Shown piece after piece: positions 1 to 64,000 of a stretch of 64,000 nt of DNA; within the stretch, counting starts at the first letter, position 1, and every line of letters starts with the position of its first letter. The notes under the pieces were generated by a model. That model saw only the letters and a list, made by a program, of their open reading frames with translations, did not search any database and was not told the origin of the DNA. The position numbers and the translations under genes were made by a program. The DNA comes from Haliotis rufescens. Lineage: Eukaryota. Location of the stretch: assembly GCF_023055435.1 (NCBI RefSeq), contig NW_025963857.1, positions 2,418,001 to 2,482,000 of the forward strand, read 5' to 3'.

Positions 1-2
1 TT

Positions 3-220
3 GTCCTTTTTAATAAATCCAATGAAATCATTGAATTTTCTGTCCCTTTTGACAGTTATATGATTGACAAGATTGATGAAAAGCATGGCAAATATGCAGA
101 CCTCGCTTTCGAAATGTCACTCTTGCATCACAAGTACCAAGTTGTCTAACTTCCCATTGTTCTCGGTGCCTTAGGTTTGGTACCTCCCAATCTGTTGACT
201 GGCATTTGGAGAGTATTATT
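3..220 (+). mobile_element. Fragment of the restriction-like endonuclease C-terminus of an R2-group (R4/Dong-like) non-LTR retrotransposon, inactivated
   Basis: Frame 3 reads VLFNKSNEIIEFSVPFD..DEKHGKYADLAFEM..VV*LPIVLGALGLVP, matching the IIDxxVPxD...EKxxKYxDL...PIVIGALG signature. It has one in-frame stop and runs off the window start. Confidence 0.7.
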
Positions 221-1599
221 AAGAGAGAGATTATTTAATACTAGCAATGTCACAGATAAACGCCTTTCTAGTTATGCTGACGACAGAGAACGAATCTAAT
301 ATATTAACTATTTCTCTTTATATTAAGCATGCATTGGCCAAAAGAAATGATTTAATCAAACAACGTGTATGTCCCAATGTATAACATATATAATTGTATC
401 TACATGCGTAACTCTCTCTTGTATATGGGCCGGAGGGCTTTTGTACAATAAACTACTTTTAATTTGATTTGATTTGAGTACCCGGGTTTGTTACCAGGAA
501 TACAGCCCTTCTCACAATCTGGGTAATGCAGAAGGTTGCAGTGTTGGGGAGTCATGGGTGGGTTTGACTAGGCAGCGCTTCCTGGGAGAAGTCTGGGCTG
601 CGTGTAGAGGGGGCAAGGGCCCTGAACTGATGATGAGCCTAACCAGCCTGACTGTGCCAGGATCACCCAAACCCTCTTTGCTGCATTTTCTATTTTTATA
701 TGTAAATAATAATTACTGACTATTGTTAGTTCAGTCTTTGGTATTATATATTTAGACCCTTTTGACGTTTTGTGGCTGAATAATTCTGACAGTTTTACAA
801 ATCAAATCGACTTGTTACAAGATGTTAACTGCTAATTACATGACGATAACCTGGACAAATGTAGTATTTGTCTTGCGTCTTATTAATGCAGCCGACAGAA
901 GGCGCGACTGACAAGGTTCGAATCCCACAACGCCCTATTCTCGGCGGACGCCAAAACAGAGACACATGGGCTGCGATTTATTCCCGCAATAGTATTCCAA
1001 TCTACAAAAATAGCAAACTGTACGAAATCTGCTAGATTGTCCGGCCCCCCTCAAAGTCTATGAACAGAAAGGAAATTATTTGGTAGTATTTCCCGTCCCG
1101 CGTTGCCCCAATACCGAACACCACAGGGACCCGACAGATATCGGTTCCTGGGAAAACAGCTATTGGTCTTGCTAGAAAATTAATTAAATCTCAAAGGAAT
1201 TTGGGCCTGGAGACAAAGCGATTAATAACATTGTGTTGGAAGGTGTATGGCTCGCCCAACTGACCAATATTACTCCACAGTGCTCAGGAACGACTTGGGT
1301 ATATTTGCTATGGGAAAACAGCCTCAAACAATACATGTCCTTCGTGATTTTCAAGGTCAACCTTTAATAGTATCATTTTACATATGAGTTATATATATAT
1401 GAGCATACATAGCTATAGATTGATATCAAAATTATCGATGCAGTTTATATTCTATATTTGTCTTCAAATTAATAAGCCCTTTTTTTTATTGGTTTGTTCG
1501 CCAAAGAGCAATGGAAAAACCGAGCAATTGTTCTATATTTCTTAAAGTTTGTAGGTTTATGCCTCAGTTAATTAAATGAAACGCATATATATACTAGTA

Positions 1600-3068
1600 C
1601 ACTCTTCAAAAAAGGAAACGGACAGGTAGTATGTAGTTCATTAAACCTAACTGCCCCAAAAATCAGGTATATTAATTGGATATATGTTATTGGAAAATGT
1701 CGTTGGCCTGATATTCGACAAACGGTACGTGAAAACGCAGCCATTGTCGATTGTCTTAAACGGCATTATTTCCACACTTGTCCAAAAATGTCATGGAGGA
1801 AAACAGTAAAGCAAAATAAACGTGCAAGTTATAATTATGGCATTCGTAACTCGTGGTAGTGGCAAAAACAAGGCAAGCATAAGCCAATAATTTGTCATTC
1901 AATTGTCAACAAGTTCGAAAATGCTGAGACTCAGAGCTGCCGATCGGAACATCGCCATAGGAGGTATTCAAAGAGGGAAATAGCAATCTTCTGTTGCACG
2001 CCACTTCAACGTCCACCACAGCACCATTTGCCGCCTTTGGGACCGATACACACAGTTCAATTCCAATGCAGACGGTCCGAAAACAGGTCGACCAAGAGTT
2101 ACCACCCCTGCACAGGATCGCTACATTCGACTGTTCCACCTACTCGATCGCAATGTCACAGCGACGGAGACTGCAGGACGCATCCCTGGTTTGAGGAGGA
2201 TATCGGACCAGACTGTCAGGAACCATCTTCGCGAGGCTGGAATCCGACCCAGAAGACCAGTTATCGTCCCTGGTTTGCAACTGATCCATCGACAGCGACG
2301 TTTGCGTTGGTGCAATCCCTTACAGCCTTGGTATTTGAGAAACTGGAGACGGGTGTGGTTTAGCGATGAATTACGATTTCTTCTTCACCGGCGAGATAGA
2401 AGACAGCGTGTTTATCGTCGTCGAAATGAGCATTTTGTTGCATACATTGTACATGAATTCGGTGGCGTTAGTGTTATTGGTTGTGGTTCAGGGAAATTTG
2501 ACAGCAAATCGCTACATGAATCAAATTCTTCAACCTCACCTTCTTCCAATCATTGACCGCCATAGGGAGCTGTTTCAACAGGACAACGCTCCACTGCACA
2601 CAGTTCGTGTCACGGTATATTACCTTCATAATGTCAACATCAACGACTTGCCCTGGCCGTCGAGATTTCCAGATCTCAACCAAATCGAACACCTCTGGGA
2701 TAAACTCGATCGACGTGTACTTCAACGTCAGAACACGCCGCAGACAATCTCACAACTGGCCAACGCGTTACAAGCAGAATGGCAGAATTCCGCAGGACAG
2801 AATTCGTACACTTATCCAGTCAGTGCCGAGGAGATGCAGAGCCGTGATTGCTGCCCTGGGCGGTCACACGTGATACTGAGTTCAGCGCGGCCTTCTGGCC
2901 TTGTGTGACAATGAACAGTATTCAATACCTTTGTACAACGATAACATGTGACTATCGAGCTCCAAAATTTCATATTTGTATCTATGATATTGAAATTAAA
3001 TATATCGAATTTATTAGGTAAAATAAATTAACTAAAAATCTACCTGTGCGTTACATTTTTGGAGAGTG
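1600..3068 (+). mobile_element. Full-length Tc1/mariner DNA transposon (defective)
   Basis: Left TIR CACTCTTCAAAAAAGGAAACGGACAGGTAG (1600-1629) and right TIR CTACCTGTGCGTTACATTTTTGGAGAGTG (3040-3068). TA flanks both ends (1598-1599, 3069-3070). A transposase remnant lies inside. Confidence 0.92.
1921..2878 (+). pseudogene. Tc1-type DD34E-family transposase pseudogene with stops and frameshifts
   Basis: Pieces across frames: MLRLRAADRNIAIG, ISDQTVRNHLREAGIRPRRP, WRRVWFSDELRF, FQQDNAPLH, LPWPSRFPDLNQIEHLW, IRTLIQSVPRRCRAVIAALGGHT. Confidence 0.9.
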
Positions 3069-3169
3069 TATATTGAGTATATTATTAAAAGAAAACTCGC
3101 AGGAACAAACGGCGGGGAAGCAAACAAACAGGTATAAGGGTAAAGACAACCAAATACACGGACAGGCAG

Positions 3170-5990
3170 ATCGAGCATACCAAACACAAGGACTGCAGAC
3201 GGGCACACCAAACACAAGGACAGCGGGTCGGCACACCAAACACAAGGACAGCAGATGGGCACACCAAACACAAGGACAGCAGATGGGCACACCAAACACA
3301 AAGACTGCAGACGGGCACACCAAACACAAGGACAGCGGGTGGGCACACCACATACAAGGACAGAGGAAGGGCACATCAAACACAAGGACAGCAGATGGGC
3401 ACACCAAACACAAGTACAGCAGATGGGCACACCAAACACAAGGACAGCGGATGGGCACACCAAACACAAGGACAGCGGGCGGGCACTCCACATACAAGGA
3501 CAGAGGAAGGGCACATCAAACAAAAAGACAGCAGATGGGACACCAAACACAAGTACAGCAGATGGGCACATCAAACACAAGGACAGCGGATGGGCACACC
3601 AAACACAAGGACAGCGGGTGGGCACACCACATACAAGGACAGAGGAAGGGCACATCAAACACAAGGACAGCAGATGGGCAAACAAAACACAAGAACAGCA
3701 GATGGGCACACCACATACAAGGACAGAGGTCGGGCACAACACATACATGGACAGAGGGCGGGTGGACACACCCAATATAAGGACAGCGGGCGGGCACAAC
3801 ACATACAATGACAGCGGGTGGACACACCCAATACAAAGACAGCAGACGGGTACACCACATACAAGGACAGCAGACGTGCACACAACATACAAGGACAGAG
3901 GGCGGGCAGACACCAAATACAAGGACAGGAGGCTGAAACACCAAATACAAGGACAGCGGGCGGGCACACCACATATATGGACGGACACTCCAAATACAAG
4001 GCCAGCGGGGCACACCTAATACAATCTCGGGCACACCACATACATGGATCAGAAGGCGGGCGGACACACCAAATACAAGGACAACGAGCTGGAGGGCGGG
4101 CACACCACATACAAGGACAGCGGGCGGGCACACTCAAACACAGGGACAGGGGACAGGCACACCAAACACAAGGACAGGGTACAGGCACACCAAACACAAG
4201 GCCAGCGGGGCACACCAAATACAATATCGGGCACACCACATACATGGATCAGAAGGCGGGCGGGCACACCACATATACGGACAGCGGGCGGGCACACCAC
4301 ATACAAAGACAGCGGACGGACACACCAAACATGAGGATGGCAGACCACATACAAGGACGGGAACACCAAACACAAAGACAGCGGACGGACACACCAAACA
4401 TGAGGATGGCAGACAGGCACACCACATACAAGGACAGGGGACAGGTACACCAAACACAGGGACAGGGGACAGGCAGACCACATACAAGGACAGCGGGCGG
4501 GCACACCAAACACAGGGACAGGGAACAGGCACACCAAACACAGGGACAGGGGACAGGCACACCAAACACAGGGACAGGGGACAGGTACACCAAACACAAG
4601 GACAGGGGGCAGGCACACCAAACACAGGGACAGGGGACAGGCACACCAAACACAGGGACAGGGGACAGGCACACCACATACAAGGACAGGGGGCAGGCAC
4701 ACCACATACAAGGACAGGGGACAGGTACACCAAACACAGGGACAGGGGACAGGCAGACCACATACAAGGACAGCGGGCGGGCACACCAAACACAGGGACA
4801 GGGGACAGGCACACCAAACACAAGGACAGGGGACAGGCACACCACATACAAGGACAGCGGGCGGGCACACCAAACACAGGGACAGGGGACAGGCACACCA
4901 AACACAGGGACAGCGGGCGGGCACACCAAACACAGGGACAGAGGACAGGCACACCAAACACAGGGACAGGGGACAGGCACACCAAACACAGGGACAGGGG
5001 ACAGGTACACCAAACACAAGGACAGGGGGCAGGCACACCAAACACAGGGACAGGGGACAGGCACACCAAACACAAGGACAGGGGACAGGCACACCACATA
5101 CAAGGGCAGCGGGCGGGCACACCACATACAAGGACAGGGGACAGGTACACCAAACACAAGGACAGGGGGCAGGCACACCAAACACAGGGACAGGGGACAG
5201 ACACACCAAACACAGGGACAGGGGACAGGCACACCAAACACAAGGACAGGGGGCAGGCACACCACATACAAGGACAGGGGACAGGTACACCAAACACAGG
5301 GACAGGGGACAGGCACACCAAACACAAGGACAGGGGACAGGTACACCAAACACAAGGACAGGGGACAGGCACACCACATACAAGGACAGCGGGCGGGCAC
5401 ACCAAACACAGGGACAGGGGACAGGCACACCAAACACAGGGACAGGGGACAGGCACACCAAACACAGAGACAGGGGACAGGCACACCACATACAAGGGAC
5501 AGAGGATTGGCGGGCACACCAAACACAGGGACAGGGGACAGGCAGACCACATACAAGGACAGCGGGCGGGCACACCAAACACAGGGGCAGGGGACAGGCA
5601 CACCAAACACAGGGACAGCGGGCGGGCGCACCAAACACAGGGACAGAGGACAGGCACACCAAACACAGGGACGAGGACAGGCACACCAAACACAGGGACA
5701 GGGGACAGGCACACCACATACAAGGACAGCGGGCGGGCACACCAAACACAGGGACAGGGGACAGGCACACCAAACACAAGGACAGGGGACAGGCACACCA
5801 CATACAAGGACAGCGGGCGGGCACACCAAACACAGGGACAGGGGACAGGCACACCAAACACAGGGACAGGTGACAGGCACACCAAACACAGGGACAGGGG
5901 ACAGGCACACCACATACAAGGGACAGAGGGTGGGCGGGCACACGAATAAAATGGACAGAGGGCGGGCGGACAAATGCAGGACAGCCTGAC
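3170..5990. repeat. Minisatellite, ~28-bp unit (GGCACACCAAACACAGGGACAGGGGACA and variants)
   Basis: Direct tandem copies. ORFs in many frames on both strands show 28-residue periodicity. Confidence 0.95.
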
Positions 5991-6659
5991 AAGGTACGGG
6001 TACACCGACAGGCTAAAATAACGACCGACATGTGTGATAGGCTACAGATACACAGACACAGGAAGGCAGTACCTGACGTAGACTGACAGGCTATATAGAT
6101 ACAGACACACAGAGAGACAGCTAATGACATAGGCACAGACACAGTACAGACACGGAGAGACAGATAATGACATACGCACAGACACAGTACAGACACGGAG
6201 AGACATGGTAAACCCGCACATGTCACAGACACAGCCCGACAAAACATGCAACAGAAGCCAGAAACTTAACCAGCATAAATAAATTGTTTCGTTCCATTTT
6301 CCCCAAGGGTAAAACAATGACGGACAAGCTGAGACAGAAGCAGACAGACACCGGGACATAAAATTATAATACCTAAACAATCACCTTGACAAACAGAGAC
6401 GGACACATAACCTTTGAAACACAAATCGGTTGCATATTCTTTAGGGAATGTTCATTAACAATTATTGATACGTTGCTGCACGCTTATGAACCCAGGCAAA
6501 CTCTAACCAGACTGTCAGAAGAGCGGACAGGCCATGCTTTGGTACAGCACACATAAACAGTTGAATATAAAGAAATACACGGACTCACCTCAGGTCAGAC
6601 AGGCTCTACACCGCGCGACTAGTCACACACATCCTACTACTAGTCATACATATGTAGAC

Positions 6660-6816
6660 GGGACAATAGGGTAGCCTGTTGGTTAAAGCGTTCGCTCGTC
6701 ACGTCGAAGACCCATGGGTACAATGAAGCCAATTTCTGGTGTCCTCCGCCGTGATATTGTTGGAATATTGCTAAAAGCGACGTAAAAAGCTCACTCACTC
6801 AATCACACACTGACTG
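6660..6816 (+). mobile_element. SINE family A (tRNA-Asp-like head), internally deleted
   Basis: Head TAGCCTGTTGGTTAAAGCGTTCGCTCGTCACG, shared 3' tail, (CACT)n end, TSD ATATGTAGAC at 6650-6659 and 6817-6826. Confidence 0.85.
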
Positions 6817-6974
6817 ATATGTAGACTCACAACCTGTCCCACAGACACTACACAATGTGTCACATCGACACACACACAACGTGTTATATGTGGACATCAC
6901 ATCACATAAGGACGACAACCGAACATACACCACATAGTGTCACATACAGAAAACTGGTCACACACATATTCCTT

Positions 6975-7492
6975 ACAACTAGGCACAACCGGACACCACA
7001 CAACTAGACACACACAAACACCACTCCACACAACTACATACACATACACCACACAACTAGACACACACAGACACCACTACATACAACTAGACACACAGAC
7101 ACCACACAACTAGACACACAAAGACACCACTACACACAGACAACACACACCTAGACACACGCAGACACCACTACACACAACTAGACACACAGACCCCACT
7201 ATACACAACTAGACACACAGACACCACACAACTAGATACACAAAGACCCCACTACACACAACTAGACACACAGACACCACACAACTAGACACACAAAGAC
7301 ACCACTACACACAGACAACACACACCTAGACACACAAACACCACACAACTAGACACACACAGACACCACACAACTAGACACACACAGACACCATACCACA
7401 CAACTAGACATACAGACACCACACAAATAGACACACACAAACACCACATAACCAGACAACCATGGACATCACACAACTAGACATACACACAT
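6975..7492. repeat. CA-rich low-complexity minisatellite (CACACAACTAGACACACAGACAC-like)
   Basis: Visible tandem degenerate units. Confidence 0.9.
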
Positions 7493-8054
7493 AATTATAT
7501 ATTTCATATTTTTTTAATTGTTTCGCCATAGCACACTAAATAACTGGCATATGTAGCCCCATTGTCTATTGTCTGATTATTTACTTATCATTTATTGAAA
7601 TTTAAAGGTGAGCGCCGTACACACATCGTATTTCTTTTGCAGGAAGATTGGTATGCCCGGATATGAAAGGGGAAATACAAAGTCAAATACCATGTCAAAT
7701 AAATCGCCGTAAGGTCATTCGTTAGAATGAACTTTTTGAATGATAGCCACCTCACGCTAATGCCAGATCTAACCATGAAATACTTTACACTTCGATCAAC
7801 ATGTCTTGAACCTACTACTACTATTTACGTCTGTAAAGTCTGTTGGAAGGTTGGAAAAAAACATTCTGTGACAAATACAAAACTTGGCGACAACACATGA
7901 TCAAGAGCATGGCTGCATGTCTAGTATGGAGTAGTTATGTCCAGATCTTTCACACTGATCGGGATTAGTCATAGCCTTGACTAAAAGCGCGATCGTCGTT
8001 CCAGATGGTTGGGTGTGATGTCACACCAATGGCCAGTTCGACCAAAGAACGACA

Positions 8055-8190
8055 GCTGACTGCGATAAGGTATGGTGCTCACAAACCAAGAAACATAATG
8101 AGGGCGAGTCCAGGATTCGAACACACGAACATTATTTTCTGTCTCGCTTAAGGGACACAACTCTACACAGAGCATTTGGCGCCGGAGACG
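8055..8190 (-). mobile_element. Degenerate SINE family B fragment
   Basis: Reverse complement GAGTTGTGTCCCTT...GTTCGAATCCTGGACTCGCCCTCATTATGTTTCTTGGTTTGTGAGCACCATACC aligns by eye with the intact B copies. Confidence 0.65.
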
Positions 8191-8717
8191 ATTATGCCAC
8201 ATATGCGACCATACCCCGACCTCAATCCCTCGTGAAGGAGATAAGCAATCGATCAGACGGACATGATCATAACAGAAGAACCATGTATCTGCATTTTTGA
8301 TAATCCCAAAGGAGATCAATCATAGCCTGTAAACATGTCAAGTAACAACATTATACCCATGTTGGGATATAAAGGAAATTGTTGTGACACGTAATGCAAT
8401 GGCTGTTTTGAAGGCAATGTCCGTATGGTCAATCCTCCTCTCAGACAAGCTAATATCCATGCATGACCAAACTGACAAGAAGTGATTCTACATCCAGGAA
8501 TGTTTTTTTAGAAAACGTGGTTTTAAGATCGATACAGGGAAGTAGTTATTTTGCACTAGTTGCACATTAATGCAGCCCCCGATTATTTTGCGGGTGGCTG
8601 ACTCGTGTTGATTTGCCTGGTATATTGTGTCGGAAGCAGTGTCTACATTTATATTTATTGATGGTTGTGTTGTTTATCATGAACCCAACCCGACAGGTAG
8701 CGTTCTAGATAAAGTGG

Positions 8718-8868
8718 TCTAGTGGTTAAAGCTTTCGCTCGTCACGCCGAAGACCCGGGTTCGATTCCCGACATGGGTACAATGTGTGAAGCCTATTTCT
8801 GGTGTCCCCCGCCGTGTTATTGCTGGAATATTGCTAAAAGCGGCGTAAAATCAAACTCACTCACTCAC
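8718..8868 (+). mobile_element. SINE family A, slightly 5'-truncated
   Basis: B box GGTTCGATTCC, GTC anticodon-like loop, (CACT)n tail, 14-bp TSD TCTARATAAAGTGG at 8704-8717 and 8869-8882. Confidence 0.9.
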
Positions 8869-10381
8869 TCTAAATAAAGTGGGGTTTTTCGTCACCCCGA
8901 AAACCCGGTTGTGATTTCCTAAACACGTGTAGCCCATGATCATGTTCGAACTAATAGTCGGAATATTAAAACCCTTCACTGACTCCCTCATAATAAAGTC
9001 ATGATATTATTTTCAACGCGTGAAACACACAAGCATAATATTACAGTGAACATTAGATATTGATATATTAGCATTCAGGTCGTTGGTCTATACAAACATT
9101 GATCGCTACTTCACTCTAAATATAAAAAAAATCACCCATTCCTTACTTCCACAATAATTTCCGCTTGGTATAAACCCACATAACAAATGTTCAGAGGAAT
9201 ATATTATCTAAATGTAACAACAGTTAATTGGAAGCTGTTGGCTTGGACAATGAGAAAGGCCTACGCTGTCTCACGGCGAGAGTATATCTTGAGCTGGCAC
9301 TGACAGCCGGGCAGGTTGCGCGAAGACCATCAGCGACTGCCACTGTATCCATGCCTCGGTTTCAGTAGCATCGTGCCCAACCTACAGGCAGCAGTGGTGT
9401 GCCGTATTGATCGGGGAAGGTATGTGCGGCCGCTCCAACTCTCTACTCACAACGCTGGAATACTCACTGCGGCTAGCAGCATTCCTCACCAGCTGATCAC
9501 CAACTGGCAAAGGCATTACTTGTGAGGGGATGTATACGCTATAAGCTATTAGCTGCTTAAAACGTGCAATTGGAGCAGTTGGGGTACCATCAGAACTTAT
9601 TTCTACATGAGGAGTTATAACAAGGAAGACGTCTTTGGTGATCAAAGTGAAGACAACTTGTGAGAGATTTTCTACTGATTAATTTAATGTTTGTTTACAC
9701 TGGCGTGAGGAGATATGCTAGCTGTGAGGAGGCGGCTCATACGGAGAAAACAGACAGTGTCCTGTGCTTGGCCAAGCTGTGAATAGACAACATTGATATA
9801 TATATTTGACATTTGGCAGATAAGCCTTTCGTTGAGCTTAGTTCCAGCAAAGGGACTATTCTATTAGGTTTTACAGCCCAACGTCCAGACAATATAAACG
9901 CCTTCTGTTACCAGCGGGAGCCTGTCATCAAAAGTGTTTATGCCATATGCTTTTGCGATAACCTCTGATCAGGTGTGGTGATTGCGTCAAATTTCAGACT
10001 TAAATATCCACCCGCTGTCTTCCTGTTTGGAATCAGTGTTTACGAACATGACACACTGGAGGTGAGAAGCGTCGAGAGTGTTTTCAAATGCATAACGCTT
10101 GCACAACACGTGGAATTCGAGACGTCTTAAAGGGATTTAAGCAATTAAGGAATATCATTTTCCGTGTATAAAGCAAGGGCGAGTATTATCTAACTGTTCT
10201 CCAGCGGGAGTGCAGGAGAGTAATGCTGCTGGAATCATCCAAACCGGCCCGTCCGCCTAAACCTTCACAGTATGACGGGTGTATAGATTTCAGCGAATAC
10301 CTTGTAATTGGATTTAAAGAAGTGTCTCCGTGATGAATGTGGGTGAGGCGATGTAATTGGATTAACCATCTCTGCTTATAA

Positions 10382-11842
10382 ATGGTAGCTCGAGTGCCCA
10401 GTTGTTGCATGGACGTGACGACTAGAGCAGCAATGGTAAATGAGACAGACACGCACCTGTTCAATGCTGAACACTCAAAACCTGTGTGGAGCTTCTACGT
10501 CATCTGGGGACTCTCCATTCCGATGGTGTCAGTGACGTTCATGACGTTGATGGCCAACGGAACCGTTCTGTTGATGTTCATCTTAACGCGAGTGTTGCGA
10601 AAGTGTAAAAATATATACATTGCTAGCCTTGCTATGGCGGATTTTTTAATCGGGTGCACCATGTCAATCGCGATGCTTCAAGATCTGAATCCAAACTGGG
10701 CCCTTGTGGGCTGCGCTTGTAAACTGAGTCTTACTTTTCGCCATTCCTTATTGTACGTATCCCTACTTAGTATTCTCCTTATCAGCATTGATCGATGGTG
10801 GTCCATCCACTACCCATTCTCCTACCGAGTTCGACAAAGCCGGAGGCTGGCTCTTGGTATTGTCTGCCTGTGCTGGTTCCTCAGCCTGGCGTTACACATT
10901 CCACCCATAGTGCTCTGGGAACTTATAGCAGACATTGAACCAAATTCAACATCTTCAGCGTCATATATTTGTGATGTACCTTACAGGAGAGACTTTGCTT
11001 TTACACTCACTGCCTCGGCTGTTGAATACCTGTTCCCATTAATGGTGTTGTGGGGACTTAACTGTAGCATTTATTTTAAAATCAGCAGGCGGAAAAGTAT
11101 GAAAATCCGACGATCTCTTAGTGCATCAGACACATTCATTCTCACATATCGAAAATCTTCATCTGAATCTGACTGTACTACTAACCCATCTGACGAAAGT
11201 GCAGATCTGTTTCCTAACAGTTTCTCTCGACTTGATATTAGACGCACGTCACTAATCATGAACTCGACCAGGCGTCACAGCCTTGCAAACTACCTGACAC
11301 CTCCCAGAGCATCATCTGCACCCGCTCAGTACTCGAGGATGAGCGTAAAACGACGTGTGTCCTTCGACACCCTGATGGGTCAGACAGCCTACAGACCCAG
11401 TGCCATCAGGAAATCCTCCATGTGTGGAACCGGACTAAGGAGTAGCTCCATCATCAGGAAGCAGAGTGACGACCTTGTGAGGGACCTTCTCGTGAAACAG
11501 GACAAAAAAGCGGCATGTTCCTTGGGCATGTTGGTGCTTGTGTTCACGTTGTGCTGGACCCCCTATATGGTGAGCAGTGTTGTATATGCCAAGTGCGATA
11601 CGTGTCTAGCGTCCTGGGTTCGAACAGTTGCATTTTGGGTGCTCATGGCCAACTCGGCTATCAACCCTTTCTTATACGGACTTCTTAATGCAGAGTTCAG
11701 GAAGGTGCTCAGACAATGGTTTTTCTGCCCTAAAACGAGGAAGTACAGGCTGAAAGAAGCTTTGCTATACTGGAACCTTCAGCAAGGCATGGACTCGGAT
11801 GGTGTTCGCGACAATGGATTCTTTCCAGCGGTGCGAGAATAG
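10382..11842 (+). CDS. Intronless class A GPCR, biogenic-amine-receptor-like (histamine H3/muscarinic-like), orphan
   Basis: 486-aa ORF with 7 hydrophobic segments: TM1 ANGTV, TM2 SLAMADFLIG, TM3 C...SIDRW, TM5 EYLFP, long Ser/Arg-rich ICL3, TM6 DKKAACSLG..FTLCWTPY, TM7 NSAINPFLY, helix 8 NAEFRK, and an N-terminal sequon NET. The true start could be a downstream Met. Confidence 0.95.
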   Translation: MVARVPSCCMDVTTRAAMVNETDTHLFNAEHSKPVWSFYVIWGLSIPMVSVTFMTLMANGTVLLMFILTRVLRKCKNIYIASLAMADFLIGCTMSIAMLQDLNPNWALVGCACKLSLTFRHSLLYVSLLSILLISIDRWWSIHYPFSYRVRQSRRLALGIVCLCWFLSLALHIPPIVLWELIADIEPNSTSSASYICDVPYRRDFAFTLTASAVEYLFPLMVLWGLNCSIYFKISRRKSMKIRRSLSASDTFILTYRKSSSESDCTTNPSDESADLFPNSFSRLDIRRTSLIMNSTRRHSLANYLTPPRASSAPAQYSRMSVKRRVSFDTLMGQTAYRPSAIRKSSMCGTGLRSSSIIRKQSDDLVRDLLVKQDKKAACSLGMLVLVFTLCWTPYMVSSVVYAKCDTCLASWVRTVAFWVLMANSAINPFLYGLLNAEFRKVLRQWFFCPKTRKYRLKEALLYWNLQQGMDSDGVRDNGFFPAVRE

Positions 11843-12835
11843 TGCAACCAAAGACATGGCCTGAATGCTGTGACGTGTATGGAAGGTTGACTATATGTAT
11901 TCCAAAGAGAACAAATTTGTTATTTAATAATGCTTACCTGGTGATAAACTGTGATTAACGATGTCTCAAGTATGTATCACCTTTGTCATGATGTCCCGGA
12001 CTGTGATCCGTAGATCCCACGTGATTCTTGTTCTACACCAATCATCTGTACATGTTGTGAGCTTACAACACTGCCACAGCAAACTCCTTACACGTCATGT
12101 GTGTGTTTTATAGGTGTACAATGGTGACACTCGCAATGTATTTTTACATGGGAACGCTATTCCGGTGATACGGTGATGGCACTGCATATCTCACTGGTAT
12201 ACACTGTGGTCCAGAGACTCTCTATTGTGATAGCTGTTTCACCAGTACTGGTTTGTATGTCTTTCACTATACATGAGTAAATCTCTAATCATGGTATATA
12301 TATTAATGAATACATATATATATATATGAATGAAGCTCATAGTTGTCAAAATTTTGTACGTTTTATTTTTCGAATTGACGTTGTCTATTTGTTATACATT
12401 TGCAGTAATATTACAGTAAGATGTATATTATGCTAATTGTTATTCATATAAAAGAAAGTGCCACTGACTGCCGCTGTTCCGTCGTTATTTATTTCCACAC
12501 TTAACACGTTAATGTGAATTCCACTCTTTTTCACTTTGTTATCGTTAATTCATACAACTCAAGCTATTCGAGTCGGATGTTATCGTTATACACCGAAGCT
12601 GACCCATCTGTCTTAAAAAGCGCTAAATGTAAATAGAACACTGTACACTATCGTTGCTGAATCTGTTTTAAACGAGAGCGTTTAAAGAACAGGTCGTGTT
12701 TGTTGAAGCTGTTATCGTCAAATACGTCATCTCTTCATTTAAAATACCTTGTCTCAGACTATCATTGCAATATGTTGTTAGTCTTTAAAAAAGGTTAAGC
12801 ACCATCTCTGCTTTAATTGCTTATATACAATCACC

Positions 12836-13063
12836 TTGAACATCCGGGTTCTAATTGGTCTTCAGCAACCCATGCTTGTCGTAGTCAACAACAGGGTCGG
12901 GTGGTCAGGCTCGCTGACTTGGTTGATGCATGTCATCGTATCCCAGTTGCTTAGATTCGTGCTAATGATACGTCAATCACGGGATTGTTTGGTTCAGACC
13001 AAGTTATTAACGGACCCCCGTCATATAGCTGGAATAGTGCTCAGTGCGGCGTTAACAAACAAC
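12836..13063 (+). mobile_element. SINE-like family C copy (diverged)
   Basis: GGTCTTCAGCAACCCATGCTTGTCGTA...GGGTGGTCAGGCTCGCTGACTTGGTTGA...ATATAGCTGGAATAGTGCTCAGTGCGGCGTTAAC. Confidence 0.8.
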
Positions 13064-13730
13064 TATATCGTGAACTTCCATACACCATTTGGCAGCATCT
13101 ACTAATTCCTTCATCTCATGTTGTTGTTTACAACACACCGATACCTGCTGAAGAGTTGATACAAGAAGTTGTCGAGATTGCCTTCAGGAGCAGAGGAGGC
13201 AATCGACAGCGTAATGAAATACTTATAGCTGTGAAAACAATGTCACCAGATAATATATTTAGGTTTCAGTAGGTCGTATGCCACTTTGTAAACAAAAGTA
13301 ATGTCTTAGAATTACCTTGTCCGGAAATATACAGTAACCGGGATGAGAATGAAAGAAGAGAGACCTTACCTAATGTAGGTGCACGCCAGAATATAGTATA
13401 TTAATCCTGTTAGAGTAGGGTTACCAACGTGTTAGTAATTTACACAATTAGCCAATGTTACACTCCTTGTCCGTGAATTGGTGGTGTGCAGCTGTTCCTG
13501 AAGGCGACGAGGGTCGTGTCGTGTGTAGAAGCAATGTTTGCCCACAGCCAAAGGTAACTTGATCATATCAACGTATTGATAATAATTACCATTTATAGAC
13601 ACCATGTTTTTTACGGCCTGATTGATCTGATGGTGTACACAACAAACCTCCCTTCACGACAGACCAAGGTAACTGGGTGCAGGTTCAGTGCGTATTGCTG
13701 TCAGAGTGTTTAAGCCTTCTTCTCCTTTTA

Positions 13731-13884
13731 AAATGCTGTACAATGTGAAATAAAACATAAAACAACCTTCACTCTAACCTGTGTTAACTACACGTCAACA
13801 TTTGAAATGCTGTACAATGTGAAATAAAACATAAAACAACCTTCACTCTAACCTGTGTTAACTACACGTCAACATTTGAAATGC
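13731..13884. repeat. Exact 74-bp tandem duplication
   Basis: AAATGCTGTACAATGTG...CAACATTTG starts at 13731 and again at 13805. Confidence 0.9.
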
Positions 13885-14709
13885 CTTAATCTGTTTCCTA
13901 AAATTAATGAACATTTCTAGAAATGGTTTGAGCACATCGTCAATCATGTAAATATTGCAACCCACTTTCCATTATCATAAGAAAATCTGGTAAAATCCTT
14001 GTTCGAATCCGACTACTTGAACCTGCACTCTTCAAATCTTCAACGCTTTGAGAAATGTTTTTCGAAATATAACAACTAGATTGGTCTTGGAATGTATACA
14101 TAAAAGCCACAAAACTTAATTGCATCATCATAAGAAATCTAAAAAGCAGAGTCCATCCGACTATATCACAAGCATCTGTGGCAAAGTGAGGCTAACACTG
14201 GGGAGGTATGTGATTGACTATAAGACTTCGCTGTGAAGACAATGGATGGATTTATCTCTGCTCTACTCTGTCATGTGAACACATTAACACCATAATTGCA
14301 TGCAACGAAGACAATTGGTTAACAATCGTTACAAGATGCAACATTAACCCGGAAAGGACTTATGTTTCCGTGCATGACATTATTAGAATGTATACAATGA
14401 AAGCTCGTTGTGTTGAGACCTCGTTAATGCGGAGGCATTAAAACCGGCATTAGTCAGGACTGAGCAAAAGGAGCCGCACACCCTGTGCTCTATAAAAGTG
14501 AAAAAATCTTTAACGCGACGTTAAACCCCATTTCAGCTCACCTCACTTATTGGTAGCGCTCAGCCGAGGAATGGACCTCTGTCCAGTCAGGTTCATCGGT
14601 GTCATTTCCATTTTGGTTTAGTATGCAAGAAATAATTACCCTACTTCCCCAATTATTAATTCCACTGGATCTGGATTGTTAAGAGAGCACTGAGACGTTT
14701 ATGATCAAG

Positions 14710-15287
14710 TACTATGGTACCACTACTACTACCACCACTACTACTATTACAACTACCACTACTACTACTGATACTGCTGCTACAACCACTACTACTACTG
14801 CCACTGCCGCTACTACTACCACTACCACTACTACAACAACCACCACTACTACTACTACTACTACTACTGCCGCTACAACCACTACCACTACTGCTACAAC
14901 CGCTACTACTACTACAACTACCACTGCTACTACTGCTTCTGCTACAACCNNNNNNNNNNNNNNNNNNNNNNNNNNNNNNNNNNNNNNNNNNNNNNNNNNN
15001 NNNNNNNNNNNNNNNNNNNNNNNNNNNNNNNNNNNNNNNNNNNNNNNNNNNNNNNNNNNNNNNNNNNNNNNNNNNNNNNNNNNNNNNNNNNNNNNNNNNN
15101 NNNNNNNNNNNNNNNNNNNNNNNNNNNNNNNNNNATCTGTCACTGCCACTACTACTACTACTACTACTACCACCATTACTACTACAACTACCACTGCTAC
15201 TACAACTACTGCTACAACCACTACTACAACTGTCACTTCTTCTTCTACTACTACTACTACTACTACTTCTACTACTACTACTGCTGC

Positions 15288-15318
<31 letters not shown>

Positions 15319-15528
15319 ACTGCTGCTGCTACAACCACTACTACTACTGTCACTTCTACTACTTCTACTACTACTACTACTACTACTACTACCACTACTA
15401 CCACTACAACTACTACTGCTACAACCACTACTATTTCTGTCACTACTACTACTAGTACAACTACTACCACTACTACAACTACCACTACTACTACTGCTGC
15501 TACAACCACTACTACATCTGTCACTGCG

Positions 15529-15563
<35 letters not shown>

Positions 15564-15850
15564 CACACCTACCACTGCTACAACAACTACTGCTAAAACC
15601 ACTAATACTGCCACTACTACAACTACCACTACTACTACTGCTGCTATAACCACTACTACTACTGCCACTGCTACTATTACTACCACTACCACTACTACAG
15701 CTATCACCCACTACTACTAACACTGCCGCTACAACCAGTACTACTACTGCTACAACCGCTACTACTACTACAAATACCACTACTACTGCTGCTTCTGCAA
15801 CAACAACTACTACTACTGCCACTTCTACTACTACTACTACTACCACTATC
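14710..15850. repeat. (ACT/ACC/GCT)n trinucleotide microsatellite containing an assembly gap (N, 14950-15134)
   Basis: Direct inspection. Confidence 0.97.
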
Positions 15851-16336
15851 ATTACTGATGAAAAACAACTATAACGCAGTATTCCTATACTTCTCCGAGA
15901 ATAACTCACAAATCCAAATCAGATGCTTGCAACACACGGTACTACACCCTTTCCGTGGTATTTCGACATCATAGGCCCACAGCTGAATCTGCTTATGTAT
16001 ATGCGTTGTGAATTGCGTCAGAATAAAGCCATCAAATGCAATGCATGATGGTGAGGATGAAACGTTTGTCGCTGTTGTGAATAGCTCTGCAAACAACAAC
16101 CTTTAAATAATCAAACCCTGAACCATACGAAAAGAGAAATCATTTGCTAAATGTGATAAAGTTTATTTTATATTTTATCAATTTTATGTATTAAAAAGCG
16201 ACAAAAACTTTTCATAATCATAAAATAATACACGTTTAATCATATCAGTCGTAGATACATATTCATGGACACTTGCTTTGCATTTCCAATGGTGTTTACA
16301 TATTTCCCAGGCTAACATATATGTTTTATACAATCA

Positions 16337-16616
16337 GTGAGTGAGTGAGTTGGGCTTGACGCCGCTTTTAACAGTATTCCAGTTATATCACGGCGTGTCA
16401 GCTTAATGTGGGAGGAAAGCCCGAATTGATGCAGGTCTCAGACGTTTACCACTTCGGTGAAACCCACGAGCATGGGTATGGTGCTGACAAACCTAGAAAC
16501 ATAATCGGGGCGAACCGGGATTCGAACCCACAATCATAGGTTTCTGGCGTGCCCAAGGGACGCAACTCTGCACAGCGAATCGCGCCGCCTTAGACGACTG
16601 GGTCACCCGTGCCCCC
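16337..16616 (-). mobile_element. SINE family B, full length
   Basis: A-box-like GTGACCCAGTCGTCTAAGG, B box GGTTCGAATCC, shared tail, (CACT)n, TSD TTATACAAYCA at 16326-16336 and 16617-16627. Confidence 0.9.
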
Positions 16617-17040
16617 TTATACAACCAAGTAACCCTGTAGTCGATATCTGGTGGCATTCAACGAGAGGACAGCGCTCACACTGTTGATATCTTTGATCTG
16701 ATTGTCTTCAATGTACTTGCGTTATGCCACTATTTCTCACATCCTGAATCAAAGCTGTCCGGTCGTGTATGTTTCATAATGTCATAAGCAGGTTTATTTG
16801 ATGTAAATATAACAGTTATAGAACGGTCAAGAAACTTATAGATGTGTTCATTACATCCTCTTGGTCGTGCCTTTGTTGAGCTATGCCCGTACTTTACTGT
16901 GAAACCGAGATGAATGAAACCCTTTATTTAAATGTTTTCGTGAGGGCCATTTTATTCTGTCACTGCTGTGAGACAAACAATTTATTCTGTGAAAGAAGGA
17001 GCCCGTAATTAAGAAAGTTCACATAGAGCGAGTTCAACAT

Positions 17041-18372
17041 TTGGTTGAGCCCTTACCTATCATTGATTACAGAACATCACGTGGTTGAGCCCTTACCTAT
17101 CATTGATTACAGAACATCACGTGGTTGAGCCCTTACCTATCATTGATTACAGAGCATCACGTGGTTGACCCCTTACCTATCACTGATTACAGAACATCAC
17201 GTGGTTGAGCCCTTACCTATCATTGGTTACAGAACATCACGTGGTTGAGCCCTTACCTATTATTTATTACAGAACATCACGTGGTTGAGCCCTAACCTAT
17301 CCTTGATTACAGAACATCAGGTGGTTGAGCCCTAACCTATCACTGATTACAGAACATCAGGTGGTTGAGCCCTTACCTATCATTGATTACAGAACATCAA
17401 GTGGTTGAGCCCTAACCTATCATTGATTACAGAACATCACGTGGTTGAGCCCTAACCTATCATTGATTACAGAACATCACGTGGTTGAGCCCTAACCTAT
17501 CACTGATTACAGAACATCACGTGATTGAGCCCTTACCTATCATTGATTACAGAACATCACGTGGTTGAGCCCTAACCTATCACTGATTACAGAACATCAG
17601 GTGGTTGAGCCCTTACCTATCATTGATTACAGAACATCACGTGGTTGAGCCCTTACCTATCATTGATTACAGAACATCATGTGGTTGAGCCCTTACCTAT
17701 CATTCATTACAGAACATCATGTGGTTGAGTCCTTGCCTATCATCGATTACAGAACATCACGTGGTTGAGCCCTTACCTATCATTGATTACAGAACAACAC
17801 GTGGTTGAGCCCTTACCTATCACTGATTACAGAACATCACGTGGTTGAGTCCTTACCTATCATTGATTACAGAACATCACGTGGTTGAGCCCTTGCCTAT
17901 CATTGATTACAGAACATCACGTGGTTGAGCCCCTACCTATCATTGATTACAGAGCATCACGTGGTTGAGCCCTTACCAATCATTGATTACAGAACATCAC
18001 GTGGTTGAGCCCTTACCTTTCATTGATTACAGAATATCACGTGGTTGAACCCTTGCCTATCAATGATTACAGAACATCAGGTGGTTGAGCCCTTACCTAT
18101 CATTGATTACAGAACATCACGTGGTTGAGCCCTAACCTATCATTGATTACAGAACATCACGTGGTTGAGCCCTCACCTATCATTGGCTACAGAACATCAC
18201 ATGGTTGAGCCCTTACCTATCATTGATTACAGAACATCACGTGGTTGAGTCCTTACCTATCATTGATTACAGAACATCACGTGGTTGAGCCCTTACCTAT
18301 CATTGATTACAGAACATCAAGTGGTTGAGACCTCAGCTATCATTGATTACAGAACATCACGTGGTTGAGCCA
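17041..18372. repeat. 40-bp satellite, ~33 copies (GTGGTTGAGCCCTTACCTATCATTGATTACAGAACATCAC)
   Basis: Phase-perfect head-to-tail units with point variants and no spacers. Confidence 0.97.
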
Positions 18373-19071
18373 TCAGTTGATTACGCGTACACGAAAACGT
18401 GTCCTTGACATTGCAATGAAGAGCTGGCACAGCCCAGCAGCTGGAACGTCAGCGTGGAACATACGTTCCCGCCCAGCTGTATCACAGAGAGGGCTCCCCC
18501 GTTCAACATGCAGAGTGGAATTGCCAGTTAAGAAAGAGCCAGTAATGCGAGATACTCCTGTTACGTAACGCCTCTGAGGATACCGTGGAGCATGTCAATC
18601 CCTCCTGTAGTGAAGGTTGCTATAGTTGCTGGCGTCACTCACAGCAGACATCCAGCGTTTCCCACCTAATGAAAGATTCTCGCTGAGTCAATGCATCAAT
18701 ATTTGTCTTTGTCAGAGTGGGAATGCCGCTCTCTAATGTGTTTGTAATCGTTGGTGTGCGTGTGAATGTACATTAAGTGCCAGGCAGCATGTTTGACTGG
18801 TACGGTGGCTCAATGAAGTCACTATTTGTTCTTAAAATGCTATACAGACAGAGCTCGGTCAGTACACCATCCACCTAGGGCGGAACATTGTCAACGTCTA
18901 TTCAGTGTCGTCTGCTTGGTAAGTTTTATCGTTAGTTTCAAGGATCCTATGGAGGTGGGTTTAGACCAAATAGTCACCCTAATTCTTGGTTTGCCTGTGC
19001 CGAACCCGTGTTTTGGATTCAGTAGAAATGTCAATGACCTGCATAGCTTTAGGATGTCCTCCTACATTTGA

Positions 19072-19315
19072 CAATTCGCTGTGCAGAGTTGTGTCCCGTG
19101 GAGACACCAGTAACCTATGATTGTGGGTTCAAATACCGGTTCGCCCCGATCATGTTTCTAGGTTTGTCAGCAGCATACCAGTGCTCGTGGGTTTCACTGA
19201 AGTGGTAAACGTCTGAGACCTGCATCACTTCGGGCCTTCCTCCCGCATAAAGCTGACACGCCGTGATATAACTGGAATACTATTAAAAGCGGAAATAAAA
19301 CTAACTCACTCACTC
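19072..19315 (+). mobile_element. SINE family B, 5'-truncated
   Basis: Near-identical to the 16337 and 44997 copies; (CACT)n tail. Confidence 0.88.
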
Positions 19316-20989
19316 CTGCATTAGAAACGCTGATAAACGAGAAGTTTAGTCACACGTTTAATTTACAATAGCCTATAGGTCACAGATCTCAAATCAGATG
19401 AATCAACCAAAGCTGGCGGTGACAGAGGTTGGGTCTCCGCGAGCAGCAAGCTCGACTCCTGGGAGTGTCTGGGGCCTAGGTCCCGCCCACACTCACGAAT
19501 CACGTCTGATAAAAAACGAATGATGTCTCGTTAAGCCAGTGAATATGTTCGAAATATGCCTCTGTTCACCTGACTGGATAAGATGGAAATATAAAAGCAT
19601 AACCTCCTTCCGCCTAAAAGGTAGTTTGGTTTGTATGGTTCCGAGGGAGCTGAAAATGTATTTTGAGTGCGCATTGATCCATGGTCGTCATGGATAGAGT
19701 GCAATATACATATACATTTGTTATCATTACTATTATGTAATAACCAGAATTGAAGCCATCTTAATGTTTCTATATTGAAAATATATATAGTCAATGAACG
19801 CTTTCAACGAAAACATTTTTTGTATAAATCCGCCATGCTATTAATACAACGATTGACGTCGTCAACTATTTACAGAAGCCGTACGAACCGATTTGCGTGA
19901 GGAAGTGCTACTTAATACATATAGATGTTATCATGCATGTTTGGCGCCGTTGCTTACACGCTCGTTATGTCAGCCTCAGGTTTTCCTGTATTAACCCAAA
20001 ATACCATCTCCACGTGCAGGGACTTAAGGGAACGTGGCATCATCCCTAATCACAGCGTTATTAGCCATATCACAAAGACAAACAAGATCAATATCGTCAC
20101 AACAACCCATCAAACGCCCACAACTAATACCTAGATCCCATACCAACACAAACAATCCCGTATGGGGCCAACAGTTAGCCATCTTGCATGCATAACAAAC
20201 ACGGGCATTGCCCACAACCTGAAGAATATAGCCATGGTGGGAAGTCTGGCCTCAGGCGCTGTGAACATCAAACAGTCAGCACCCCACAACCCCCGTCTCC
20301 CAATCCCAGATGGGTATGATAGCAAAGCGGTATTGTCTGTACCGCATTGCTTACATTCCATGTGTTTTAGTGATAACCTCCCCCTCCTCCCCAACATTAA
20401 CTGATCTTCCCTCCCTCCATCCTCCCCACACGGAGACCATGTGATACTTGCTGAATGGGCCGGTGATATCAAACATTACCACGTGCGCGTTTCGATAACC
20501 GACTCTCGAAGGTGGGATCGGCGATGCAATGCAACATTCCCTCGGTGGTACAATCTACATTTTCAGTTCAAAATGGACGACACTGGAGCCACTCTTTGTC
20601 CTTGTTCACACTCCGGGGAGAATTTATCCTTCAGCGCGAATGTGTTAATATACTTGCAAAGAGACACCCTTTGACATTAAACCAGTAAGTGTGTGATCGT
20701 AATATTTTCGTAGGCTACCAAACTCCTTTGATCTACCAAATTACACTCCATATAGATCAAAGCGTGATGTGGTTGCTTTCGTCTGTGTCTTGTATTAGTA
20801 GAAGCAAAGGAAATAAAAAAAATTCTAATATTTAAAATGCAAATGTTTTGAATAACGAAAATATTATCAAGTTTAAAGGAATATTTGTTTTTTCCAAATT
20901 CGAAATTACTTAAAGCGTGTTTTAGATTTGATGCCAAAAAGCTACCAAGGTGCGTTTAGGTCCATAAAGGCGCCAAAAAAATTCAGCAT

Positions 20990-21620
20990 CATCAGAAATC
21001 CACTGCACGATTCCGGCTATGTCATAACCATGTGTTTATGATTCACTATCAAATAGGGTTGAAACCAGGTGTCAGCGTATCGTACCCCACCTGTAAGCAC
21101 CCACCACAAACACTTGCAAAGGCAAGTCAACTGTTCACCTTAAAAACACGGGAACATGTGGTACACTCAAAAAAGGAAGAGTAAGAGTCGTATGACGCTC
21201 TTTGAAATATTTGTAGAAAGAGCTTGCACGACCGTACCTCAGACGTTGTGAAATGTAGACACCAAAGATTGCTCGACATAAAGGGAAAAATGGTTATTGG
21301 AAAGTTAATGTCTTTTCTTTCTTTCTTTGTTGTTAAACGCCGCACTCAGCAATATTCCAGCTACATGACGGTGGTCTGTTAATAATCGAGTCTGGAACAG
21401 ACAATCCTGTGATTGACATCATGAGCATCGATCCACGTAATTGGGACCGATGACATGCATCAGCCAAGTCAGCGAGCCTGACCACTCGATCCCGTTAGTC
21501 GCCTCTTACGACAAGCATAGTCGCCTATTATGGCAAGCATGGGTTGCTGAAGACCTATTCTACCCCGGATGAAAGTTAATGTCACCCATCTTGTCATATA
21601 GTCGAATCAGGGAACAATAT
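20990..21620 (-). mobile_element. Naiad-type Penelope-like element 3' fragment (RT C-terminus plus 3' UTR), interrupted by a SINE
   Basis: Minus strand reads RLYDKMGDINF|PITIFPFMSSN, matching the YDKRDDFNFPIVNFPFLSSN PLE motif, followed by a degraded 3' UTR motif. Confidence 0.75.
21313..21570 (-). mobile_element. SINE-like family C, slightly 5'-truncated, inserted into Naiad RT sequence
   Basis: Perfect 13-bp TSD GAAAGTTAATGTC at 21300-21312 and 21571-21583. Confidence 0.92.
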
Positions 21621-21878
21621 AAAATATAGGGAAATAAGCTTTACTGTCAGTCGATTTGAAATGGCGCGCATACAAATTCAACACGTCAGAACAAATGTTG
21701 AGATATATGTGTGTGTGTGTGTGTGCATTGTTTCCATAGCGTATTTGGTAGACAAGGCTGGGAACACATGATGGCATATCATTTTACTGTGTCTAAAACA
21801 AAGTATTCCCTTATTCATATCCATCAGTATAAGAAACAGATGCGGAGGTCTCACTGGTTTCCTTCAGGTATAGTTCAG

Positions 21879-21985
21879 GGTGCCGTTGTACAAAACAACC
21901 TTAGCGCTACGAATGTCGTAAGTCTATGTTAAGGTATGGGAGTTACGATCACCTTAGCGCAAAGATCGCTTTGTACAACGGCACC
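21879..21985. mobile_element. Short palindromic MITE (PIF/Harbinger-like)
   Basis: TIRs GGTGCCGTTGTACAAA / TTTGTACAACGGCACC with further internal complementarity; 3-bp CAG direct repeat on both sides. Confidence 0.75.
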
Positions 21986-22079
21986 CAGGTTGGTAAATCA
22001 GTGGGAGGGAATTGGCTTTGATCAAACAATTAATGTTGTGATAGGTACACCTGGTGTTATCACTGATTTTCAGCGATAC

Positions 22080-22740
22080 TTTCACGTACTTCTCGGTGCT
22101 TTTTTGCCTTCTACGCCCCAATGGCATCTGTTTCGCAGGATAACCGAGACTGTTTTTTCTCTGACGTTCTCCTTTTATTCTTACATATAATAGTTATGTT
22201 ATTTGAGTCCCTGTCAGTGGGAACGACTAAAACATTTCATGTCGGGCAGCCAGACTTGATGAAAGCTTTCTGGAACAGAATGGCTTTATCAAATTCTGTT
22301 TCCACATTTTCCATTTGTGCATTCTACGAATGACACCATCACACACTTCGTTAACCCGCTCCGAAAGACATTCAACAGGTTTGAATTCACCTTCTCTTGT
22401 GGCCCATGTTGGGCATATGCTTCGACAGCATCCATAATGCCTTTAAAGTTGTGATTCCAATTGGTAGGATGTTGCTCGCGATCGTTGGTCTATATTTGAA
22501 TAACTGACGAAGGTTGTCATTGTCCAATATAGAGAAGTCACCTGTGATTATATGACCAACAGGTTGATAGCAGTATGCCGACAGGTGACCACATGTAGCG
22601 GAATTAACATCATGAGCTGCCAAGTCCACGTTCTGCAACACGTTCCTATAATTGGAAACAACTTGGAAGCAGTAGTGAAGGGTAAACAACGAACATTAAG
22701 TAACATTCAGAATCTGTTTTATGGGATATTCTCTGATGCT
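22080..22740 (-). pseudogene. Decayed Naiad-type PLE ORF fragment (linker and N-terminal RT region)
   Basis: Minus strand gives TCGHLSAYCYQPVGHIITGDFSILDNDNLRQLFKY and, after frameshifts, RHEMF/VVPTDRDSNN (compare GHxITGD...LRxLxxKGPKYRE and VVPADKASNN). Confidence 0.75.
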
Positions 22741-22756
22741 AAGGTCGGCTATTCGT

Positions 22757-22947
22757 TGTGCAGACCCCTGACTGAGTTGCGTCCCTTAGGCGTGCCAAAA
22801 CTTTACGATAGTGGGTAATGTTTCACTATACCCGTGAGTTTCACGTAAGTGGTAAACGTCTAAGACCTGCATCAATTCGGACGTGACATGCCGTGATATA
22901 ACTGAAATACGGTTGAAAGCGGCATTACACCAAACCCATTCACTCAC
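22757..22947 (+). mobile_element. Degenerate, internally deleted SINE family B
   Basis: GAGTTGCGTCCCTTAGGC...GTGGTAAACGTCTAAGACCTGCATCAATTCGG...GCCGTGATATAACTGAAATAC. Confidence 0.7.
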
Positions 22948-23750
22948 ATCTGTAATGATCCACGCTGTCGAGGCAGACTGGCGCGTTTGTCACCCTTCCA
23001 ATGAGATATTCATTCATGATTCAGTTTTCAGTATTATTCAGACAGGACGATGACCAATGTAAGGCCTCTTATGACAAACAAGTGGTTCTTGTTTTCCCAA
23101 GAATTCCAAAAATAAACATAAATGAAATATATATACACGGTAGACAGGAATATTGTATCAATATGCGGTAGTGTAATAGAACTACATTAATTATGATGTT
23201 TTCACCAGTGCGGTAAGTTGTTGACAGACCACGAAGACTACCAAGTCAAATCTAGGATTCGAACACAGAGTCAGCAGATCCTTGCATGGCTGAGGGACGA
23301 AACTCTGCAAAGAGAATTCAGGCGCCTGAGATCACCAAGATGTTCGAAATTGTGTAAGTAAACAAAGCGACAAACAAGCAGTGCTGGTTAATTATACGCT
23401 GTAAGGATGCTAAATATTGCGCCGTAAATTTAAAGCGGTAGAATTACTCCAGACTGACGATGATGACGTCTGTACCAGTTGGAGTTTAATGAAAATATAT
23501 TTAAAAAGAGAAACTCACGTCAATATCTGCATGATCCTTTGTCGCAATTTGGACTTTTAAAAAAAAGGCCAGCAAAAAATCGATGATGCCCGAGACACAT
23601 ATACATTGTAGCCTCAGTTGATCCTTCAGGGAGTACATGTTATTCGGCAAAATTATTCATGATTGTCATTTATTTAATTGATTCTGTGTAATAGTCAGTA
23701 TTCTGTGTCTCAGTGAGGTAGTCTATATCAGCCATGGGGTGAACACCCAA

Positions 23751-24068
23751 GATCTGCCGCACAATGTTTGGCACAGGTATCAGCAACGCGGTAAACATCA
23801 ATGATCTGCCGCACAATGTTTGGCACAGGTATCAGCAACGCGGTAAACATCAATGATCTGCCGCACAATGTTTGGCACAGGTATCAGCAACGCGGTAAAC
23901 ATCAATGATCTGCCGCACAATGTTTGGCACAGGTATCAGCAACGCGGTAAACATCAATGATCTGCCGCACAATGTTGGCACAGGTATCAGCAACGCGGTA
24001 AACATCAATGATCTGCCGCACAATGTTTGGCACAGGTATCAGCAACGCGGTAAACATCAATGATCCGC
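23751..24068. repeat. 52-bp tandem repeat, 6 near-identical copies
   Basis: Unit GATCTGCCGCACAATGTTTGGCACAGGTATCAGCAACGCGGTAAACATCAAT. Confidence 0.95.
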
Positions 24069-24664
24069 CTCAAGAGATTTCAAAGTCGAATGCAATAAAG
24101 ATGATGTATAGTACCGCTTTTTGACCGGGAACATTTACGACAGGTCCTTCGAGGCATATTTCTTTTATCTCTGTTTGGTGTGAGAAAAAATATCCCGAGA
24201 TGTGTCATATATAACCTTCAATGTGCGAAGATATCGGCCGATCAAGGGCATTTCCAGGACATGTTTCAACTGCGGTAAATCATAATCATACCTCGTCTCT
24301 ACATATCATAAACATGACAATTAACTTCTGTTTGCGGAGATCCCATTGCTGCCCGTGACTCATACGCCACGTCCTCTGCTAGGAATATAATACCTCTGTG
24401 TGGTACTGGATGTTTTACGGTGAGGACAGTTTAACTGATTTGTTTTCGTGAAGAGTGTTTGTGTTTGTAATCTATTAATGTCATTTTTGGAGTAGGTAGT
24501 AAGGTAGTAAGAAAGAATTTGTATTGATGACTTTACTGACACTTATGTGACGTTTTGGTACTGATGCTAGAACCATCAAACATGTGACCCTGAGGTATCA
24601 AACATGTAATTGAGAGTATCAAGCAATATTTCTGTGTCACAATTCACAGAATAATAATATAAAT

Positions 24665-25275
24665 AAAATAAAACAAAGAAAACAGTTCCACGATCATAAG
24701 AAATTACTAAAAGCAGGAGTCGAATTACGATTCCGAATTTTTCAAGTGAAAACCTGTCAAACAGTGATGACACCAGGTGTTCGCGAAAAATTGAGCGTAG
24801 CTTCCCCCACTGTTAGCACCCGTCAAAAACACATGCAAAGGAAAGTCAATCTTTCATATACGAAAACCACGAGAACATATAGTACAAATAAAAATAGGGA
24901 ATTTCATCGGACAACATTTTTGTCACTACTGCTTTAAATTTGGAAATGTCCACATGTCTACCATGAACATTTCTGAAATCTATACCAAGACCGTGAATGT
25001 TTTAACCCTGATCAAATAACCTTTGAGCAAGAATCAGTTTGAAATGTTCCTAGAAAGACCTTTCTCGATTGTGAGGTTGTGAATTGTAGATATGACGGAA
25101 CATTGCTTTACATACAGAAAGTTTACACCTGATGAAGGAGTAAGCATATACTCCGAAAGGCTATTTTTCTCATAATAACGAAGTTGACATCCATACATTC
25201 TCTTCTTTCTACGAAAATGGACTTTTGGAAATTTGAAGTCATCCCTCTTGTCATACAGTCTTGTGAAGAGCTTTT
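24665..25275 (-). mobile_element. Naiad-type PLE 3' fragment with a nested hammerhead-type Penelope piece
   Basis: Minus strand TRLYDKRDDFKFPKVHF (about 25215-25265), plus the RT tail and 3' UTR motif CCAGGTGTTCGCGAAAA...CACCCGTCA as read on plus. Confidence 0.8.
25121..25212 (+). ncRNA. Degenerate minimal type I hammerhead ribozyme in a Penelope pLTR fragment
   Basis: CAC-CTGATGA-A-GGAGTA(agcata)TACTCC-GAAA; the sequence after GAAA is mutated. Same family as the 48429 copy. Confidence 0.65.
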
Positions 25276-26157
25276 TTGTCACTATGCATAGAATAAAATG
25301 TTCCAGTTAACATATGGCAGTTAATTGTATCATTCCCCAAAAGCGGTTATATAACTAAGTCAGTGAGATACAACTGTTCAGTAGTTAATGCATTCGCTCG
25401 TATGTATATTCCATACGTGAAACACTTTTGCCATGTGTTTCTAAATCCCAATATTTCTGTTATACATGTTAAGTGTAGAATCTCACCCATTCAACCTCCA
25501 AAAGCACTAGTGACCGAATTATAAACTACACAACAAATTAAGGTCTGTGTACATCATGAATCGGTACAGTGTGCCCGGAAAGTGGCCGCCACCGACTTAT
25601 CACGCCACAACATCGGTGTTGAGACGCCCTAACCACCGTATGAAACACACTCTTCATAGTATTCATCTTACTCGTCCAGGAAAACTATTACCAAAACGCC
25701 TTTGCTGAGATACTGCGTTGCTTCAAGCTCTCCAGAAACACATGCAGGTATAAACAGAGACGATACTTCCAGGCAGAGGAATTTCACGGCTCGTATATTT
25801 GCGTCCCACTTAGGCAGCTTGCAAGTGGAGTGATTTACTGTATTTTCTCGACTCTGGCATTGCTCTGCGATAATTGTTCCAACTGTTAAAGGTGAACGAA
25901 TCACAACATGATTTTGTGGAGGTGATGACATGGTACATAGATCGCTTGATCTGATAACGAATAAACACCACTGTGAAGGACATTGCGAACAGTGAATTTG
26001 TGTAAAAGTAGACAACGCAACGCAGAAATCTGTGATCGTTAGCAGCCAAAGACAGGGGTAAACCAGCTTGGATCTAAGGAAGATTTATTGCAGTGATAGG
26101 GTATTCACAATTATGATTTGATACTAACATATCAAACTGCCAAACTTGTCATAATAG

Positions 26158-26443
26158 TGAGTAAGTGAGTGAGTGAGTTGGGTTTAACGCCGCTTTTAAC
26201 AGTATTCCAGTTATATCACGGCGTGTCAGCTTGATGTGGGAGGAAAGCCCGAAGTGATGCAGGTCTCAGACGTTTACCACTTTGGTGAAACCCATGAACA
26301 TTGGTATGGTGCTGACAAACCTAGCAACATAATCAGGGCGAACCGGGATTCGAACCCACAATCATAGGTTTCTGGCGTGCCCAAGGGACGCAACTCTGCA
26401 CAGCGAATCGCGCCGCCTTAGACGACTGGGCCACCCGTTTCCC
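26158..26443 (-). mobile_element. SINE family B, full length
   Basis: 13-bp TSD CTTGTCATAATAG at 26145-26157 and 26444-26456. Confidence 0.92.
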
Positions 26444-26646
26444 CTTGTCATAATAGGGAATAGACATAGGTTATGATCTCTTTCGCGAACACCCGGTGTT
26501 ATTACAATTTTCAGCGAGCCATTGTATAAATTTCACCTCTTTTTTGCCTTTTACGCTCAATGGAATCTTTATTTTCGAATAACCCAGTCTGGTTATTTTC
26601 TGGCGTGTTGACGTTTCATATTTATGTTTTTGGAATATAGCATATA

Positions 26647-27006
26647 CCGTATTCGACGTAATAAACGCCCAGGGCGCTCTCAAAATTACAAAAAGGGGCT
26701 CTTATTAGAATAACATTTTGGTGGAAAAAAACAGAGTTGAAAGATTGTAAATTTCGTGGTTTATGCTGACAGTCTGAAATAATACAAAAGAAAAGTCTAT
26801 GCGTATTATACACGACATATATATTTTTCCAGAATTTAATTGTGGGAGCATATAACACACGAGTGTGTATTATACACGAATACATAAGTCTTGTGCACAT
26901 TGATCAATCGGAAGGGGTGCTAATGTGGATTGTTCACTAGCCAATATATTAGCAAATATCGCCGTGGGCGCTTATTAGAGCGGGGCGCTTATTACGGCGA
27001 ATACGG
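26647..27006. mobile_element. Tc1/mariner (pogo/Tigger-like) MITE, 360 bp
   Basis: TIRs CCGTATTCGACGTAATAAACGCCC / GGGCGCTTATTACGGCGAATACGG, TA on both sides, subterminal GGGCGCTTATT repeats. Confidence 0.85.
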
Positions 27007-27149
27007 TACTTGTAATAATAGGTACAATACACACTCGACTGGCTTACAACAATTATGGTTGGCAATAAGTGAGAACGTCCTCCTCATCTTGGTAACAGCT
27101 ACCCAGAGTCATCCAAACTGACTTACGTTTGAGGACACATACGAGTTGA

Positions 27150-27455
27150 AAATAAAGCGACAAAACCCTTTCAATATCCAATAGAAATCTCTGCATTAAG
27201 CGGAGTCGATTGTACGACTATAGCATGTTTGCAAATTACTATAAAATATAAATTATTATACCAGGTGTTCGTGAAAAGTGGAGCGTATCTTGCCCCACAG
27301 GTGGAACCCGTCACAAATACATGCAACGGCAAGTCAATTGTTAACCTGAAAAAAACAAGGGTGTATGGTACAAGTCAAAATAGGGAAATGCATCAGACAT
27401 CATTTTTGTAACTGATGTATCAAATTTGGAAATGTCCTCCCCATGTCTACCATAC
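27150..27455 (-). mobile_element. Naiad-type PLE 3' end
   Basis: ATAAAGCGACAAAACCCTTTC...CCAGGTGTTCGTGAAAAG...CCCGTCACAAATACATGC...AATTTGGAAATGTCCTC, shared with the other copies. Confidence 0.8.
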
Positions 27456-27569
27456 AAGAAATTAAAAGCTGGCTGATTTACGTTACTTATTCTGATGGGA
27501 AATCTGCTAACTCTGAATTTGCTTACATCGTACGTGAGATGTTCACTTGTTTTAATGATATCACATTGA

Positions 27570-28060
27570 ATGTGTGCATTATACTAGCACCTGCTTTGGA
27601 TGTGATATTCGCTATATCTTCTGATGTGACAATGACTGTGTGTTAAACGATCACCTACACTGGGAGTTGATGTACTTGCAAATGTACTGGTATTGCAATG
27701 ATTGTGTATTACACGAGCACCTTCACTGGGAGTTGATGTACTTACAAATGTACTGGTATTGCAATGAATGTGTATTACACGAGCACCTGCACTAGGAGTT
27801 GATGTACTTACAAATGTACTGGTATTACAATGACTGTGTGTTAAACGTTTACCTACAATGGGAGTTGATGTACTTACAAATGTACTGGTATTACAATGAC
27901 TGTGTAGTACACGAGCACCTTCACTGGGAGTATGATGTACTAACAAATGTACTGGTATTACAATGACTGTGTATTACACGAGCACCTGCACTGGGAGTTG
28001 ATGTACTTGCAGTTACACTGATGCTACAATGACTGTGTTTTAAACAAGCACCTGCACTGG
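27570..28060. repeat. 66-bp tandem repeat, ~7 copies
   Basis: Unit GCACCTGCACTGGGAGTTGATGTACTTACAAATGTACTGGTATTACAATGACTGTGTATTACACGA. Confidence 0.9.
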
Positions 28061-30485
28061 TGTCCTGATGTGAATACATGTGTGTTTACTTACTTTTAGC
28101 GCACCTTCCACCTGTATATACAATTACAGCTTCAGGGTGAGGGAAAGCATTTGCGATCGGAATGTAGCGTGAAAACTCTAACAAACTAAGTCAACAAAAT
28201 CAGAGACCATATGTCAGACTGGTGAAGATTAATAACAATAATCATCAGTGTAAAAAGAGAAAACTGTATCCTAGGGAGCTGCTTGTAAAGCACAAAATAT
28301 CCCAAAAGGTTGTTCCGAAAAAAATGGTGAAAGATTTTAGCACTGCTGTTAAAAATAACACGTTGGTCTTCTATCTAACACAGCGAGGCATTTTCCCCAC
28401 CCTCGCCCCATGGTGTACCTCCAGGATCACCCCACGATGTTTCCACAGCTCTTGTTATCAGCGTTTAGGGATGCCGCGATGTAAACATAGAACTGGGGCG
28501 ATCTTAACGGCCTGTACAAGATACACCACGGATAAAGTGATGGTGTAAGTTTATACACGAGACGAAACTCACCATAAGAACGCAGCGGCTGTAGAGGGGG
28601 TGATTCTTACATCTAGACGCGTGCACATGACGTCATCTGTATCGGGCACCTGTCATCACAAGATATGACTGTTTGGTCTTCGTGAGGGGTGAGCATCCGT
28701 TTATCTCAATCTCTCCAGGATGTGTGGTTTATTATGCACTTTCTTCTTGAGGATTCCGATTACCTTGTTAAATAAAATTGGTATAATCAGTGAAGAGACA
28801 AAATACGCAACGATCTTTTACGTCATCAGTATAAATACAATGAGCTCTCGAGGACGAGTATCAGTGAATGGAAAGTACTCCATGTCACGTGATATGGTAT
28901 TCGCTTGTTACAAAGATCGAATTATATGAAGATGCATGGACTAGACATTGTTTATCATTATTTAATTTGTGCTATGTACAAATAGCCTTTTTACCAGCAG
29001 CACAGTATTTTGAGAGAATAAAAACGGCTTAGTCATTTAAGGTAATCTGCTCTGTAGATCGTGGGTTCGAATCCCAGATTTGTCCCCGTTTTAATCCATA
29101 TTTTGTCAAAACTGTAGAAATTGATGGACCTGGCTTGAAACGTCACTTGAGTGTGGTATTATCTATCAACTAATGCAAAGGCTTTTTACAGAGTCTGGCC
29201 ATTTACATTTGATATGGTATTTCTCTCGGTTGTGAAACTATGTAGACACTATAATGACAATATTTCTGCAGGCTTAATTAAGTTTACGCCAATGTTTTGT
29301 CACGTGGGACAGTGGCGTGAAGCCTTACAAAACTGTTTGCTGTGTGATAGAGTTTATTCCGTAAAGAGGCCAACAGTGTACCAGTTACAGTGACCTGTGG
29401 ATTACAGTCAAAGAGCGCCCACTCATTATATCAATATATACAATGCACATAGTTCTTATAATATATTAAAATGTACAGTTTGTTTGTTTAGTTACTTATT
29501 CTTAAAAAGTAATCAGTACGTTTTTTGAGTGCGAAATATGTGAACTTAGCTCACCTGGGGTTAGAATTTACAAACAGCAATACTATCATTTGCTATCGTC
29601 GAATGTTCATAATGAAACTTTGGAAAAATACTTTCTCTGCGATAAAATACTTTTGACTGGCTTTGAACAGATATTGGAGACGTAAATGGTGTTTTGTTCA
29701 ACAAATAATATAATTCAAAATGGACCAAATCCACGTTTTCTCTCAATATTATACAATCTTCCCTGTTCTATCATTAAGTTATGACTGGAACATCTAAATG
29801 TACACAAAATCCTACGACAGGCATCATTGTTGATACAGGAAAGATAAGTTTCGTAAAAGAATTCCAGTTGTATAAGTCTAAAGAAATCTAACTTAGAGTA
29901 ACATACGATATTATCATTCCATACTTGAACATCAATATCCTTACAACGCTGGGTGAACTGATCAATAAATAGACCTTCATTTCCAGCGCCTTGTTCCTAA
30001 CCCATATCTTAATAACACTTGTTTCACACCCAAAGCCCAGCATCTTTGTCCCTTTCGGCTTTCTTCAAATGGATCGTATAAATATGTCTCAAGTCAACAT
30101 TATTCCCGTGACTTAAAACAGTCGTAGCCTCTGCTTTATCATCCTCTCACACAGAAGAACAAAAAGTTCCAACCTCCTCTCTTGCGAGCGGAATACCTTA
30201 TACTGGTCCTAATACTAACTTACAATGTCTATCATGTATAGCATCAATATCTAAAGATTGGTGGAAGCCCAAGACCTTAGTACCATACAATAGGATAAAC
30301 GTTGGTATCAAAACGTATGAAAGAACAGTTTAAAGAAATGTATATAAAGTTACAAGGTTTGATAGCAATATTTGAATAACTTTGTTGTGTATCTATATTC
30401 ATGTCCTATTATCCACAGCACACTGCATGTGTTTGTGGGGGTAATCAAAGAGGTAAACGACTAAGACTTGATTCATTTACTGTTT

Positions 30486-30738
30486 GACCCGTGATGATTC
30501 GGGGTAGAATAGGTATTCAGCAACCCATGCTTGTCGTAAGAGGTGACTATGCTTGTCGTAAGGGGCGACTGACGGGATCGGGTGGTCAGGCTCGCTGACT
30601 TGGTTGATGCATTTCATCGTTTCCTAATTGCTTGGATCGAAGTTCATGATGTCAATCACGTAATTGTATAGTCCACACTTGATTATTTACAGACGGCCGT
30701 CATATAGCTGGAATATTAAAAACAAACAAACAAACAAA
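30486..30738 (+). mobile_element. SINE-like family C, intact 5' end, double-hairpin head variant
   Basis: Starts GACCCGTG, ends (AAAC)n. Imperfect TSD CATTTACTGTTT / CATTTATGGTTT. Confidence 0.85.
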
Positions 30739-31569
30739 CATTTATGGTTTAGGCAAAATATTGAAGTCAGCGCTTCAGGCCATATTGTGTTCTCTTTGAG
30801 GAGATACTTAACAATTGTTCTGAATCCACATATTTTCGTCAGAGCATCGATTATGTCCAGAAACAGGATTATTTTGATGAAACCTGAAGTCAATCTTTGG
30901 GAACAGGTTATTTTTTTCAAACAAATTCTTGACAACTTGTGAGCGACCGTTTTAATGCTATTGTGTTCGGCGTAATTAGCATCTATCCGGCTCATCTAAA
31001 TTTTAGTGATATGAAATCGCACAGGACCATAATCATTCTTTCACGGGGTAGGGTTGAGTTATCCCGATCCATTGGTGGACACCATGTTTATTTCCTAAAT
31101 TTTAAATCAGGGAGGAGAATTTGTAAACAGACAACGACGTGTCTATATAAATTCTCCCTGACGAGCTCGAGGTTATCAAGAAAGAAGTGTGGTTCCATTG
31201 TTATCCAAATGTCTCAGCTCTGTTACAAGATGTAATCAGGTCAGGCCTTGATCCACAAATCGATATAGTCTTACTTCTGTCATCTATCCTAGATCTAAAG
31301 TCGTCGCTTCGATGAACGGTTACTTGAGAAAGTGATCATAAAAAACGTAAAAGGAAACGAAGGAACGGAAAACCACTAACTCAGATGTTCAAGTTAACAT
31401 GCTTTGTTTTTTTCTAATCTGAATTGCCACCTTGAAGATGACATGTTAAAATGTTACAACATATTAAACAATCAATATGCTGAATTAAATATTATTAAGA
31501 AATGAGTTTATAAAAGTACAAATAGCATGGATGCGTATCATCGAAGCCAGGTCCATCTTGTCTTTGTCC

Positions 31570-32400
31570 TTGTTAGTCACTCGATCATAGATCCATCTTG
31601 TGTCTACCCAATACCCACACTGGATTTCCTTGTTTGTCACTCGATCATCGACCCATCTTGTGTCCACCCAATACCCACACTGGATTTCCTTGTTAGTCAC
31701 TCGTCATCGATCCATCTTGTGTCCATCCAATACCCACACTGGATTTCCCTCTTTGTCACTCGATCATCGATCCATCCTGTCTCCCACTCTGGATTTCCTT
31801 ATTAGTTACACGATCATCGATCCATCTTGTGTCCACCCAATACCAACACTGGATTTCCTTGTTAGTCGCTCGATCATCGATCCATCCTGTCTCCCAAAAT
31901 CGATTTACTTGTTTGTCACTCGATCATCGATCCATCTTGTGTCCACCCAATACCAACACTGGATTTCCTTGTTAGTCACTCGATCATCGATCCATCCTGT
32001 CTCCCACACTCGATTTACTTGATTGTCACTAGATCATCGATCCATCTTGTGTCCACCCAATACCCACACTGGATTTCCTTGTTAGTCACTCGATCATCGA
32101 TCCATCCTGTCTCCCACACTCGATTTACTTGTTTGTCACTCGATCATCGATCCATCTTGTGTCCACCCAATACCCACACTGGATTTCCCTGTTTGTCACT
32201 CGATCATCGATCCATCTTGTGTCCACCCAATACCCACACTGGATTTCCTTGTAAGTCACTCGATCATCGATCCATCTTGTGCCCCATACTGGATTTCCTT
32301 ATTAGTTACACGATCATCGATCCATCTTGTGTCTACCTAATACTCACACTGGATTTCCTTGTTAGTCACTCGATCATCGATCAATCTTGTATCCACCCAT
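31570..32400. repeat. ~60-bp tandem repeat with shorter deletion variants
   Basis: Unit GTCACTCGATCATCGATCCATCTTGTGTCCACCCAATACCCACACTGGATTTCCTTGTTA. Confidence 0.92.
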
Positions 32401-33149
32401 TTTACCCACCACCCACTTTTACGTCGCTTCTTTCGTACGAGGTATATAATATATTGAAAATCTTGAATGACTGTTTATCTGTATAATAATACACACAGGG
32501 GCAGAGTGAAATAAGCACAAGCGACTTAACGAAGTACCATTATATGAGTTCAAAGCAGTCCCATCATCTAACGGTTGTGGTAGTTCAAAGAGCTCAGTAA
32601 TGGATAGTCTTTCCCGAGATAGCGTACCTTTCCGCCATGTCGTTGACCGTATTAGAAATGAATTGAGATAATTGTGAGCGAAGAATCCAGGCCTCAAGAC
32701 ATGATCTCCAAGTACGGTGACAGGTAGCAAGAACAGAACTTACTCCTCCGAAATATATGTGATGTAAGAAAGAGTGAGTATGGTGGTTAGAGGATATGGC
32801 TGGTTTGGGTTGTTGGGGCAGGGGTGTTAGTGGTGTGTGTGTGTGCATTGAGGAGGACACGTACTCGGGGTGATATTGTGGAGGGAGAGAGGGGAAAGTA
32901 AGACTTAGTAACACGGCAGTGTCGATGGTATATTCAGTTGGCAAATCCTTAGGACAGCCCCGGGGGACAACACATGTTTTTGTAATTTTGTGACATCGGA
33001 ATTACCCATCGGTCCAATTACCAATTACCAATTTCTAGTACGGAGTCACTAAGGTAATACCCTTAGGATCTCAAAACTTTCTTTGAAGCTAGGGGAAACG
33101 TTCTGCGCACACTTCGGCCACGTTAAATGTTTTTTGGTTACTGCTTTTT

Positions 33150-33612
33150 TATACTCTTTGTACCATTTCCCCCCTGGTATTTCTTGATACAATAGAGCAT
33201 GCTCTTTCAACCAGGATTTCAAAGAACGTCATTCGACATTTGCTCAGAAGTTGTTTGATCAAGGTTACAACATTCAAGGCCTCAGTAAATCTGCCAAATG
33301 GATGGGGAGGACATTTCCAAATTTGACACATCAGTTACAAAAATGATGTCTGATGCAATTCCTTATTTTGACTTGTACCTTATGCTCCCGTGTTTTTTTC
33401 CAGGTTAACAATTGACTTGCCTTTGCATGTGTTTGTGGCGGGTTCCACCTGTGGGGCAAATTACACTCACTTTTTCACGAACACCTGGTATCATTACTAT
33501 TTGGTAGTGATTCATAAACATATACTAATGAGATAGTCGGAATCGTACAATCGACTCTGCTTTATGCAGAGATTTCTTTTGGATGTGAAAAGGGTTTTAT
33601 CATTATTTATTT
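33150..33612 (+). mobile_element. Naiad-type PLE 3' fragment, the only clear plus-strand copy
   Basis: Reads YNRACSFNQDFKERHSTFAQKLFDQGYNIQGLSKS (PLE RT thumb RYARACS...KLxxQGY), followed by the 3' UTR motif. Confidence 0.85.
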
Positions 33613-34451
33613 GCCTGTAGATCTTGACATATAAGTGGTTACTGATAGACAGTTCTAAATCACCGATTATTTTTATTTTTGTCACAACTTCAAATAGCTA
33701 TAAAGTCATTACTTTGGAAGCTTTGATTTATTTTAGTGACACTGTCGAATGCACATTGTCAAGAGCTTTTCATATATCTGTACCACATGATATTGTTTCC
33801 AAACGTGGTCACGTGACCAGCCCCTAATGCATTATGGTCGGTTTGCTCGTGCAAAGGATATATGTTACCTGTGTTTATTTAACACCACACACATAACACG
33901 TGTTTACGAACGCCCTGTGTCGTTATTATCTTTGCCATTGACGTGCGTGTGTTAGTATGCTGAAGTTTCCACGTCAATCCTGTGTTGACTCTGCCTTTCA
34001 TGTGACATAGATAGAGAGAAGGAGACCACTGAGGCAACTATCTTTTTATTGCAATGATAGTGTGGGCCTGATGTTGACAAACTACATGTTTCTCCTATCG
34101 CGCATGTCTAAAACAATTATTGTGAACATTGATATAAAGACACTTCTAAGATAATGTGATATGGTGGTGCGGGATCTAATTGCTTCGGAATGTACTGTGT
34201 CGATCTCGCTGTGATGTGATGAATGTGTCCCCTTAACCATTACCCCAAAACCTGCACCTCACATCCGCATCTTAAATCCCAACACTCCTCACCCCATACC
34301 TCGCGCCCTACACCCTACACCCCACACCCAGCACCCAGCACCCTGATCCCCGCTGGCATTCGGTGCACCTACGGCAATCTAAAAAAATGATAGTGTTTCA
34401 TAAACACATACTCATCAATTAAATCGGTTGGCTAAGCAACTTTATTGCTTT

Positions 34452-34651
34452 TGTTTGTTTGTTTTTTTGTTTGTTTGTTTGTTTGCTGTTAAGCGCCGCA
34501 CTCCTTCCAGCTACATGACGGTGGTCCAAAAAATAATCGAGTCTGGACCAGACAGTCCAGTGATTGACATCATGAGCATCGATCCACGCAATTGGGATAC
34601 GATGACATGCATCAACCAAGTCAGCAAGCCTGACCACCCGTCCCGTTAGTC
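34452..34651 (-). mobile_element. SINE-like family C, 5'-truncated
   Basis: Body and tail match the other C copies; (TTTG)n on plus. Confidence 0.85.
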
Positions 34652-36841
34652 CAAACTCATTGAGTGTTATTGTATACCGATAACAGGGGACATACTCAAA
34701 ATATCAACTAAATGTTTCGATTTTTTAACGGGCGGCAACCTTATATCTAGAATATTGCTGACTGTGGCGTTAAATAACAGACAAATAAACAGTTCGACCT
34801 CATGTCGTTCTCTATGTTCACTGAACACACTCCTGAGATCAATTATTCTATCACTGCACTATGCCTCGACATACTCATTGAAATACGTCAATACCTCGAC
34901 AAATATCATCACGTTCCCACTGAAAAAGCATTTATTTTGCATTTTTAACCAGAGCAAGTTGAGATGTTTTCATTTAATTATACGAAGGTATCCTTGTCTT
35001 CCGACCGTCGTAAACTCATGTGCCAGACTCCTAATAGACATGCGTCAAGTTATGCTGTCCTCGTAACAACATCAGATGCATGTATTAACTCTGTTTAAAA
35101 TAGCATTCCTTCCAGCAACGATCAATACAGCCCTCTAATATGAACACAGCGGGAAAAGGTCGTTATTTAACAGAGGGTAATTCTGTGAGATAAATTTGTA
35201 ACGCGATAGAATATATTCCAAAAGGTTTTCTTCTTATGACCATAGGAATATAATATTACGTTGATATATCACGTTCTTTAAAGACGAAAGGTTGTTGGGG
35301 AATAGTTTTGGACTTATATTTCCACAGTTAGCCATGCCTCGTGACATTTCACTGTTATAAATCACATGCTCAAGAGATGTACGCTATACCAACAACGTTT
35401 TAAATACCCTAGTCAATAACACTGCACTTGAGACGCCAAGATTAGATAGTTATTTCGGCGAATCACATGTATTTCTGCCTTAGAAAATTAACACAAGTTA
35501 GGAAAGAACTAACTTTTGATGTTAGCGAGACAGCTTCAAATATAAACCTTCTCCTGCCAGGTTTAAACTATCTGTTTTGACGCTCAAAACACGTTTCCTA
35601 ATTGAAATATTCTATTCGAACGCATTTATCCAGAATAACGTAAAAGCCGTTAATAAACTTCTGGGTGTAATAGAAGAGCGACGTCGGAGGTTAAGGCGGT
35701 TCGATCCGCCTACAGCAGCTATAACATACACCTTCTTGTTGTGGTTATGATGATCACAACCCATCAACACGTTTACTTATCCCCCCTTTGTGTAAGACCA
35801 TGGAACCATGCAGCTTTCATCAGACAGTGTAACATGAACGTCTATGTGTATGTTACTACATAACTTGGTCTGGGTTGTACAGCAGGAGATGCTATCTCGG
35901 TATAATTGAACCCATGGCTTGTCAAACACGAGGCTCCAATTGTAAGATTGCCGTGATAGGGTGTTTGTTATGATAAATAAATTGTTTCAAATGGGCTTTT
36001 TCCATGTGTCAGAATAAAGAATTGTTGTTTTTATACTTCCTGGATGATCCTTTATCCTTATATCATTATTTGTATTCCAATTCGAGATGTTTACAAAAGT
36101 AGATATCGTGTATCAACGAACGTATCTGCGTTTTCTAATTAAGCTTGGCTTCTCTACAGACAAGCCTTTCATGGTAGATGCTTCCTGTTCTGTGTCGTCT
36201 ACAGATCCACTCCTAATTCCTGCAAATGATACATCCACTGAACAATTTTAGCTTGGCCTTGGCCTGTTTAGGTCAATGTCTTCATTATACGATATCAAAA
36301 ACGCATCTGGTAGCAAACAAAACGTGTCTCTTCTACATTTGGGTTTGCGCGCAGTAGATAAGAGTTATGTACATCGCGTGGATGTGAGCGCTGTGTGTGT
36401 TCGGGTTTTAAACACGTTGTTGTGATTTCATGGATGCTTTAACCTTATCACACATGTAAACATTTCGTCATCAAATATGCTATTGTATTTACACAAGACC
36501 ATCTGAAATCTTGAACAGAACATAAACGCAATCAAACATGTTACTGCAAGTATCTTTTCATTATCATATACGGTCGTGCTTTCTTTTGGATCACGTGTTA
36601 GACGTCTCAGTTCGCTAAGCAGAGTTGCGTCCCTTAGGCGTCCCATAATGCCCCGCCAGACACTCGGCATTATGGGGATAAAACAAGGACTGGCTTGCTC
36701 GAAGTCAGTTTAATGTGTCTGAGTGGGATATCCATGTTAAACTGCAGCATGGAATAACATAGGCTATTACTGTAGAACTGGCACCAGTAGAGACACGTAC
36801 AGGCAGACACACGCCCACACTTTCACGCCAGTCGCTAAATA

Positions 36842-37230
36842 AATAAAAGCGACAAAATTCCTTTCCATATTCGGAAGAAATTTCTGCTAAAAGCAGAGTC
36901 GATTGTACGAGTCCAACTATATCATGAACATGTGTTTATGACTCACTATCAAATGTAATGATACCAGGTGTTCGCGAAAAGGTGAGCATATCCTGCCTCA
37001 CCGGTGGCACCCATCACAAACACAGATATTGATATTGCCAATCCGATGAAACATTCCGATTCATATGCACACAGAAACAGATCAGTAAGAGGTGTGTGTA
37101 GGTGTTGGTGCCCATGGGGTTTCCTACGTCCTGGCTAAATGTCTCATCCCCATATTTTACATAAGGAAGTCCAGCATCTCACATCTTGTTCTTTTGGTAA
37201 AATTCACATGATATTGCTTTCATTTTGAAT
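36842..37230 (-). mobile_element. Internally deleted Naiad derivative
   Basis: 3' UTR motif joined closely to a decayed RT core segment CEMLDFL...VGNPMGTN. Confidence 0.7.
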
Positions 37231-37253
37231 AAAGGCAAGTGAACTATGCTTGA

Positions 37254-37415
37254 GTGAGTGAGTATGGTTTTACGCCGCTTTTAGCAATATTCCAGCAATA
37301 TCACGGCGGGGGACACCAGAAATGGGCTTCACACATTGTACCCATGTCGGGAATCGAACCCGGGTCTTCGGCGTGACGAGCGAACGATTTAACCACTAGG
37401 TTACCCGACCGCCCC
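37254..37415 (-). mobile_element. SINE family A, full length
   Basis: A and B boxes, tRNA-Asp-like head, 13-bp TSD GAACTATGCTTGA at 37241-37253 and 37416-37428. Confidence 0.93.
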
Positions 37416-37537
37416 GAACTATGCTTGAACTCAATTGCATCTCACGGTACCAGGATACTATAACCGTAGGTCGAATCCCATATTTGCCCTGTCCATGAAC
37501 CTGTGTTCGTCATGGCCTTGGCGTTCACTAACATGGT

Positions 37538-37760
37538 TGGTTTGTTTGTTTGTTGTTTTACGCCGCACTCAGCAATATTCCAGCTATATGACGGCGGTCA
37601 GTAAATAATCGAGTCTGGACCAGAAAATCCAGTGATTTATATCATGAGCATCGATCCACGCCATTGGGAACGATGACATCCATCAACCAAGTCAGCGAGC
37701 CTGACAACCCTATCCCGTTAGTCGCCTCTTACGACAAGCATAGTCGCCTTCTACGGCAAG
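37538..37760 (-). mobile_element. SINE-like family C, 5'-truncated
   Basis: 12-bp TSD CACTAACATGGT at 37526-37537 and 37761-37772. Confidence 0.92.
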
Positions 37761-38406
37761 CACTAACATGGTAAATCACAGAGAGCTGCATCGGAGTTTC
37801 CTTCAACATCTGGCTATGGGATGTACCTAAAACAGTGTTCAAACAGCGTTGATACTCGTCACAAACATTTCACTCTTTTTGCCACGTCTTTACTTAAATT
37901 TCCGTACTGAGGAAGCCACAGTTCTTATAAGTAGTAGCTTTTTGTTATATAATAAAACAATATTGCCATGTCAATACAGTTGGAATTTTTTTTATCAGAA
38001 CACTGCGTAAACAAAATCATATAAACTCGAATACCATACATGTTGGTTAATATATGAGGAATTACTCATATTCAAGAGCTATTTGATTGGTTCGACGCCT
38101 AAACGAACATACTGGTATGTTGTGTAATCTACGCTCATGAACGCATCACATGTGACTTCAAAGACCCATGACTTGAGATGCCCCATTTGTCTCTTGCAGA
38201 ATTAGCGTGTAAAGTTTGGAAATCACGTGCAGCATATCGTGATAAGAATAAGTACACTCTGTGGTAACACTTAGTTTTGTCATTAAGTTATACACACTGG
38301 AAATATCTCTTCATACTTCTCTATATGTTTCTTTGGTTTGCGTGGCGGTGAGTATATATGACAACCAAGTCGACATCAGATATGTAAGTCAAGAAGATCT
38401 GAAACT

Positions 38407-38560
38407 GAGGAGTCGATGTTTATGGCTTTGCGCAGTATTCCAGCAACCTCAGGACCCAAGACACCAGAAATGGTTCTCACACGCTGTACCAATTCGAACG
38501 ATCGAACCCGACCCTTCGGCGTGACGTGCGAACGCTTTAACCACAAGGCTACTCCACCGC
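38407..38560 (-). mobile_element. SINE family A, diverged
   Basis: Aligns by eye with the 37254 copy; TSD CTGAAACT at 38399-38406 and 38561-38568. Confidence 0.8.
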
Positions 38561-40004
38561 CTGAAACTTTGATGAGAATATTGTCAAGTATTGGTAACTG
38601 TTTTAATAGAATAAAATTAAACTACTTTGCCAAAAGAATCTTCAAAATACTATTGACATTTTTTTACATTTACACTCATTATTCAACGCCCCAGTGTATA
38701 ACTGTCCTTTCAAATATACCGTTCAACAAAACACAAGAAACCATGTACGAGTCAGCATCGAATCAGGTTTCGACGATTGTGAGAAAGAAAATCTCATTTC
38801 TAACTCTACAATGCGGACAGTCAGAATATTCGGTTACAACTATGCAAAAACACAGGACCCGGTAAAAACATACGACTTTATTCATAAACTATTTGTCGAA
38901 CATACTTGGACAAATTCTTTAGATGTCTGACATATATCCAAAAGCGTGTGTATATACAAGGGACAAGTGTACCTCATGTGGAGATATTGCTAGTGGTATC
39001 TTTAATTCCTCCAGATTAGAGAGACTACGTGATTACGATACGAAGAACTCTAACGCCACTGATTTCATCTTTTCAGAGTACAAAACCCAGAGGTAATTTC
39101 CTAAATACATGTACGTATAATTATGCAAGTAATATTCACCTATGGTATTTAAAATGAATCTTCGGCTAGCTTTTCATAGCGGAGGAAGGATGTAAATAGC
39201 ATTGTTGAACAAGAAGGTCTTTGACGCCACGGGGATCGTAAAGTCTCGAGGAAATCTCACATTGCAGGCTAGTAGCGATCTGACCTTTACCGAGTCTCTT
39301 GACGGAGCGACGGAAGGATTAAAATTTGAGCCTGCATGGAGTTCCTATCGTACACTGATAGTATTCGCCGAAGGGCTAATATTACCATACCACGCAATGC
39401 GGGTAAATAAACAGAAATTGCCGGACAAATGGGGATGACATGTACATCAGCGTGAAGCTACGAACACGTCGACTACATTTACTCGGAACCTTTCATGTCT
39501 TCTTCAGTGGTGCGTTAACCTAGCCTCTATCACGCTTCCCATGGGTAACGAAATATCTGGAAAACTACTCGCCGCCCGTCTACACAGTTGGGATCAGTCT
39601 ATATTACGACTCATGTTGAATCCTTTCATCAAATATAATCTGTACATCTTGTAAATTGTAATCTGGTGCTTTACAAGCGGTACGATTGACATTTTGTGCG
39701 ATATACTTTTGTAATGTACCAGTTCAGGTTTATGCGTAAGGGTGAGGTGAAATGGGGTTTAACGTCGCGTTCAAGATTATTGCACTTATAGAGCGACGTG
39801 TGTGGTTAAGGAGGAAGACTGCAGTTTCTTAAATCCACCAACCCCTTTAAGCCGGATCGTTTACATCAGTTCCGTCTGGTCAATCCAAGCACTTGTTAAT
39901 CCAGACAAATTAAATGGAAGGGAGTTCAGACGTTATCTGTAGACAGTTCGGCGTGTTTGCATGTTTATTTATTCAGTGTCATGCGGCAAATTTATTTTGC
40001 ACAT

Positions 40005-40225
40005 GAGTGAGTGAGTGAGTGAGTTATTGTGTTAGTGAGTGAGTGGGTTATTGTGGTACTGAGTGGGTGAGTTCTTGAGTGAGTTATTGAGTTAGTGCGT
40101 TATTGAGTGAGTTATTGAGCTTTTGAGTTTTTGTGTTATTGAGTGAGTGGGTTTTTGAGTGCGTCCGTGAGTGAGTTAATGAGTCCGTGAGTCAGCGAGT
40201 CAATTAGTCCGTGAGTCAGTCAGTG
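40005..40225. repeat. (GAGT)n-derived low-complexity tract
   Basis: Direct inspection. Confidence 0.85.
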
Positions 40226-40304
40226 AAATTTTCTTTCAAATTCGAAATTATATTAAGGTTGTTTTAGTTTTGATACCAAACTACTGCCAAGATGCCTGTA
40301 GATC

Positions 40305-40660
40305 CATAAGAGCCACACAAGCATTTCCACACCCATTAGAAATAAATATCCACGTAAAGCGGAGTCCGTGATGCTATTCCGGCTAAATAATACACATGTG
40401 TTTATGAATCACTGTCAAATAGGGATGACACCAGGTTTTCACGAGTAGGTGAACGTATCCTGCCCCAACAGTGGCGCCCGTCACAAACACATGTATTGAT
40501 ATTGCCACTCCAAAGAAAAGTTCCGATTTATATGCACAAAGAAACAGATGAGGAAGAGGCGTGTGTTAATATGTGTGTCTGCGTGGGGGTCAGCACAACT
40601 GGTGCCTAAGGGGTTGCCTACGTCCAGCATCTCATATTGTATTGCTTTTATTGTTTGACA
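40305..40660 (-). mobile_element. Internally deleted Naiad derivative with the same junction as 36842-37230
   Basis: Minus ORF EMLDVGNPLGTSCADPHAD..LFL (compare VGIPMGTNCAPLLADLFL) lies immediately upstream of the 3' UTR motif. Confidence 0.72.
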
Positions 40661-41855
40661 TATTGTCATGAACCCCTGAAGATAGAAATGCAACTATGGT
40701 CAAATGTTTGCCCCTTGGATCAAATGTTTTCTTTATGTTTGTCGAGTGGGATAGTGGTGTACGAACATTTAAATTAATTGTACATTTCAAATTGTAGTAA
40801 TTCCACTTGTGCCAAATACTTAGCGCACATAAAGAAGATCCCTCTTTGATTGTCATGGATTATGGTTAACCTTTGTGATTGGGATTTTATGGTACGGTTT
40901 CTGGACCCAGAAAAATATTTCTCTTTGTACGGATTTTATGGAGTTTGGAATCCAAGGTAAAAGAGGTAGAGGCATCGTTCAATATTTCACTGTAATGACA
41001 GGCCTTAGGCGTTACAACCTTCATTAAAATAACGGGTATGTCCTGTCAGACCGGTAAGTATAATAACGTGTTAGAACCCACAATCAAAGTCCTGGCCATG
41101 CTAAGGGAACCAACTCTGCAGAAATTAGACCATCTTCAGTTGAATCTTTTTGAGCCCATGTGTCAGTCATTTTCTTCTTTGTAAAGTCTGAACATTTCCA
41201 CTTCCAAAAATGGCCTTCCTTTAAAACAGTTTTACTGTATTCAACATTGTGTGTATTTTCCCATTATAACCAAGACGTTTGAAGCCTTTTTAAATCCCCA
41301 AGGCTTAACACTTCAAAGCAACGACCTTTTGTTATCAAACGAAGTATTCTTAATCCTAATACGTGGCCATAAAAGAGTCTTCTCGTCACAGCGGTTACAA
41401 TTAGCGTTCAAAGACGCTTGGAAATGTCATATGTGTTATACGAAAGGGGGCAGAGTTTTACGCGTGAAAATAGCCTTATTTGATAGAAGAAATATTTAAC
41501 TGACCATGCTAGTTTCACACAGTCATCAGGAACAAATACACTAGCGAGCAGCACAAACCACACCAATAGAAATCGAATTCGAAAATCAAATAATGTTCCC
41601 ATATCATGTAAAACCAATTGTGCCACTGAAAATCCAATTTTCGTTTAAATTATGTTCGTCAAAATTGGAAAAGAACTTGATGCATGATTACAGGATGTAT
41701 CTGGGTAAAAACAGTTGAAAATACTTGTCAAAGATTGATAAAGAGACACGCGAAATGAACACTCACAAACGTAGGCCGGCTAGAAAGGGCCATTGGTTGA
41801 AGCCAGCTATAACACCATCTTCTTAGAGAGGCATTTAAAAGTTGTAGGTCTAGTA

Positions 41856-41918
41856 AGGACAAGATTTATGGATGAACAACTTTTAATGAAGAAGTTGTTC
41901 ATCCATAAATCTTGTCCT
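41856..41918. repeat. Perfect 27-bp inverted repeat (fold-back), probably a Penelope pLTR-end remnant
   Basis: AGGACAAGATTTATGGATGAACAACTT, 9-nt spacer, AAGTTGTTCATCCATAAATCTTGTCCT. The right arm resembles the end of the hammerhead element at 48480-48512. Confidence 0.8.
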
Positions 41919-41934
41919 AACTTATGACACCATC

Positions 41935-42924
41935 ATGAGACATTTTGGTTGCACTCGTGCAACAAGTACCAGGGAGCTGTGACGATACCCTCAGACAAGA
42001 TAGACATAGGACAGACAAGGGGCTGCCAGACCATGTGTCACCACATCAAGAGATTAGTATTCTTCATTTGAGGAAGCGCCTCTTGACTGTGACGTCATCG
42101 GCATCAACTGCCCCCGGACATGTTGCCAGTCGTTTCACTGTATCCAGACGATTGCGTCACCAGGTATTCCGGCCCACATATCACTCCAGGGGATAACGTA
42201 CATTGTGTGATGGCAGAACAGGCAGTGGCAGAAAGTCATCCTGTTTTGTGATGCAGGCAGGATCCAGGTCTCCAGGGTACATTGACGCGTGTATCGACGC
42301 CACGAAGACCTCGCTTCTCGATGTTGTGTGTCCAGGAGTCTCCGTTTGGAGATTGCAGCGTACTGATTTGGTCTGGGATTCGTTGTCAGATAATTCCTGA
42401 ATGTGTGCTGAACGCCAATCTCACAACACATAGTTCCATCGACGAGGTAAAACGTCCAATTGTGCTTCCCTTCCTCCAACGTATCAAAATGACAACGCAA
42501 GACCATATACATAACGTATCATCCGTTACCCTCTGCAGGTCAATGATGTCAACGTTTTGCCCGTCCAGCTCTCCAGAAATGTCACCTCGGGAACCACCGT
42601 GATCGTCAGATTAGAACACGACCTAACACTCCAGAAAAAGCACAGAATTCTATCGAATGACGTTATAATTTCAGTTCAATCCATGAAGAGTGACTTTAAT
42701 CTCAACTATATCGTTTTGACAGTGGCTGCATACTGACAAAAAACCCTGGTTACTTGTGTTCCGGCGGATCCTGAAATTTCCCTGCCACTGGATTACGTAA
42801 ATTATTGTCTAAAATCACTGTCTAGTTCCTTATGCATTATTCCAAAAGCTACATTATGAATATCTACTTACCTTGTTTGTCAAGCCTCATGTATAGTCAT
42901 GTATGGTTTCCCTGATCGTCAGTG
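41935..42924 (+). mobile_element. Decayed Tc1 transposon (transposase remnant and probable right TIR)
   Basis: LHLRKRLLTVTSSA..SRFTVSRRLR, QWQKVI, SVLIWSGI, PIVLPFLQ, SSPEMSP pieces; ends ...GATCGTCAGTG|TA. No left TIR was found. Confidence 0.75.
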
Positions 42925-44996
42925 TATAATGTTTTCAAAATATAAGTCATCTTCAACAGATTTATGTCACTGTACACATTAACAACATGAAATATTTCAT
43001 GTTTCAATTTATTTTACTGATTCAGTTCAAATAAATATAAAAAAGATACGAAATATAAATTAATGAGTAATAATGAAATGAGTATTTCTTGTTAGTATAT
43101 TTGAATACCCATACCCCAGATATATTCATGAGTCTCTGGAGTAAGCAGATAAATAGAAAAGATGTGAAATTTAATTCATGTCTGTTTTAAAACCAGCTGG
43201 GATATGTCTTCATATTACAGTCTCGGGAGGACTCTATTGATGTGATCAGTAATTTTTTTCTAGAGATGAAAGCATCCGACTGTTTGATTCACGCTTCGCC
43301 TTTATTTTTTGGAAACACGTGCTCTCTTTAAAGTTCCAGCGGGAATACCGTCGACGTATAAATTATCAACGCTGTTGAAGTAACAACAGGTTCTCGCCGT
43401 CCACTGTCAGCTGATAACTGCCCGATCTTTAATACACAATGCCACAGTGACTTGTGAAAGCCTGGTATGAACAATCTATATGTCATTGAACTATAGGGAT
43501 AAGGAAGCATACGGGAATAGCATCACTACGTCATAACGTCTCTGCGTTGTATCGGATATCTGCTAATAGAAGGGATCATATATTGCAATTAGGGGACGAT
43601 GACACACAGGACGACACAGTCAACGAGCATGATCATGTCATCATTTAGCCGCGACCTGGTGGGATTGTTGGATCACACCGCCTACACAAGCGTAACGTCT
43701 CACCCACAGAAGAACCGACTCGAACTTGTCAAATGAGGGGATTATAGCATAAGCAGTCGTGACGTTGAGAAAAAACCATGAATAGGACAGATAGATTACA
43801 TTAAGGCGCATTGACTTAGATAAACAGAAGTTGAAGGATTTATTAACACTGAGCATCAAACCAAGCTTTACCATTAAGGCTTTAAGTAATCAAATGCACG
43901 TTTAACTCACAAAGCGTGAGGTATCTGATAGTCACAAGTTAGTACTGATAGTAGGCAGTTAGTACTATTTTGCAACCAACCCGATCTAAATGCACAGGGT
44001 ATTAAATCTAACACAGGTATACGGTAACTAAAACCGAAGGAAATAAACATTTACCATACAAAAACCATCACAATATAACGGAGCGGTACTTCAATCTGAA
44101 CCCCATCACACTGGGCATCTAAATTCTTAGAAAAGAAAAACATTTAACTGTATTAGCAGATAAATTTCTATTGATAGCTCTTTGAAAATTTAGATTATCT
44201 CTCCATAACTTCCATGGCAATAAATGTAGTAGAAGTAAGGATATTGATTCTGTAAATTGTATATGTTCCAACCAGGAGATTGAAGACGAGTTTCCTGTCT
44301 TTTTATATGTGAAAAATGTAAAACGTTGAGATCAAAGTGTCTGTCTGTCTGTCTATCTGTCAACAGCGAATATCGTATCGAACAAGCTAATATGGTAATT
44401 CGTGTTAACCGTGGATAGAGCGTCCACAAACAGAGCAGAAGGTTGGTGGTTCGATACTTGTTATTATCCTGCCTGGCGCTCTGCATGGAGGTAACACTGT
44501 GAAACGTCAACCGCAGAGAATAATCCGTCTCGATTGTTTGCCGAAACAGATTCCATTGGCCGTAAAAGCCCAAAGTGAGGTGACAATAATGCCAATGGAC
44601 CTCCGGAAGTCAGTGATTACACCAGGTGTTCGCGAAAAGGTTAAGCATGTCCTGCCCTACCGGTAGCTCCCGCCTCTCACACAATTTGCATTAAAAATAA
44701 GCGTTTCTCTGTTGCCTTAATCCGCACGTCAGAGCTCCTGTCATACAGCGGCGGCAGGTAAATAATTGAGTTCCGACATGACGCTCGGAGTCAGTATACT
44801 GTGTCTGAGTGAGGTTGGGATGTTAAACTGCTGCATGGTATCTCCCCCCGATCCCACCCCGCCCTACCCCATCCCACCCACAGACACACATGTCGCTATA
44901 TAAGAGCAATGATCTTAAACGCTTTAAACACCCCATCAACTTGGTGTTCCTTATAACCGCAGCTGTAAAGTTTCTGTGAATGTTTGATAATGGAAG

Positions 44997-45276
44997 GTGG
45001 GCACGGGTGGCCCAGTCGTCTAAGGCGCCTCGATTCGCTGTTCAGAGTTACGTCCCTTGGGCACGCCTGAAACCTATGATTGTGGGTTCGAATCCCGGTT
45101 CGCCCCAATTATGTTTCTAGGTTTGTCAGCACCATACCCGTGCTCGTGGGTTTCACCGAAGAGGTAAAAGTCTGAGACCTGCATCACTTCGGGCTTTCCT
45201 CCCACATTAAGCTGACACGCCGCGATATAACTGGAATACTATTAAAAGCGGCGTTAAACCCAACTCACTCACTCAC
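44997..45276 (+). mobile_element. SINE family B, full length
   Basis: 12-bp TSD TGATAATGGAAG at 44985-44996 and 45277-45288; A and B boxes. Confidence 0.93.
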
Positions 45277-45359
45277 TGATAATGGAAGAGGAGAATATGC
45301 TGTCTTTAGCACGTGTTTGAAGATCTCATGGATGTTTATACTTAGCTTTAACGCTGGCA

Positions 45360-45545
45360 AATAAAATCAACAAAACCCTTTCCAAAATCGTAAGAAATAT
45401 CTGCTGAAAACGGAAGCTGTTGTACGATTCCGACTATACCATGAGCATCTGTTAGAGAATCCGTACTAACGACTGTCTGCGGAAAGATGAATGTTTCCTG
45501 CCCCTCCGGTGACACACATCACAAACACATGCAGAGGCAAGTGAG
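45360..45545 (-). mobile_element. Naiad-type PLE 3' end, degenerate
   Basis: ATAAAATCAACAAAACCCTTTCC...TGTACGATTCCGACTAT...TCACAAACACATGCAGAGGCAAGT. Confidence 0.7.
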
Positions 45546-46914
45546 AAACACCATACTTTGTGTATTCTATTTAGTCTCACGTTCTTGATGTTCAAAGAAG
45601 GTAATTAAATGTTAAAAGAGTATAACTTTGTTTGTTAGGATTATAGGTCCCCAGCAACCAACTGAATGAGTCGGTGGTGAGGCTCGGTGACCAGGTTGAT
45701 TGCATGTCATCGTTTTGAACGTTGCTCATAATATCAATGATTGGTTGGTCTGATTCTGTAACAGGACACCGTCATATAGGAGGAATGTTGCTGAGTGTGG
45801 CGTTAAACAACAAACAGACTGAAAAAATACTGATTAAACATGAAAATATCTTCATGAAAACACCACAAATGTTGCTGTTTTTTTCAAATGCGTTCTTCTC
45901 CCATGCTATGCAATGTGTAACAGTAGAAAATCATTTTTATATTTTAGTCAAAAGTTTCTGTCTTCAAGACAATGTATTTTAATAAACTACAATATGTCAA
46001 AATATCACAATATCGCAATATGATTGTAATAGCATGATACCTTTTGCCTTTGTGGGCATGTTAAACACTGACTAACACATGGTGCAATCTGAGCTCCTGT
46101 TCTTATGTTCTATCTGCCCCGAGTCAGCACTTTATCACGTACAAACATATTAGCGCCTTTCGTTTCTTTAGGTAAATATGCTAGGATTAAATGGAATTAA
46201 AGGTAAATATCCCCAGAAATGTTTAATATATGATAACACAGCATGTACGAGTACAACACCTCACAAACTGACTGCAACTTCACTCTGATATGTCGTGAGG
46301 TATTTTTGAACCATTTATCAGAATGTTTTGAAATACAGACGCATGTAAATGGCCGATCTTGCTTTTTAAAACGCTTTGATAATAGATGTACTGAAAAAAG
46401 GGTTTTCCTCATTATGAATTAAATAATAATATGCCACAAACTTATATCAGAAAGGCTTTGGGTAGCCACAGAGTTCGTGGCAATTCTAAATGCACAATAA
46501 TTGTCATAAACGTTTGTCAACAAGTACTAACATTTAACTTACTTTGGAATGCCGCGTCCATTGTATCGAACCCCCGACATCCAGGCAGTCGCTAAACAAA
46601 CAACAACATGGAGGCAGTCGTGCTGGTCAACAGCAAATTAAATCGGCAAATAGCAACAACAAAAATAGTTTCTGCAAATACGTAGCTCAATCGTCTTAGA
46701 ATGAAAACATAACCAACAAACATAATAAAAATATGCAAAAATCAACATTATACCACATCTTTTTTTACGTTTCTATATATAATATAAAATAAAAATATTT
46801 TGACATGACGTATTGATACTGAATCTGGGGTATATATATATATAGTTTTTGTGATGTCACGGTTTCTGTCATGACATTTTAGAATTGGCACAAGGATTTA
46901 ACCTCATGATAATC

Positions 46915-47640
46915 ACTCTTCACGCAATAAAACTCTTCACTTCCGCTGTCATCAAACAGTTGTCATCACTTCCGCTGTCATCAAACGGTGCTCATCACTT
47001 CCACTGTCATCAAACAGTTCTCATCACTTCCACTATCATCAAACAGTTCTCATCACTACCACTGACATCAAACAGTTTTCATCACTTCCACTGTCATCAA
47101 ACAGTTCTCATCACTTCCACTGTCATCAAACAGTTCTCATCACTACCACTGTCATCAAACCGTTTTCATCACTTCCACTGTCATCAAACAGTTCTCATCA
47201 CTTCCACTGTCATCGAACAGTTCTCATCACTTCCACTGTCATCAAACAGTTCTCATCACTTCCACTGTCATCAAACAGTTCTCATCACTTCCACTGTCAT
47301 CAAACAGTTCTCATCACTTCCACTGTCATCAAACAGTTCTCATCACTTCCACTGTCATCAAACAGTTCTCATCACTTCCGCTGTCATCAAACAGTTCTCA
47401 TCACTTCCACTGTCATCAAACAGTTCTCACCACTACCACTGTCATCAAACAGTTTTCATCACTTCCATAGTCATCAAACAGTTCTCATCACTTCCACTGT
47501 CATCAAACAGTTCTCATCACTTCCATTGTCATCAAACAGTTCTCCTCACTTCCATTGTCATCAAACAGTTCTCAGCACTTCCATTGTCATCAAACAGTTC
47601 TCAGCACTTCCACTGTCATCAAACAGTTTTCATCCCTAAC
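46915..47640. repeat. 29-bp minisatellite, ~25 copies (CACTTCCACTGTCATCAAACAGTTCTCAT)
   Basis: Tandem units; the ORF shows 29-residue periodicity. Confidence 0.95.
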
Positions 47641-48292
47641 GCTGTCACCAGCAGTGCTGTTTGTATAAATATCTTCTTTCTCGTTACATGATCAATTCAC
47701 CGATATGAAATGACTCAGGGAACCACGGAACTGTTCTGTTTACCTGTTGTTGTTTTGTGCTGCTTTCTCGATTCCAGTTTACCAGTTTCAGATTATGATA
47801 AATATAGGACACAGTTGGAACTCAACACTAATATCTACTCAGCAGTATACTTGTACACACAGGCAGTCTGACTACCTAAAGACCCACATTGACTTTGACA
47901 TTTGACATTACATAGACATACATATTACAAATATTTCAAGTGCTCGTTTGATGACCTATTTCAGTTATCACCAAAAGTTTTTTAAATATATCTGGGACAT
48001 TGATGTGGCCTTGTATGTTTGGTATATTGACGGAAAGGGGCACCGCCCCACAACGTCAATACAATGTCAACACAATTCTATGTAGAGTTCCTATTACTTC
48101 TAAAAGCTCATACAACTTGCACTACACACATCATTGTCTTATTCAGGTTAACAGGAAGCGGTTGATATTTCCCATATTGAAAAACACGAGTTGTTAATTC
48201 TGTTTATCATGTCCAGTGTTCCCCATTTAAAAATAAACCGAAATTGTTCAAAATTTTACCGAACATTCAGCGTGTAGATACACTTATTTCTT

Positions 48293-48547
48293 AAGGAAGA
48301 GAATATGTGGAGGTCAACTTCTTTATTATGAGGAACATAACGTATCAACGCCAATCATCTGTTGGCATCCCTTGTTAGTTTCTACCCTTTGTTATTTTCC
48401 ACCTTTTCTCTGCCTCATGACATTCATTCACCTGATGAAGGAGTAAGCATATAGTCCGAAACGTTGTGTTCCTCATGATAAAGAAGTTGACATCCATATA
48501 TTCTCTTCCTTATGTGTATCACTTCTAAATACCATGCAAAGGTCTGT
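48293..48547 (+). mobile_element. Penelope-type pLTR insertion with inverted 5' copy and minimal hammerhead ribozyme
   Basis: 12-bp direct repeat CACTTATTTCTT at 48281-48292 and 48548-48559; ~52-bp inverted arms 48292-48343 and 48461-48512; hammerhead core inside. Confidence 0.82.
48429..48468 (+). ncRNA. Minimal type I hammerhead ribozyme (PLE type)
   Basis: CAC-CTGATGA-A-GGAG(taagcatata)GTCC-GAAACGTT-GTG: stem I CAC/GTG, stem II with one mismatch, palindromic ACGT stem III, GUU cleavage triplet. Confidence 0.75.
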
Positions 48548-49080
48548 CACTTATTTCTTGGCAATGTGAAACCAAACAAGTAACAAAATATATTTTAGTC
48601 GGTGTCACTGTCACTTTCGATGAACATCAAGTGTCCTTTGACTGAAGCTGAATTGGTGAAACACGATGACTCGTTATTTTTCAGACAGTTACATTAGCAG
48701 CAAACATAGTGTTGACGCCGTCAGAAAAAAAACATGGATAATTGATTGATGACTGCTGCCTCCTGGCGATTTCGAACACTACGCATGCGTGGACCGGAAA
48801 ATATTATGCGACACGGTGTTTTAGAAACTAATCAAGCTGGGTTGTTACTGTCTTCAGTGTGTTTCATGGAATGCTTCCAGACATTATTTTGGATAGTTGT
48901 TTGTGCTGATCAGGCTCTATGTGTAAAAAATCCCATATTGGCTGTTCTTGTAACCAGTTATCTGCGTGAACATTGTTGTCATTCTACTATTGGTTATACC
49001 TACAAAGTTATTTTGAAGTCGTGTTGAAGTCTAGAACCTGTCTGCTTTACATGTTTGTCATGAAAGTGGATGGTCATACG

Positions 49081-49455
49081 AATAAAAGCGACAAAAGCCT
49101 TTCGATATTCGTAACAAATCTCTGCTAAAAGCCAAATCGATCGTACGATTACGACCACATCATAAGCATGTATTTATGGTTCACTATCAAACAGCGATGA
49201 TGCCAGGTGTTCGTGAAGAGGTGAGCGGATCCTGCCCCACCGATGGTACCCGTCACAAACACATGCAAAGCAAGTCAGTTGTTTACCTGAAGAAACACCC
49301 ATGGGAACTAAAGGAACAAGAGAAAATAGGGAATTGCATAGAACATCAATTTTGTCCCTGATGCGTCAATTTGGAAATGTTCTCTACATGTCAACCATAA
49401 AATTTGGAAAGTTTCACTGAGGCCTTGAATGGTGTTACCTTGATCAAACAACTTT
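49081..49455 (-). mobile_element. Naiad-type PLE 3' fragment
   Basis: Minus strand KKLFDQGNTIQGLSET plus the complete 3' UTR motif. Confidence 0.82.
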
Positions 49456-49799
49456 TTACATTCACAGAAAGTATTTGAGACGAATGGAATTAATACCATG
49501 TGGAATCTCAAAAACTCCAAGTATTTGCTTGACTTTTTGCAATCTCAGATAAGAAATAAGTTCAATCGATCAGATTCTTTCGGGCCAGGAAATTAAAGGG
49601 AGCTATTATTTTCCAAACATCACAGTTTTATACCAAAGAACATTTGGAGCTTTTCTTAGCTAGGAAACATAGTAACATTATAAAAGAATTGCATTCCTCA
49701 CTCCAGAGCATAACGGACATTACAGACTTGATGTTCGTTTTCTGCACATCTTGTCAAACAAAATGGACAGTGTCGTTTCGACCTAGGTGAACGACACTT

Positions 49800-50770
49800 T
49801 CTGACAACTTCTACGACTAAATGTTGTCTGAATATCTACAAATAAGCAGTTCTGATAATTGAAACATAAGTACATTTACAAAATATTTTACAATCCACAT
49901 TAGCTGTTTTATGCGATAAAATGCTAATTCAATAGAGTGATACAAATACATCACTACACCCAACACCTGGTAACCACACTTCACCAAATCTGTACTAAAA
50001 AGTAAGGTTTTAACACAGAAGCCCAACATTACACCACGTTCCGCCCTTTGATAATGGAAACTAGATTAATGTTTCAGGATAGCATGACTTCTTGTGACAC
50101 AATTCTATGCTACAATGTGATTGTCTTGACATAATGGAATGCTTTAATACCAGATAGATTAACAATACTTACAATACAATACAATAAGCTTCAGGATTAG
50201 TTGTGGCCCAATTGAAAGATAAAAGAAATTTAGCTGGCAAGATCTTTATAAAGTAGTGGTGTCGGCAATATTCGTATAATCTTCAAAGCTTGTTGATCTA
50301 AAGTTCCTTGAGTTGGAACTCATTAGCTGATGATGACAACTGTGTCCCAAACTACATATCATTCCGTCCTTTTTAATATTTTTTCATCTTCCTGTTCAAT
50401 ATCTTCAGCAAATAAGAGACTAAGATAAACTGTTTTTTTTACAAAAACACAGAAACACACAAAGTGCCATATAAATGAAGAACAAAAAAGGTGACAACTG
50501 ACATCCTTGCATCCAGGGTGCCACAAGAAATACATCTCAGTTTCTATCTGTTAGCGATATACAGGATGGAACACATTCATTACTGAATATATTCCTGAGA
50601 GGTTTAAACGTCCTGCCTCTAAGACAACAAGTCCAAATTTTAAAGAGTAAACCGTTAAGGTAGATTGCATCAAATACCGCCATTAAGTCACTAAGTGAAC
50701 AATAGACTCTGCTCCTTTTCTGGGACATATATTCATTTATAACAGATTGACAGTGAAAATGTTTTCTATT
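49800..50770 (-). pseudogene. Decayed non-LTR retrotransposon reverse transcriptase (RTE-X/L2/CR1 group)
   Basis: Minus strand IENIFT..YMSQKRSRVYCSLSDLMAVFDAI..LLFKI...QGCQLSPFLFFIY...LLFAED (RT motifs A, B', C). Confidence 0.75.
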
Positions 50771-50774
50771 GTGT

Positions 50775-50912
50775 AGGCCTTGGGATAAAACGCTGGCTGG
50801 TCAATTCCACACATAAGTACAATGAATGAAGCCTATTCCTGGCGTACACCGCTGTACACTATGACTAGTCTATTGCTAAAAGAGGCGTAAAACCTTACAA
50901 ACTCACCACTAA
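50775..50912 (+). mobile_element. Degenerate SINE family A
   Basis: GTACAATGAATGAAGCCTATTCCTGG...TATTGCTAAAAGAGGCGTAAAACC. Confidence 0.65.
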
Positions 50913-52282
50913 CTCCGAGAAAACGTAATAAACACATGGTATAATGTCACACAATTAACACTCATCTAATACGCATCTAAGGTTAGTATACCCAAAACAA
51001 GTTCAGCTTAAATGATGGAGGGGAGCAAACAGTATTGTCAAGTGATGTCTTGCTGGATGTTTTGTTTTTAACGTATATTTACTTCAAGTGTTTGTCGGGG
51101 GCGTTTATCCCCCTGGTTAGGTTCCTCCGCTCCCATCATCCATCACAATTCCGCCCACATACCCACTGTGTGTATAGGACTGTATTTCTTTATTCCACTT
51201 ACTTGTATGAGCTACTCCCATGTGTCTCTTTCATCGATTTCACTCAAGCCTAATTTGATTGTATGTTACTGATACTGTACACTTCATGCTAAGGTTGGGA
51301 GAGTCATGGCACGACACGTGTGTCCAGGAGGTCTATCACCTGGCATATCGGTCCGACACGACGTCATTTCAAGTGTATCCATACAAAGTTGATTTCAGTA
51401 TGGTACCAAACTGTGGACAGGCACTCATATGGTTTGTGCAGGATGTTCGTTAGCTTAGACACATAAGATGTCTGATAGTTTTGAAAAATGACTTCTTGTT
51501 ATGTCAGCGACACCATACCCTATGGGACAGAATTAACGGAATGTCCTGATAACTGCTAATAGAGAATGACATGGCTTAGAGAAGAGGATGATCTGACTTC
51601 TTATGGAGAACATGGTGATCGAAAGGTCAGAAATAACAGGAAACCCTTATTGTTTATGGAGAACAAGGTGACCTATGGCTTAAAATAACAGAATGCCCTG
51701 ATTGCTTAAGGAGAACATGATGGCCGAAACTTTAAAGCGTTTGGAAGAATAGAGAATTGCATCGAACATCATTTTTGTCCCTGGAAATGTCCTCCACACG
51801 TCTACTATAAACTTTTAAAAGCTTTATTGAGGCCTTGAATGCATATGTAACCTTGATCAGAGGTCCGGACAGCTTAGGCCGATATTTAAGACATTAAAGG
51901 GTGCCCAGATTGTTGAAGAAGAATGTTTTCGCCGAAAGTTTAGAAATAACACTTGTCCTGATTGCTTAGAAATAAAATGTTTCCTCACACCCTAGAAACA
52001 GCAAGTTACAAAAGAAAGACAGTTCAATCTGTCAGCTCAAAGAAATGATCAAATGACCTTTTACTGGTGAACTGTATGGCTAATGGACTACAAAAGGACA
52101 ACGGTAGTTGGCTAGTCATCGCTGGGGGATGATGCGAGGCTTGATTGACTATTTTGAGTAATAAGAACATCGGGTATAGAGGAAGGAAGAATCGTTTTTC
52201 ATATAACTGAAAAGTTTAAGGAAGCCATCGAGATATTTCCAAAGGCTACTTAAAGAAACACGTCATGAAAATACGTCGCAAT

Positions 52283-52536
52283 TTTTGTTTGTTGTTTAAC
52301 GCGGCACTCAGCAATATTCCAGCTATATGACGGCGGTTTGTAAATAATCTAGTCTCTACAAGACAATCCTAGAGTGAAATTGTCCAGTGCTTGACAATTT
52401 GGTATCGATCTATGCAATTGGGATGCGATTATATGCATTAACCAAGTCAGCGAGCCTGACCACCCGATCCCATTAGTCACCTCTTACGACAACCATGGGC
52501 TTCTGAAGACCATTCTGACCCCAATCTTCACGGGTC
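52283..52536 (-). mobile_element. SINE-like family C, full length, single-hairpin head variant
   Basis: 9-bp TSD CGTCGCAAT at 52274-52282 and 52537-52545; 5' end GACCCGTGAAGAT. Confidence 0.88.
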
Positions 52537-52649
52537 CGTCGCAATGAATGTTCTTTCTGCCTACAGCATCAGTGTTATAAATACGAGTTGAGACATAGTT
52601 GCGGAAAAAAGCAGTGAAAATAAAGATACGCACGCACGATAATGCACCA

Positions 52650-52920
52650 GAGAAAAACGACAAAAACATTTCAATAATCTTAAGAAATCTGTACAAAAAG
52701 TTAGTTGCGAGATTCCGACTATATAATTAGCCTGCGTCCACGAATCCCCATGAAATTGTGATGATACTAGGTGTTCCGTTAAAGGTGAAGGCGTGGGCGG
52801 TGGCACCGGTCACAAACACATGGAAAGGCAAGTCAATTGTTGTCTCTGACGTATGATGCAATTCCTTAGTTTGACTTTCCATGTTTGTTCAGAAGGAAAA
52901 TTGCCTTGCCTTTGCACGTT
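52650..52920 (-). mobile_element. Naiad-type PLE 3' end with an adjacent inverted piece
   Basis: Minus-orientation UTR motif to about 52842, then plus-orientation TGATGCAATTCCTTAGTTTGACTT...TTGCCTTTGCA. Confidence 0.65.
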
Positions 52921-53159
52921 AGATACTTGTTTATGAATTGCCCATGAGTGTGATAACTGTATGCTTTAATTGACATATGCTATGATTAATTGCCCCATAA
53001 GCAACTTTCTCATACCTCTTGTTTAAAGTGGAATGATCCACTGTGCTGGTCAAAAGTATTAGGTAAATGTAGTAGCAGTTTAAAACAGTGAATCCAAAGT
53101 GTATTTGCTCATGTGGGTTTATTTATTCAATCAATGAGCCTAAAATCAATCAACTCAGT

Positions 53160-53840
53160 TAGGTGTGACCTGTACTGGTTAACCACGATCCTTGCGTGAC
53201 CTGTAATTGTTAGTCACGATCTTAGTGTGACCTGTAATTGTTAGTCACGATCTTGGTGTGACCTGTACTGGTAAGTCACGATCTTAGTGTGACCTGTAAT
53301 TGTAAGTCACGATCTTGGTGTGACCTGTACTGGTTAGTCACGATATTGGTGTGACATTTACTGGTAAGTCACGATCTTAGTGTGACCTGTAATTGTTAGT
53401 CACGATCTTGGTGTGACCTGTAATTGTTAGTCACGATCATGGTATGACCTGTAATTGTTAGTCACGATCTTGGTGTGACCTGTACTGGTAAGTCACGATC
53501 TTAGTGTGACCTGTAATTGTAAGTCACGATCTTGGTGTGACCTGTACTGGTTAGTCACGATCTTGTTGTGACCTGTACTGGTAAGTCACGATCTTAGTGT
53601 GACCTGTAATTGTAAGTCACGATCTTGGTGTGACCTGTAATTGTAAGTCACGATCTTGGTGTGACCTGTACTGGTTAGTCACGATCTTGGTGTGACCTGT
53701 AATTGTTAGTCACGATCTTGGTGTGACCTGTAATTGTTAGTCACGCTCTTGGTATGACCTGTAATTGTTAGTCACGATATTGGTGTGACATGTAATTGTT
53801 AGTCACGATCTTGGTGTGACCTATTCTGGTAAGTCACGAT
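53160..53840. repeat. 31-bp minisatellite, ~22 copies (GGTGTGACCTGTAATTGTTAGTCACGATCTT)
   Basis: Tandem units, each with a GTGAC/GTCAC inverted pair. Confidence 0.95.
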
Positions 53841-54492
53841 TCAAATTATATTCATCAACCTTAAAGCATAATTCCATAAATAATAGAGAAAGATATTGTC
53901 GAGAGAGGACCTAAACATTTACCAGGATCATTTCATCTGGCAAATAGTTCAATGGTCACCTTGGCGTGACCTGTAAGACTATTGACTTGACCAGAGACGG
54001 CTGTTGTACTGAGAGCATGCAGTGGTGAGATTACACAGATTGTCCTGCTACAGACCTTAATTGAGGTTCTGTTAGTGACAGGAGTATTGAAGGGTGCAGC
54101 ATTAGACAAGAAACCCAAAATTGTTTTTTTTAAGAAAATGGTGAGTGGTCGTCACTACCCGTTGAGCAGGACATGTTTACCTCATGTCATTGTCGATGAG
54201 AATCAGTTCCACATGGGATAAGTTCCACCGGAAAAATATTGCCGGTGTAAATTTATCAGAAAATTTCTTTCTTTTAATAAACACCGTTCCATTTGAATAA
54301 TTCTCCTGAGAAATATAGCACAAAGGCACAATTTCACTACATGAACAGGTACTCTTTTACACTATTACTGATTTCCAGTGATCGATTCATACAATTTTCA
54401 TCACTGTTTTGCCCTTTACACCGAAGGTATTGCTTCCAGTCAGTGTCTGTTTTAATTACCATATGCACATTCATATATGTGTTCATTTCACA

Positions 54493-54878
54493 GACCGCCT
54501 CCGTGGTCTAGTGGGAGAGCGTCCGCCCGGAGAGCGGAGGGGTCCGGGGTTCGTTCCGGGACCGCGTCATACCAAAAGACGTTAAAAGATGGTACTTGTT
54601 GTTACCCTGTCTGGCGCTCGGCATTAAGGGGCTAAAAAAAGGACTGGTCGGCTGGGAGTCAGTATACTGTGTCTGAGTGGGGTATTCATGTTAAACTGCG
54701 GCATGGTATCTCAGTGAGCTAGCACTATAAATCGGCATCAGTCCGGACTAGTACAAGCAGCCACACAAACACACACACGTACATACACGTCGCTATATAA
54801 GTGCAATAATCACGTCGCTATATAAGTGCAATAATCTTAGACGCGACGTTAAACCCCATTTCACCTCATCTCACTTCA
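54493..54878 (+). mobile_element. SINE family D, tRNA head plus Meta-domain-like core (MetaSINE-like), full length
   Basis: A box GTGGTCTAGTGG, B-box-like GGTTCGTTCC, core GACGTTAAAAGATGGTACTTGTTG...CTGGCGCTCGGCATTAAG, TSD CATTTCACA at 54484-54492 and 54879-54887, and an internal 25-bp duplication in the tail. Confidence 0.85.
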
Positions 54879-56051
54879 CATTTCACAAATCATTACTAGA
54901 TATGACTGGCCATGACTGTGCAGGAATGACATGATCCTGTAGGTAATGAACCTCTCTCGCCTTCATATTAAAGCCACACATATCTACCCTCAATATTCAC
55001 CCATTCAACGTGCATTTGAAACGAAACTTACCAATATGCAGATAACTACAACCGACTTTAACCTGTGTGTACTCAGAGATATAAATCCCAAATGCCAGTG
55101 CCCAGGACAACACCGCTTAATACTACCAATAGGCTTGTTGATCTGTCTTGTCTTGGCATTCACATGTTATTCGCTTCGTATTCACAGTATTGAACATATC
55201 AAAACACGTTCTTTGTGATCATGGCTATAAGTGGAATGGATTTTTCCCATGATATACGTCATGGAGTGGTCTGCAGATTACTCCTGCAAGGCGTTGGTTT
55301 TACTCATATTTATCCCGGCTTACACTATCTGAATACGTTTCACACGCAGATCTCTAGACTGGTTTTTTTCGTTATTGTCAGCCTCTTATGACGTCAGTAG
55401 TGATTATTAATAACTCTTTGTTGACTAAACTACCGCGGATGGAATTTCTTATGAACCGTCCGGCCATCGATGACGTCATGGATCAAGGTAGTCCAACAAG
55501 CAACTTACACAGCGATAACGGCAAGCTGTCAGCCTGAGCACTGCAGAAAACAAAATACCAGATCTGGGAACTGTTGTCGCTGACTTGAATATACTACAAT
55601 TCCAAACGCAACATTTGGGTTCTAATAACATTGAACAAGACGACCATTGCGGCAGCGGGCAGTACGTCAGTTGTACGACTTTGATAGGTCAGGCCATGCG
55701 TCATGAATTTAATATAGAGACCACGACTGACGTCACTGTTTCCTCAAAAGACATAGGATCGTCTTTGGTTACAAGAAACACGAGGTTTGCTCGCTCCTCA
55801 AATTGCAACGTCCGACGTTAAAACAAGCCACAGCACAGATAACTAGCCTGTAAGATAACTTAAGACTATTACCAACGGGGGATACAGTCAAACGAGGCTA
55901 TTACGTCTTCTCTAAAGGTAGATTTATTAGGAGAGGTCACGCTAAAGTAAATTTCTAGCATGTATGAAAGATAATTAGCAGTTGGTCGTAGGCTGTGGTT
56001 GAATAGTCTGAAATGCATTATGTCTTGTTCGTTAAACGCTGCAGATTCAGT

Positions 56052-56262
56052 AAATAAAGCGACAAAACCCTTTCCATATCAATAACAGAATTTTCTGCAA
56101 AACGCAGAGTCGACTGTACGATTCCGACTATATCATGAGCATGTGTTTATGAATCAAATAGTCATGATACCAGGTGTTCGCGAAAGGTGTGCGTATCCTG
56201 CCCCACCGGTGGCACCCATCATAAACACATGCAAAAGCAAGTCAATTGCTCACCTGAAAACA
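56052..56262 (-). mobile_element. Naiad-type PLE 3' end (best-preserved UTR motif)
   Basis: Shared terminus and a perfect 14-bp enclosing inverted repeat. Confidence 0.85.
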
Positions 56263-56352
56263 CTGAGGCAACTGACACAGCTGACTTGCACTAAGTTCGT
56301 CGCTCTAAAGATCTTGAAATTCCAAATTGTTCCTCATTTAGCCGCATGAAAT

Positions 56353-56595
56353 GTCAGGTGAGGTAAAATAGGGTTTAATGTCGCATCCAAGATTATTCCA
56401 CTTATACAGCGGCGTGCATGCACGTGTGTGTGACTGCTTGTGCTAGTCCGGACTAATCCCGAGTTTATAGTGCTAGCCCACTGATATACCATGCCGCAGT
56501 TTAACATGAATACCTCCGTGCACACCAGTCCTTGTTTTAGCCCCTTAATGCCGAGTCAGACAGATTAACAACAAGTACCATCTTTTAACGTCTTT
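56353..56595 (-). mobile_element. SINE family D, 5'-truncated
   Basis: Reverse complement matches 54578-54870. Smaller D pieces occur near 14440-14545, 36675-36840, 39740-39800 and 44405-44935. Confidence 0.8.
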
Positions 56596-57514
56596 ATTAA
56601 GACAGAAAAAAAAGTCACATGATATTTGTTCCGCTTTTAGTTAACATATTATTGAATAACGAGATTATCTGTTATTCTCCATGGATTATAGATTATAGAA
56701 GTTATATTCTGTGAGAAAAGTGCCAAATTTCAATTTCTTTGTGATTTGAAACCTGTGATTGACCAATAAGGATCAAGAGTTTTGAAATGTCATGATATAA
56801 TGTTAGTAAATATTAATATATTACCTTTTCAGAATATTTTCTTCATTGTGTTAGGATGTTAAAACGTATCTGTAAATGCATGTTTCCAAAGACTCTTTTG
56901 AATATATCCTCTGACCAATGAAATGGAAACTGTACTTTCTAAAGACATTTTGTATATTAGTTTCGCGTTTCATACATTCCACCTGCACATGTTGGATTTG
57001 TTCGAGGTAGGGATGAATATGATAATTCAAATTATTTCTTAAGATCAACAGTGTACAAATATGGTCGGTCGAATAATTGTTACCTCGAAAGTGAAGAACT
57101 ACGCCCCAGCACGTGCCGATCGTAGTTCTTGGGAATATATGGAGACGATCACAAAAGCTGCCACTCCCTGATCTGATCTCACACAGCGTATTGAATCCAA
57201 TAGAAACAACACGATACCCCTTTACGAAATCAAGATGTTGGCCATTCCAAGGGTTAGAATAAAGGACAGTCATGACAAGATGAAAGTTACACTTCACTGC
57301 TGCCAGCTTTAGTAGTTCACAAAAAGTCCAAACGTCAACGCTAGAAAATAGGAAGTCTCGTTTATCTGCCGAAACAGATTCCATTCGGCGTAAGGAGCAC
57401 AATGGTGACACATCAAATATATATGAATGGATCCCTGAAAGTCGGCAATGGCACCAAGTGTTAGGGAAAAGGCATATATACTCGAGAAATTCAGTTGTTG
57501 ATATACAAAACAAG

Positions 57515-58506
57515 CAGGGAGATCCAGTTATTCACATATGAACATGCATGTATACCTGGCAGATCCAGCTGATCACATATGGACATATATGTATAGCTGG
57601 CAGATCCAGTTGTTCACATATGGACATGTATGTATAGCTGGCAGATTCAGTTATTCACATATGGACATGTGTGTATCTGGCAGATCCGGTTGTTCACATA
57701 TGGACATGTATGTATAGCTGGGAGATCCAGTTATTCACATATGGACATGTGTGTATCTGGCAGATCCGGTTGTTCAGATATGGACATGTATGTATAGCTG
57801 GGAGATCCAGTTATTCACATATGGACATGTATGTGGACATGGCAGATCCAGGTAATCACACATGGACATGAACGTATAGCTGGCAGATCTAGTTGTTTAC
57901 ATATGGACATGCATGTCTAACTGTGAGATCCAGTTATTCAAATATGGCCATACATGTATAGCTGGGAGATCCAGTTACACACGTATAGACATGTATGTAT
58001 AGCTGGGAGATCCAGTTATTCAGATATGGACATGCATGTATAGCTGGCAGATCCAGTTGTTTACATATGGACATGCATGTATAGCTGGGAGATCCAGTTA
58101 TACACATATGGACATGCATGTATAGCTGGGAGATCCAGTTATTCAAAAATGGACATGCATGTATAGCTGGTAGATCTAGTTATTCACATATGGACATGCA
58201 TGTATAGCTGGGAGATCCAGTTGTTCACATATGGACATGCCTGTATAGCTGGCAGATCTAGTTATTCACATATGGACATGCATGTATAGCTGTGAGATCC
58301 AGTTATTCACATATAGACATGCATGTATACCTGGCAGATCCAGTTATTCACATATTGACATACATATAATAGCGGGGAGATCCAGTTATTCACATATGGA
58401 CATGTATGCATAGCGGGGAGATCCAGTTATTCACATATGGACATGCATGTAAAGCTGGGAGATCCAGTTATTCACATATGGACATGAGCGTATAGCTAGG
58501 AGATCA
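57515..58506. repeat. 41-bp satellite, block 1
   Basis: Unit GATCCAGTTATTCACATATGGACATGCATGTATAGCTGGSA. Confidence 0.95.
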
Positions 58507-60051
58507 CATATAATTCTTATTTTGAAGTTTAGGGGATTTCCGATGATTGGTTTATTTGCTGATAACATGACCCGTTCTAGTTTCAACAAATTCTAAAAAG
58601 TGACGTTTACAAAGTATAAACTTCACCTTTTGACGTTTACGTTATTTTTGACCGGAACTACTTTTCATGGTGAATGCCCGAGTGGAACTATTCTCTTTTC
58701 TCTGCCCTGCTCACCACGATCGCGTGGATCGGCAAAGTCGGACAATAAATCACCGTTTCTTTTTCACTCAAGGTTTCATTAATATGCACGTACAGCGGGC
58801 AGATCCAGTTACCGACATGTGGACAAACATGTCTAGTTGGCAGATCCAGTTATTCTTAAGAAGAACGTGCATGAATAACTGACAGTTTCAGTTATATATA
58901 TATATATTGTTTTAGGACATCTCTACTATGAGGTCATCTGCAAATTAATTATCCCTTCCATCCGCCAAGACTAGCCAGAATGACCTTTCACGGTAGTAAA
59001 TACTGTTGAATACACACTTCTTTCAGCGGCTGCCAATCCCCACCTAAAGGTCAATATTTGACATGAGTTTATACATCTAAGATGAAAGGCAGAACCATTT
59101 ATCACCAGGAGGTGCACCGACTATATGGCCGTCGACCTCAGCGTGGCAATTCATCAATACACCGTCAGTCTCACTGACTTACATAACAATGCTTCACCAA
59201 GGTTGTATGTGGGAAGCAGGGCGAGCTGAGGATGTAATTACTCATCAATCAAAGGAAACCCTGGATATACCTTATAGTTATTGGCATGATTTCTACCGAT
59301 ATGTGAAAGATAAAAACAGGTTTTCTGACCCATGTGGTATTTTCTCAACGCGGATGGCCTTTGAGCCACGTGGTACATGCCGATATTAATACTGTCATAT
59401 TTGTCCTCCCATATGGTGTATTTGAACTCTGGGCTTTTTGTAATCTCGACGTTTATCGCAGTATGTTTTCATGGTCGATTTGTGTGTGCGAAAATGAGTG
59501 CTTTTGGAAGCATTAACCTTTTGATAATGCGCATGTGCTATCACAACATGAAACGTGGCCGAGTGGAAGCAAACCTGGTCGTGTTTATAAAATATTTATA
59601 CAGTAAAAATGTTGACATTTAAGAATTGATGTTTTAAACGAGATAGTTCATTTGGGTACATTTTGTACAATACACCTGGGTAGTGCTTAAGTTACGAGTG
59701 AGTGAGTCAGTCAGTGAGTCATTGAGTCAGTGGGTGTTACAAGCAATCCTGCAGCTGTAAACTGAAAAGGGTTCTGTCGCCATTGTATATCATTATGTAG
59801 ATGAAGTAAAGCATTTTCTCGACTCGGGTTGGACACCTCACTTCAATACAATTCGTGAAACCCATTCTTGGCTTTCCCACGCTGTATTTTGACTTCAGTG
59901 TTGCTGTGAGAGGCGTTGAACACTCTTTAATCAATCAGTCACTTGCGAGATACGAAGAGAAAAATGACAGGCTCTTTTCGTCTAACATTAAACAGCGAGC
60001 CTTTGATCGCCATAGTAGCAATGGATGTCAGATATTACATTATTACGAAGC

Positions 60052-61745
60052 ATGATGCATGTACAGCTGGGAGATCCAGTTATTCACATATGGACATGCA
60101 TGTATAGCTGGCAGATCCAGTTATTCACATATGGACATGCATGTATGGCTGGCGATCTAGTTATTCACATATGGACATGCATGTAAAGCATGTATAGCTG
60201 GGAGATCCAGTTATTCACATATGGACATGCATGTATAGCCGGAGATCCAGTTATTTACATATGGACATGCATGTTTAGCTGGCAGATCCAGTTATTCAAA
60301 TATGAACGTGCATGTATAGCTGGGAGATCCAGTTATTCACATATGGACATGCATGTATAGCTGGGAGATCCAGTTATTCACATATGGACGTGAATGTATA
60401 GCTTGCAGATCTAGTTATTCACATATGGACATGCATATATAGGTGGAAGATCCAGTTATTCACATATGGACGTGCATGTATAGCTGGCAGATCCAGTTAT
60501 TCACATATGGACATGCATGTATAGCTGGCAGATCCAGTTATTCATATATTGACATGCATTATAGCTGGGAGATCCAGTTATTCACATATCGACGGGCATG
60601 TATAGCTGGGAGATCCAGTTATTCACATATGGACATGCATGTATAGCATGTATAGCTGGCAGATCGAGTTATTCACATATGGACATGCATGTATAGCTGG
60701 GAGATCCAGTTATTCAAATATGGACATGCATGTATAGGTGGCAGGTCCAGTTCACATATGGACATGCATGTATAAATGGGAGATCCAGTTATTCACATAT
60801 GGACATGCATGTAGAGCATGTATAGCTTGGAGATCCAATTATTCACATATGGACATGCATGTATAGCTGGCAGATCCAGTTATTCACATATGGACATGCA
60901 TGTATAGCTGGCAGGTCCAGTTGTTCACATATGGACATGCATGTTTAGCTGGCAGATCCAGTTATTCACATATGGACATGCATGTAAAGCATGAATAGCT
61001 GGGAGATCCAATTATTCACATATGGACATGCATGTATAGCTGGGAGATCCAGTTATTCACATATGGACATGCATGTTTAGCTGGCAGATCCAGTTATTCA
61101 CATATGGACATGCATGTAAAGCATGAATAGCTGGGAGATCCAATTATTCACATATGGACGTGCATGTATAGCTGGGAGATCCAGTTATTCACATATGGAC
61201 ATGCATGTTTAGCTGGCAGATCCAGTTATTCACATATGGACATGCATGTAAAGCATGAATAGCTGGGAGATCCAATTATTCACATATGGACATGCATGTA
61301 TAGCTGGGAGATCCAGTTATTCACATATGGACATGCATGTATAGCTGGCAGATCCAGTTATTCACATATGGACATGCATGTATAGCTGGCAGATCCAGTT
61401 ATTCACATATGGACATGCATGTTTTGCTGGGAGATCCAGTTTTTCATATATGGGCATGCATGTATAGGTGGCAGATCCAGTTATTCACATATGGGCATGC
61501 ATGTATAGCTGGGAGATCCAGTTATTCACATATGGACATGCATGTTTTGCTGGGAGATCCAGTTTTTCATATATGGGCATGCATGTATAGGTGGCAGATC
61601 CAGTTATTCACATATGGGCATGCATGTATAGCTGGGAGATCCAGTTATTCACATATGGACATGCATGTATAGCTGGGAGATCCAGTTATTCATATATGGA
61701 CATGCATTTATAGCTGGCAGATCCAGTTATTCACATGTGGAAGCA
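60052..61745. repeat. 41-bp satellite, block 2 (includes 50-bp variant units)
   Basis: Same unit as block 1; degenerate units also occur at 58785-58895. Confidence 0.95.
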
Positions 61746-61894
61746 TGATGGCGCTGTGGTCGTCAAAGTCGTACCCTCTCCAACGGAGCATGTCTGACAT
61801 CACGATGAAAAAAACCCATAAAACCCATTAAACAATTGACGATTGGCTTGTATGCTCAACACAATTCTGATATAACAGCAAGGAATAATACAAG

Positions 61895-62488
61895 AAATAT
61901 CAGTTGAATCTATGAGTTGTTCAGTAAAACTCCTTCTATCATTATGCAGAGAACAACAGTTGAATTTTTATGTTGTTCAGTAAAACTTCCTCTATCATTA
62001 TGTAGAGAATAACAGTTGAATTTTTATGTTGTTCAGTAAAACGCCCTCTATCATTATGCAGAGAATAACAGTTGAATCTATGTGTTGTTCAGTAAAACTC
62101 TCTCTATCATCATGCAGGGAATAACAGTTGAATCTATGAATTGTTCAGTAAAACTCCCTCTATCATTATGCAGGGAATAACAGTTGAATTTTTATGTTGT
62201 TCAGTAAAACTCCTTCTATCATTATGCAGGGTATAACGGTTGAATTTGTATGTTGTTCAGTAAAACTCCCTCTATCATTATGATGGGAATAACAGTTGAA
62301 TTGTTATGTTGTTCAGTAAAACTCCCTCTATCATTATGATGGGAATAACAGTTGAATTTTTATGTTGTTCAGTAAAACTCCCTCTATCATAATGCAGGCA
62401 ACAACAGTTGAATCTGTGAGTTGTTCAGTAAAACTCTCTCTATCATTATGATGGGAATAACAGTTGAATTTTTATGTTGTTCAGTTGA
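61895..62488. repeat. 56-bp tandem repeat, ~10 copies
   Basis: Unit CAGTTGAATTTTTATGTTGTTCAGTAAAACTCCCTCTATCATTATGCAGGGAATAA. Confidence 0.95.
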
Positions 62489-63573
62489 ACTTTATCGCAA
62501 TCAATTAATCACAAAAAGAAATGTTTGGGCCTCTGGAGACCAGCATTTGTCAGCTTTTTAATGCAAATACTATTTCCCTGCAGCTTTTAACAAACTCCAA
62601 TATCCTGTGGCAAGCAGTATAATCACCCACGCTATCCGCACGCTGTGCAAAAGAGATTTGACATTTGACTAACTATGCAAAAAACGCATGTATCTATTTT
62701 TGATAACAAGGTCTCTAACGCTTTTATTCAACTGCTGATGTTGTTTCTTTGCAAGCAGGCAATGTCACAAAATGATTTTCACACACAAAAATGAAATTTG
62801 TGTCTTCAAGGTTGTGGGGTGGGTGTTTTCCGTAGGACTTGTTCTTGTAACCTTCATGACAGGTTCTGTCTAAAAACATCCGAACGCGTCGTCGTGGTTC
62901 GTGATAGGTCACAGTTTTAGGAATATCTCAAGGTAGACAGTTATTGCTGACTCATCTGCCTTTATATCTTATATAGAGTAAACAAACCCATGTGGATCGT
63001 AAACGCGTGTGATAAGCATACCATTCCGTGCCTTGGTCTGCATGTGTGTTTTTGTGTGCTAACGTGCGGACGTGCGAGGTCATGTGAGCGCGCGAATGTG
63101 TGTACAAAAGGGATCTTGTCCACAAAATGCTGTGCTTTTGATCGTTCAGGAGTGGAGGGGTGTGTGAGTAGATGTTTGTATACGTGAGCGGATTTGTCCA
63201 ATAAATATGCGTGCATTAATGCTTTCGTGCATGCGAGTTTAAGCCCACGTGTGTGCACATGAACGGCTTCTGTCGTGGCAATGAAGTAAAGTGTGTGTTA
63301 GCGGTGATAATCTTTGGGAACTTTGTACCTTTCGAAATTGATATTTCTTTGGCCCATCGAGCGTGTATCGACTTAGGCACAATTGCAGATAACGTTTATG
63401 TGGGGATATATCGAATAAAAGGTGTTCGAGTCAAACAGGTTTTACTGCACATAACTAGTTATTTCATACGCGTGATGGCTGTAAGTTTCACGGACGCGTA
63501 ATTATATTATTTATTGTATGAAATACAACATTCGACAAATATTTAATTATGTATGAAAATCACTCTCTCAAGT

Positions 63574-63836
63574 TTTGTTTGTTGTTTAACGCCGCACTCA
63601 GCAATATTCTAGCTGTATGACAACGGTCTGTAAGTAAAAGAGTCTGGACCTGACAATTAAGTGAGTTACATTATGAGCATCGATCCACGCAATTGGGATA
63701 TGACGACATGCATTAACCAAGTTAGCGAGCCTGACCACCCGATCCAGTTAGTCGCCTTTAACGAGAACAATAGTCGCCTTTTACGGCAAGCATGGGTTGC
63801 TGAAAACCTATTCTACCCCGGATCTTCACGAGTCCC
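63574..63836 (-). mobile_element. SINE-like family C, full length, double-hairpin head
   Basis: TSD CTMTCTCAAGT at 63563-63573 and 63837-63847; 5' end GGGACTCGTGAAGATCC. Confidence 0.88.
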
Positions 63837-64000
63837 CTATCTCAAGTACTACACTCCGTTCACCAAACATATTTTAAATATAAGCCACAAAACTCATTCC
63901 ATAATCGTAAGAAATATCTGCTGGAAGCAGAGGCTATTATATACTCTGCAAAAAAGGAAGCGCAAAAGTGTTGCCGACATCCATACAAGATGAATACCAA

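Follow-up and report, generated by a model that had tools for sequence, protein, structure and literature searches.

The stretch analyzed here, a window of 64,000 nucleotides, holds a single long ORF that is not repetitive, and this ORF encodes a class A G-protein-coupled receptor (GPCR). The ORF is free of stops and frameshifts, and its description as intact with all activation motifs in the initial annotation is borne out by D87 (2.50), DRW, CWTP, and NPFLY. Membership in class A is indicated by a Pfam 7tm_1 match over seven helices (E = 5e-45; 154 bits, with a cut-off of 30.5) and by the x.50 anchors N59, D87, R138, W165, P219, P394, and P429; a comparison with the ESM Atlas likewise returned class A labels only. 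The predicted model contains seven transmembrane (TM) helices and helix 8 (pTM 0.62), with the third loop predicted to be disordered (pLDDT below 50 for residues 245 to 357). Residue numbering was anchored on D137-R138-W139. Counting from Cys3.25 and DRW reproduced the previously claimed positions of Arg3.32 (R120), His3.33 (H121), Trp7.40 (W419), and Met7.43 (M422), and TM3 aligns to that of the human histamine H3 receptor (H3R) without a gap, placing R120 opposite the Asp of VVDY. The features of the gene, in window coordinates, are as follows.

10382..11842, + strand: class A GPCR gene (P0001), 486 amino acids, intronless (ORF and Pfam 7tm_1)
10640..10684, + strand: TM2, Asp2.50 through Gln100/Asp101, with one residue fewer than H3R (alignment)
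10718..10720, + strand: Cys3.25 (C113), codon TGT, invariant in 24 of 24 rows
10739..10741, + strand: Arg3.32 (R120), codon CGC, the charge-reversed pocket residue, invariant in 24 of 24 rows of alignment A2
10790..10798, + strand: DRW motif (3.49 to 3.51), a clade marker (alignment rows)
10895..10897, + strand: His4.57, which is Tyr in H3/H4-like receptors (alignment rows)
11024..11026, + strand: Glu5.46 (E215), the amine anchor of H3R and H4R, retained (alignment; role from the H3R papers)
11060..11062, + strand: Asn5.58, common to H3/H4-like receptors (alignment rows)
11102..11131, + strand: KIRRSLSASD, a motif resembling basophilic kinase sites at the start of intracellular loop 3 (conservation)
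11351..11365, + strand: RRVSF (residues 324 to 328), a putative PP1-docking (RVxF)-like motif in loop 3 (pattern and pLDDT)
11552..11563, + strand: CWTP (CWxP) of TM6, residues 391 to 394 (alignment)
11633..11677, + strand: TM7 with Phe7.39, Trp7.40, Leu7.42, Met7.43, and NPFLY (residues 428 to 432) (alignment)

The surroundings of the gene are repetitive. Thirty other ORFs were scanned, and one exceeded the Pfam cut-off, a DDE_3 (Tc1-like) transposase fragment at 2366-2908. High-copy short interspersed repeats with very high summed contig depth in four runs flank the gene (8719-8870 and 12837-13060), and tandem repeats and trinucleotide microsatellites yield long spurious ORFs at 3000-6250, 14650-15920, and 46850-47690. 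Rfam gave no match within the 64,000-nucleotide window. Contigs from the four runs, which are presumed to be RNA and lack a DNA control, cover approximately 9400-12400 and not the adjoining bins, a pattern that does not amount to evidence of expression.

The receptor is single copy in its own genome, where the next match among the best-scoring candidates has 24% identity (E = 1.8e-23). It is 95% identical to a Haliotis asinina protein and differs by two residues from one of Haliotis cracherodii, which identifies the window as abalone DNA. Two departures from familiar motifs are seen in its helices. Position 5.58 is Asn rather than Tyr, which is no defect, since Asn5.58 is common to H3/H4-like receptors. 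The TM2 Pro2.58 of the family is Ser (10664-10666); H. cracherodii also has Ser, H. asinina and Haliotis rubra have Pro, and no contig from the four runs that covers this codon shows another letter.

The Arg at 3.32 could, on one reading, be a product of missequencing, a private mutation, or a sign that a histamine or muscarinic receptor copy is decaying. In favor of such decay are the Ser that takes the place of the TM2 Pro, the Pro itself being found in most orthologs, and the inconsistent database names of those orthologs (H3-like, M5-like, tyramine, 5-HT1A-like). Codon 120, however, is covered by contigs from all four runs, which come from three studies, with zero alternative letters, and the ORF differences among run contigs are synonymous in eight of nine cases, the ninth being E21D. 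Orthologs carry Arg as well, contrary to what a private mutation or an error would predict. Arg3.32 occurs in three further named Haliotis proteins, and among 31 homologs initially collected, 27 cover TM3, of which 26 have Arg and one, a partial Pomacea paralog, has Gln. A profile search of 1.84 billion representatives enlarged the mollusc clade to 53 rows, a count that includes fragments and near-copies and rows assigned to molluscs by tree position only. Residue 3.32 is covered by 48 of these rows and is Arg in 43, Lys in two, Leu in two, and Gln in one; it is Asp in 37 of 38 H3/H4-like rows and in all 93 rows of other amine receptors. The carriers of Arg3.32 span four mollusc classes: among gastropods, abalones, limpets, Gigantopelta, caenogastropods, Aplysia, Physella, and Elysia, and elsewhere Octopus, Argonauta, Argopecten, Mytilus, unionid mussels, and the chiton Liolophura. 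Across five DNA copies the residue is written with four codons (CGC, CGT, CGA twice, and AGG). The dN/dS ratio proposed earlier as a check came to 0.049 against the 82%-identical locus L031 (dN 0.121; dS 2.48, which is near saturation, with pS 0.72), indicating purifying selection; dS against the bivalve loci is saturated, and the ratio therefore comes from the L031 pair only. Judged by these sequence comparisons, selection acts on Arg3.32, and the residue is a family-wide trait rather than a peculiarity of this locus. Decay or missequencing is refuted by the orthologs, and we give it a probability close to nil.

The ancestry of the family was examined with FastTree on 187 of 201 rows (14 fragments were dropped) and with IQ-TREE on 71 rows chosen from that set, omitting columns 3.32, 3.51, 5.46, and 7.43. 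The mollusc clade (support 100/98) and five basal rows together form a clade, here called the DRW clade, with support of 100/100. With the trait columns omitted, this clade adjoins the H3/H4-like receptors at 100/99 (99/98 and 99/96 in other trees), muscarinic receptors form the next clade outward, and the amine receptors including the DRW clade are supported at 99/99 in the best tree. The H3/H4-like rows comprise pike and newt H3R, hemichordate, amphioxus, rotifer, and annelid sequences, and six abalone paralogs; their monophyly has a support of 80/15 in the 71-row tree, which does not separate a sister from a nested position of the DRW clade. In AU tests on 31 rows, grouping with muscarinic receptors (p 0.004) and grouping with other amine receptors (p 0.008) were rejected. 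A position beside the peptide-receptor outgroup was not rejected (p 0.135), and the root of the DRW clade, whose stem is long (0.84 to 1.0), is thus not settled. The amine-receptor descent claimed in the initial annotation is supported by the best trees, in which the clade branches among the amine receptors next to H3/H4, although a root on its own stem survives the AU test. In the available text of PMC10244343, HRH1, HRH3, and HRH4 are grouped together with muscarinic receptors.

Marker residues were compared across the same groups. Asp3.32 is missing from every DRW-clade row. Basal members include the annelid Owenia (Glu3.32, Trp7.43) and the nemertean Lineus (Gln3.32), and four further basal rows have Lys, Phe, Ser, and Ser at 3.32. 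Trp3.51, the W of DRW, is found in 47 of 48 mollusc-clade rows and five of five basal rows and lies outside the six commonest residues in the 38 H3/H4-like rows. Asn5.58 occurs in 41 of 45 DRW rows, 37 of 38 H3/H4-like rows, and 8 of 93 other amine rows; Glu5.46 occurs in 22 of 45 DRW rows and 31 of 38 H3/H4-like rows and is outside the four commonest residues in the 93 other amine rows. The sharing of these two residues agrees with the placement of the clade near the H3/H4-like receptors. The Trp that closes TM4 is general (39 of 40 DRW, 36 of 38 H3/H4-like, and 92 of 93 other amine rows).

Several relatives deserve mention in their own right. The abalone genome contains at least six H3/H4-like genes with Asp3.32 and Glu5.46, mostly also with Trp7.43 (L003, L006, L007, L009, L015, and L021), which by sequence are candidates for the true molluscan histamine GPCRs. 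Some of these paralogs are clustered: contig C583 has three in a span of approximately 50 kb, and C24 has two less than 50 kb apart. Four sacoglossan rows (P0066, P0067, P0068, and P0080) form a fast-evolving subclade in which Arg3.32 is followed by Asp or Glu at 3.33 and ERW replaces DRW. Land-snail rows P0055, P0059, and P0054 (Bradybaena clusters) are divergent paralogs that carry Leu3.32 together with Lys5.46 and Trp6.51 or, in one case, Lys3.32.

The meaning of Arg3.32 depends on what its Asp counterpart does in H3R. As reported in the available parts of PMC11437213 and PMC11187927, the amine of histamine pairs with Glu5.46 in H3R, while the imidazole is held by Asp3.32, Trp7.43, and Phe7.39; Ala at E5.46, D3.32, or W7.43 abolishes signaling, and D3.32A alone abolishes the histamine responses of all four human receptors. 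For H4R, the same partial text of PMC11437213 cites a classical pose from another study. The initial annotation had regarded Asp3.32, supported by Tyr/Trp7.43, as the amine site. In the abalone receptor both are indeed gone, replaced by Arg120 and Met422, but in H3R the amine sits elsewhere, on Glu5.46. Because Glu5.46 (E215) is retained in the abalone receptor, it is the imidazole site that has been reversed and not the amine anchor: the triad Asp3.32/Trp7.43/Phe7.39 reads Arg/Met/Phe. Also retained are Ser5.43, Trp6.48, Tyr6.51, Phe7.39, Leu7.42, and the aminergic Trp7.40 (W419), which is invariant in 24 of 24 rows.

Pocket residues were counted in the 36 fully covered rows with Arg3.32; the acid and cation positions discussed below were picked after inspection of the alignment. 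Trp or Tyr at 7.43 is found in none of the 36, and Trp is found there in 36 of 38 H3/H4-like rows. Position 2.60 is small in 32 of 36 and is Tyr in 28 of 38 H3/H4-like rows; in the abalone TM2, Ala lies opposite Tyr2.61 of H3R and Gln/Glu lies opposite Tyr2.64. The two large aromatic neighbors of Asp3.32 have been replaced by smaller residues, as the housing of an Arg would presumably need. TM2 is one residue shorter across the whole DRW clade, with Pro at 2.58 in 32 of 40 mollusc and five of five basal rows and at 2.59 in 25 of 38 H3/H4-like rows. Glu or Gln occupies 2.63 in 31 of 36 Arg rows, Leu or Phe 3.36 in 29, Tyr or Phe 3.37 in 33, and His 4.57 in 26; His4.57 is present in 33 of 49 mollusc-clade rows, and Tyr4.57 in 34 of 38 H3/H4-like rows. 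On its TM6/TM7 side the pocket varies, with 6.51 being Tyr in 15, His in 14, and Phe in 10 of 48 mollusc-clade rows and mixed residues across molluscs also at 6.52, 6.55, 7.35, 7.36, and 7.39. In loop 2, the cysteine C197 and P200 are the same in all 24 rows compared, and the length of the loop ranges from approximately 15 to more than 100 residues among homologs.

We consider it likeliest, with a probability of roughly 45%, that the ligand of the receptor is not histamine but a molecule with a carboxylate or sulfonate group, perhaps a zwitterion (an amino-acid-type metabolite, for example). The first changes are seen in the sequences themselves. In a spiralian lineage, represented by the mollusc, annelid, and nemertean rows, a receptor copy that the best trees put beside H3/H4 lost Asp3.32 and one TM2 residue; molluscs fixed Arg3.32 and also lost the imidazole-site partners Trp7.43 and Tyr2.61. 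The shrunken neighbors would make space for the long Arg side chain and turn the imidazole site into an anion site, which is why the ligand would be expected to carry a carboxylate or sulfonate. Where Glu5.46 is retained, as in abalone, it could hold an amine, which would favor a zwitterion. The near constancy of a basic residue at 3.32 (Arg in 43 of 48 mollusc-clade rows, with Lys in two more) supports the anion site, as do the accompanying changes at 7.43 and 2.60 and the finding that the Arg rows have no one fixed acid partner for the residue. When Arg3.32 is absent, a cation can be found elsewhere, at Lys5.46 in both Leu3.32 rows and, on non-mollusc branches, at Lys/Arg6.55 in five of six rows and Lys6.51 in the sixth, Owenia, these positions having been chosen post hoc. 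Several observations count against the anion site. The outer pocket varies more than a single small, conserved ligand would lead one to expect, whereas the cytoplasmic side has changed little; the amine subpocket may be occupied by Leu/Phe3.36 and Tyr/Phe3.37; and half of the Arg rows lack Glu5.46. This last observation (18 of 36 rows with Glu5.46) also gives no support to a fixed Arg3.32-Glu5.46 bridge or a zwitterion site common to the whole family.

The retained Glu5.46 raises the alternative that the receptor still senses an amine, in a nonclassical manner, through that residue, as teleost clade III trace amine-associated receptors (TAARs) do through Asp5.42. H3R itself anchors its amine on Glu5.46, and the abalone receptor keeps this residue along with Tyr6.51, Phe7.39, Leu7.42, and Trp6.48; there is precedent for amine-derived receptors that lost Asp3.32 in the clade III TAARs and, with Asn3.32, in the schistosome SmGPRs, according to the available portions of PMC4695389 and PMC3289605, respectively. 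We nevertheless judge this very improbable: an Arg one pocket-width away would be expected to repel the cation, Arg persists in the 18 of 36 rows that lack Glu5.46, the D3.32A effect in the four human receptors speaks against it, and the genome already has its six Asp3.32 H3/H4-like genes.

The Glu or Gln at 2.63, which could neutralize Arg3.32 and so weighs against an anion site, recalls the Asp2.61-Lys3.32 pair of the gonadotropin-releasing hormone (GnRH) receptor. A peptide, or another larger and partly neutral ligand, might then be recognized through an Arg3.32-Glu2.63 network convergent with that receptor. The variable outer pocket would fit a coevolving peptide, and an AKH/corazonin-type receptor (P0040) likewise has Arg3.32. 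Pro2.58, too, is characteristic of numerous receptors for peptides, chemokines, and metabolites. A precedent is GnRH1R, where the Lys3.32-Asp2.61 pair is essential to agonist action in what is available of PMC7576152. The best trees, however, put the clade with the H3/H4-like receptors and apart from P0040, the N terminus is short, and in the model no shared peptide-binding hairpin is predicted for a loop 2 of approximately 15 to more than 100 residues. A peptide ligand therefore seems improbable.

The cytoplasmic face of the family is well conserved. Near-invariant motifs are DRWWS, P..YR, RRSxS after TM5, and QDxKA before TM6, and R243, R244, S245, and S247 of KIRRSLSASD are kept in 92% to 98% of 48 rows; with regard to Gi/o coupling, Arg34.54 (R149) is kept, and 6.29 is Gln, not Arg, in the abalone receptor. 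That these motifs stay while outer TM6/TM7 drifts is what would be expected if Arg3.32 were a built-in mimic of a ligand, paired with an acid of the receptor itself, so that signaling would be independent of ligand and controlled by phosphorylation of loop 3. Candidate acid partners are a Glu at the top of TM2, Glu5.46, and Asp7.36. An acid is present at 2.63/2.64 in 28 of 36 Arg rows, at 5.46 in 18, and at 7.36 in the five rows with neither, so that every one of the 36 has at least one. Basal activity of H3R is high, which also fits. The place of the acid differs by lineage, which means that there is no single conserved bridge, and the invariance of C197 and P200 of loop 2, together with retention of the pocket-facing His4.57 and Tyr/Phe3.37, speaks against a built-in ligand. 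We regard this alternative as unlikely, though it merits serious weight beside the preferred reading of an acid-bearing ligand.

Under that preferred reading, the receptor would signal through Gi/o, a coupling presumed from ancestry alone, and phosphorylation of the conserved loop 3 motifs would modulate its activity, with PP1 docking at RRVSF adding to this control in some lineages. This motif lies in the middle of the third loop, which is otherwise divergent, and matches the PP1-docking RVxF consensus. It is a conserved match in a disordered, cytoplasmic segment and a candidate site for PP1 binding. A strict pattern, [KR][KR]V[ST]F, defined after alignment A3 had been viewed, was found in 6 of 43 mollusc rows (three abalone-like, Patella, and two chiton; 0.05 expected from shuffles) and in five of five basal rows (0.01 expected); it was also found in Lineus, and in none of the 38 H3/H4-like or 93 other amine loops (0 of 131). 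A loose pattern adds two octopods (RHVSF) and is common by chance, occurring in 17 of 93 other amine rows with 11.4 expected. Bivalves and most other gastropods have only RRxS-type sites at this place. The motif occupies one and the same alignment position in abalone, limpet, chiton, octopod (as RHVSF), annelid, and nemertean sequences; it looks ancestral to the clade and lost in several lineages. Somatostatin receptors have no such PP1 motif in the available text of PMC3956607.

The family is apparently undescribed. Literature searches, in which subscription journals were mostly uncovered, found no description of the clade, its accessions, or amine receptors with Arg3.32, and among amine-receptor offshoots without Asp3.32 they found none with a fixed Arg. 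Members are already present in databases under other names. The receptor resembles a class A small-molecule receptor descended from the H3/H4 group, but without Asp3.32 and the aminergic residue at 7.43, a histamine, muscarinic, or tyramine label does not suit it; mollusc genes labeled HRH3, M5-like, tyramine, or 5-HT1A-like include this family, whose members should not be counted as such amine receptors. Mytilus edulis records label a family member HRH3, and the three HSR3 genes of Mytilus galloprovincialis given in the available text of a preprint (10.64898/2026.08.17.745212) may include a mussel member.

In amine receptors, no pocket residue is more constant than Asp3.32; known offshoots neutralize it, while the mollusc family reverses it and has retained the reversal in chitons, gastropods, bivalves, and cephalopods. 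With Asp, Glu, Gln, Lys, and Arg at 3.32, the clade and its relatives offer a natural series for the change of GPCR ligand class, and the family could reveal an unknown molluscan signal. A wider proposal, possible if on the whole doubtful, is that a phylum-wide family derived from histamine receptors flipped the charge of its pocket and so came to sense a transmitter or metabolite that is acidic or zwitterionic, with a PP1-docking switch of its own in loop 3. As tentative examples, that ligand might be a GABA-, taurine-, or beta-alanine-type molecule or an acidic derivative of histamine. If true, an amino-acid-type signal would have a metabotropic receptor of class A in molluscs.

Comparison with known systems begins with H3R (PDB 8yuu and 7f61), which is the best sequence match among solved structures (E = 1.5e-35), ahead of muscarinic M5 and M1, and the top Foldseek match. 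Its VIA-align score (Z 29.9, rmsd 2.6, 285 residues aligned) ties for the top with that of M5 (Z 30.0, rmsd 2.4, 280 aligned). Adjoining the H3/H4 receptors in trees, the abalone receptor has in common with them Glu5.46, Asn5.58, Tyr6.51, Phe7.39, Trp7.40, and Leu7.42. It differs in having Arg for Asp3.32, Met for Trp7.43, His for Tyr3.33 and Tyr4.57, Leu and Tyr for Cys3.36 and Thr3.37, a shorter TM2, DRW for DRF/Y, and RRVSF in loop 3. The orthologs usually appear in databases as muscarinic receptors, which are characterized by Asp3.32, the hallmark Asn6.52, and a Tyr lid. The abalone receptor has P..YR in loop 2 in common with M5 but lacks Asp3.32, Tyr7.43, Tyr5.58, and Asn6.52, having Arg120, Met396, His3.33, and Phe7.39 where the muscarinic features would be. 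The clade III TAARs (PMC4695389) and SmGPRs (PMC3289605) are, in the available text of both reports, likewise whole amine-derived clades without Asp3.32, which changed to neutral residues, and they still bind amines where tested; the abalone family instead has the opposite charge at this position, fixed throughout a phylum, and its gene is mostly present in one or a few copies. The GnRH receptor and the AKH/corazonin-type P0040 likewise combine a basic 3.32 with an acid in outer TM2. They are unrelated by the best trees, and in the abalone family the acid stands one turn higher, with Gln followed by Asp in the abalone receptor itself.

Follow-up and report, generated by a model that had tools for sequence, protein, structure and literature searches.

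The element that begins at position 30,486 of the window, by which we mean the whole 64,000-nucleotide stretch from Haliotis rufescens analyzed here, is a copy of a retroposon of about 255 bp that lacks a tRNA head and has target-site duplications (TSDs) on both sides. Its first ~65 bases, which are common to the 5' ends of RNase-H LINEs and to the 3' UTRs of RNA viruses, are predicted to fold as a pseudoknot plus a hairpin. We tentatively regard this head as an exoribonuclease roadblock that resembles the exoribonuclease-resistant RNAs (xrRNAs) of viruses, rather than as an RNA that cuts itself.

A BLAST search with the 30486 copy revealed seven copies and an older fragment in the window. The first-pass annotation had described three TSD-bounded copies that begin at the head, and all three were recovered at 30486 (+), 52536 (-), and 63834 (-). 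Its more general statement that the family starts precisely at the knot holds for these three; three others, on the minus strand with their 5' ends at 21570, 37762, and 34651, are truncated at positions 12, 43, and 82 of the element, two of them with clean TSDs. The TSD of the 63.8-kb copy comprises 11-13 bp with mismatches, and that of the 52.5-kb copy 9 bp with an exact match. The features of the 30486 copy, followed by the further copies in the window, are:

30474..30485 (+): left TSD, alike in 10 of 12 letters with 30739-30750
30486..30738 (+): whole SINE copy, decayed, ~90% to the working consensus of the family, tail end deleted
30488..30491 (+): predicted pseudoknot stem 1, 5' strand, pairing with 30500-30503; the element starts 2 nt upstream
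30492..30492 (+): loop 1, a conserved single U (T in 18/20 families, invariant in 8/8 aligned rows)
30493..30499 (+): predicted pseudoknot stem 2, 5' strand, pairing with 30512-30518; 5 of 7 pairs in this decayed copy, 7 of 7 in copy L002
30500..30503 (+): stem 1, 3' strand
30504..30511 (+): loop 3, 8 nt long in this copy (other families: up to ~127 nt), with the conserved AGAATA at its end
30512..30518 (+): stem 2, 3' strand
30527..30548 (+): 22-nt hairpin unit, copy one; most family members have it in degenerate form
30549..30576 (+): second hairpin unit, with GCTT, a 4-bp stem with a 7-nt loop, a TAA-type linker, and a closing GGG; its enclosing stem is weakly supported
30577..30690 (+): SINE body, dissimilar to the 5' UTR of the examined LINE families
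30691..30738 (+): LINE-type tail plus (AAAC)n, a stem-loop with a TGRAATATT loop, 3' arm partly deleted
30739..30750 (+): right TSD
52287..52536 (-): full-length copy with one hairpin unit and a 9-bp TSD
63577..63834 (-): full-length copy with two hairpin units and a TSD with mismatches
21326..21570 (-): copy 5'-truncated at position 12, 13-bp TSD
37548..37762 (-): copy 5'-truncated at position 43, 11-bp TSD
34481..34651 (-): copy with a 5' truncation at position 82
12834..13062 (+): older, diverged copy with the hairpin partly deleted

The non-autonomous nature of the retroelement and its lack of A and B boxes, both claimed at the outset, were confirmed. The best match to an 11-nt B box has three mismatches in this SINE family, compared with none in three tRNA SINEs of the window; a loose 9-nt B-box match lies at position 149, and ARAGORN predicted no tRNA genes. 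An assignment to the tRNA-derived SINEs (SINE2) was rejected, as these have a tRNA-like head with A and B boxes. At the gathering score, Rfam gave no match in the whole window, and one good copy examined at E-values up to 10 gave five weak matches, among them no ribozyme, tRNA, 5S, or 7SL family. The tail is indeed common to the SINE and the local tRNA SINEs, in which the same tail stem-loop is present. Two tRNA-headed SINE families with perfect B boxes and this shared stem-loop are represented at 8719-8867, 16333-16614, 26164-26454, 37251-37440, and 44999-45280 of the window. Long minisatellite arrays occupy positions 3057-4850, 14632-15560, 16915-18370, 31509-32430, 46817-47780, 53039-53960, and 57388-62560, with units of 28, 9-15, 40, 50-60, 29, 31, 41 and 56 bp.

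For a genome-wide view, we sampled 100 evenly spaced 10-kb stretches (1 Mb) of the element's own genome, picked without regard to the element. They contain 100 copies with an intact 3' end, which by rough scaling corresponds to ~130,000 copies in the genome. The starts of these 100 copies pile up at the head: 45 lie at base 1-2 and 54 at base 1-4, and the other 46 are scattered over positions 6-147. TSDs could be resolved in 24 of the 54 full-length copies, with ends of the (AAAC)n or (AACC)n type; 13 of the 24 junctions are flush with base 1, and four carry one additional letter (A, A, T, and G). In a set of 29 distinct copies selected by their head, the TSD was resolved in 12 and flush in 7. 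An extra G is not clearly discernible at the TSD-resolved junctions; in the SINE sample as a whole, G is slightly elevated at position -1, where it occurs in 18 of 54 copies compared with 7-15 at positions -2 to -6. A far TSD is the expected sign of carried-over upstream source flank; the 37 copies that lack a near TSD yielded just one, while shuffles gave 0-1; with carry-over at chance level, no copy bears witness to a read-through precursor. None of the 53 small-RNA reads available from three runs of a related organism, too few to be given weight, begins at base 1.

The 5' edge follows the first knot rather than the hairpin, since its offset to the loop-1 U is constant while the distance to the hairpin varies about twofold. 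In the SINE, in three host-repeat families, and in subfamily B of the LINE discussed below, the first shared base lies 6 nt before this U; the three host families, by contrast, have 52, 65, and 106-114 nt between stem 1 and the hairpin. The knot also occurs by itself in a minisatellite derived from the SINE head, with about eight 50-bp tandem units of the knot part only (head bases ~3-48) in L324:1250-1660, G000:C2 near 9.76 Mb, and a similar array in L042:1820-1870.

The predicted fold consists of a stem 1 of 4-6 bp, a 1-nt U loop, a stem 2 of 7 bp, and a loop 3 of 8 to ~127 nt that ends in AGAATA. We evaluated it in 27 hand-picked representatives, one per family or virus (25 taken from 44 clusters, plus the SINE and the LINE), for which intact-looking heads were preferred and decayed-looking singletons and heads with a loop 3 of >140 nt were left out. 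When the 3' strand of stem 2 is fixed directly after GAATA, so that at most 11 pairs can form, at least 10 pairs are present in 20 of the 27 representatives, including all six viral ones, and all 11 pairs in 11 of them, whereas none of six chance pattern matches that served as negative controls attains this score. The H-type pseudoknot put forward by the first-pass annotation is hereby borne out by compensatory changes. The other seven representatives score 7-9, inside the shuffled range (shuffle mean ~8.4). Strands of stem 2 taken from the same family form 6.65 of 7 pairs on average, compared with 3.8 when they are combined across families. In a subset of eight rows that share one loop length and were chosen because they fit, 96.6% of the cells are paired, a value that none of 500 shuffles reached and that drops to 28-49% in slid registers; both-sided changes affect 9 of the 11 pairs, including all seven of stem 2. 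The T that follows CCCG is better read as a 1-nt loop 1 than as a base of stem 2, where it had been placed: it is T in 18 of the 20 well-scoring families, and the base opposite to it varies (A6/G5/T5/C4). The nested folding energy of single copies is not unusual (z -0.14 to 1.28 against shuffles); support for the pseudoknot is consequently purely comparative, and on these grounds the predicted structure is well supported. An enclosing third stem of at least 4 bp can be drawn in 22 of the 27 representatives, compared with 67% across families, and is weakly supported. Three SINE families among the metagenome repeats (L100, L132, and L188) have a low-complexity insert of 60-120 nt in loop 3, and both stems and the 5' edge are kept in them despite this insert.

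The hairpin downstream of the knot has a 4-bp stem and a near-invariant 7-nt loop. Its motif occurs nine times in the window at up to three mismatches, compared with 0.55 occurrences expected, and none of 100 shuffles reaches nine. The tandem duplication of this hairpin, noted previously, is real in that one or two units occur; the duplicated piece is a 22-nt unit, and its upstream hairpin is mostly degenerate. The downstream hairpin reads GTCG/CGAC in 17 parsed copies, while the upstream one reads GCCG/CGAC or GCCG/TGAC in 16 and GTCG/CGAC in a single copy. Among the 54 full-length copies, 27 have two units, six have one, two are spaced differently, and 19 resisted parsing. The register originally assigned to the hairpin is backed by the one compensatory variant seen, CTCG/CGAG, which is present in L355, L360, L371, and L373. 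An alternative register with a 6-nt loop suits the degenerate upstream unit, but it was discarded in view of this variant.

An old RNase-H LINE fragment ends in a tail related to that of the SINE. The LINE family to which the fragment belongs possesses endonuclease, RT, and RNase H domains and an ORF1, its tail folds around the same loop as the SINE tail, and its full-length copies carry the head at their 5' end. We refer to it as an I-group, Nimb-like LINE, a label based on its domains and on Matetovici et al. (2016) rather than on a tree. The proposed derivation of the head from a LINE is upheld insofar as the head starts a LINE, but the LINE in which both ends are found has an RNase H (Nimb-like) and is not an RTE; a link to RTE elements is retained through the one RTE with this head that is listed in the accessible parts of Matetovici et al. 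(2016; PMC4758252). Thirty further LINE copies were gathered through ORF1, which the motif precedes by ~400-600 nt; it likewise precedes an ORF1-like frame in L375. In subfamily A, two tandem knots are present, with the hairpin after the second. Of its 32 copies, 27 have their start at base 1 of the first knot, three at bases 12-14, and two further in, while the edge of the second knot, and hence of the complete motif, is the start in none. Subfamily A has a longer stem, and its start, at the base of this stem, precedes the loop-1 U by 8 nt. Subfamily B has a single knot, at which all four copies start, with T as the shared first base. The LINE start is preceded by G in 5 of 27 cases, again no clear sign of an extra G.

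Head and tail of the LINE examined are related, not identical, to those of the SINE; the SINE body has no match in the 5' UTRs of the LINEs examined, and the exact partner of the SINE was not found among these LINE families. We ruled out the youngest RNase-H LINE family (L313-L332) as a partner, given its different tail and the lack of a tail match at its end. This very young family, with 97-99.8% between copies and a (GTAA)n tail, has several open ORF2 frames of 1260 aa and is often found in tandem arrays on small contigs. The 5' ends of full-length Nimb-like LINE copies directly adjoin a SINE piece in L417:790-860 and L391, either through insertion into a SINE or through template switching.

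Beyond this genome, we searched with a pattern consisting of GAATA and the hairpin only, in which pairing was not required. At least 120 metagenome stretches match it, mostly members of three repeat families (39, 32, and 19 members among the matches listed) that we read as host DNA. The head motif is present in six RNA-virus contigs representing five distinct viruses, and five of these contigs have capsid or RdRp matches in Pfam:

L092 and L094: tetravirus-type capsid (Pfam)
L093 and L095: tombus-type RdRp, with or without a nodavirus-type capsid (Pfam)
L218: totivirus-type RdRp (Pfam)
L091: no Pfam match; RdRp-like motifs by eye

All six contigs have the motif on the coding strand, where it follows the last long ORF by 6-101 nt and lies 89-183 nt short of the contig end; L091 has a second tandem knot with other compensatory letters. 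None of the three whole viral contigs has a terminal overlap indicative of circularity. Relaxed viral scans did not uncover a new virus: one gave 20 matches (15 without a knot by inspection), two gave seven and four matches that were all known, and another gave four, none with a knot. A 212-kb AT-rich contig of a large DNA virus (L217 / L349) contains a complete knot-plus-hairpin between genes, ~190 nt before a 1056-aa frame and downstream of a gene for an NAD-dependent ligase. In prokaryotic genome assemblies, the pattern was matched 25 times and the motif was present in nine cases, in microsatellite-tailed repeats or before a LINE ORF1. These nine apparently represent eukaryotic (host) contamination, and the assemblies concerned (L355, L360, L363, L368, L369, L371, L373, L374, and L375) contain animal-type SINE/LINE sequence. 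The other 16 matches were judged by inspection to be due to chance, and four of them were used as negative controls.

If the predicted structure forms in vivo and resists nucleases, it would stop 5'-to-3' exoribonucleases at its base. Xrn-type trimming of longer or decapped transcripts, from whatever source of transcription these might stem, would then proceed up to the first knot, or the RNA would simply be protected from there on, and a sharp 5' edge would be the outcome. The downstream hairpin would constitute a second module, serving as a tertiary brace or as a site for a protein or translation factor, and the protein of an I-group (Nimb-like) LINE, the presumed partner, would recognize the shared tail stem-loop and insert the copy. 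We favor such a roadblock because it explains the edge, the tandem knots, and the place of the motif right after viral stop codons; the viral 3' UTR copies on the coding strand point to a function at the RNA level. Several observations stand against it. An internal promoter would be just as likely to produce a sharp 5' edge, the first bases are mostly purines, and a proximal promoter element with a floating distal box would also allow variable spacing; the excess of G at -1 (18/54) argues mildly in the same direction. Furthermore, loop 1 of the two-knot LINE is preceded by 8 rather than 6 nt, and a roadblock offers no explanation for the near-invariant loop of the hairpin.

More doubtful is the broader proposition that the motif represents a hitherto undescribed class of exoribonuclease-resistant RNAs of RNA viruses and animal retrotransposons, in which trimming by host Xrn enzymes sets the 5' ends so that neither a promoter start nor a ribozyme is needed. 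To our knowledge, internal promoters and ribozymes are the only known sources of precise 5' ends in non-LTR elements that lack a promoter or a tRNA head. If true, the roadblock would hence be a third way of making the 5' end of a retroelement, and more than 100,000 potential roadblocks to RNA decay would be present in one animal genome. The compact 65-nt fold could allow promoter, ribozyme, and roadblock to be separated in one set of in vitro assays.

It is rather unlikely, though a serious contender, that the DNA of the head acts as an internal promoter that sets the start at base 1, with the RNA fold serving in protection, translation, or the binding of a LINE protein. The Pr77 element of L1Tc exerts such a dual role as promoter and RNA. 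A promoter would account for the location of the head at the very 5' end of both LINEs and SINEs, for the missing upstream carry-over (1/37, chance level), for the slight G excess at -1, and for the efficient transcription that ~130,000 copies need. The mostly purine first bases fit as well, but the single-knot LINE subfamily has T as its first base (4/4 copies), the start of the two-knot subfamily is 58 nt further upstream and differs in sequence, and the distance between the start and the conserved boxes varies. A promoter is also what the LP-SINE authors themselves proposed, untested, for their elements (PMC4758252). A purely DNA-based promoter is insufficient since it leaves the covariation and the RNA-virus copies unaccounted for: the letters of the stems change freely while their pairing is kept, and the motif is present in RNA viruses. 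A promoter may nevertheless coexist with a role of the RNA.

We consider it improbable that the head belongs to an as yet undescribed class of self-cleaving ribozymes and, by cutting immediately 5' of stem 1, frees the element from co-transcripts. The fold of the HDV ribozyme is a nested double pseudoknot in which P3, L3, and P1.1 lie between the 5' strand of P2 and the 3' strand of P1, and its catalytic C is placed before a GAA/UAA linker. In our well-scoring families, the 0-1 nt between the 5' strand of stem 2 and the 3' strand of stem 1 leave no room for P3 and P1.1, and A, not C, precedes GAATA in 27 of 27 representatives. HDV, hammerhead, twister, and pistol ribozymes were set aside by inspection, since core letters or topology are missing, and Rfam returned no ribozyme (whole window; one copy at E-values up to 10). 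The near-invariance of the loop letters across LINEs, SINEs, and viruses and the frequent ability of the first base to extend stem 1 would suit a ribozyme, as would the ribozyme-defined 5' ends of other non-LTR elements (PMC6765202; PMC8501958) and the ribozymes reported from UTRs, mostly 5' UTRs, of linear RNA viruses (PMC13725137). Cleavage at the viral motifs would, however, remove the 3' end of linear genomes, and the three whole contigs have no terminal overlap. Self-cleavage is further disfavored in that a cutter consisting of the complete motif would be expected to eliminate the additional knot of LINE subfamily A, an event never seen (0/32 copies). The idea of the first-pass annotation that a structured RNA defines the 5' end survives as a LINE-derived structured head, while its ribozyme variant is weakened by the lack of HDV features, by these 32 copies, and by the viral 3' UTRs.

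We attribute an equally small probability to the notion that the head is a protein- or ribosome-binding RNA element, for instance a cap-independent translation enhancer, whose 5' edge is set by something else. It would serve as a 3' enhancer in uncapped viruses and as a 5' leader in LINEs, and the SINE would retain it for access to LINE proteins. The location downstream of the last viral ORF and ~400-600 nt before the LINE ORF1, the invariant loops, and the occurrence 5' of a long ORF in the contig of the large DNA virus (L217) are compatible with this, but the way in which element ends track the base of the first knot is left unexplained, and no described enhancer family in Rfam is matched.

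With regard to known systems, the SINE very probably corresponds to the published LP-SINEs of Haliotis and other molluscs (Hdi_LP and Hmi_LP; Matetovici et al., 2016; PMC4758252), a match made by description rather than letter for letter. As described in the accessible parts of that paper, LP-SINEs have no tRNA head but a ~70-bp head common to the 5' ends of two Nimb LINEs and one RTE, variable TSDs, a short tandem-repeat end, and a tail shared with other SINEs, all of which we found here; the Haliotis consensus of 255 bp compares with ~257 bp in our family when a few tail repeats are included. The AATATA hexamer before the Haliotis repeats, a remark rather than a definition in the accessible text, was not seen in the copies inspected, which may be a species difference. 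In those parts of the paper, a promoter is proposed for the head (LP stands for 'LINE promoter'), and neither a structure nor a viral link is mentioned. The snail SINE Pan_3 in its supplement shows the same hairpin and AGAATA linker, and the caption draws no connection to LP-SINEs (PMC4758252). The SINE family itself is thus probably already known; the new aspects, as far as the literature shows, are the fold, the viral link, and the tandem-knot test. Our literature search, from whose scope subscription journals, figures, Repbase, and Dfam were excluded, yielded no paper on this fold or on xrRNAs in retroelements, and a search for xrRNA folds in eukaryotic genomes was named as open in the accessible text of a 2021 review (PMC8374639).

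In having a LINE-type 5' end and a LINE-type tail but no ORFs, the SINE is akin to the bipartite non-autonomous LINEs and SINEs covered by Kojima (2018; PMC5786205); the donors given in the accessible parts of that study are RTE or Vingi elements, while an I-group, Nimb-like donor applies here, and the body is unlike the LINE UTRs examined. HDV-like ribozymes have been reported at the 5' ends of R2, L1Tc/NARTc, RTE, and SIDE elements, according to the portions available (PMC6765202). They differ from the present motif, which consists of one H-type knot and has neither P3/P1.1 nor the catalytic C position, and which in LINE subfamily A retains a tandem knot upstream of the full motif. Coremin (xrRNA-C), a short, near-invariant motif with a 4-bp hairpin that is found across unrelated RNA viruses, usually in 3' UTRs, is reminiscent of our hairpin; as far as its description could be consulted, it combines a YGAD-type loop with a spacer and a second hairpin but does not contain this pseudoknot (PMC10520033), whereas the 4-bp hairpin studied here has a 7-nt loop and is placed 3' of the knot.

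The closest parallel is to class 3 xrRNAs (ST9a/SCNMV/PLRV, tombus/luteo-type), in which, in the accessible account, an apical loop likewise pairs over 7-9 bp with a 3' strand (PMC8374639). These hairpin-loop pseudoknots lie near the start of viral 3' UTRs and stop Xrn1 at the 5' base of P1, and the pseudoknot is described in the available text as necessary but not sufficient (bioRxiv 2024.12.17.628992). In our element, too, the boundary falls at the 5' base of the first stem, with ends that are 0-2 nt upstream of stem 1, an arrangement that a start site would mimic. Class 3 xrRNAs have, as far as described in these sources, a P2, a J1/2 bulge, an L2B, and AGY, whereas the motif characterized here makes do with a single stem of 4-6 bp, whose loop is entirely taken up by the knot, and, unlike them, has a 1-nt U loop, the AGAATA loop, and a conserved downstream hairpin, and it resides in retroelements. 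Because the core motifs of class 3 are absent, the likeness does not signify membership; by analogy, it may instead indicate how the head of this SINE works.

What the first reader, a model, noticed from the sequence alone, without database searches (positions are those of the whole stretch)
56139..56232. Conserved multi-branch RNA structure in the 3' UTR of Naiad-type Penelope-like elements: candidate new ribozyme or replication signal
Seen: about ten copies keep the same ~95-110 nt module just after the RT C-terminus (near 21029, 24765, 27260, 33425, 36928, 40397, 44620, 49167, 52765, 56139). In the sense direction a 13-14 bp closing stem (GCATGTGTTTATGA/TCATAAACACATGC, perfect here) encloses GGGTG-CCACCGGTGG-GGCAGGATACGCTCACCTTTTCGCGAACACCTGGTATCA. 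Possible inner pairings are GGGTG/CACCT, the CCACC/GGTGG palindrome and a crossing GATAC/GTATC. Some copies add a hairpin TCATTACTA/TGGTAGTGA (33491). Established: canonical PLEs carry hammerhead ribozymes in their pseudo-LTRs, while Naiad/Chlamys (N-terminal endonuclease) PLEs were described as lacking canonical hammerheads. Inference: this module sits where the ribozyme would be expected and could be an uncharacterised self-cleaving or RT-recognition RNA. By eye it matches neither hammerhead, HDV nor twister consensus.
Basis: partly seen in the sequence, partly recalled or inferred. Interest (0 to 1): 0.78.

Follow-up and report, generated by a model that had tools for sequence, protein, structure and literature searches.

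The report
Conserved knotted RNA in Naiad retrotransposon tails
The repeated 100-letter module is real: it lies just after the stop codon of an abundant Penelope-like (Naiad-type) jumping gene, and its stems change in matched pairs between element lineages while its core stays fixed, so it is a selected RNA structure whose job, most likely helping the element's enzyme find its own RNA, is still untested.

Summary
Observation confirmed. The window holds 11 copies of a ~101-nt module, 10 on the minus strand. The element's sense strand is the window's minus strand. The window copies are 5'-truncated 3' ends of a Naiad-type Penelope-like element, which has thousands of candidate copies in this 1.33-Gb genome. 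The module begins 16-17 nt after the stop codon and ends about 95 nt before a sharp 3' end.

Copies within one lineage show no covariation. Between lineage A and a second lineage, B', only the module aligns. Its core is 48/54 identical and the stems differ by matched double changes: six in the closing stem, two in a hairpin, one in the palindrome and one in the crossing GATAC/GTATC pairing. That last pair takes a third form in a third lineage. G.U pairs far outnumber A.C, which favours sense-strand RNA.

Rfam, hammerhead-core, SECIS and tRNA checks were negative. Cleavage could not be tested.

Best reading: a cis-acting pseudoknotted RNA handle for the element's RT. A new ribozyme is not excluded. 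First readers flagged the same motif on other pieces of this genome.

The parts
56139..56232 (-). Module copy named in the finding (94 nt; lineage A; lacks hairpin P3 through a 6-7-nt deletion)
   Evidence: 97.9 bits
56219..56232 (-). P1 5' arm of that copy (closing stem, 14 bp, perfect here)
   Evidence: P1 covaries between lineages
56139..56152 (-). P1 3' arm of that copy
56213..56218 (-). S1 5' strand (GGGTG side of the GGGTG/CACCT pairing)
   Evidence: 92.3% of cells paired; invariant, so no covariation information
56203..56212 (-). 10-nt palindrome CCACCGGTGG (mini-hairpin Pa, possible dimer contact or DNA site)
   Evidence: pair 22/29 is CG in 24 rows and UA in 25 rows
56193..56197 (-). 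S2 5' strand (GATAC) of the crossing, pseudoknot pairing
   Evidence: pair 38/67 UA 23, CG 23, GC 1
56177..56192 (-). Conserved single-stranded loop that includes the palindrome TTCGCGAA
   Evidence: core 48/54 identical between lineage consensuses
56166..56176 (-). CACCTG + GTATC: 3' strands of S1 and S2, adjacent to each other
56051..56138 (-). 3' tail of the element, ending at the family's sharp 3' end (sense ...CTTTATTTA)
52730..52823 (-). Module copy, decayed; its 3' arm carries five A-to-G changes
   Evidence: 48.8 bits
49166..49266 (-). Module copy, lineage A, with the ORF C-terminal remnant upstream (to ~49447)
45445..45532 (-).
   Evidence: 49 bits
44585..44686 (-). Module copy of lineage B' (different stems and tail, same core)
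40394..40494 (-). Module copy; an internal deletion joins an RT fragment directly to the module start
36928..37027 (-). Module copy with the same deletion junction as 40394 (local duplicate)
33425..33525 (+). Module copy on the plus strand; the ORF remnant ends at stop 33406-33408, 16 nt before the module
27223..27324 (-). Module copy with ORF remnant upstream
24735..24836 (-). Module copy with ORF remnant upstream
21004..22683 (-). Longest element remnant in the window (module at 21028-21117; RT-coding pieces at 21179-21306 and 22196-22683)

Best explanation
The module is a selected, structured, cis-acting RNA in the 3' UTR of several related Naiad-type Penelope-like retrotransposon lineages. 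On the sense strand a 14-15-bp closing stem (P1) encloses an H-type pseudoknot. The pseudoknot consists of S1 (CGGGTG/CACCTG) and S2 (GATAC/GTATC), with a small palindromic hairpin in its first loop and a strongly conserved 17-nt second loop. An 8-bp hairpin (P3) follows. Shown here: its position, copy number, conservation and covariation. Inferred: it is the handle by which the element's RT/endonuclease protein recognises and assembles on its own transcript before target-primed reverse transcription starts about 95 nt downstream at the fixed 3' end. This would parallel the structured 3' UTRs of R2 and other stringent non-LTR elements, and the RNA requirement reported for the Poseidon PLE. The two conserved palindromes might also let two RNAs, or a protein dimer, pair up. 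The confidence given is for the whole statement including the inferred RT-handle role; that the module is a selected RNA structure I hold at about 0.8.
For: Position: the module starts 16-17 nt after the stop codon in lineage A. The stop overlaps its first base in the L076 lineage. Every 5'-truncated copy shares the sharp 3' end, and element lengths run from 209 to 960 nt in 30 loci.

Abundance: 7242 first-look candidates for lineage A and 2048-4263 for B'. All 150 scored model hits reach 113-132 bits.

Selection: between the A and B' 3' regions (645 and 531 nt compared), only module positions 4-73 align, at 80% identity. Consensus identity is 48/54 in the core, against 8/14 and 6/14 in the P1 arms.

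Covariation: on a 52-row MAFFT alignment that was not fitted to any structure, 92.1% of cells pair, against 82.6% in shuffles (0 of 500 reach the observed value) and 31-47% when the partners are slid. High-frequency double changes occur at P1 pairs 1, 2, 3, 9, 10 and 14, at P3 pairs 76/82 and 77/81, at palindrome pair 22/29 and at pseudoknot pair 38/67. The last is U-A in A, C-G in B' and G-C in the L076 lineage.

Strand: P1 has 84 G.U cells against 12 A.C cells. The B' module folds to -39.0 kcal/mol (z -3.9) on the sense strand and -28.4 (z -2.5) on the antisense strand.

Precedent: the Poseidon PLE needs a defined RNA segment and starts reverse transcription inside a stem-loop, and its hammerhead is dispensable in vitro (PMC11167929).
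Against: No binding, cleavage or transposition data exist for this element, so the function is inferred from anatomy alone.

The covariation rests on few independent lineages: A, B' and a 5-copy third one, all from one genome and with RTs of one clade. It amounts to about eleven events, not hundreds.

Within lineage A there is no covariation signal (91.4% against 91.5% in shuffles), and RNAalifold predicted no structure on the 55-copy alignment.

The young L076 lineage has an imperfect P1 (10 of 14 pairs by my reading of the alignment) and no thermodynamic signal (-20.8 kcal/mol, z +0.14). A perfect closing stem may therefore not be essential.

One decayed window copy (40394) instead supports the competing nested pairing of position 19 with 66.

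In lineage A, folding energy does not favour the sense strand.

In Poseidon the required RNA lies around and 3' of the start site, not 95 nt 5' of it.

The deletion derivative that joins RT sequence directly to the module (36928, 40394) is a local duplicate and not an amplified family. It therefore does not show that module plus tail is sufficient.
Confidence: 0.5

Rival explanations
1. A new class of self-cleaving (possibly protein-assisted) ribozyme that replaces the hammerhead missing from Naiads and processes tandem or read-through transcripts.
For: The pattern of a conserved core with fast-covarying peripheral helices and a pseudoknot is what small ribozymes show. Naiads lack canonical hammerheads (PMC8557442). 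There is no hit to any known RNA family, so the motif is not already explained.
Against: No cleavage evidence of any kind was obtained. The hammerhead core CUGANGA...GAAA is absent in 0 of 52 module rows and 0 of 59 3' UTR copies on either strand. No Rfam ribozyme model matches at E up to 10. By my reading, the strand order of the helices differs from the HDV-like fold. The 5' ends of truncated copies scatter 12-52 nt upstream of the module rather than stacking at one site (8 of 30 copies). The element's ends do not coincide with the module. In Poseidon the hammerhead was not needed for insertion.
Confidence: 0.12
2. The conserved core acts as DNA. Either it is a promoter or transcription-factor site of the pseudo-LTR, or it is a recognition site for the element's own (probably dimeric) endonuclease that guides tandem self-insertion. 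The two palindromes would be the binding sites.
For: The core holds two CpG-rich palindromes, YACCGGTR and TTCGCGAA, that the lineage consensuses keep while individual copies show substitutions at these CG sites. The 22/29 change keeps palindromy, which a dimeric DNA binder would also demand. In other PLEs the pLTR carries the promoter (PMC8557442), and Penelope EN recognises element DNA (as cited in PMC11167929). Several loci hold two module copies within 3 kb.
Against: DNA binding does not explain eight compensated pairs in P1 and P3, or the crossing pair 38/66. It also does not explain the excess of G.U over A.C, which is strand-specific. No promoter or binding test was possible with these tools.
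Confidence: 0.15
3. A SECIS element for selenocysteine insertion, as described 1-21 bp after the stop codon of selenoprotein-encoding Naiads in clams and spiders.
For: The location is the same: 0-17 nt after the stop (PMC8557442). Some lineage-A copies read AUGA in the 5' arm, and all read GUGAU near the 3' arm. A first-reader note in this genome reports an in-frame TGA at a conserved Cys in a Naiad relic (s1-815192, not checked here).
Against: No Rfam SECIS model matches at E up to 10. Lineage B' has UGG where A has UGA. Pair 14/88 covaries as a Watson-Crick pair (A-U to G-C), which does not fit a sheared G.A quartet. The bases next to the 3' GA form hairpin P3 and cannot pair with the strand after the 5' UGA. 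The 261-aa open piece of lineage A has no in-frame stop, and the TGAs in the L076 copy come from frameshifts.
Confidence: 0.03
4. A 3' UTR element for mRNA fate (stability of a non-polyadenylated transcript, export, localisation or translation control) rather than for reverse transcription.
For: The element ends without a poly(A) tract or microsatellite. The structure sits right after the stop codon.
Against: There is no specific evidence. Such elements are usually at the very 3' end, while this one is about 95 nt from it.
Confidence: 0.12
5. No function: an inverted repeat carried along by a very successful repeat family, so that conservation only reflects recent common ancestry.
For: Within lineage A the pairing level equals the shuffled level. 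Copies are about 85% alike and the examined ORFs are broken.
Against: Between lineages the flanks have diverged beyond alignment while the core is 89% identical. Of the roughly 26 consensus differences in the module, my tally from the consensus lines puts about 20 in matched pairs and about 4 more in changes that keep a wobble pair.
Confidence: 0.06

Closest known systems
Structured 3' UTRs that non-LTR retrotransposon proteins recognise (R2 3' UTR pseudoknot; stem-loops of 'stringent' LINEs shared with their SINEs)
   Same: A conserved folded RNA lies between the stop codon and the 3' end of an element that inserts by target-primed reverse transcription. A pseudoknot is present, the stems covary and the loops are fixed. 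The R2 pseudoknot is known to me from the abstract start in the listing (PMC12222951). The LINE/SINE stem-loops are recalled.
   Different: The enzyme class differs (telomerase-like PLE RT with an N-terminal GIY-YIG nuclease). There is no sequence or Rfam similarity. Binding is not shown, and no SINE partner sharing the module was demonstrated here.
RNA requirement of the Poseidon PLE from Anolis (Frangieh et al. 2024, PMC11167929)
   Same: It is a PLE whose protein needs a defined RNA segment and starts cDNA synthesis at a stem-loop. The protein is predicted to be dimeric.
   Different: It belongs to a different PLE clade with a C-terminal nuclease. Its required RNA is at the pLTR-ORF junction and includes the start sites. 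Here the module is about 95 nt 5' of the cDNA start, and no 30-40-bp 'tail' variant was seen in 59 3' ends.
Hammerhead ribozymes of canonical PLE pseudo-LTRs
   Same: A small three-helix RNA carried in the terminal region of a PLE.
   Different: The defining core is absent and no Rfam hammerhead model matches. This module has a pseudoknot and a 14-bp closing stem.
SECIS elements of selenoprotein Naiads (Craig et al. 2021)
   Same: Same element clade and the same place, just after the stop codon.
   Different: The SECIS core is not conserved, and the covariation contradicts the SECIS fold.
Template/pseudoknot domain of telomerase RNA (core-enclosing helix plus pseudoknot)
   Same: The topology is similar: a long enclosing helix around an H-type pseudoknot with a conserved single-stranded stretch. 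PLE RTs are the closest relatives of TERT (PMC8557442 abstract). The telomerase RNA architecture is recalled, not tested.
   Different: There is no sequence relation, no evidence that the loop is a template, and an extra hairpin inside the enclosing helix. This is a resemblance only.

Membership tests
Naiad-type Penelope-like element | PLE-type RT at the C-terminal end of a single ORF | tested here: met
   RT motifs were read in longer copies. A 261-aa open piece of L066 finds 8051 proteins at E up to 1e-3, the best at 44% identity. The long hits end 35-50 residues after the match.
Naiad-type Penelope-like element | GIY-YIG endonuclease N-terminal to the RT | tested here: met
   PF01541 is found at the N-terminus in 5 of 7 long relatives, 4 of them above Pfam's cut-off. 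tblastn with those segments hits one genomic copy (seen in overlapping loci L050 and L054, E 1.9e-12) upstream of its RT and module. L043 aligns to the stretch just after the domain (E 2e-6). A second candidate (L034) was not significant (E 1.2).
Naiad-type Penelope-like element | CxC linker motif and CCHH motif (Naiad versus Chlamys) | not tested
   The copies examined are broken and I did not align this region. 'Naiad' rather than 'Chlamys' rests on the animal host and the closest relatives.
Naiad-type Penelope-like element | Strong 5' truncation, partial tandems or inverted neighbours, no canonical hammerhead | tested here: met
   Element lengths run from 209 to 960 nt in 30 loci. Several 3-kb loci hold two module copies. 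An inverted fragment abuts the copy at 49166. There is no hammerhead.
Hammerhead ribozyme | Core CUGANGA ... GAAA at a three-way junction | tested here: not met
   0 of 52 module rows and 0 of 59 3' UTR copies on either strand carry it. There are no Rfam hits.
HDV-like ribozyme | Nested double pseudoknot with strand order P1-P2-P3-P3'-P1'-P4-P2' | tested here: not met
   No Rfam HDV-type model matches at E up to 10. The supported helices come in a different order (my reading; no descriptor search was run).
Self-cleaving ribozyme (any class) | Site-specific self-scission | not testable with these tools
   The raw small-RNA runs gave 0 and 2 reads. The other runs are contigs, which cannot show RNA ends.
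SECIS element | AUGA / AAR / GA core with a non-Watson-Crick quartet | tested here: not met
   There are no Rfam SECIS hits. B' lacks the UGA, and pair 14/88 covaries as Watson-Crick.
tRNA-derived SINE head | tRNA-like fold | tested here: not met
   ARAGORN finds 0 genes in the window.
RT-recognition 3' UTR element (functional class) | Specific binding by the element's protein and a requirement in cis | not testable with these tools
   Only the position, conservation and covariation are shown.

The most novel reading that the evidence does not exclude
The module is the RNA partner of a telomerase-like RT. An enclosing helix plus a pseudoknot would hold the Naiad protein the way telomerase RNA holds TERT. 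The two conserved palindromes would pair two RNAs in a dimeric particle, which could explain the tandem and inverted insertions typical of PLEs. Alternatively, it is a new protein-assisted self-cleaving ribozyme that stands in for the missing hammerhead.
Probability: 0.15. Interest if true: 0.9.

Novelty: new variant of a known kind. Interest (0 to 1): 0.6.

Why it matters
Naiads are among the most abundant retroelements of molluscs and other invertebrates, yet how they move is unknown. They lack the hammerhead that marks other PLEs. A defined 100-nt RNA with a testable fold gives experimenters a concrete handle: specific pairs to break and restore, two palindromes, and one conserved loop. It can be used for binding, cleavage and retrotransposition assays. 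It also allows a direct test of whether telomerase-like RTs of transposons recognise a pseudoknotted RNA. Practically, the motif is a sensitive marker for annotating Naiad 3' ends: all 150 scored model hits in this genome reach 113-132 bits.

Tried and rejected
MITE/SINE reading. My first idea was a short non-autonomous repeat with terminal inverted repeats. I dropped it when genomic copies showed a fixed 3' end, variable 5' ends and RT coding sequence upstream.

Pfam on seven RT fragments found nothing useful, so I moved to a full-library phmmer search.

RNAalifold on 55 copies predicted no structure. Pair counts within lineage A equal the shuffles. This is expected for neutrally decaying copies, and it is why I looked for other lineages.

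Eight places with low RT identity turned out to be decayed copies of the same family. Only 3 of the 8 pieces held the module, and none represented a new lineage.

Nested model P2/P2b. It was kept as an alternative but downgraded, because pair 29/59 is unpaired in 29 of 52 rows and the L076 lineage breaks P2.

Deletion derivative 36928/40394 as proof of sufficiency. Rejected: among 40 scored hits only the neighbouring copy crosses the junction.

B' as a non-autonomous element. Not established: the window's B' copy is itself truncated, so hits cannot extend further. Its upstream seems to encode a related C-terminus, but that is by eye only.

Cross-species test.

RNA evidence. The small-RNA raw runs gave 0 and 2 reads. 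Contig runs of another organism label cover the element with a depth peak over the module (3890 and 25152, against 1016 and 1071 in the tail bin). Whether these runs are RNA is only a guess, and ends cannot be read from contigs.

Not seen. The supplements of Craig et al. 2021 (file S1 with the 'HHR_core' notes, fig. S3 with the SECIS) were not visible and may bear on the hammerhead-core and SECIS points.

'Not in print' rests on four searches and on passages of PMC8557442 and PMC11167929. None describes a structured RNA in Naiad 3' UTRs.

Full report
WHAT IS IN THE WINDOW.

Two 14-nt arms form a perfect inverted repeat around a GC-rich core. The arm pattern occurs 18 times with up to 2 mismatches against 1.16 expected, and a 17-nt core pattern occurs 9 times against 0.03 expected. 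A covariance model built later from 55 copies finds 11 full-length matches, ten on the minus strand and one on the plus strand.

The copies share only about 120-430 bp, and their flanks are unrelated. They are therefore separate insertions and not units of a tandem array. The exception is the pair at 36928 and 40394, which share a private deletion junction and are a local duplicate.

WHAT THE REPEAT IS.

The window's genome (1.33 Gb, 615 contigs) gives 7242 first-look candidates for the 3'-terminal 213 nt. In 30 fetched loci all copies end at the same base (sense ...CTTTATTTA). They start at different points 209 to 960 nt upstream. This is the signature of 5'-truncated retrotransposition, with the window's minus strand as the sense strand.

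Longer copies carry a decayed reverse transcriptase upstream. A 261-aa open piece finds 8051 database proteins, the best at 44% identity. Of seven long relatives, five have a GIY-YIG domain at the N-terminus, four of them above Pfam's cut-off. One genomic copy of this family shows GIY-YIG, then RT, then the module in that order (E 1.9e-12), and another aligns just past the domain.

This is the permuted architecture that Craig et al. 2021 named Naiad/Chlamys. The same paper states that Naiads lack canonical hammerheads (PMC8557442, passages). In the window the ORF survives only as its last codons beside four copies. In the plus-strand copy the stop codon is at 33406-33408, 16 nt before the module. 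By my frame reading of the majority line, the spacing in the family is 17 nt. About 95 nt of tail follow the module.

IS THE STRUCTURE SELECTED?

Copies of one lineage are neutral relics, and they show no signal. Pairing is 91.4% against 91.5% in shuffles, and RNAalifold predicts nothing.

The informative comparison is between lineages. Model searches of the held loci revealed a second type, B', which I confirmed by fetching 20 more copies. It has 2048-4263 first-look candidates. They also revealed a third type, in locus L076, with four 100%-identical copies on four contigs plus one at 95%.

Between A and B', 645 and 531 nt of 3' region share only module positions 4-73, at 80% identity. The tails and the stretch before the module do not align. 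Consensus identity is 48/54 in the core, 13/19 in hairpin P3, and 8/14 and 6/14 in the two arms of P1.

I counted pairs on a 52-row MAFFT alignment that was not fitted to any structure (27 A rows and 25 B-type rows; the rows left out are listed under Tried and rejected). The model with a pseudoknot pairs 92.1% of cells. Shuffles give 82.6% (0 of 500 reach the observed value), and slid partners give 31-47%.

The double changes are these:
- P1 pairs 1, 2, 3, 9, 10 and 14.
- P3 pairs 76/82 and 77/81.
- Palindrome pair 22/29 (C-G to U-A).
- Crossing pair 38/67 (U-A to C-G, and G-C in L076).

Pair 40/65 goes from C-G to U.G.

By my tally from the two consensus lines, the A and B' modules differ at about 26 positions. 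About 20 of these lie in matched pairs, about 4 keep a wobble pair, and about 2 are in loops.

These cells represent about eleven events among three lineages of one genome, not hundreds of independent observations. Even so, none of the 36 pairs is broken in either majority sequence.

The competing nested helix is weaker. Its pair 29/59 is unpaired in 29 of 52 rows, and the L076 lineage breaks it. One decayed window copy (40394) does favour it.

WHICH STRAND, RNA OR DNA?

P1 holds 84 G.U cells against 12 A.C cells. The B' majority has three G.U pairs in P1, all with G on the 5' arm. B' folds to -39.0 kcal/mol (z -3.9) on the sense strand and -28.4 (z -2.5) on the antisense strand. In lineage A the two strands fold equally well. 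This points to the sense transcript.

Evidence against a strict requirement for the stem is that the L076 lineage folds poorly (-20.8 kcal/mol, z +0.14).

WHAT IT IS NOT.

- Rfam gives no match at gathering thresholds over the window, and only noise at E up to 10 on two copies.
- The hammerhead core is absent.
- ARAGORN finds no tRNA-like fold.
- A SECIS is worth considering, because selenoprotein Naiads carry one 1-21 bp after the stop. However, B' lacks the UGA, pair 14/88 covaries as a Watson-Crick pair, and the bases beside the 3' GA belong to P3.

FUNCTION.

Nothing here measures function. The module shows selection on its shape and on the sequence of a single-stranded core. It sits between the stop codon and a fixed cDNA start, and it is shared by lineages that otherwise differ. 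These features are those of a cis-acting recognition element for the element's protein.

Structured 3' UTRs serve this role in R2, and a defined RNA segment with a stem-loop start site is needed by the Poseidon PLE. In Poseidon the hammerhead was dispensable in vitro and the protein is predicted to dimerise (PMC11167929, main text).

I rate the RT-handle reading at about one in two. It is shown that the module is a selected RNA structure. It is inferred that the RT binds it.

The two conserved CpG-rich palindromes could be RNA-RNA contacts or DNA sites. A role for the core at the DNA level, as a pLTR promoter or nuclease site, remains a serious rival. A new ribozyme cannot be excluded. Cleavage was untestable: the raw small-RNA runs gave 0 and 2 reads, and the other runs are contigs. 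The 5' ends of short copies cluster loosely 12-52 nt upstream of the module (8 of 30) and not at one base.

NOVELTY AND LIMITS.

Four literature searches and the two key papers show no description of a structured RNA in Naiad 3' UTRs. The supplements of Craig et al. could not be seen.

First readers of this scan flagged what appears to be the same motif on at least six other pieces of this genome, one of them as a 'covarying pseudoknot'. No follow-up was listed for any of them.

All evidence comes from one genome, which other AI notes call an abalone (I did not check this).

Noticed in passing
window 21000-57000: Eleven independent 3' fragments of this element family lie in 36 kb, ten of them in the same orientation. 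This is far denser than the genome average would suggest. An orientation bias inside a large intron, or a preferred landing zone, are possible causes.
   Followed up: no
window 52730-52823: This decayed copy has five A-to-G changes within the last 22 nt (the 3' side of P3 and the 3' arm of P1). Four of them turn U-A pairs into U.G. The pattern looks like editing of a double-stranded RNA before copying, but it is a single case.
   Followed up: no
L076 (G000:C201:2806000-2807300) and three other contigs: Four copies that are 100% identical over 201 nt lie on four contigs and share the same two frameshifts and a stop in the RT. Either a broken copy was mobilised in trans recently, or these are recent segmental duplications.
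   Followed up: partly
window 49455-49566 (+): An inverted RT-coding fragment of the same family abuts the 5' end of the copy at 49166. This is the head-to-head arrangement typical of PLE insertions.
   Followed up: no
L005, just after the lineage-A 3' end: A lineage-B' module, truncated inside its core, directly follows the 3' end of a lineage-A copy. This suggests insertion of one element next to or into the other.
   Followed up: no
window 10382-11842 (+): An intact single-exon ORF of 486 aa is a rhodopsin-family GPCR (7tm_1, E 5e-45).
   Followed up: no
window 3149-5935, 17042-18371, 46933-47634, 53162-53840, 57513-58505, 60055-61741: There are many long minisatellite arrays (periods 28, 40, 29, 31, 41 and 41 nt). 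The 41-nt array occurs twice, 1.5 kb apart.
   Followed up: no
L041:2717 (27 nt before the module): In contig runs X1 and X2, 13 and 5 contigs begin to match the element at this position, with unrelated sequence before it. Others stop matching at 2807-2813, inside the module. Further lineages or chimeric transcripts may share only the module core.
   Followed up: no
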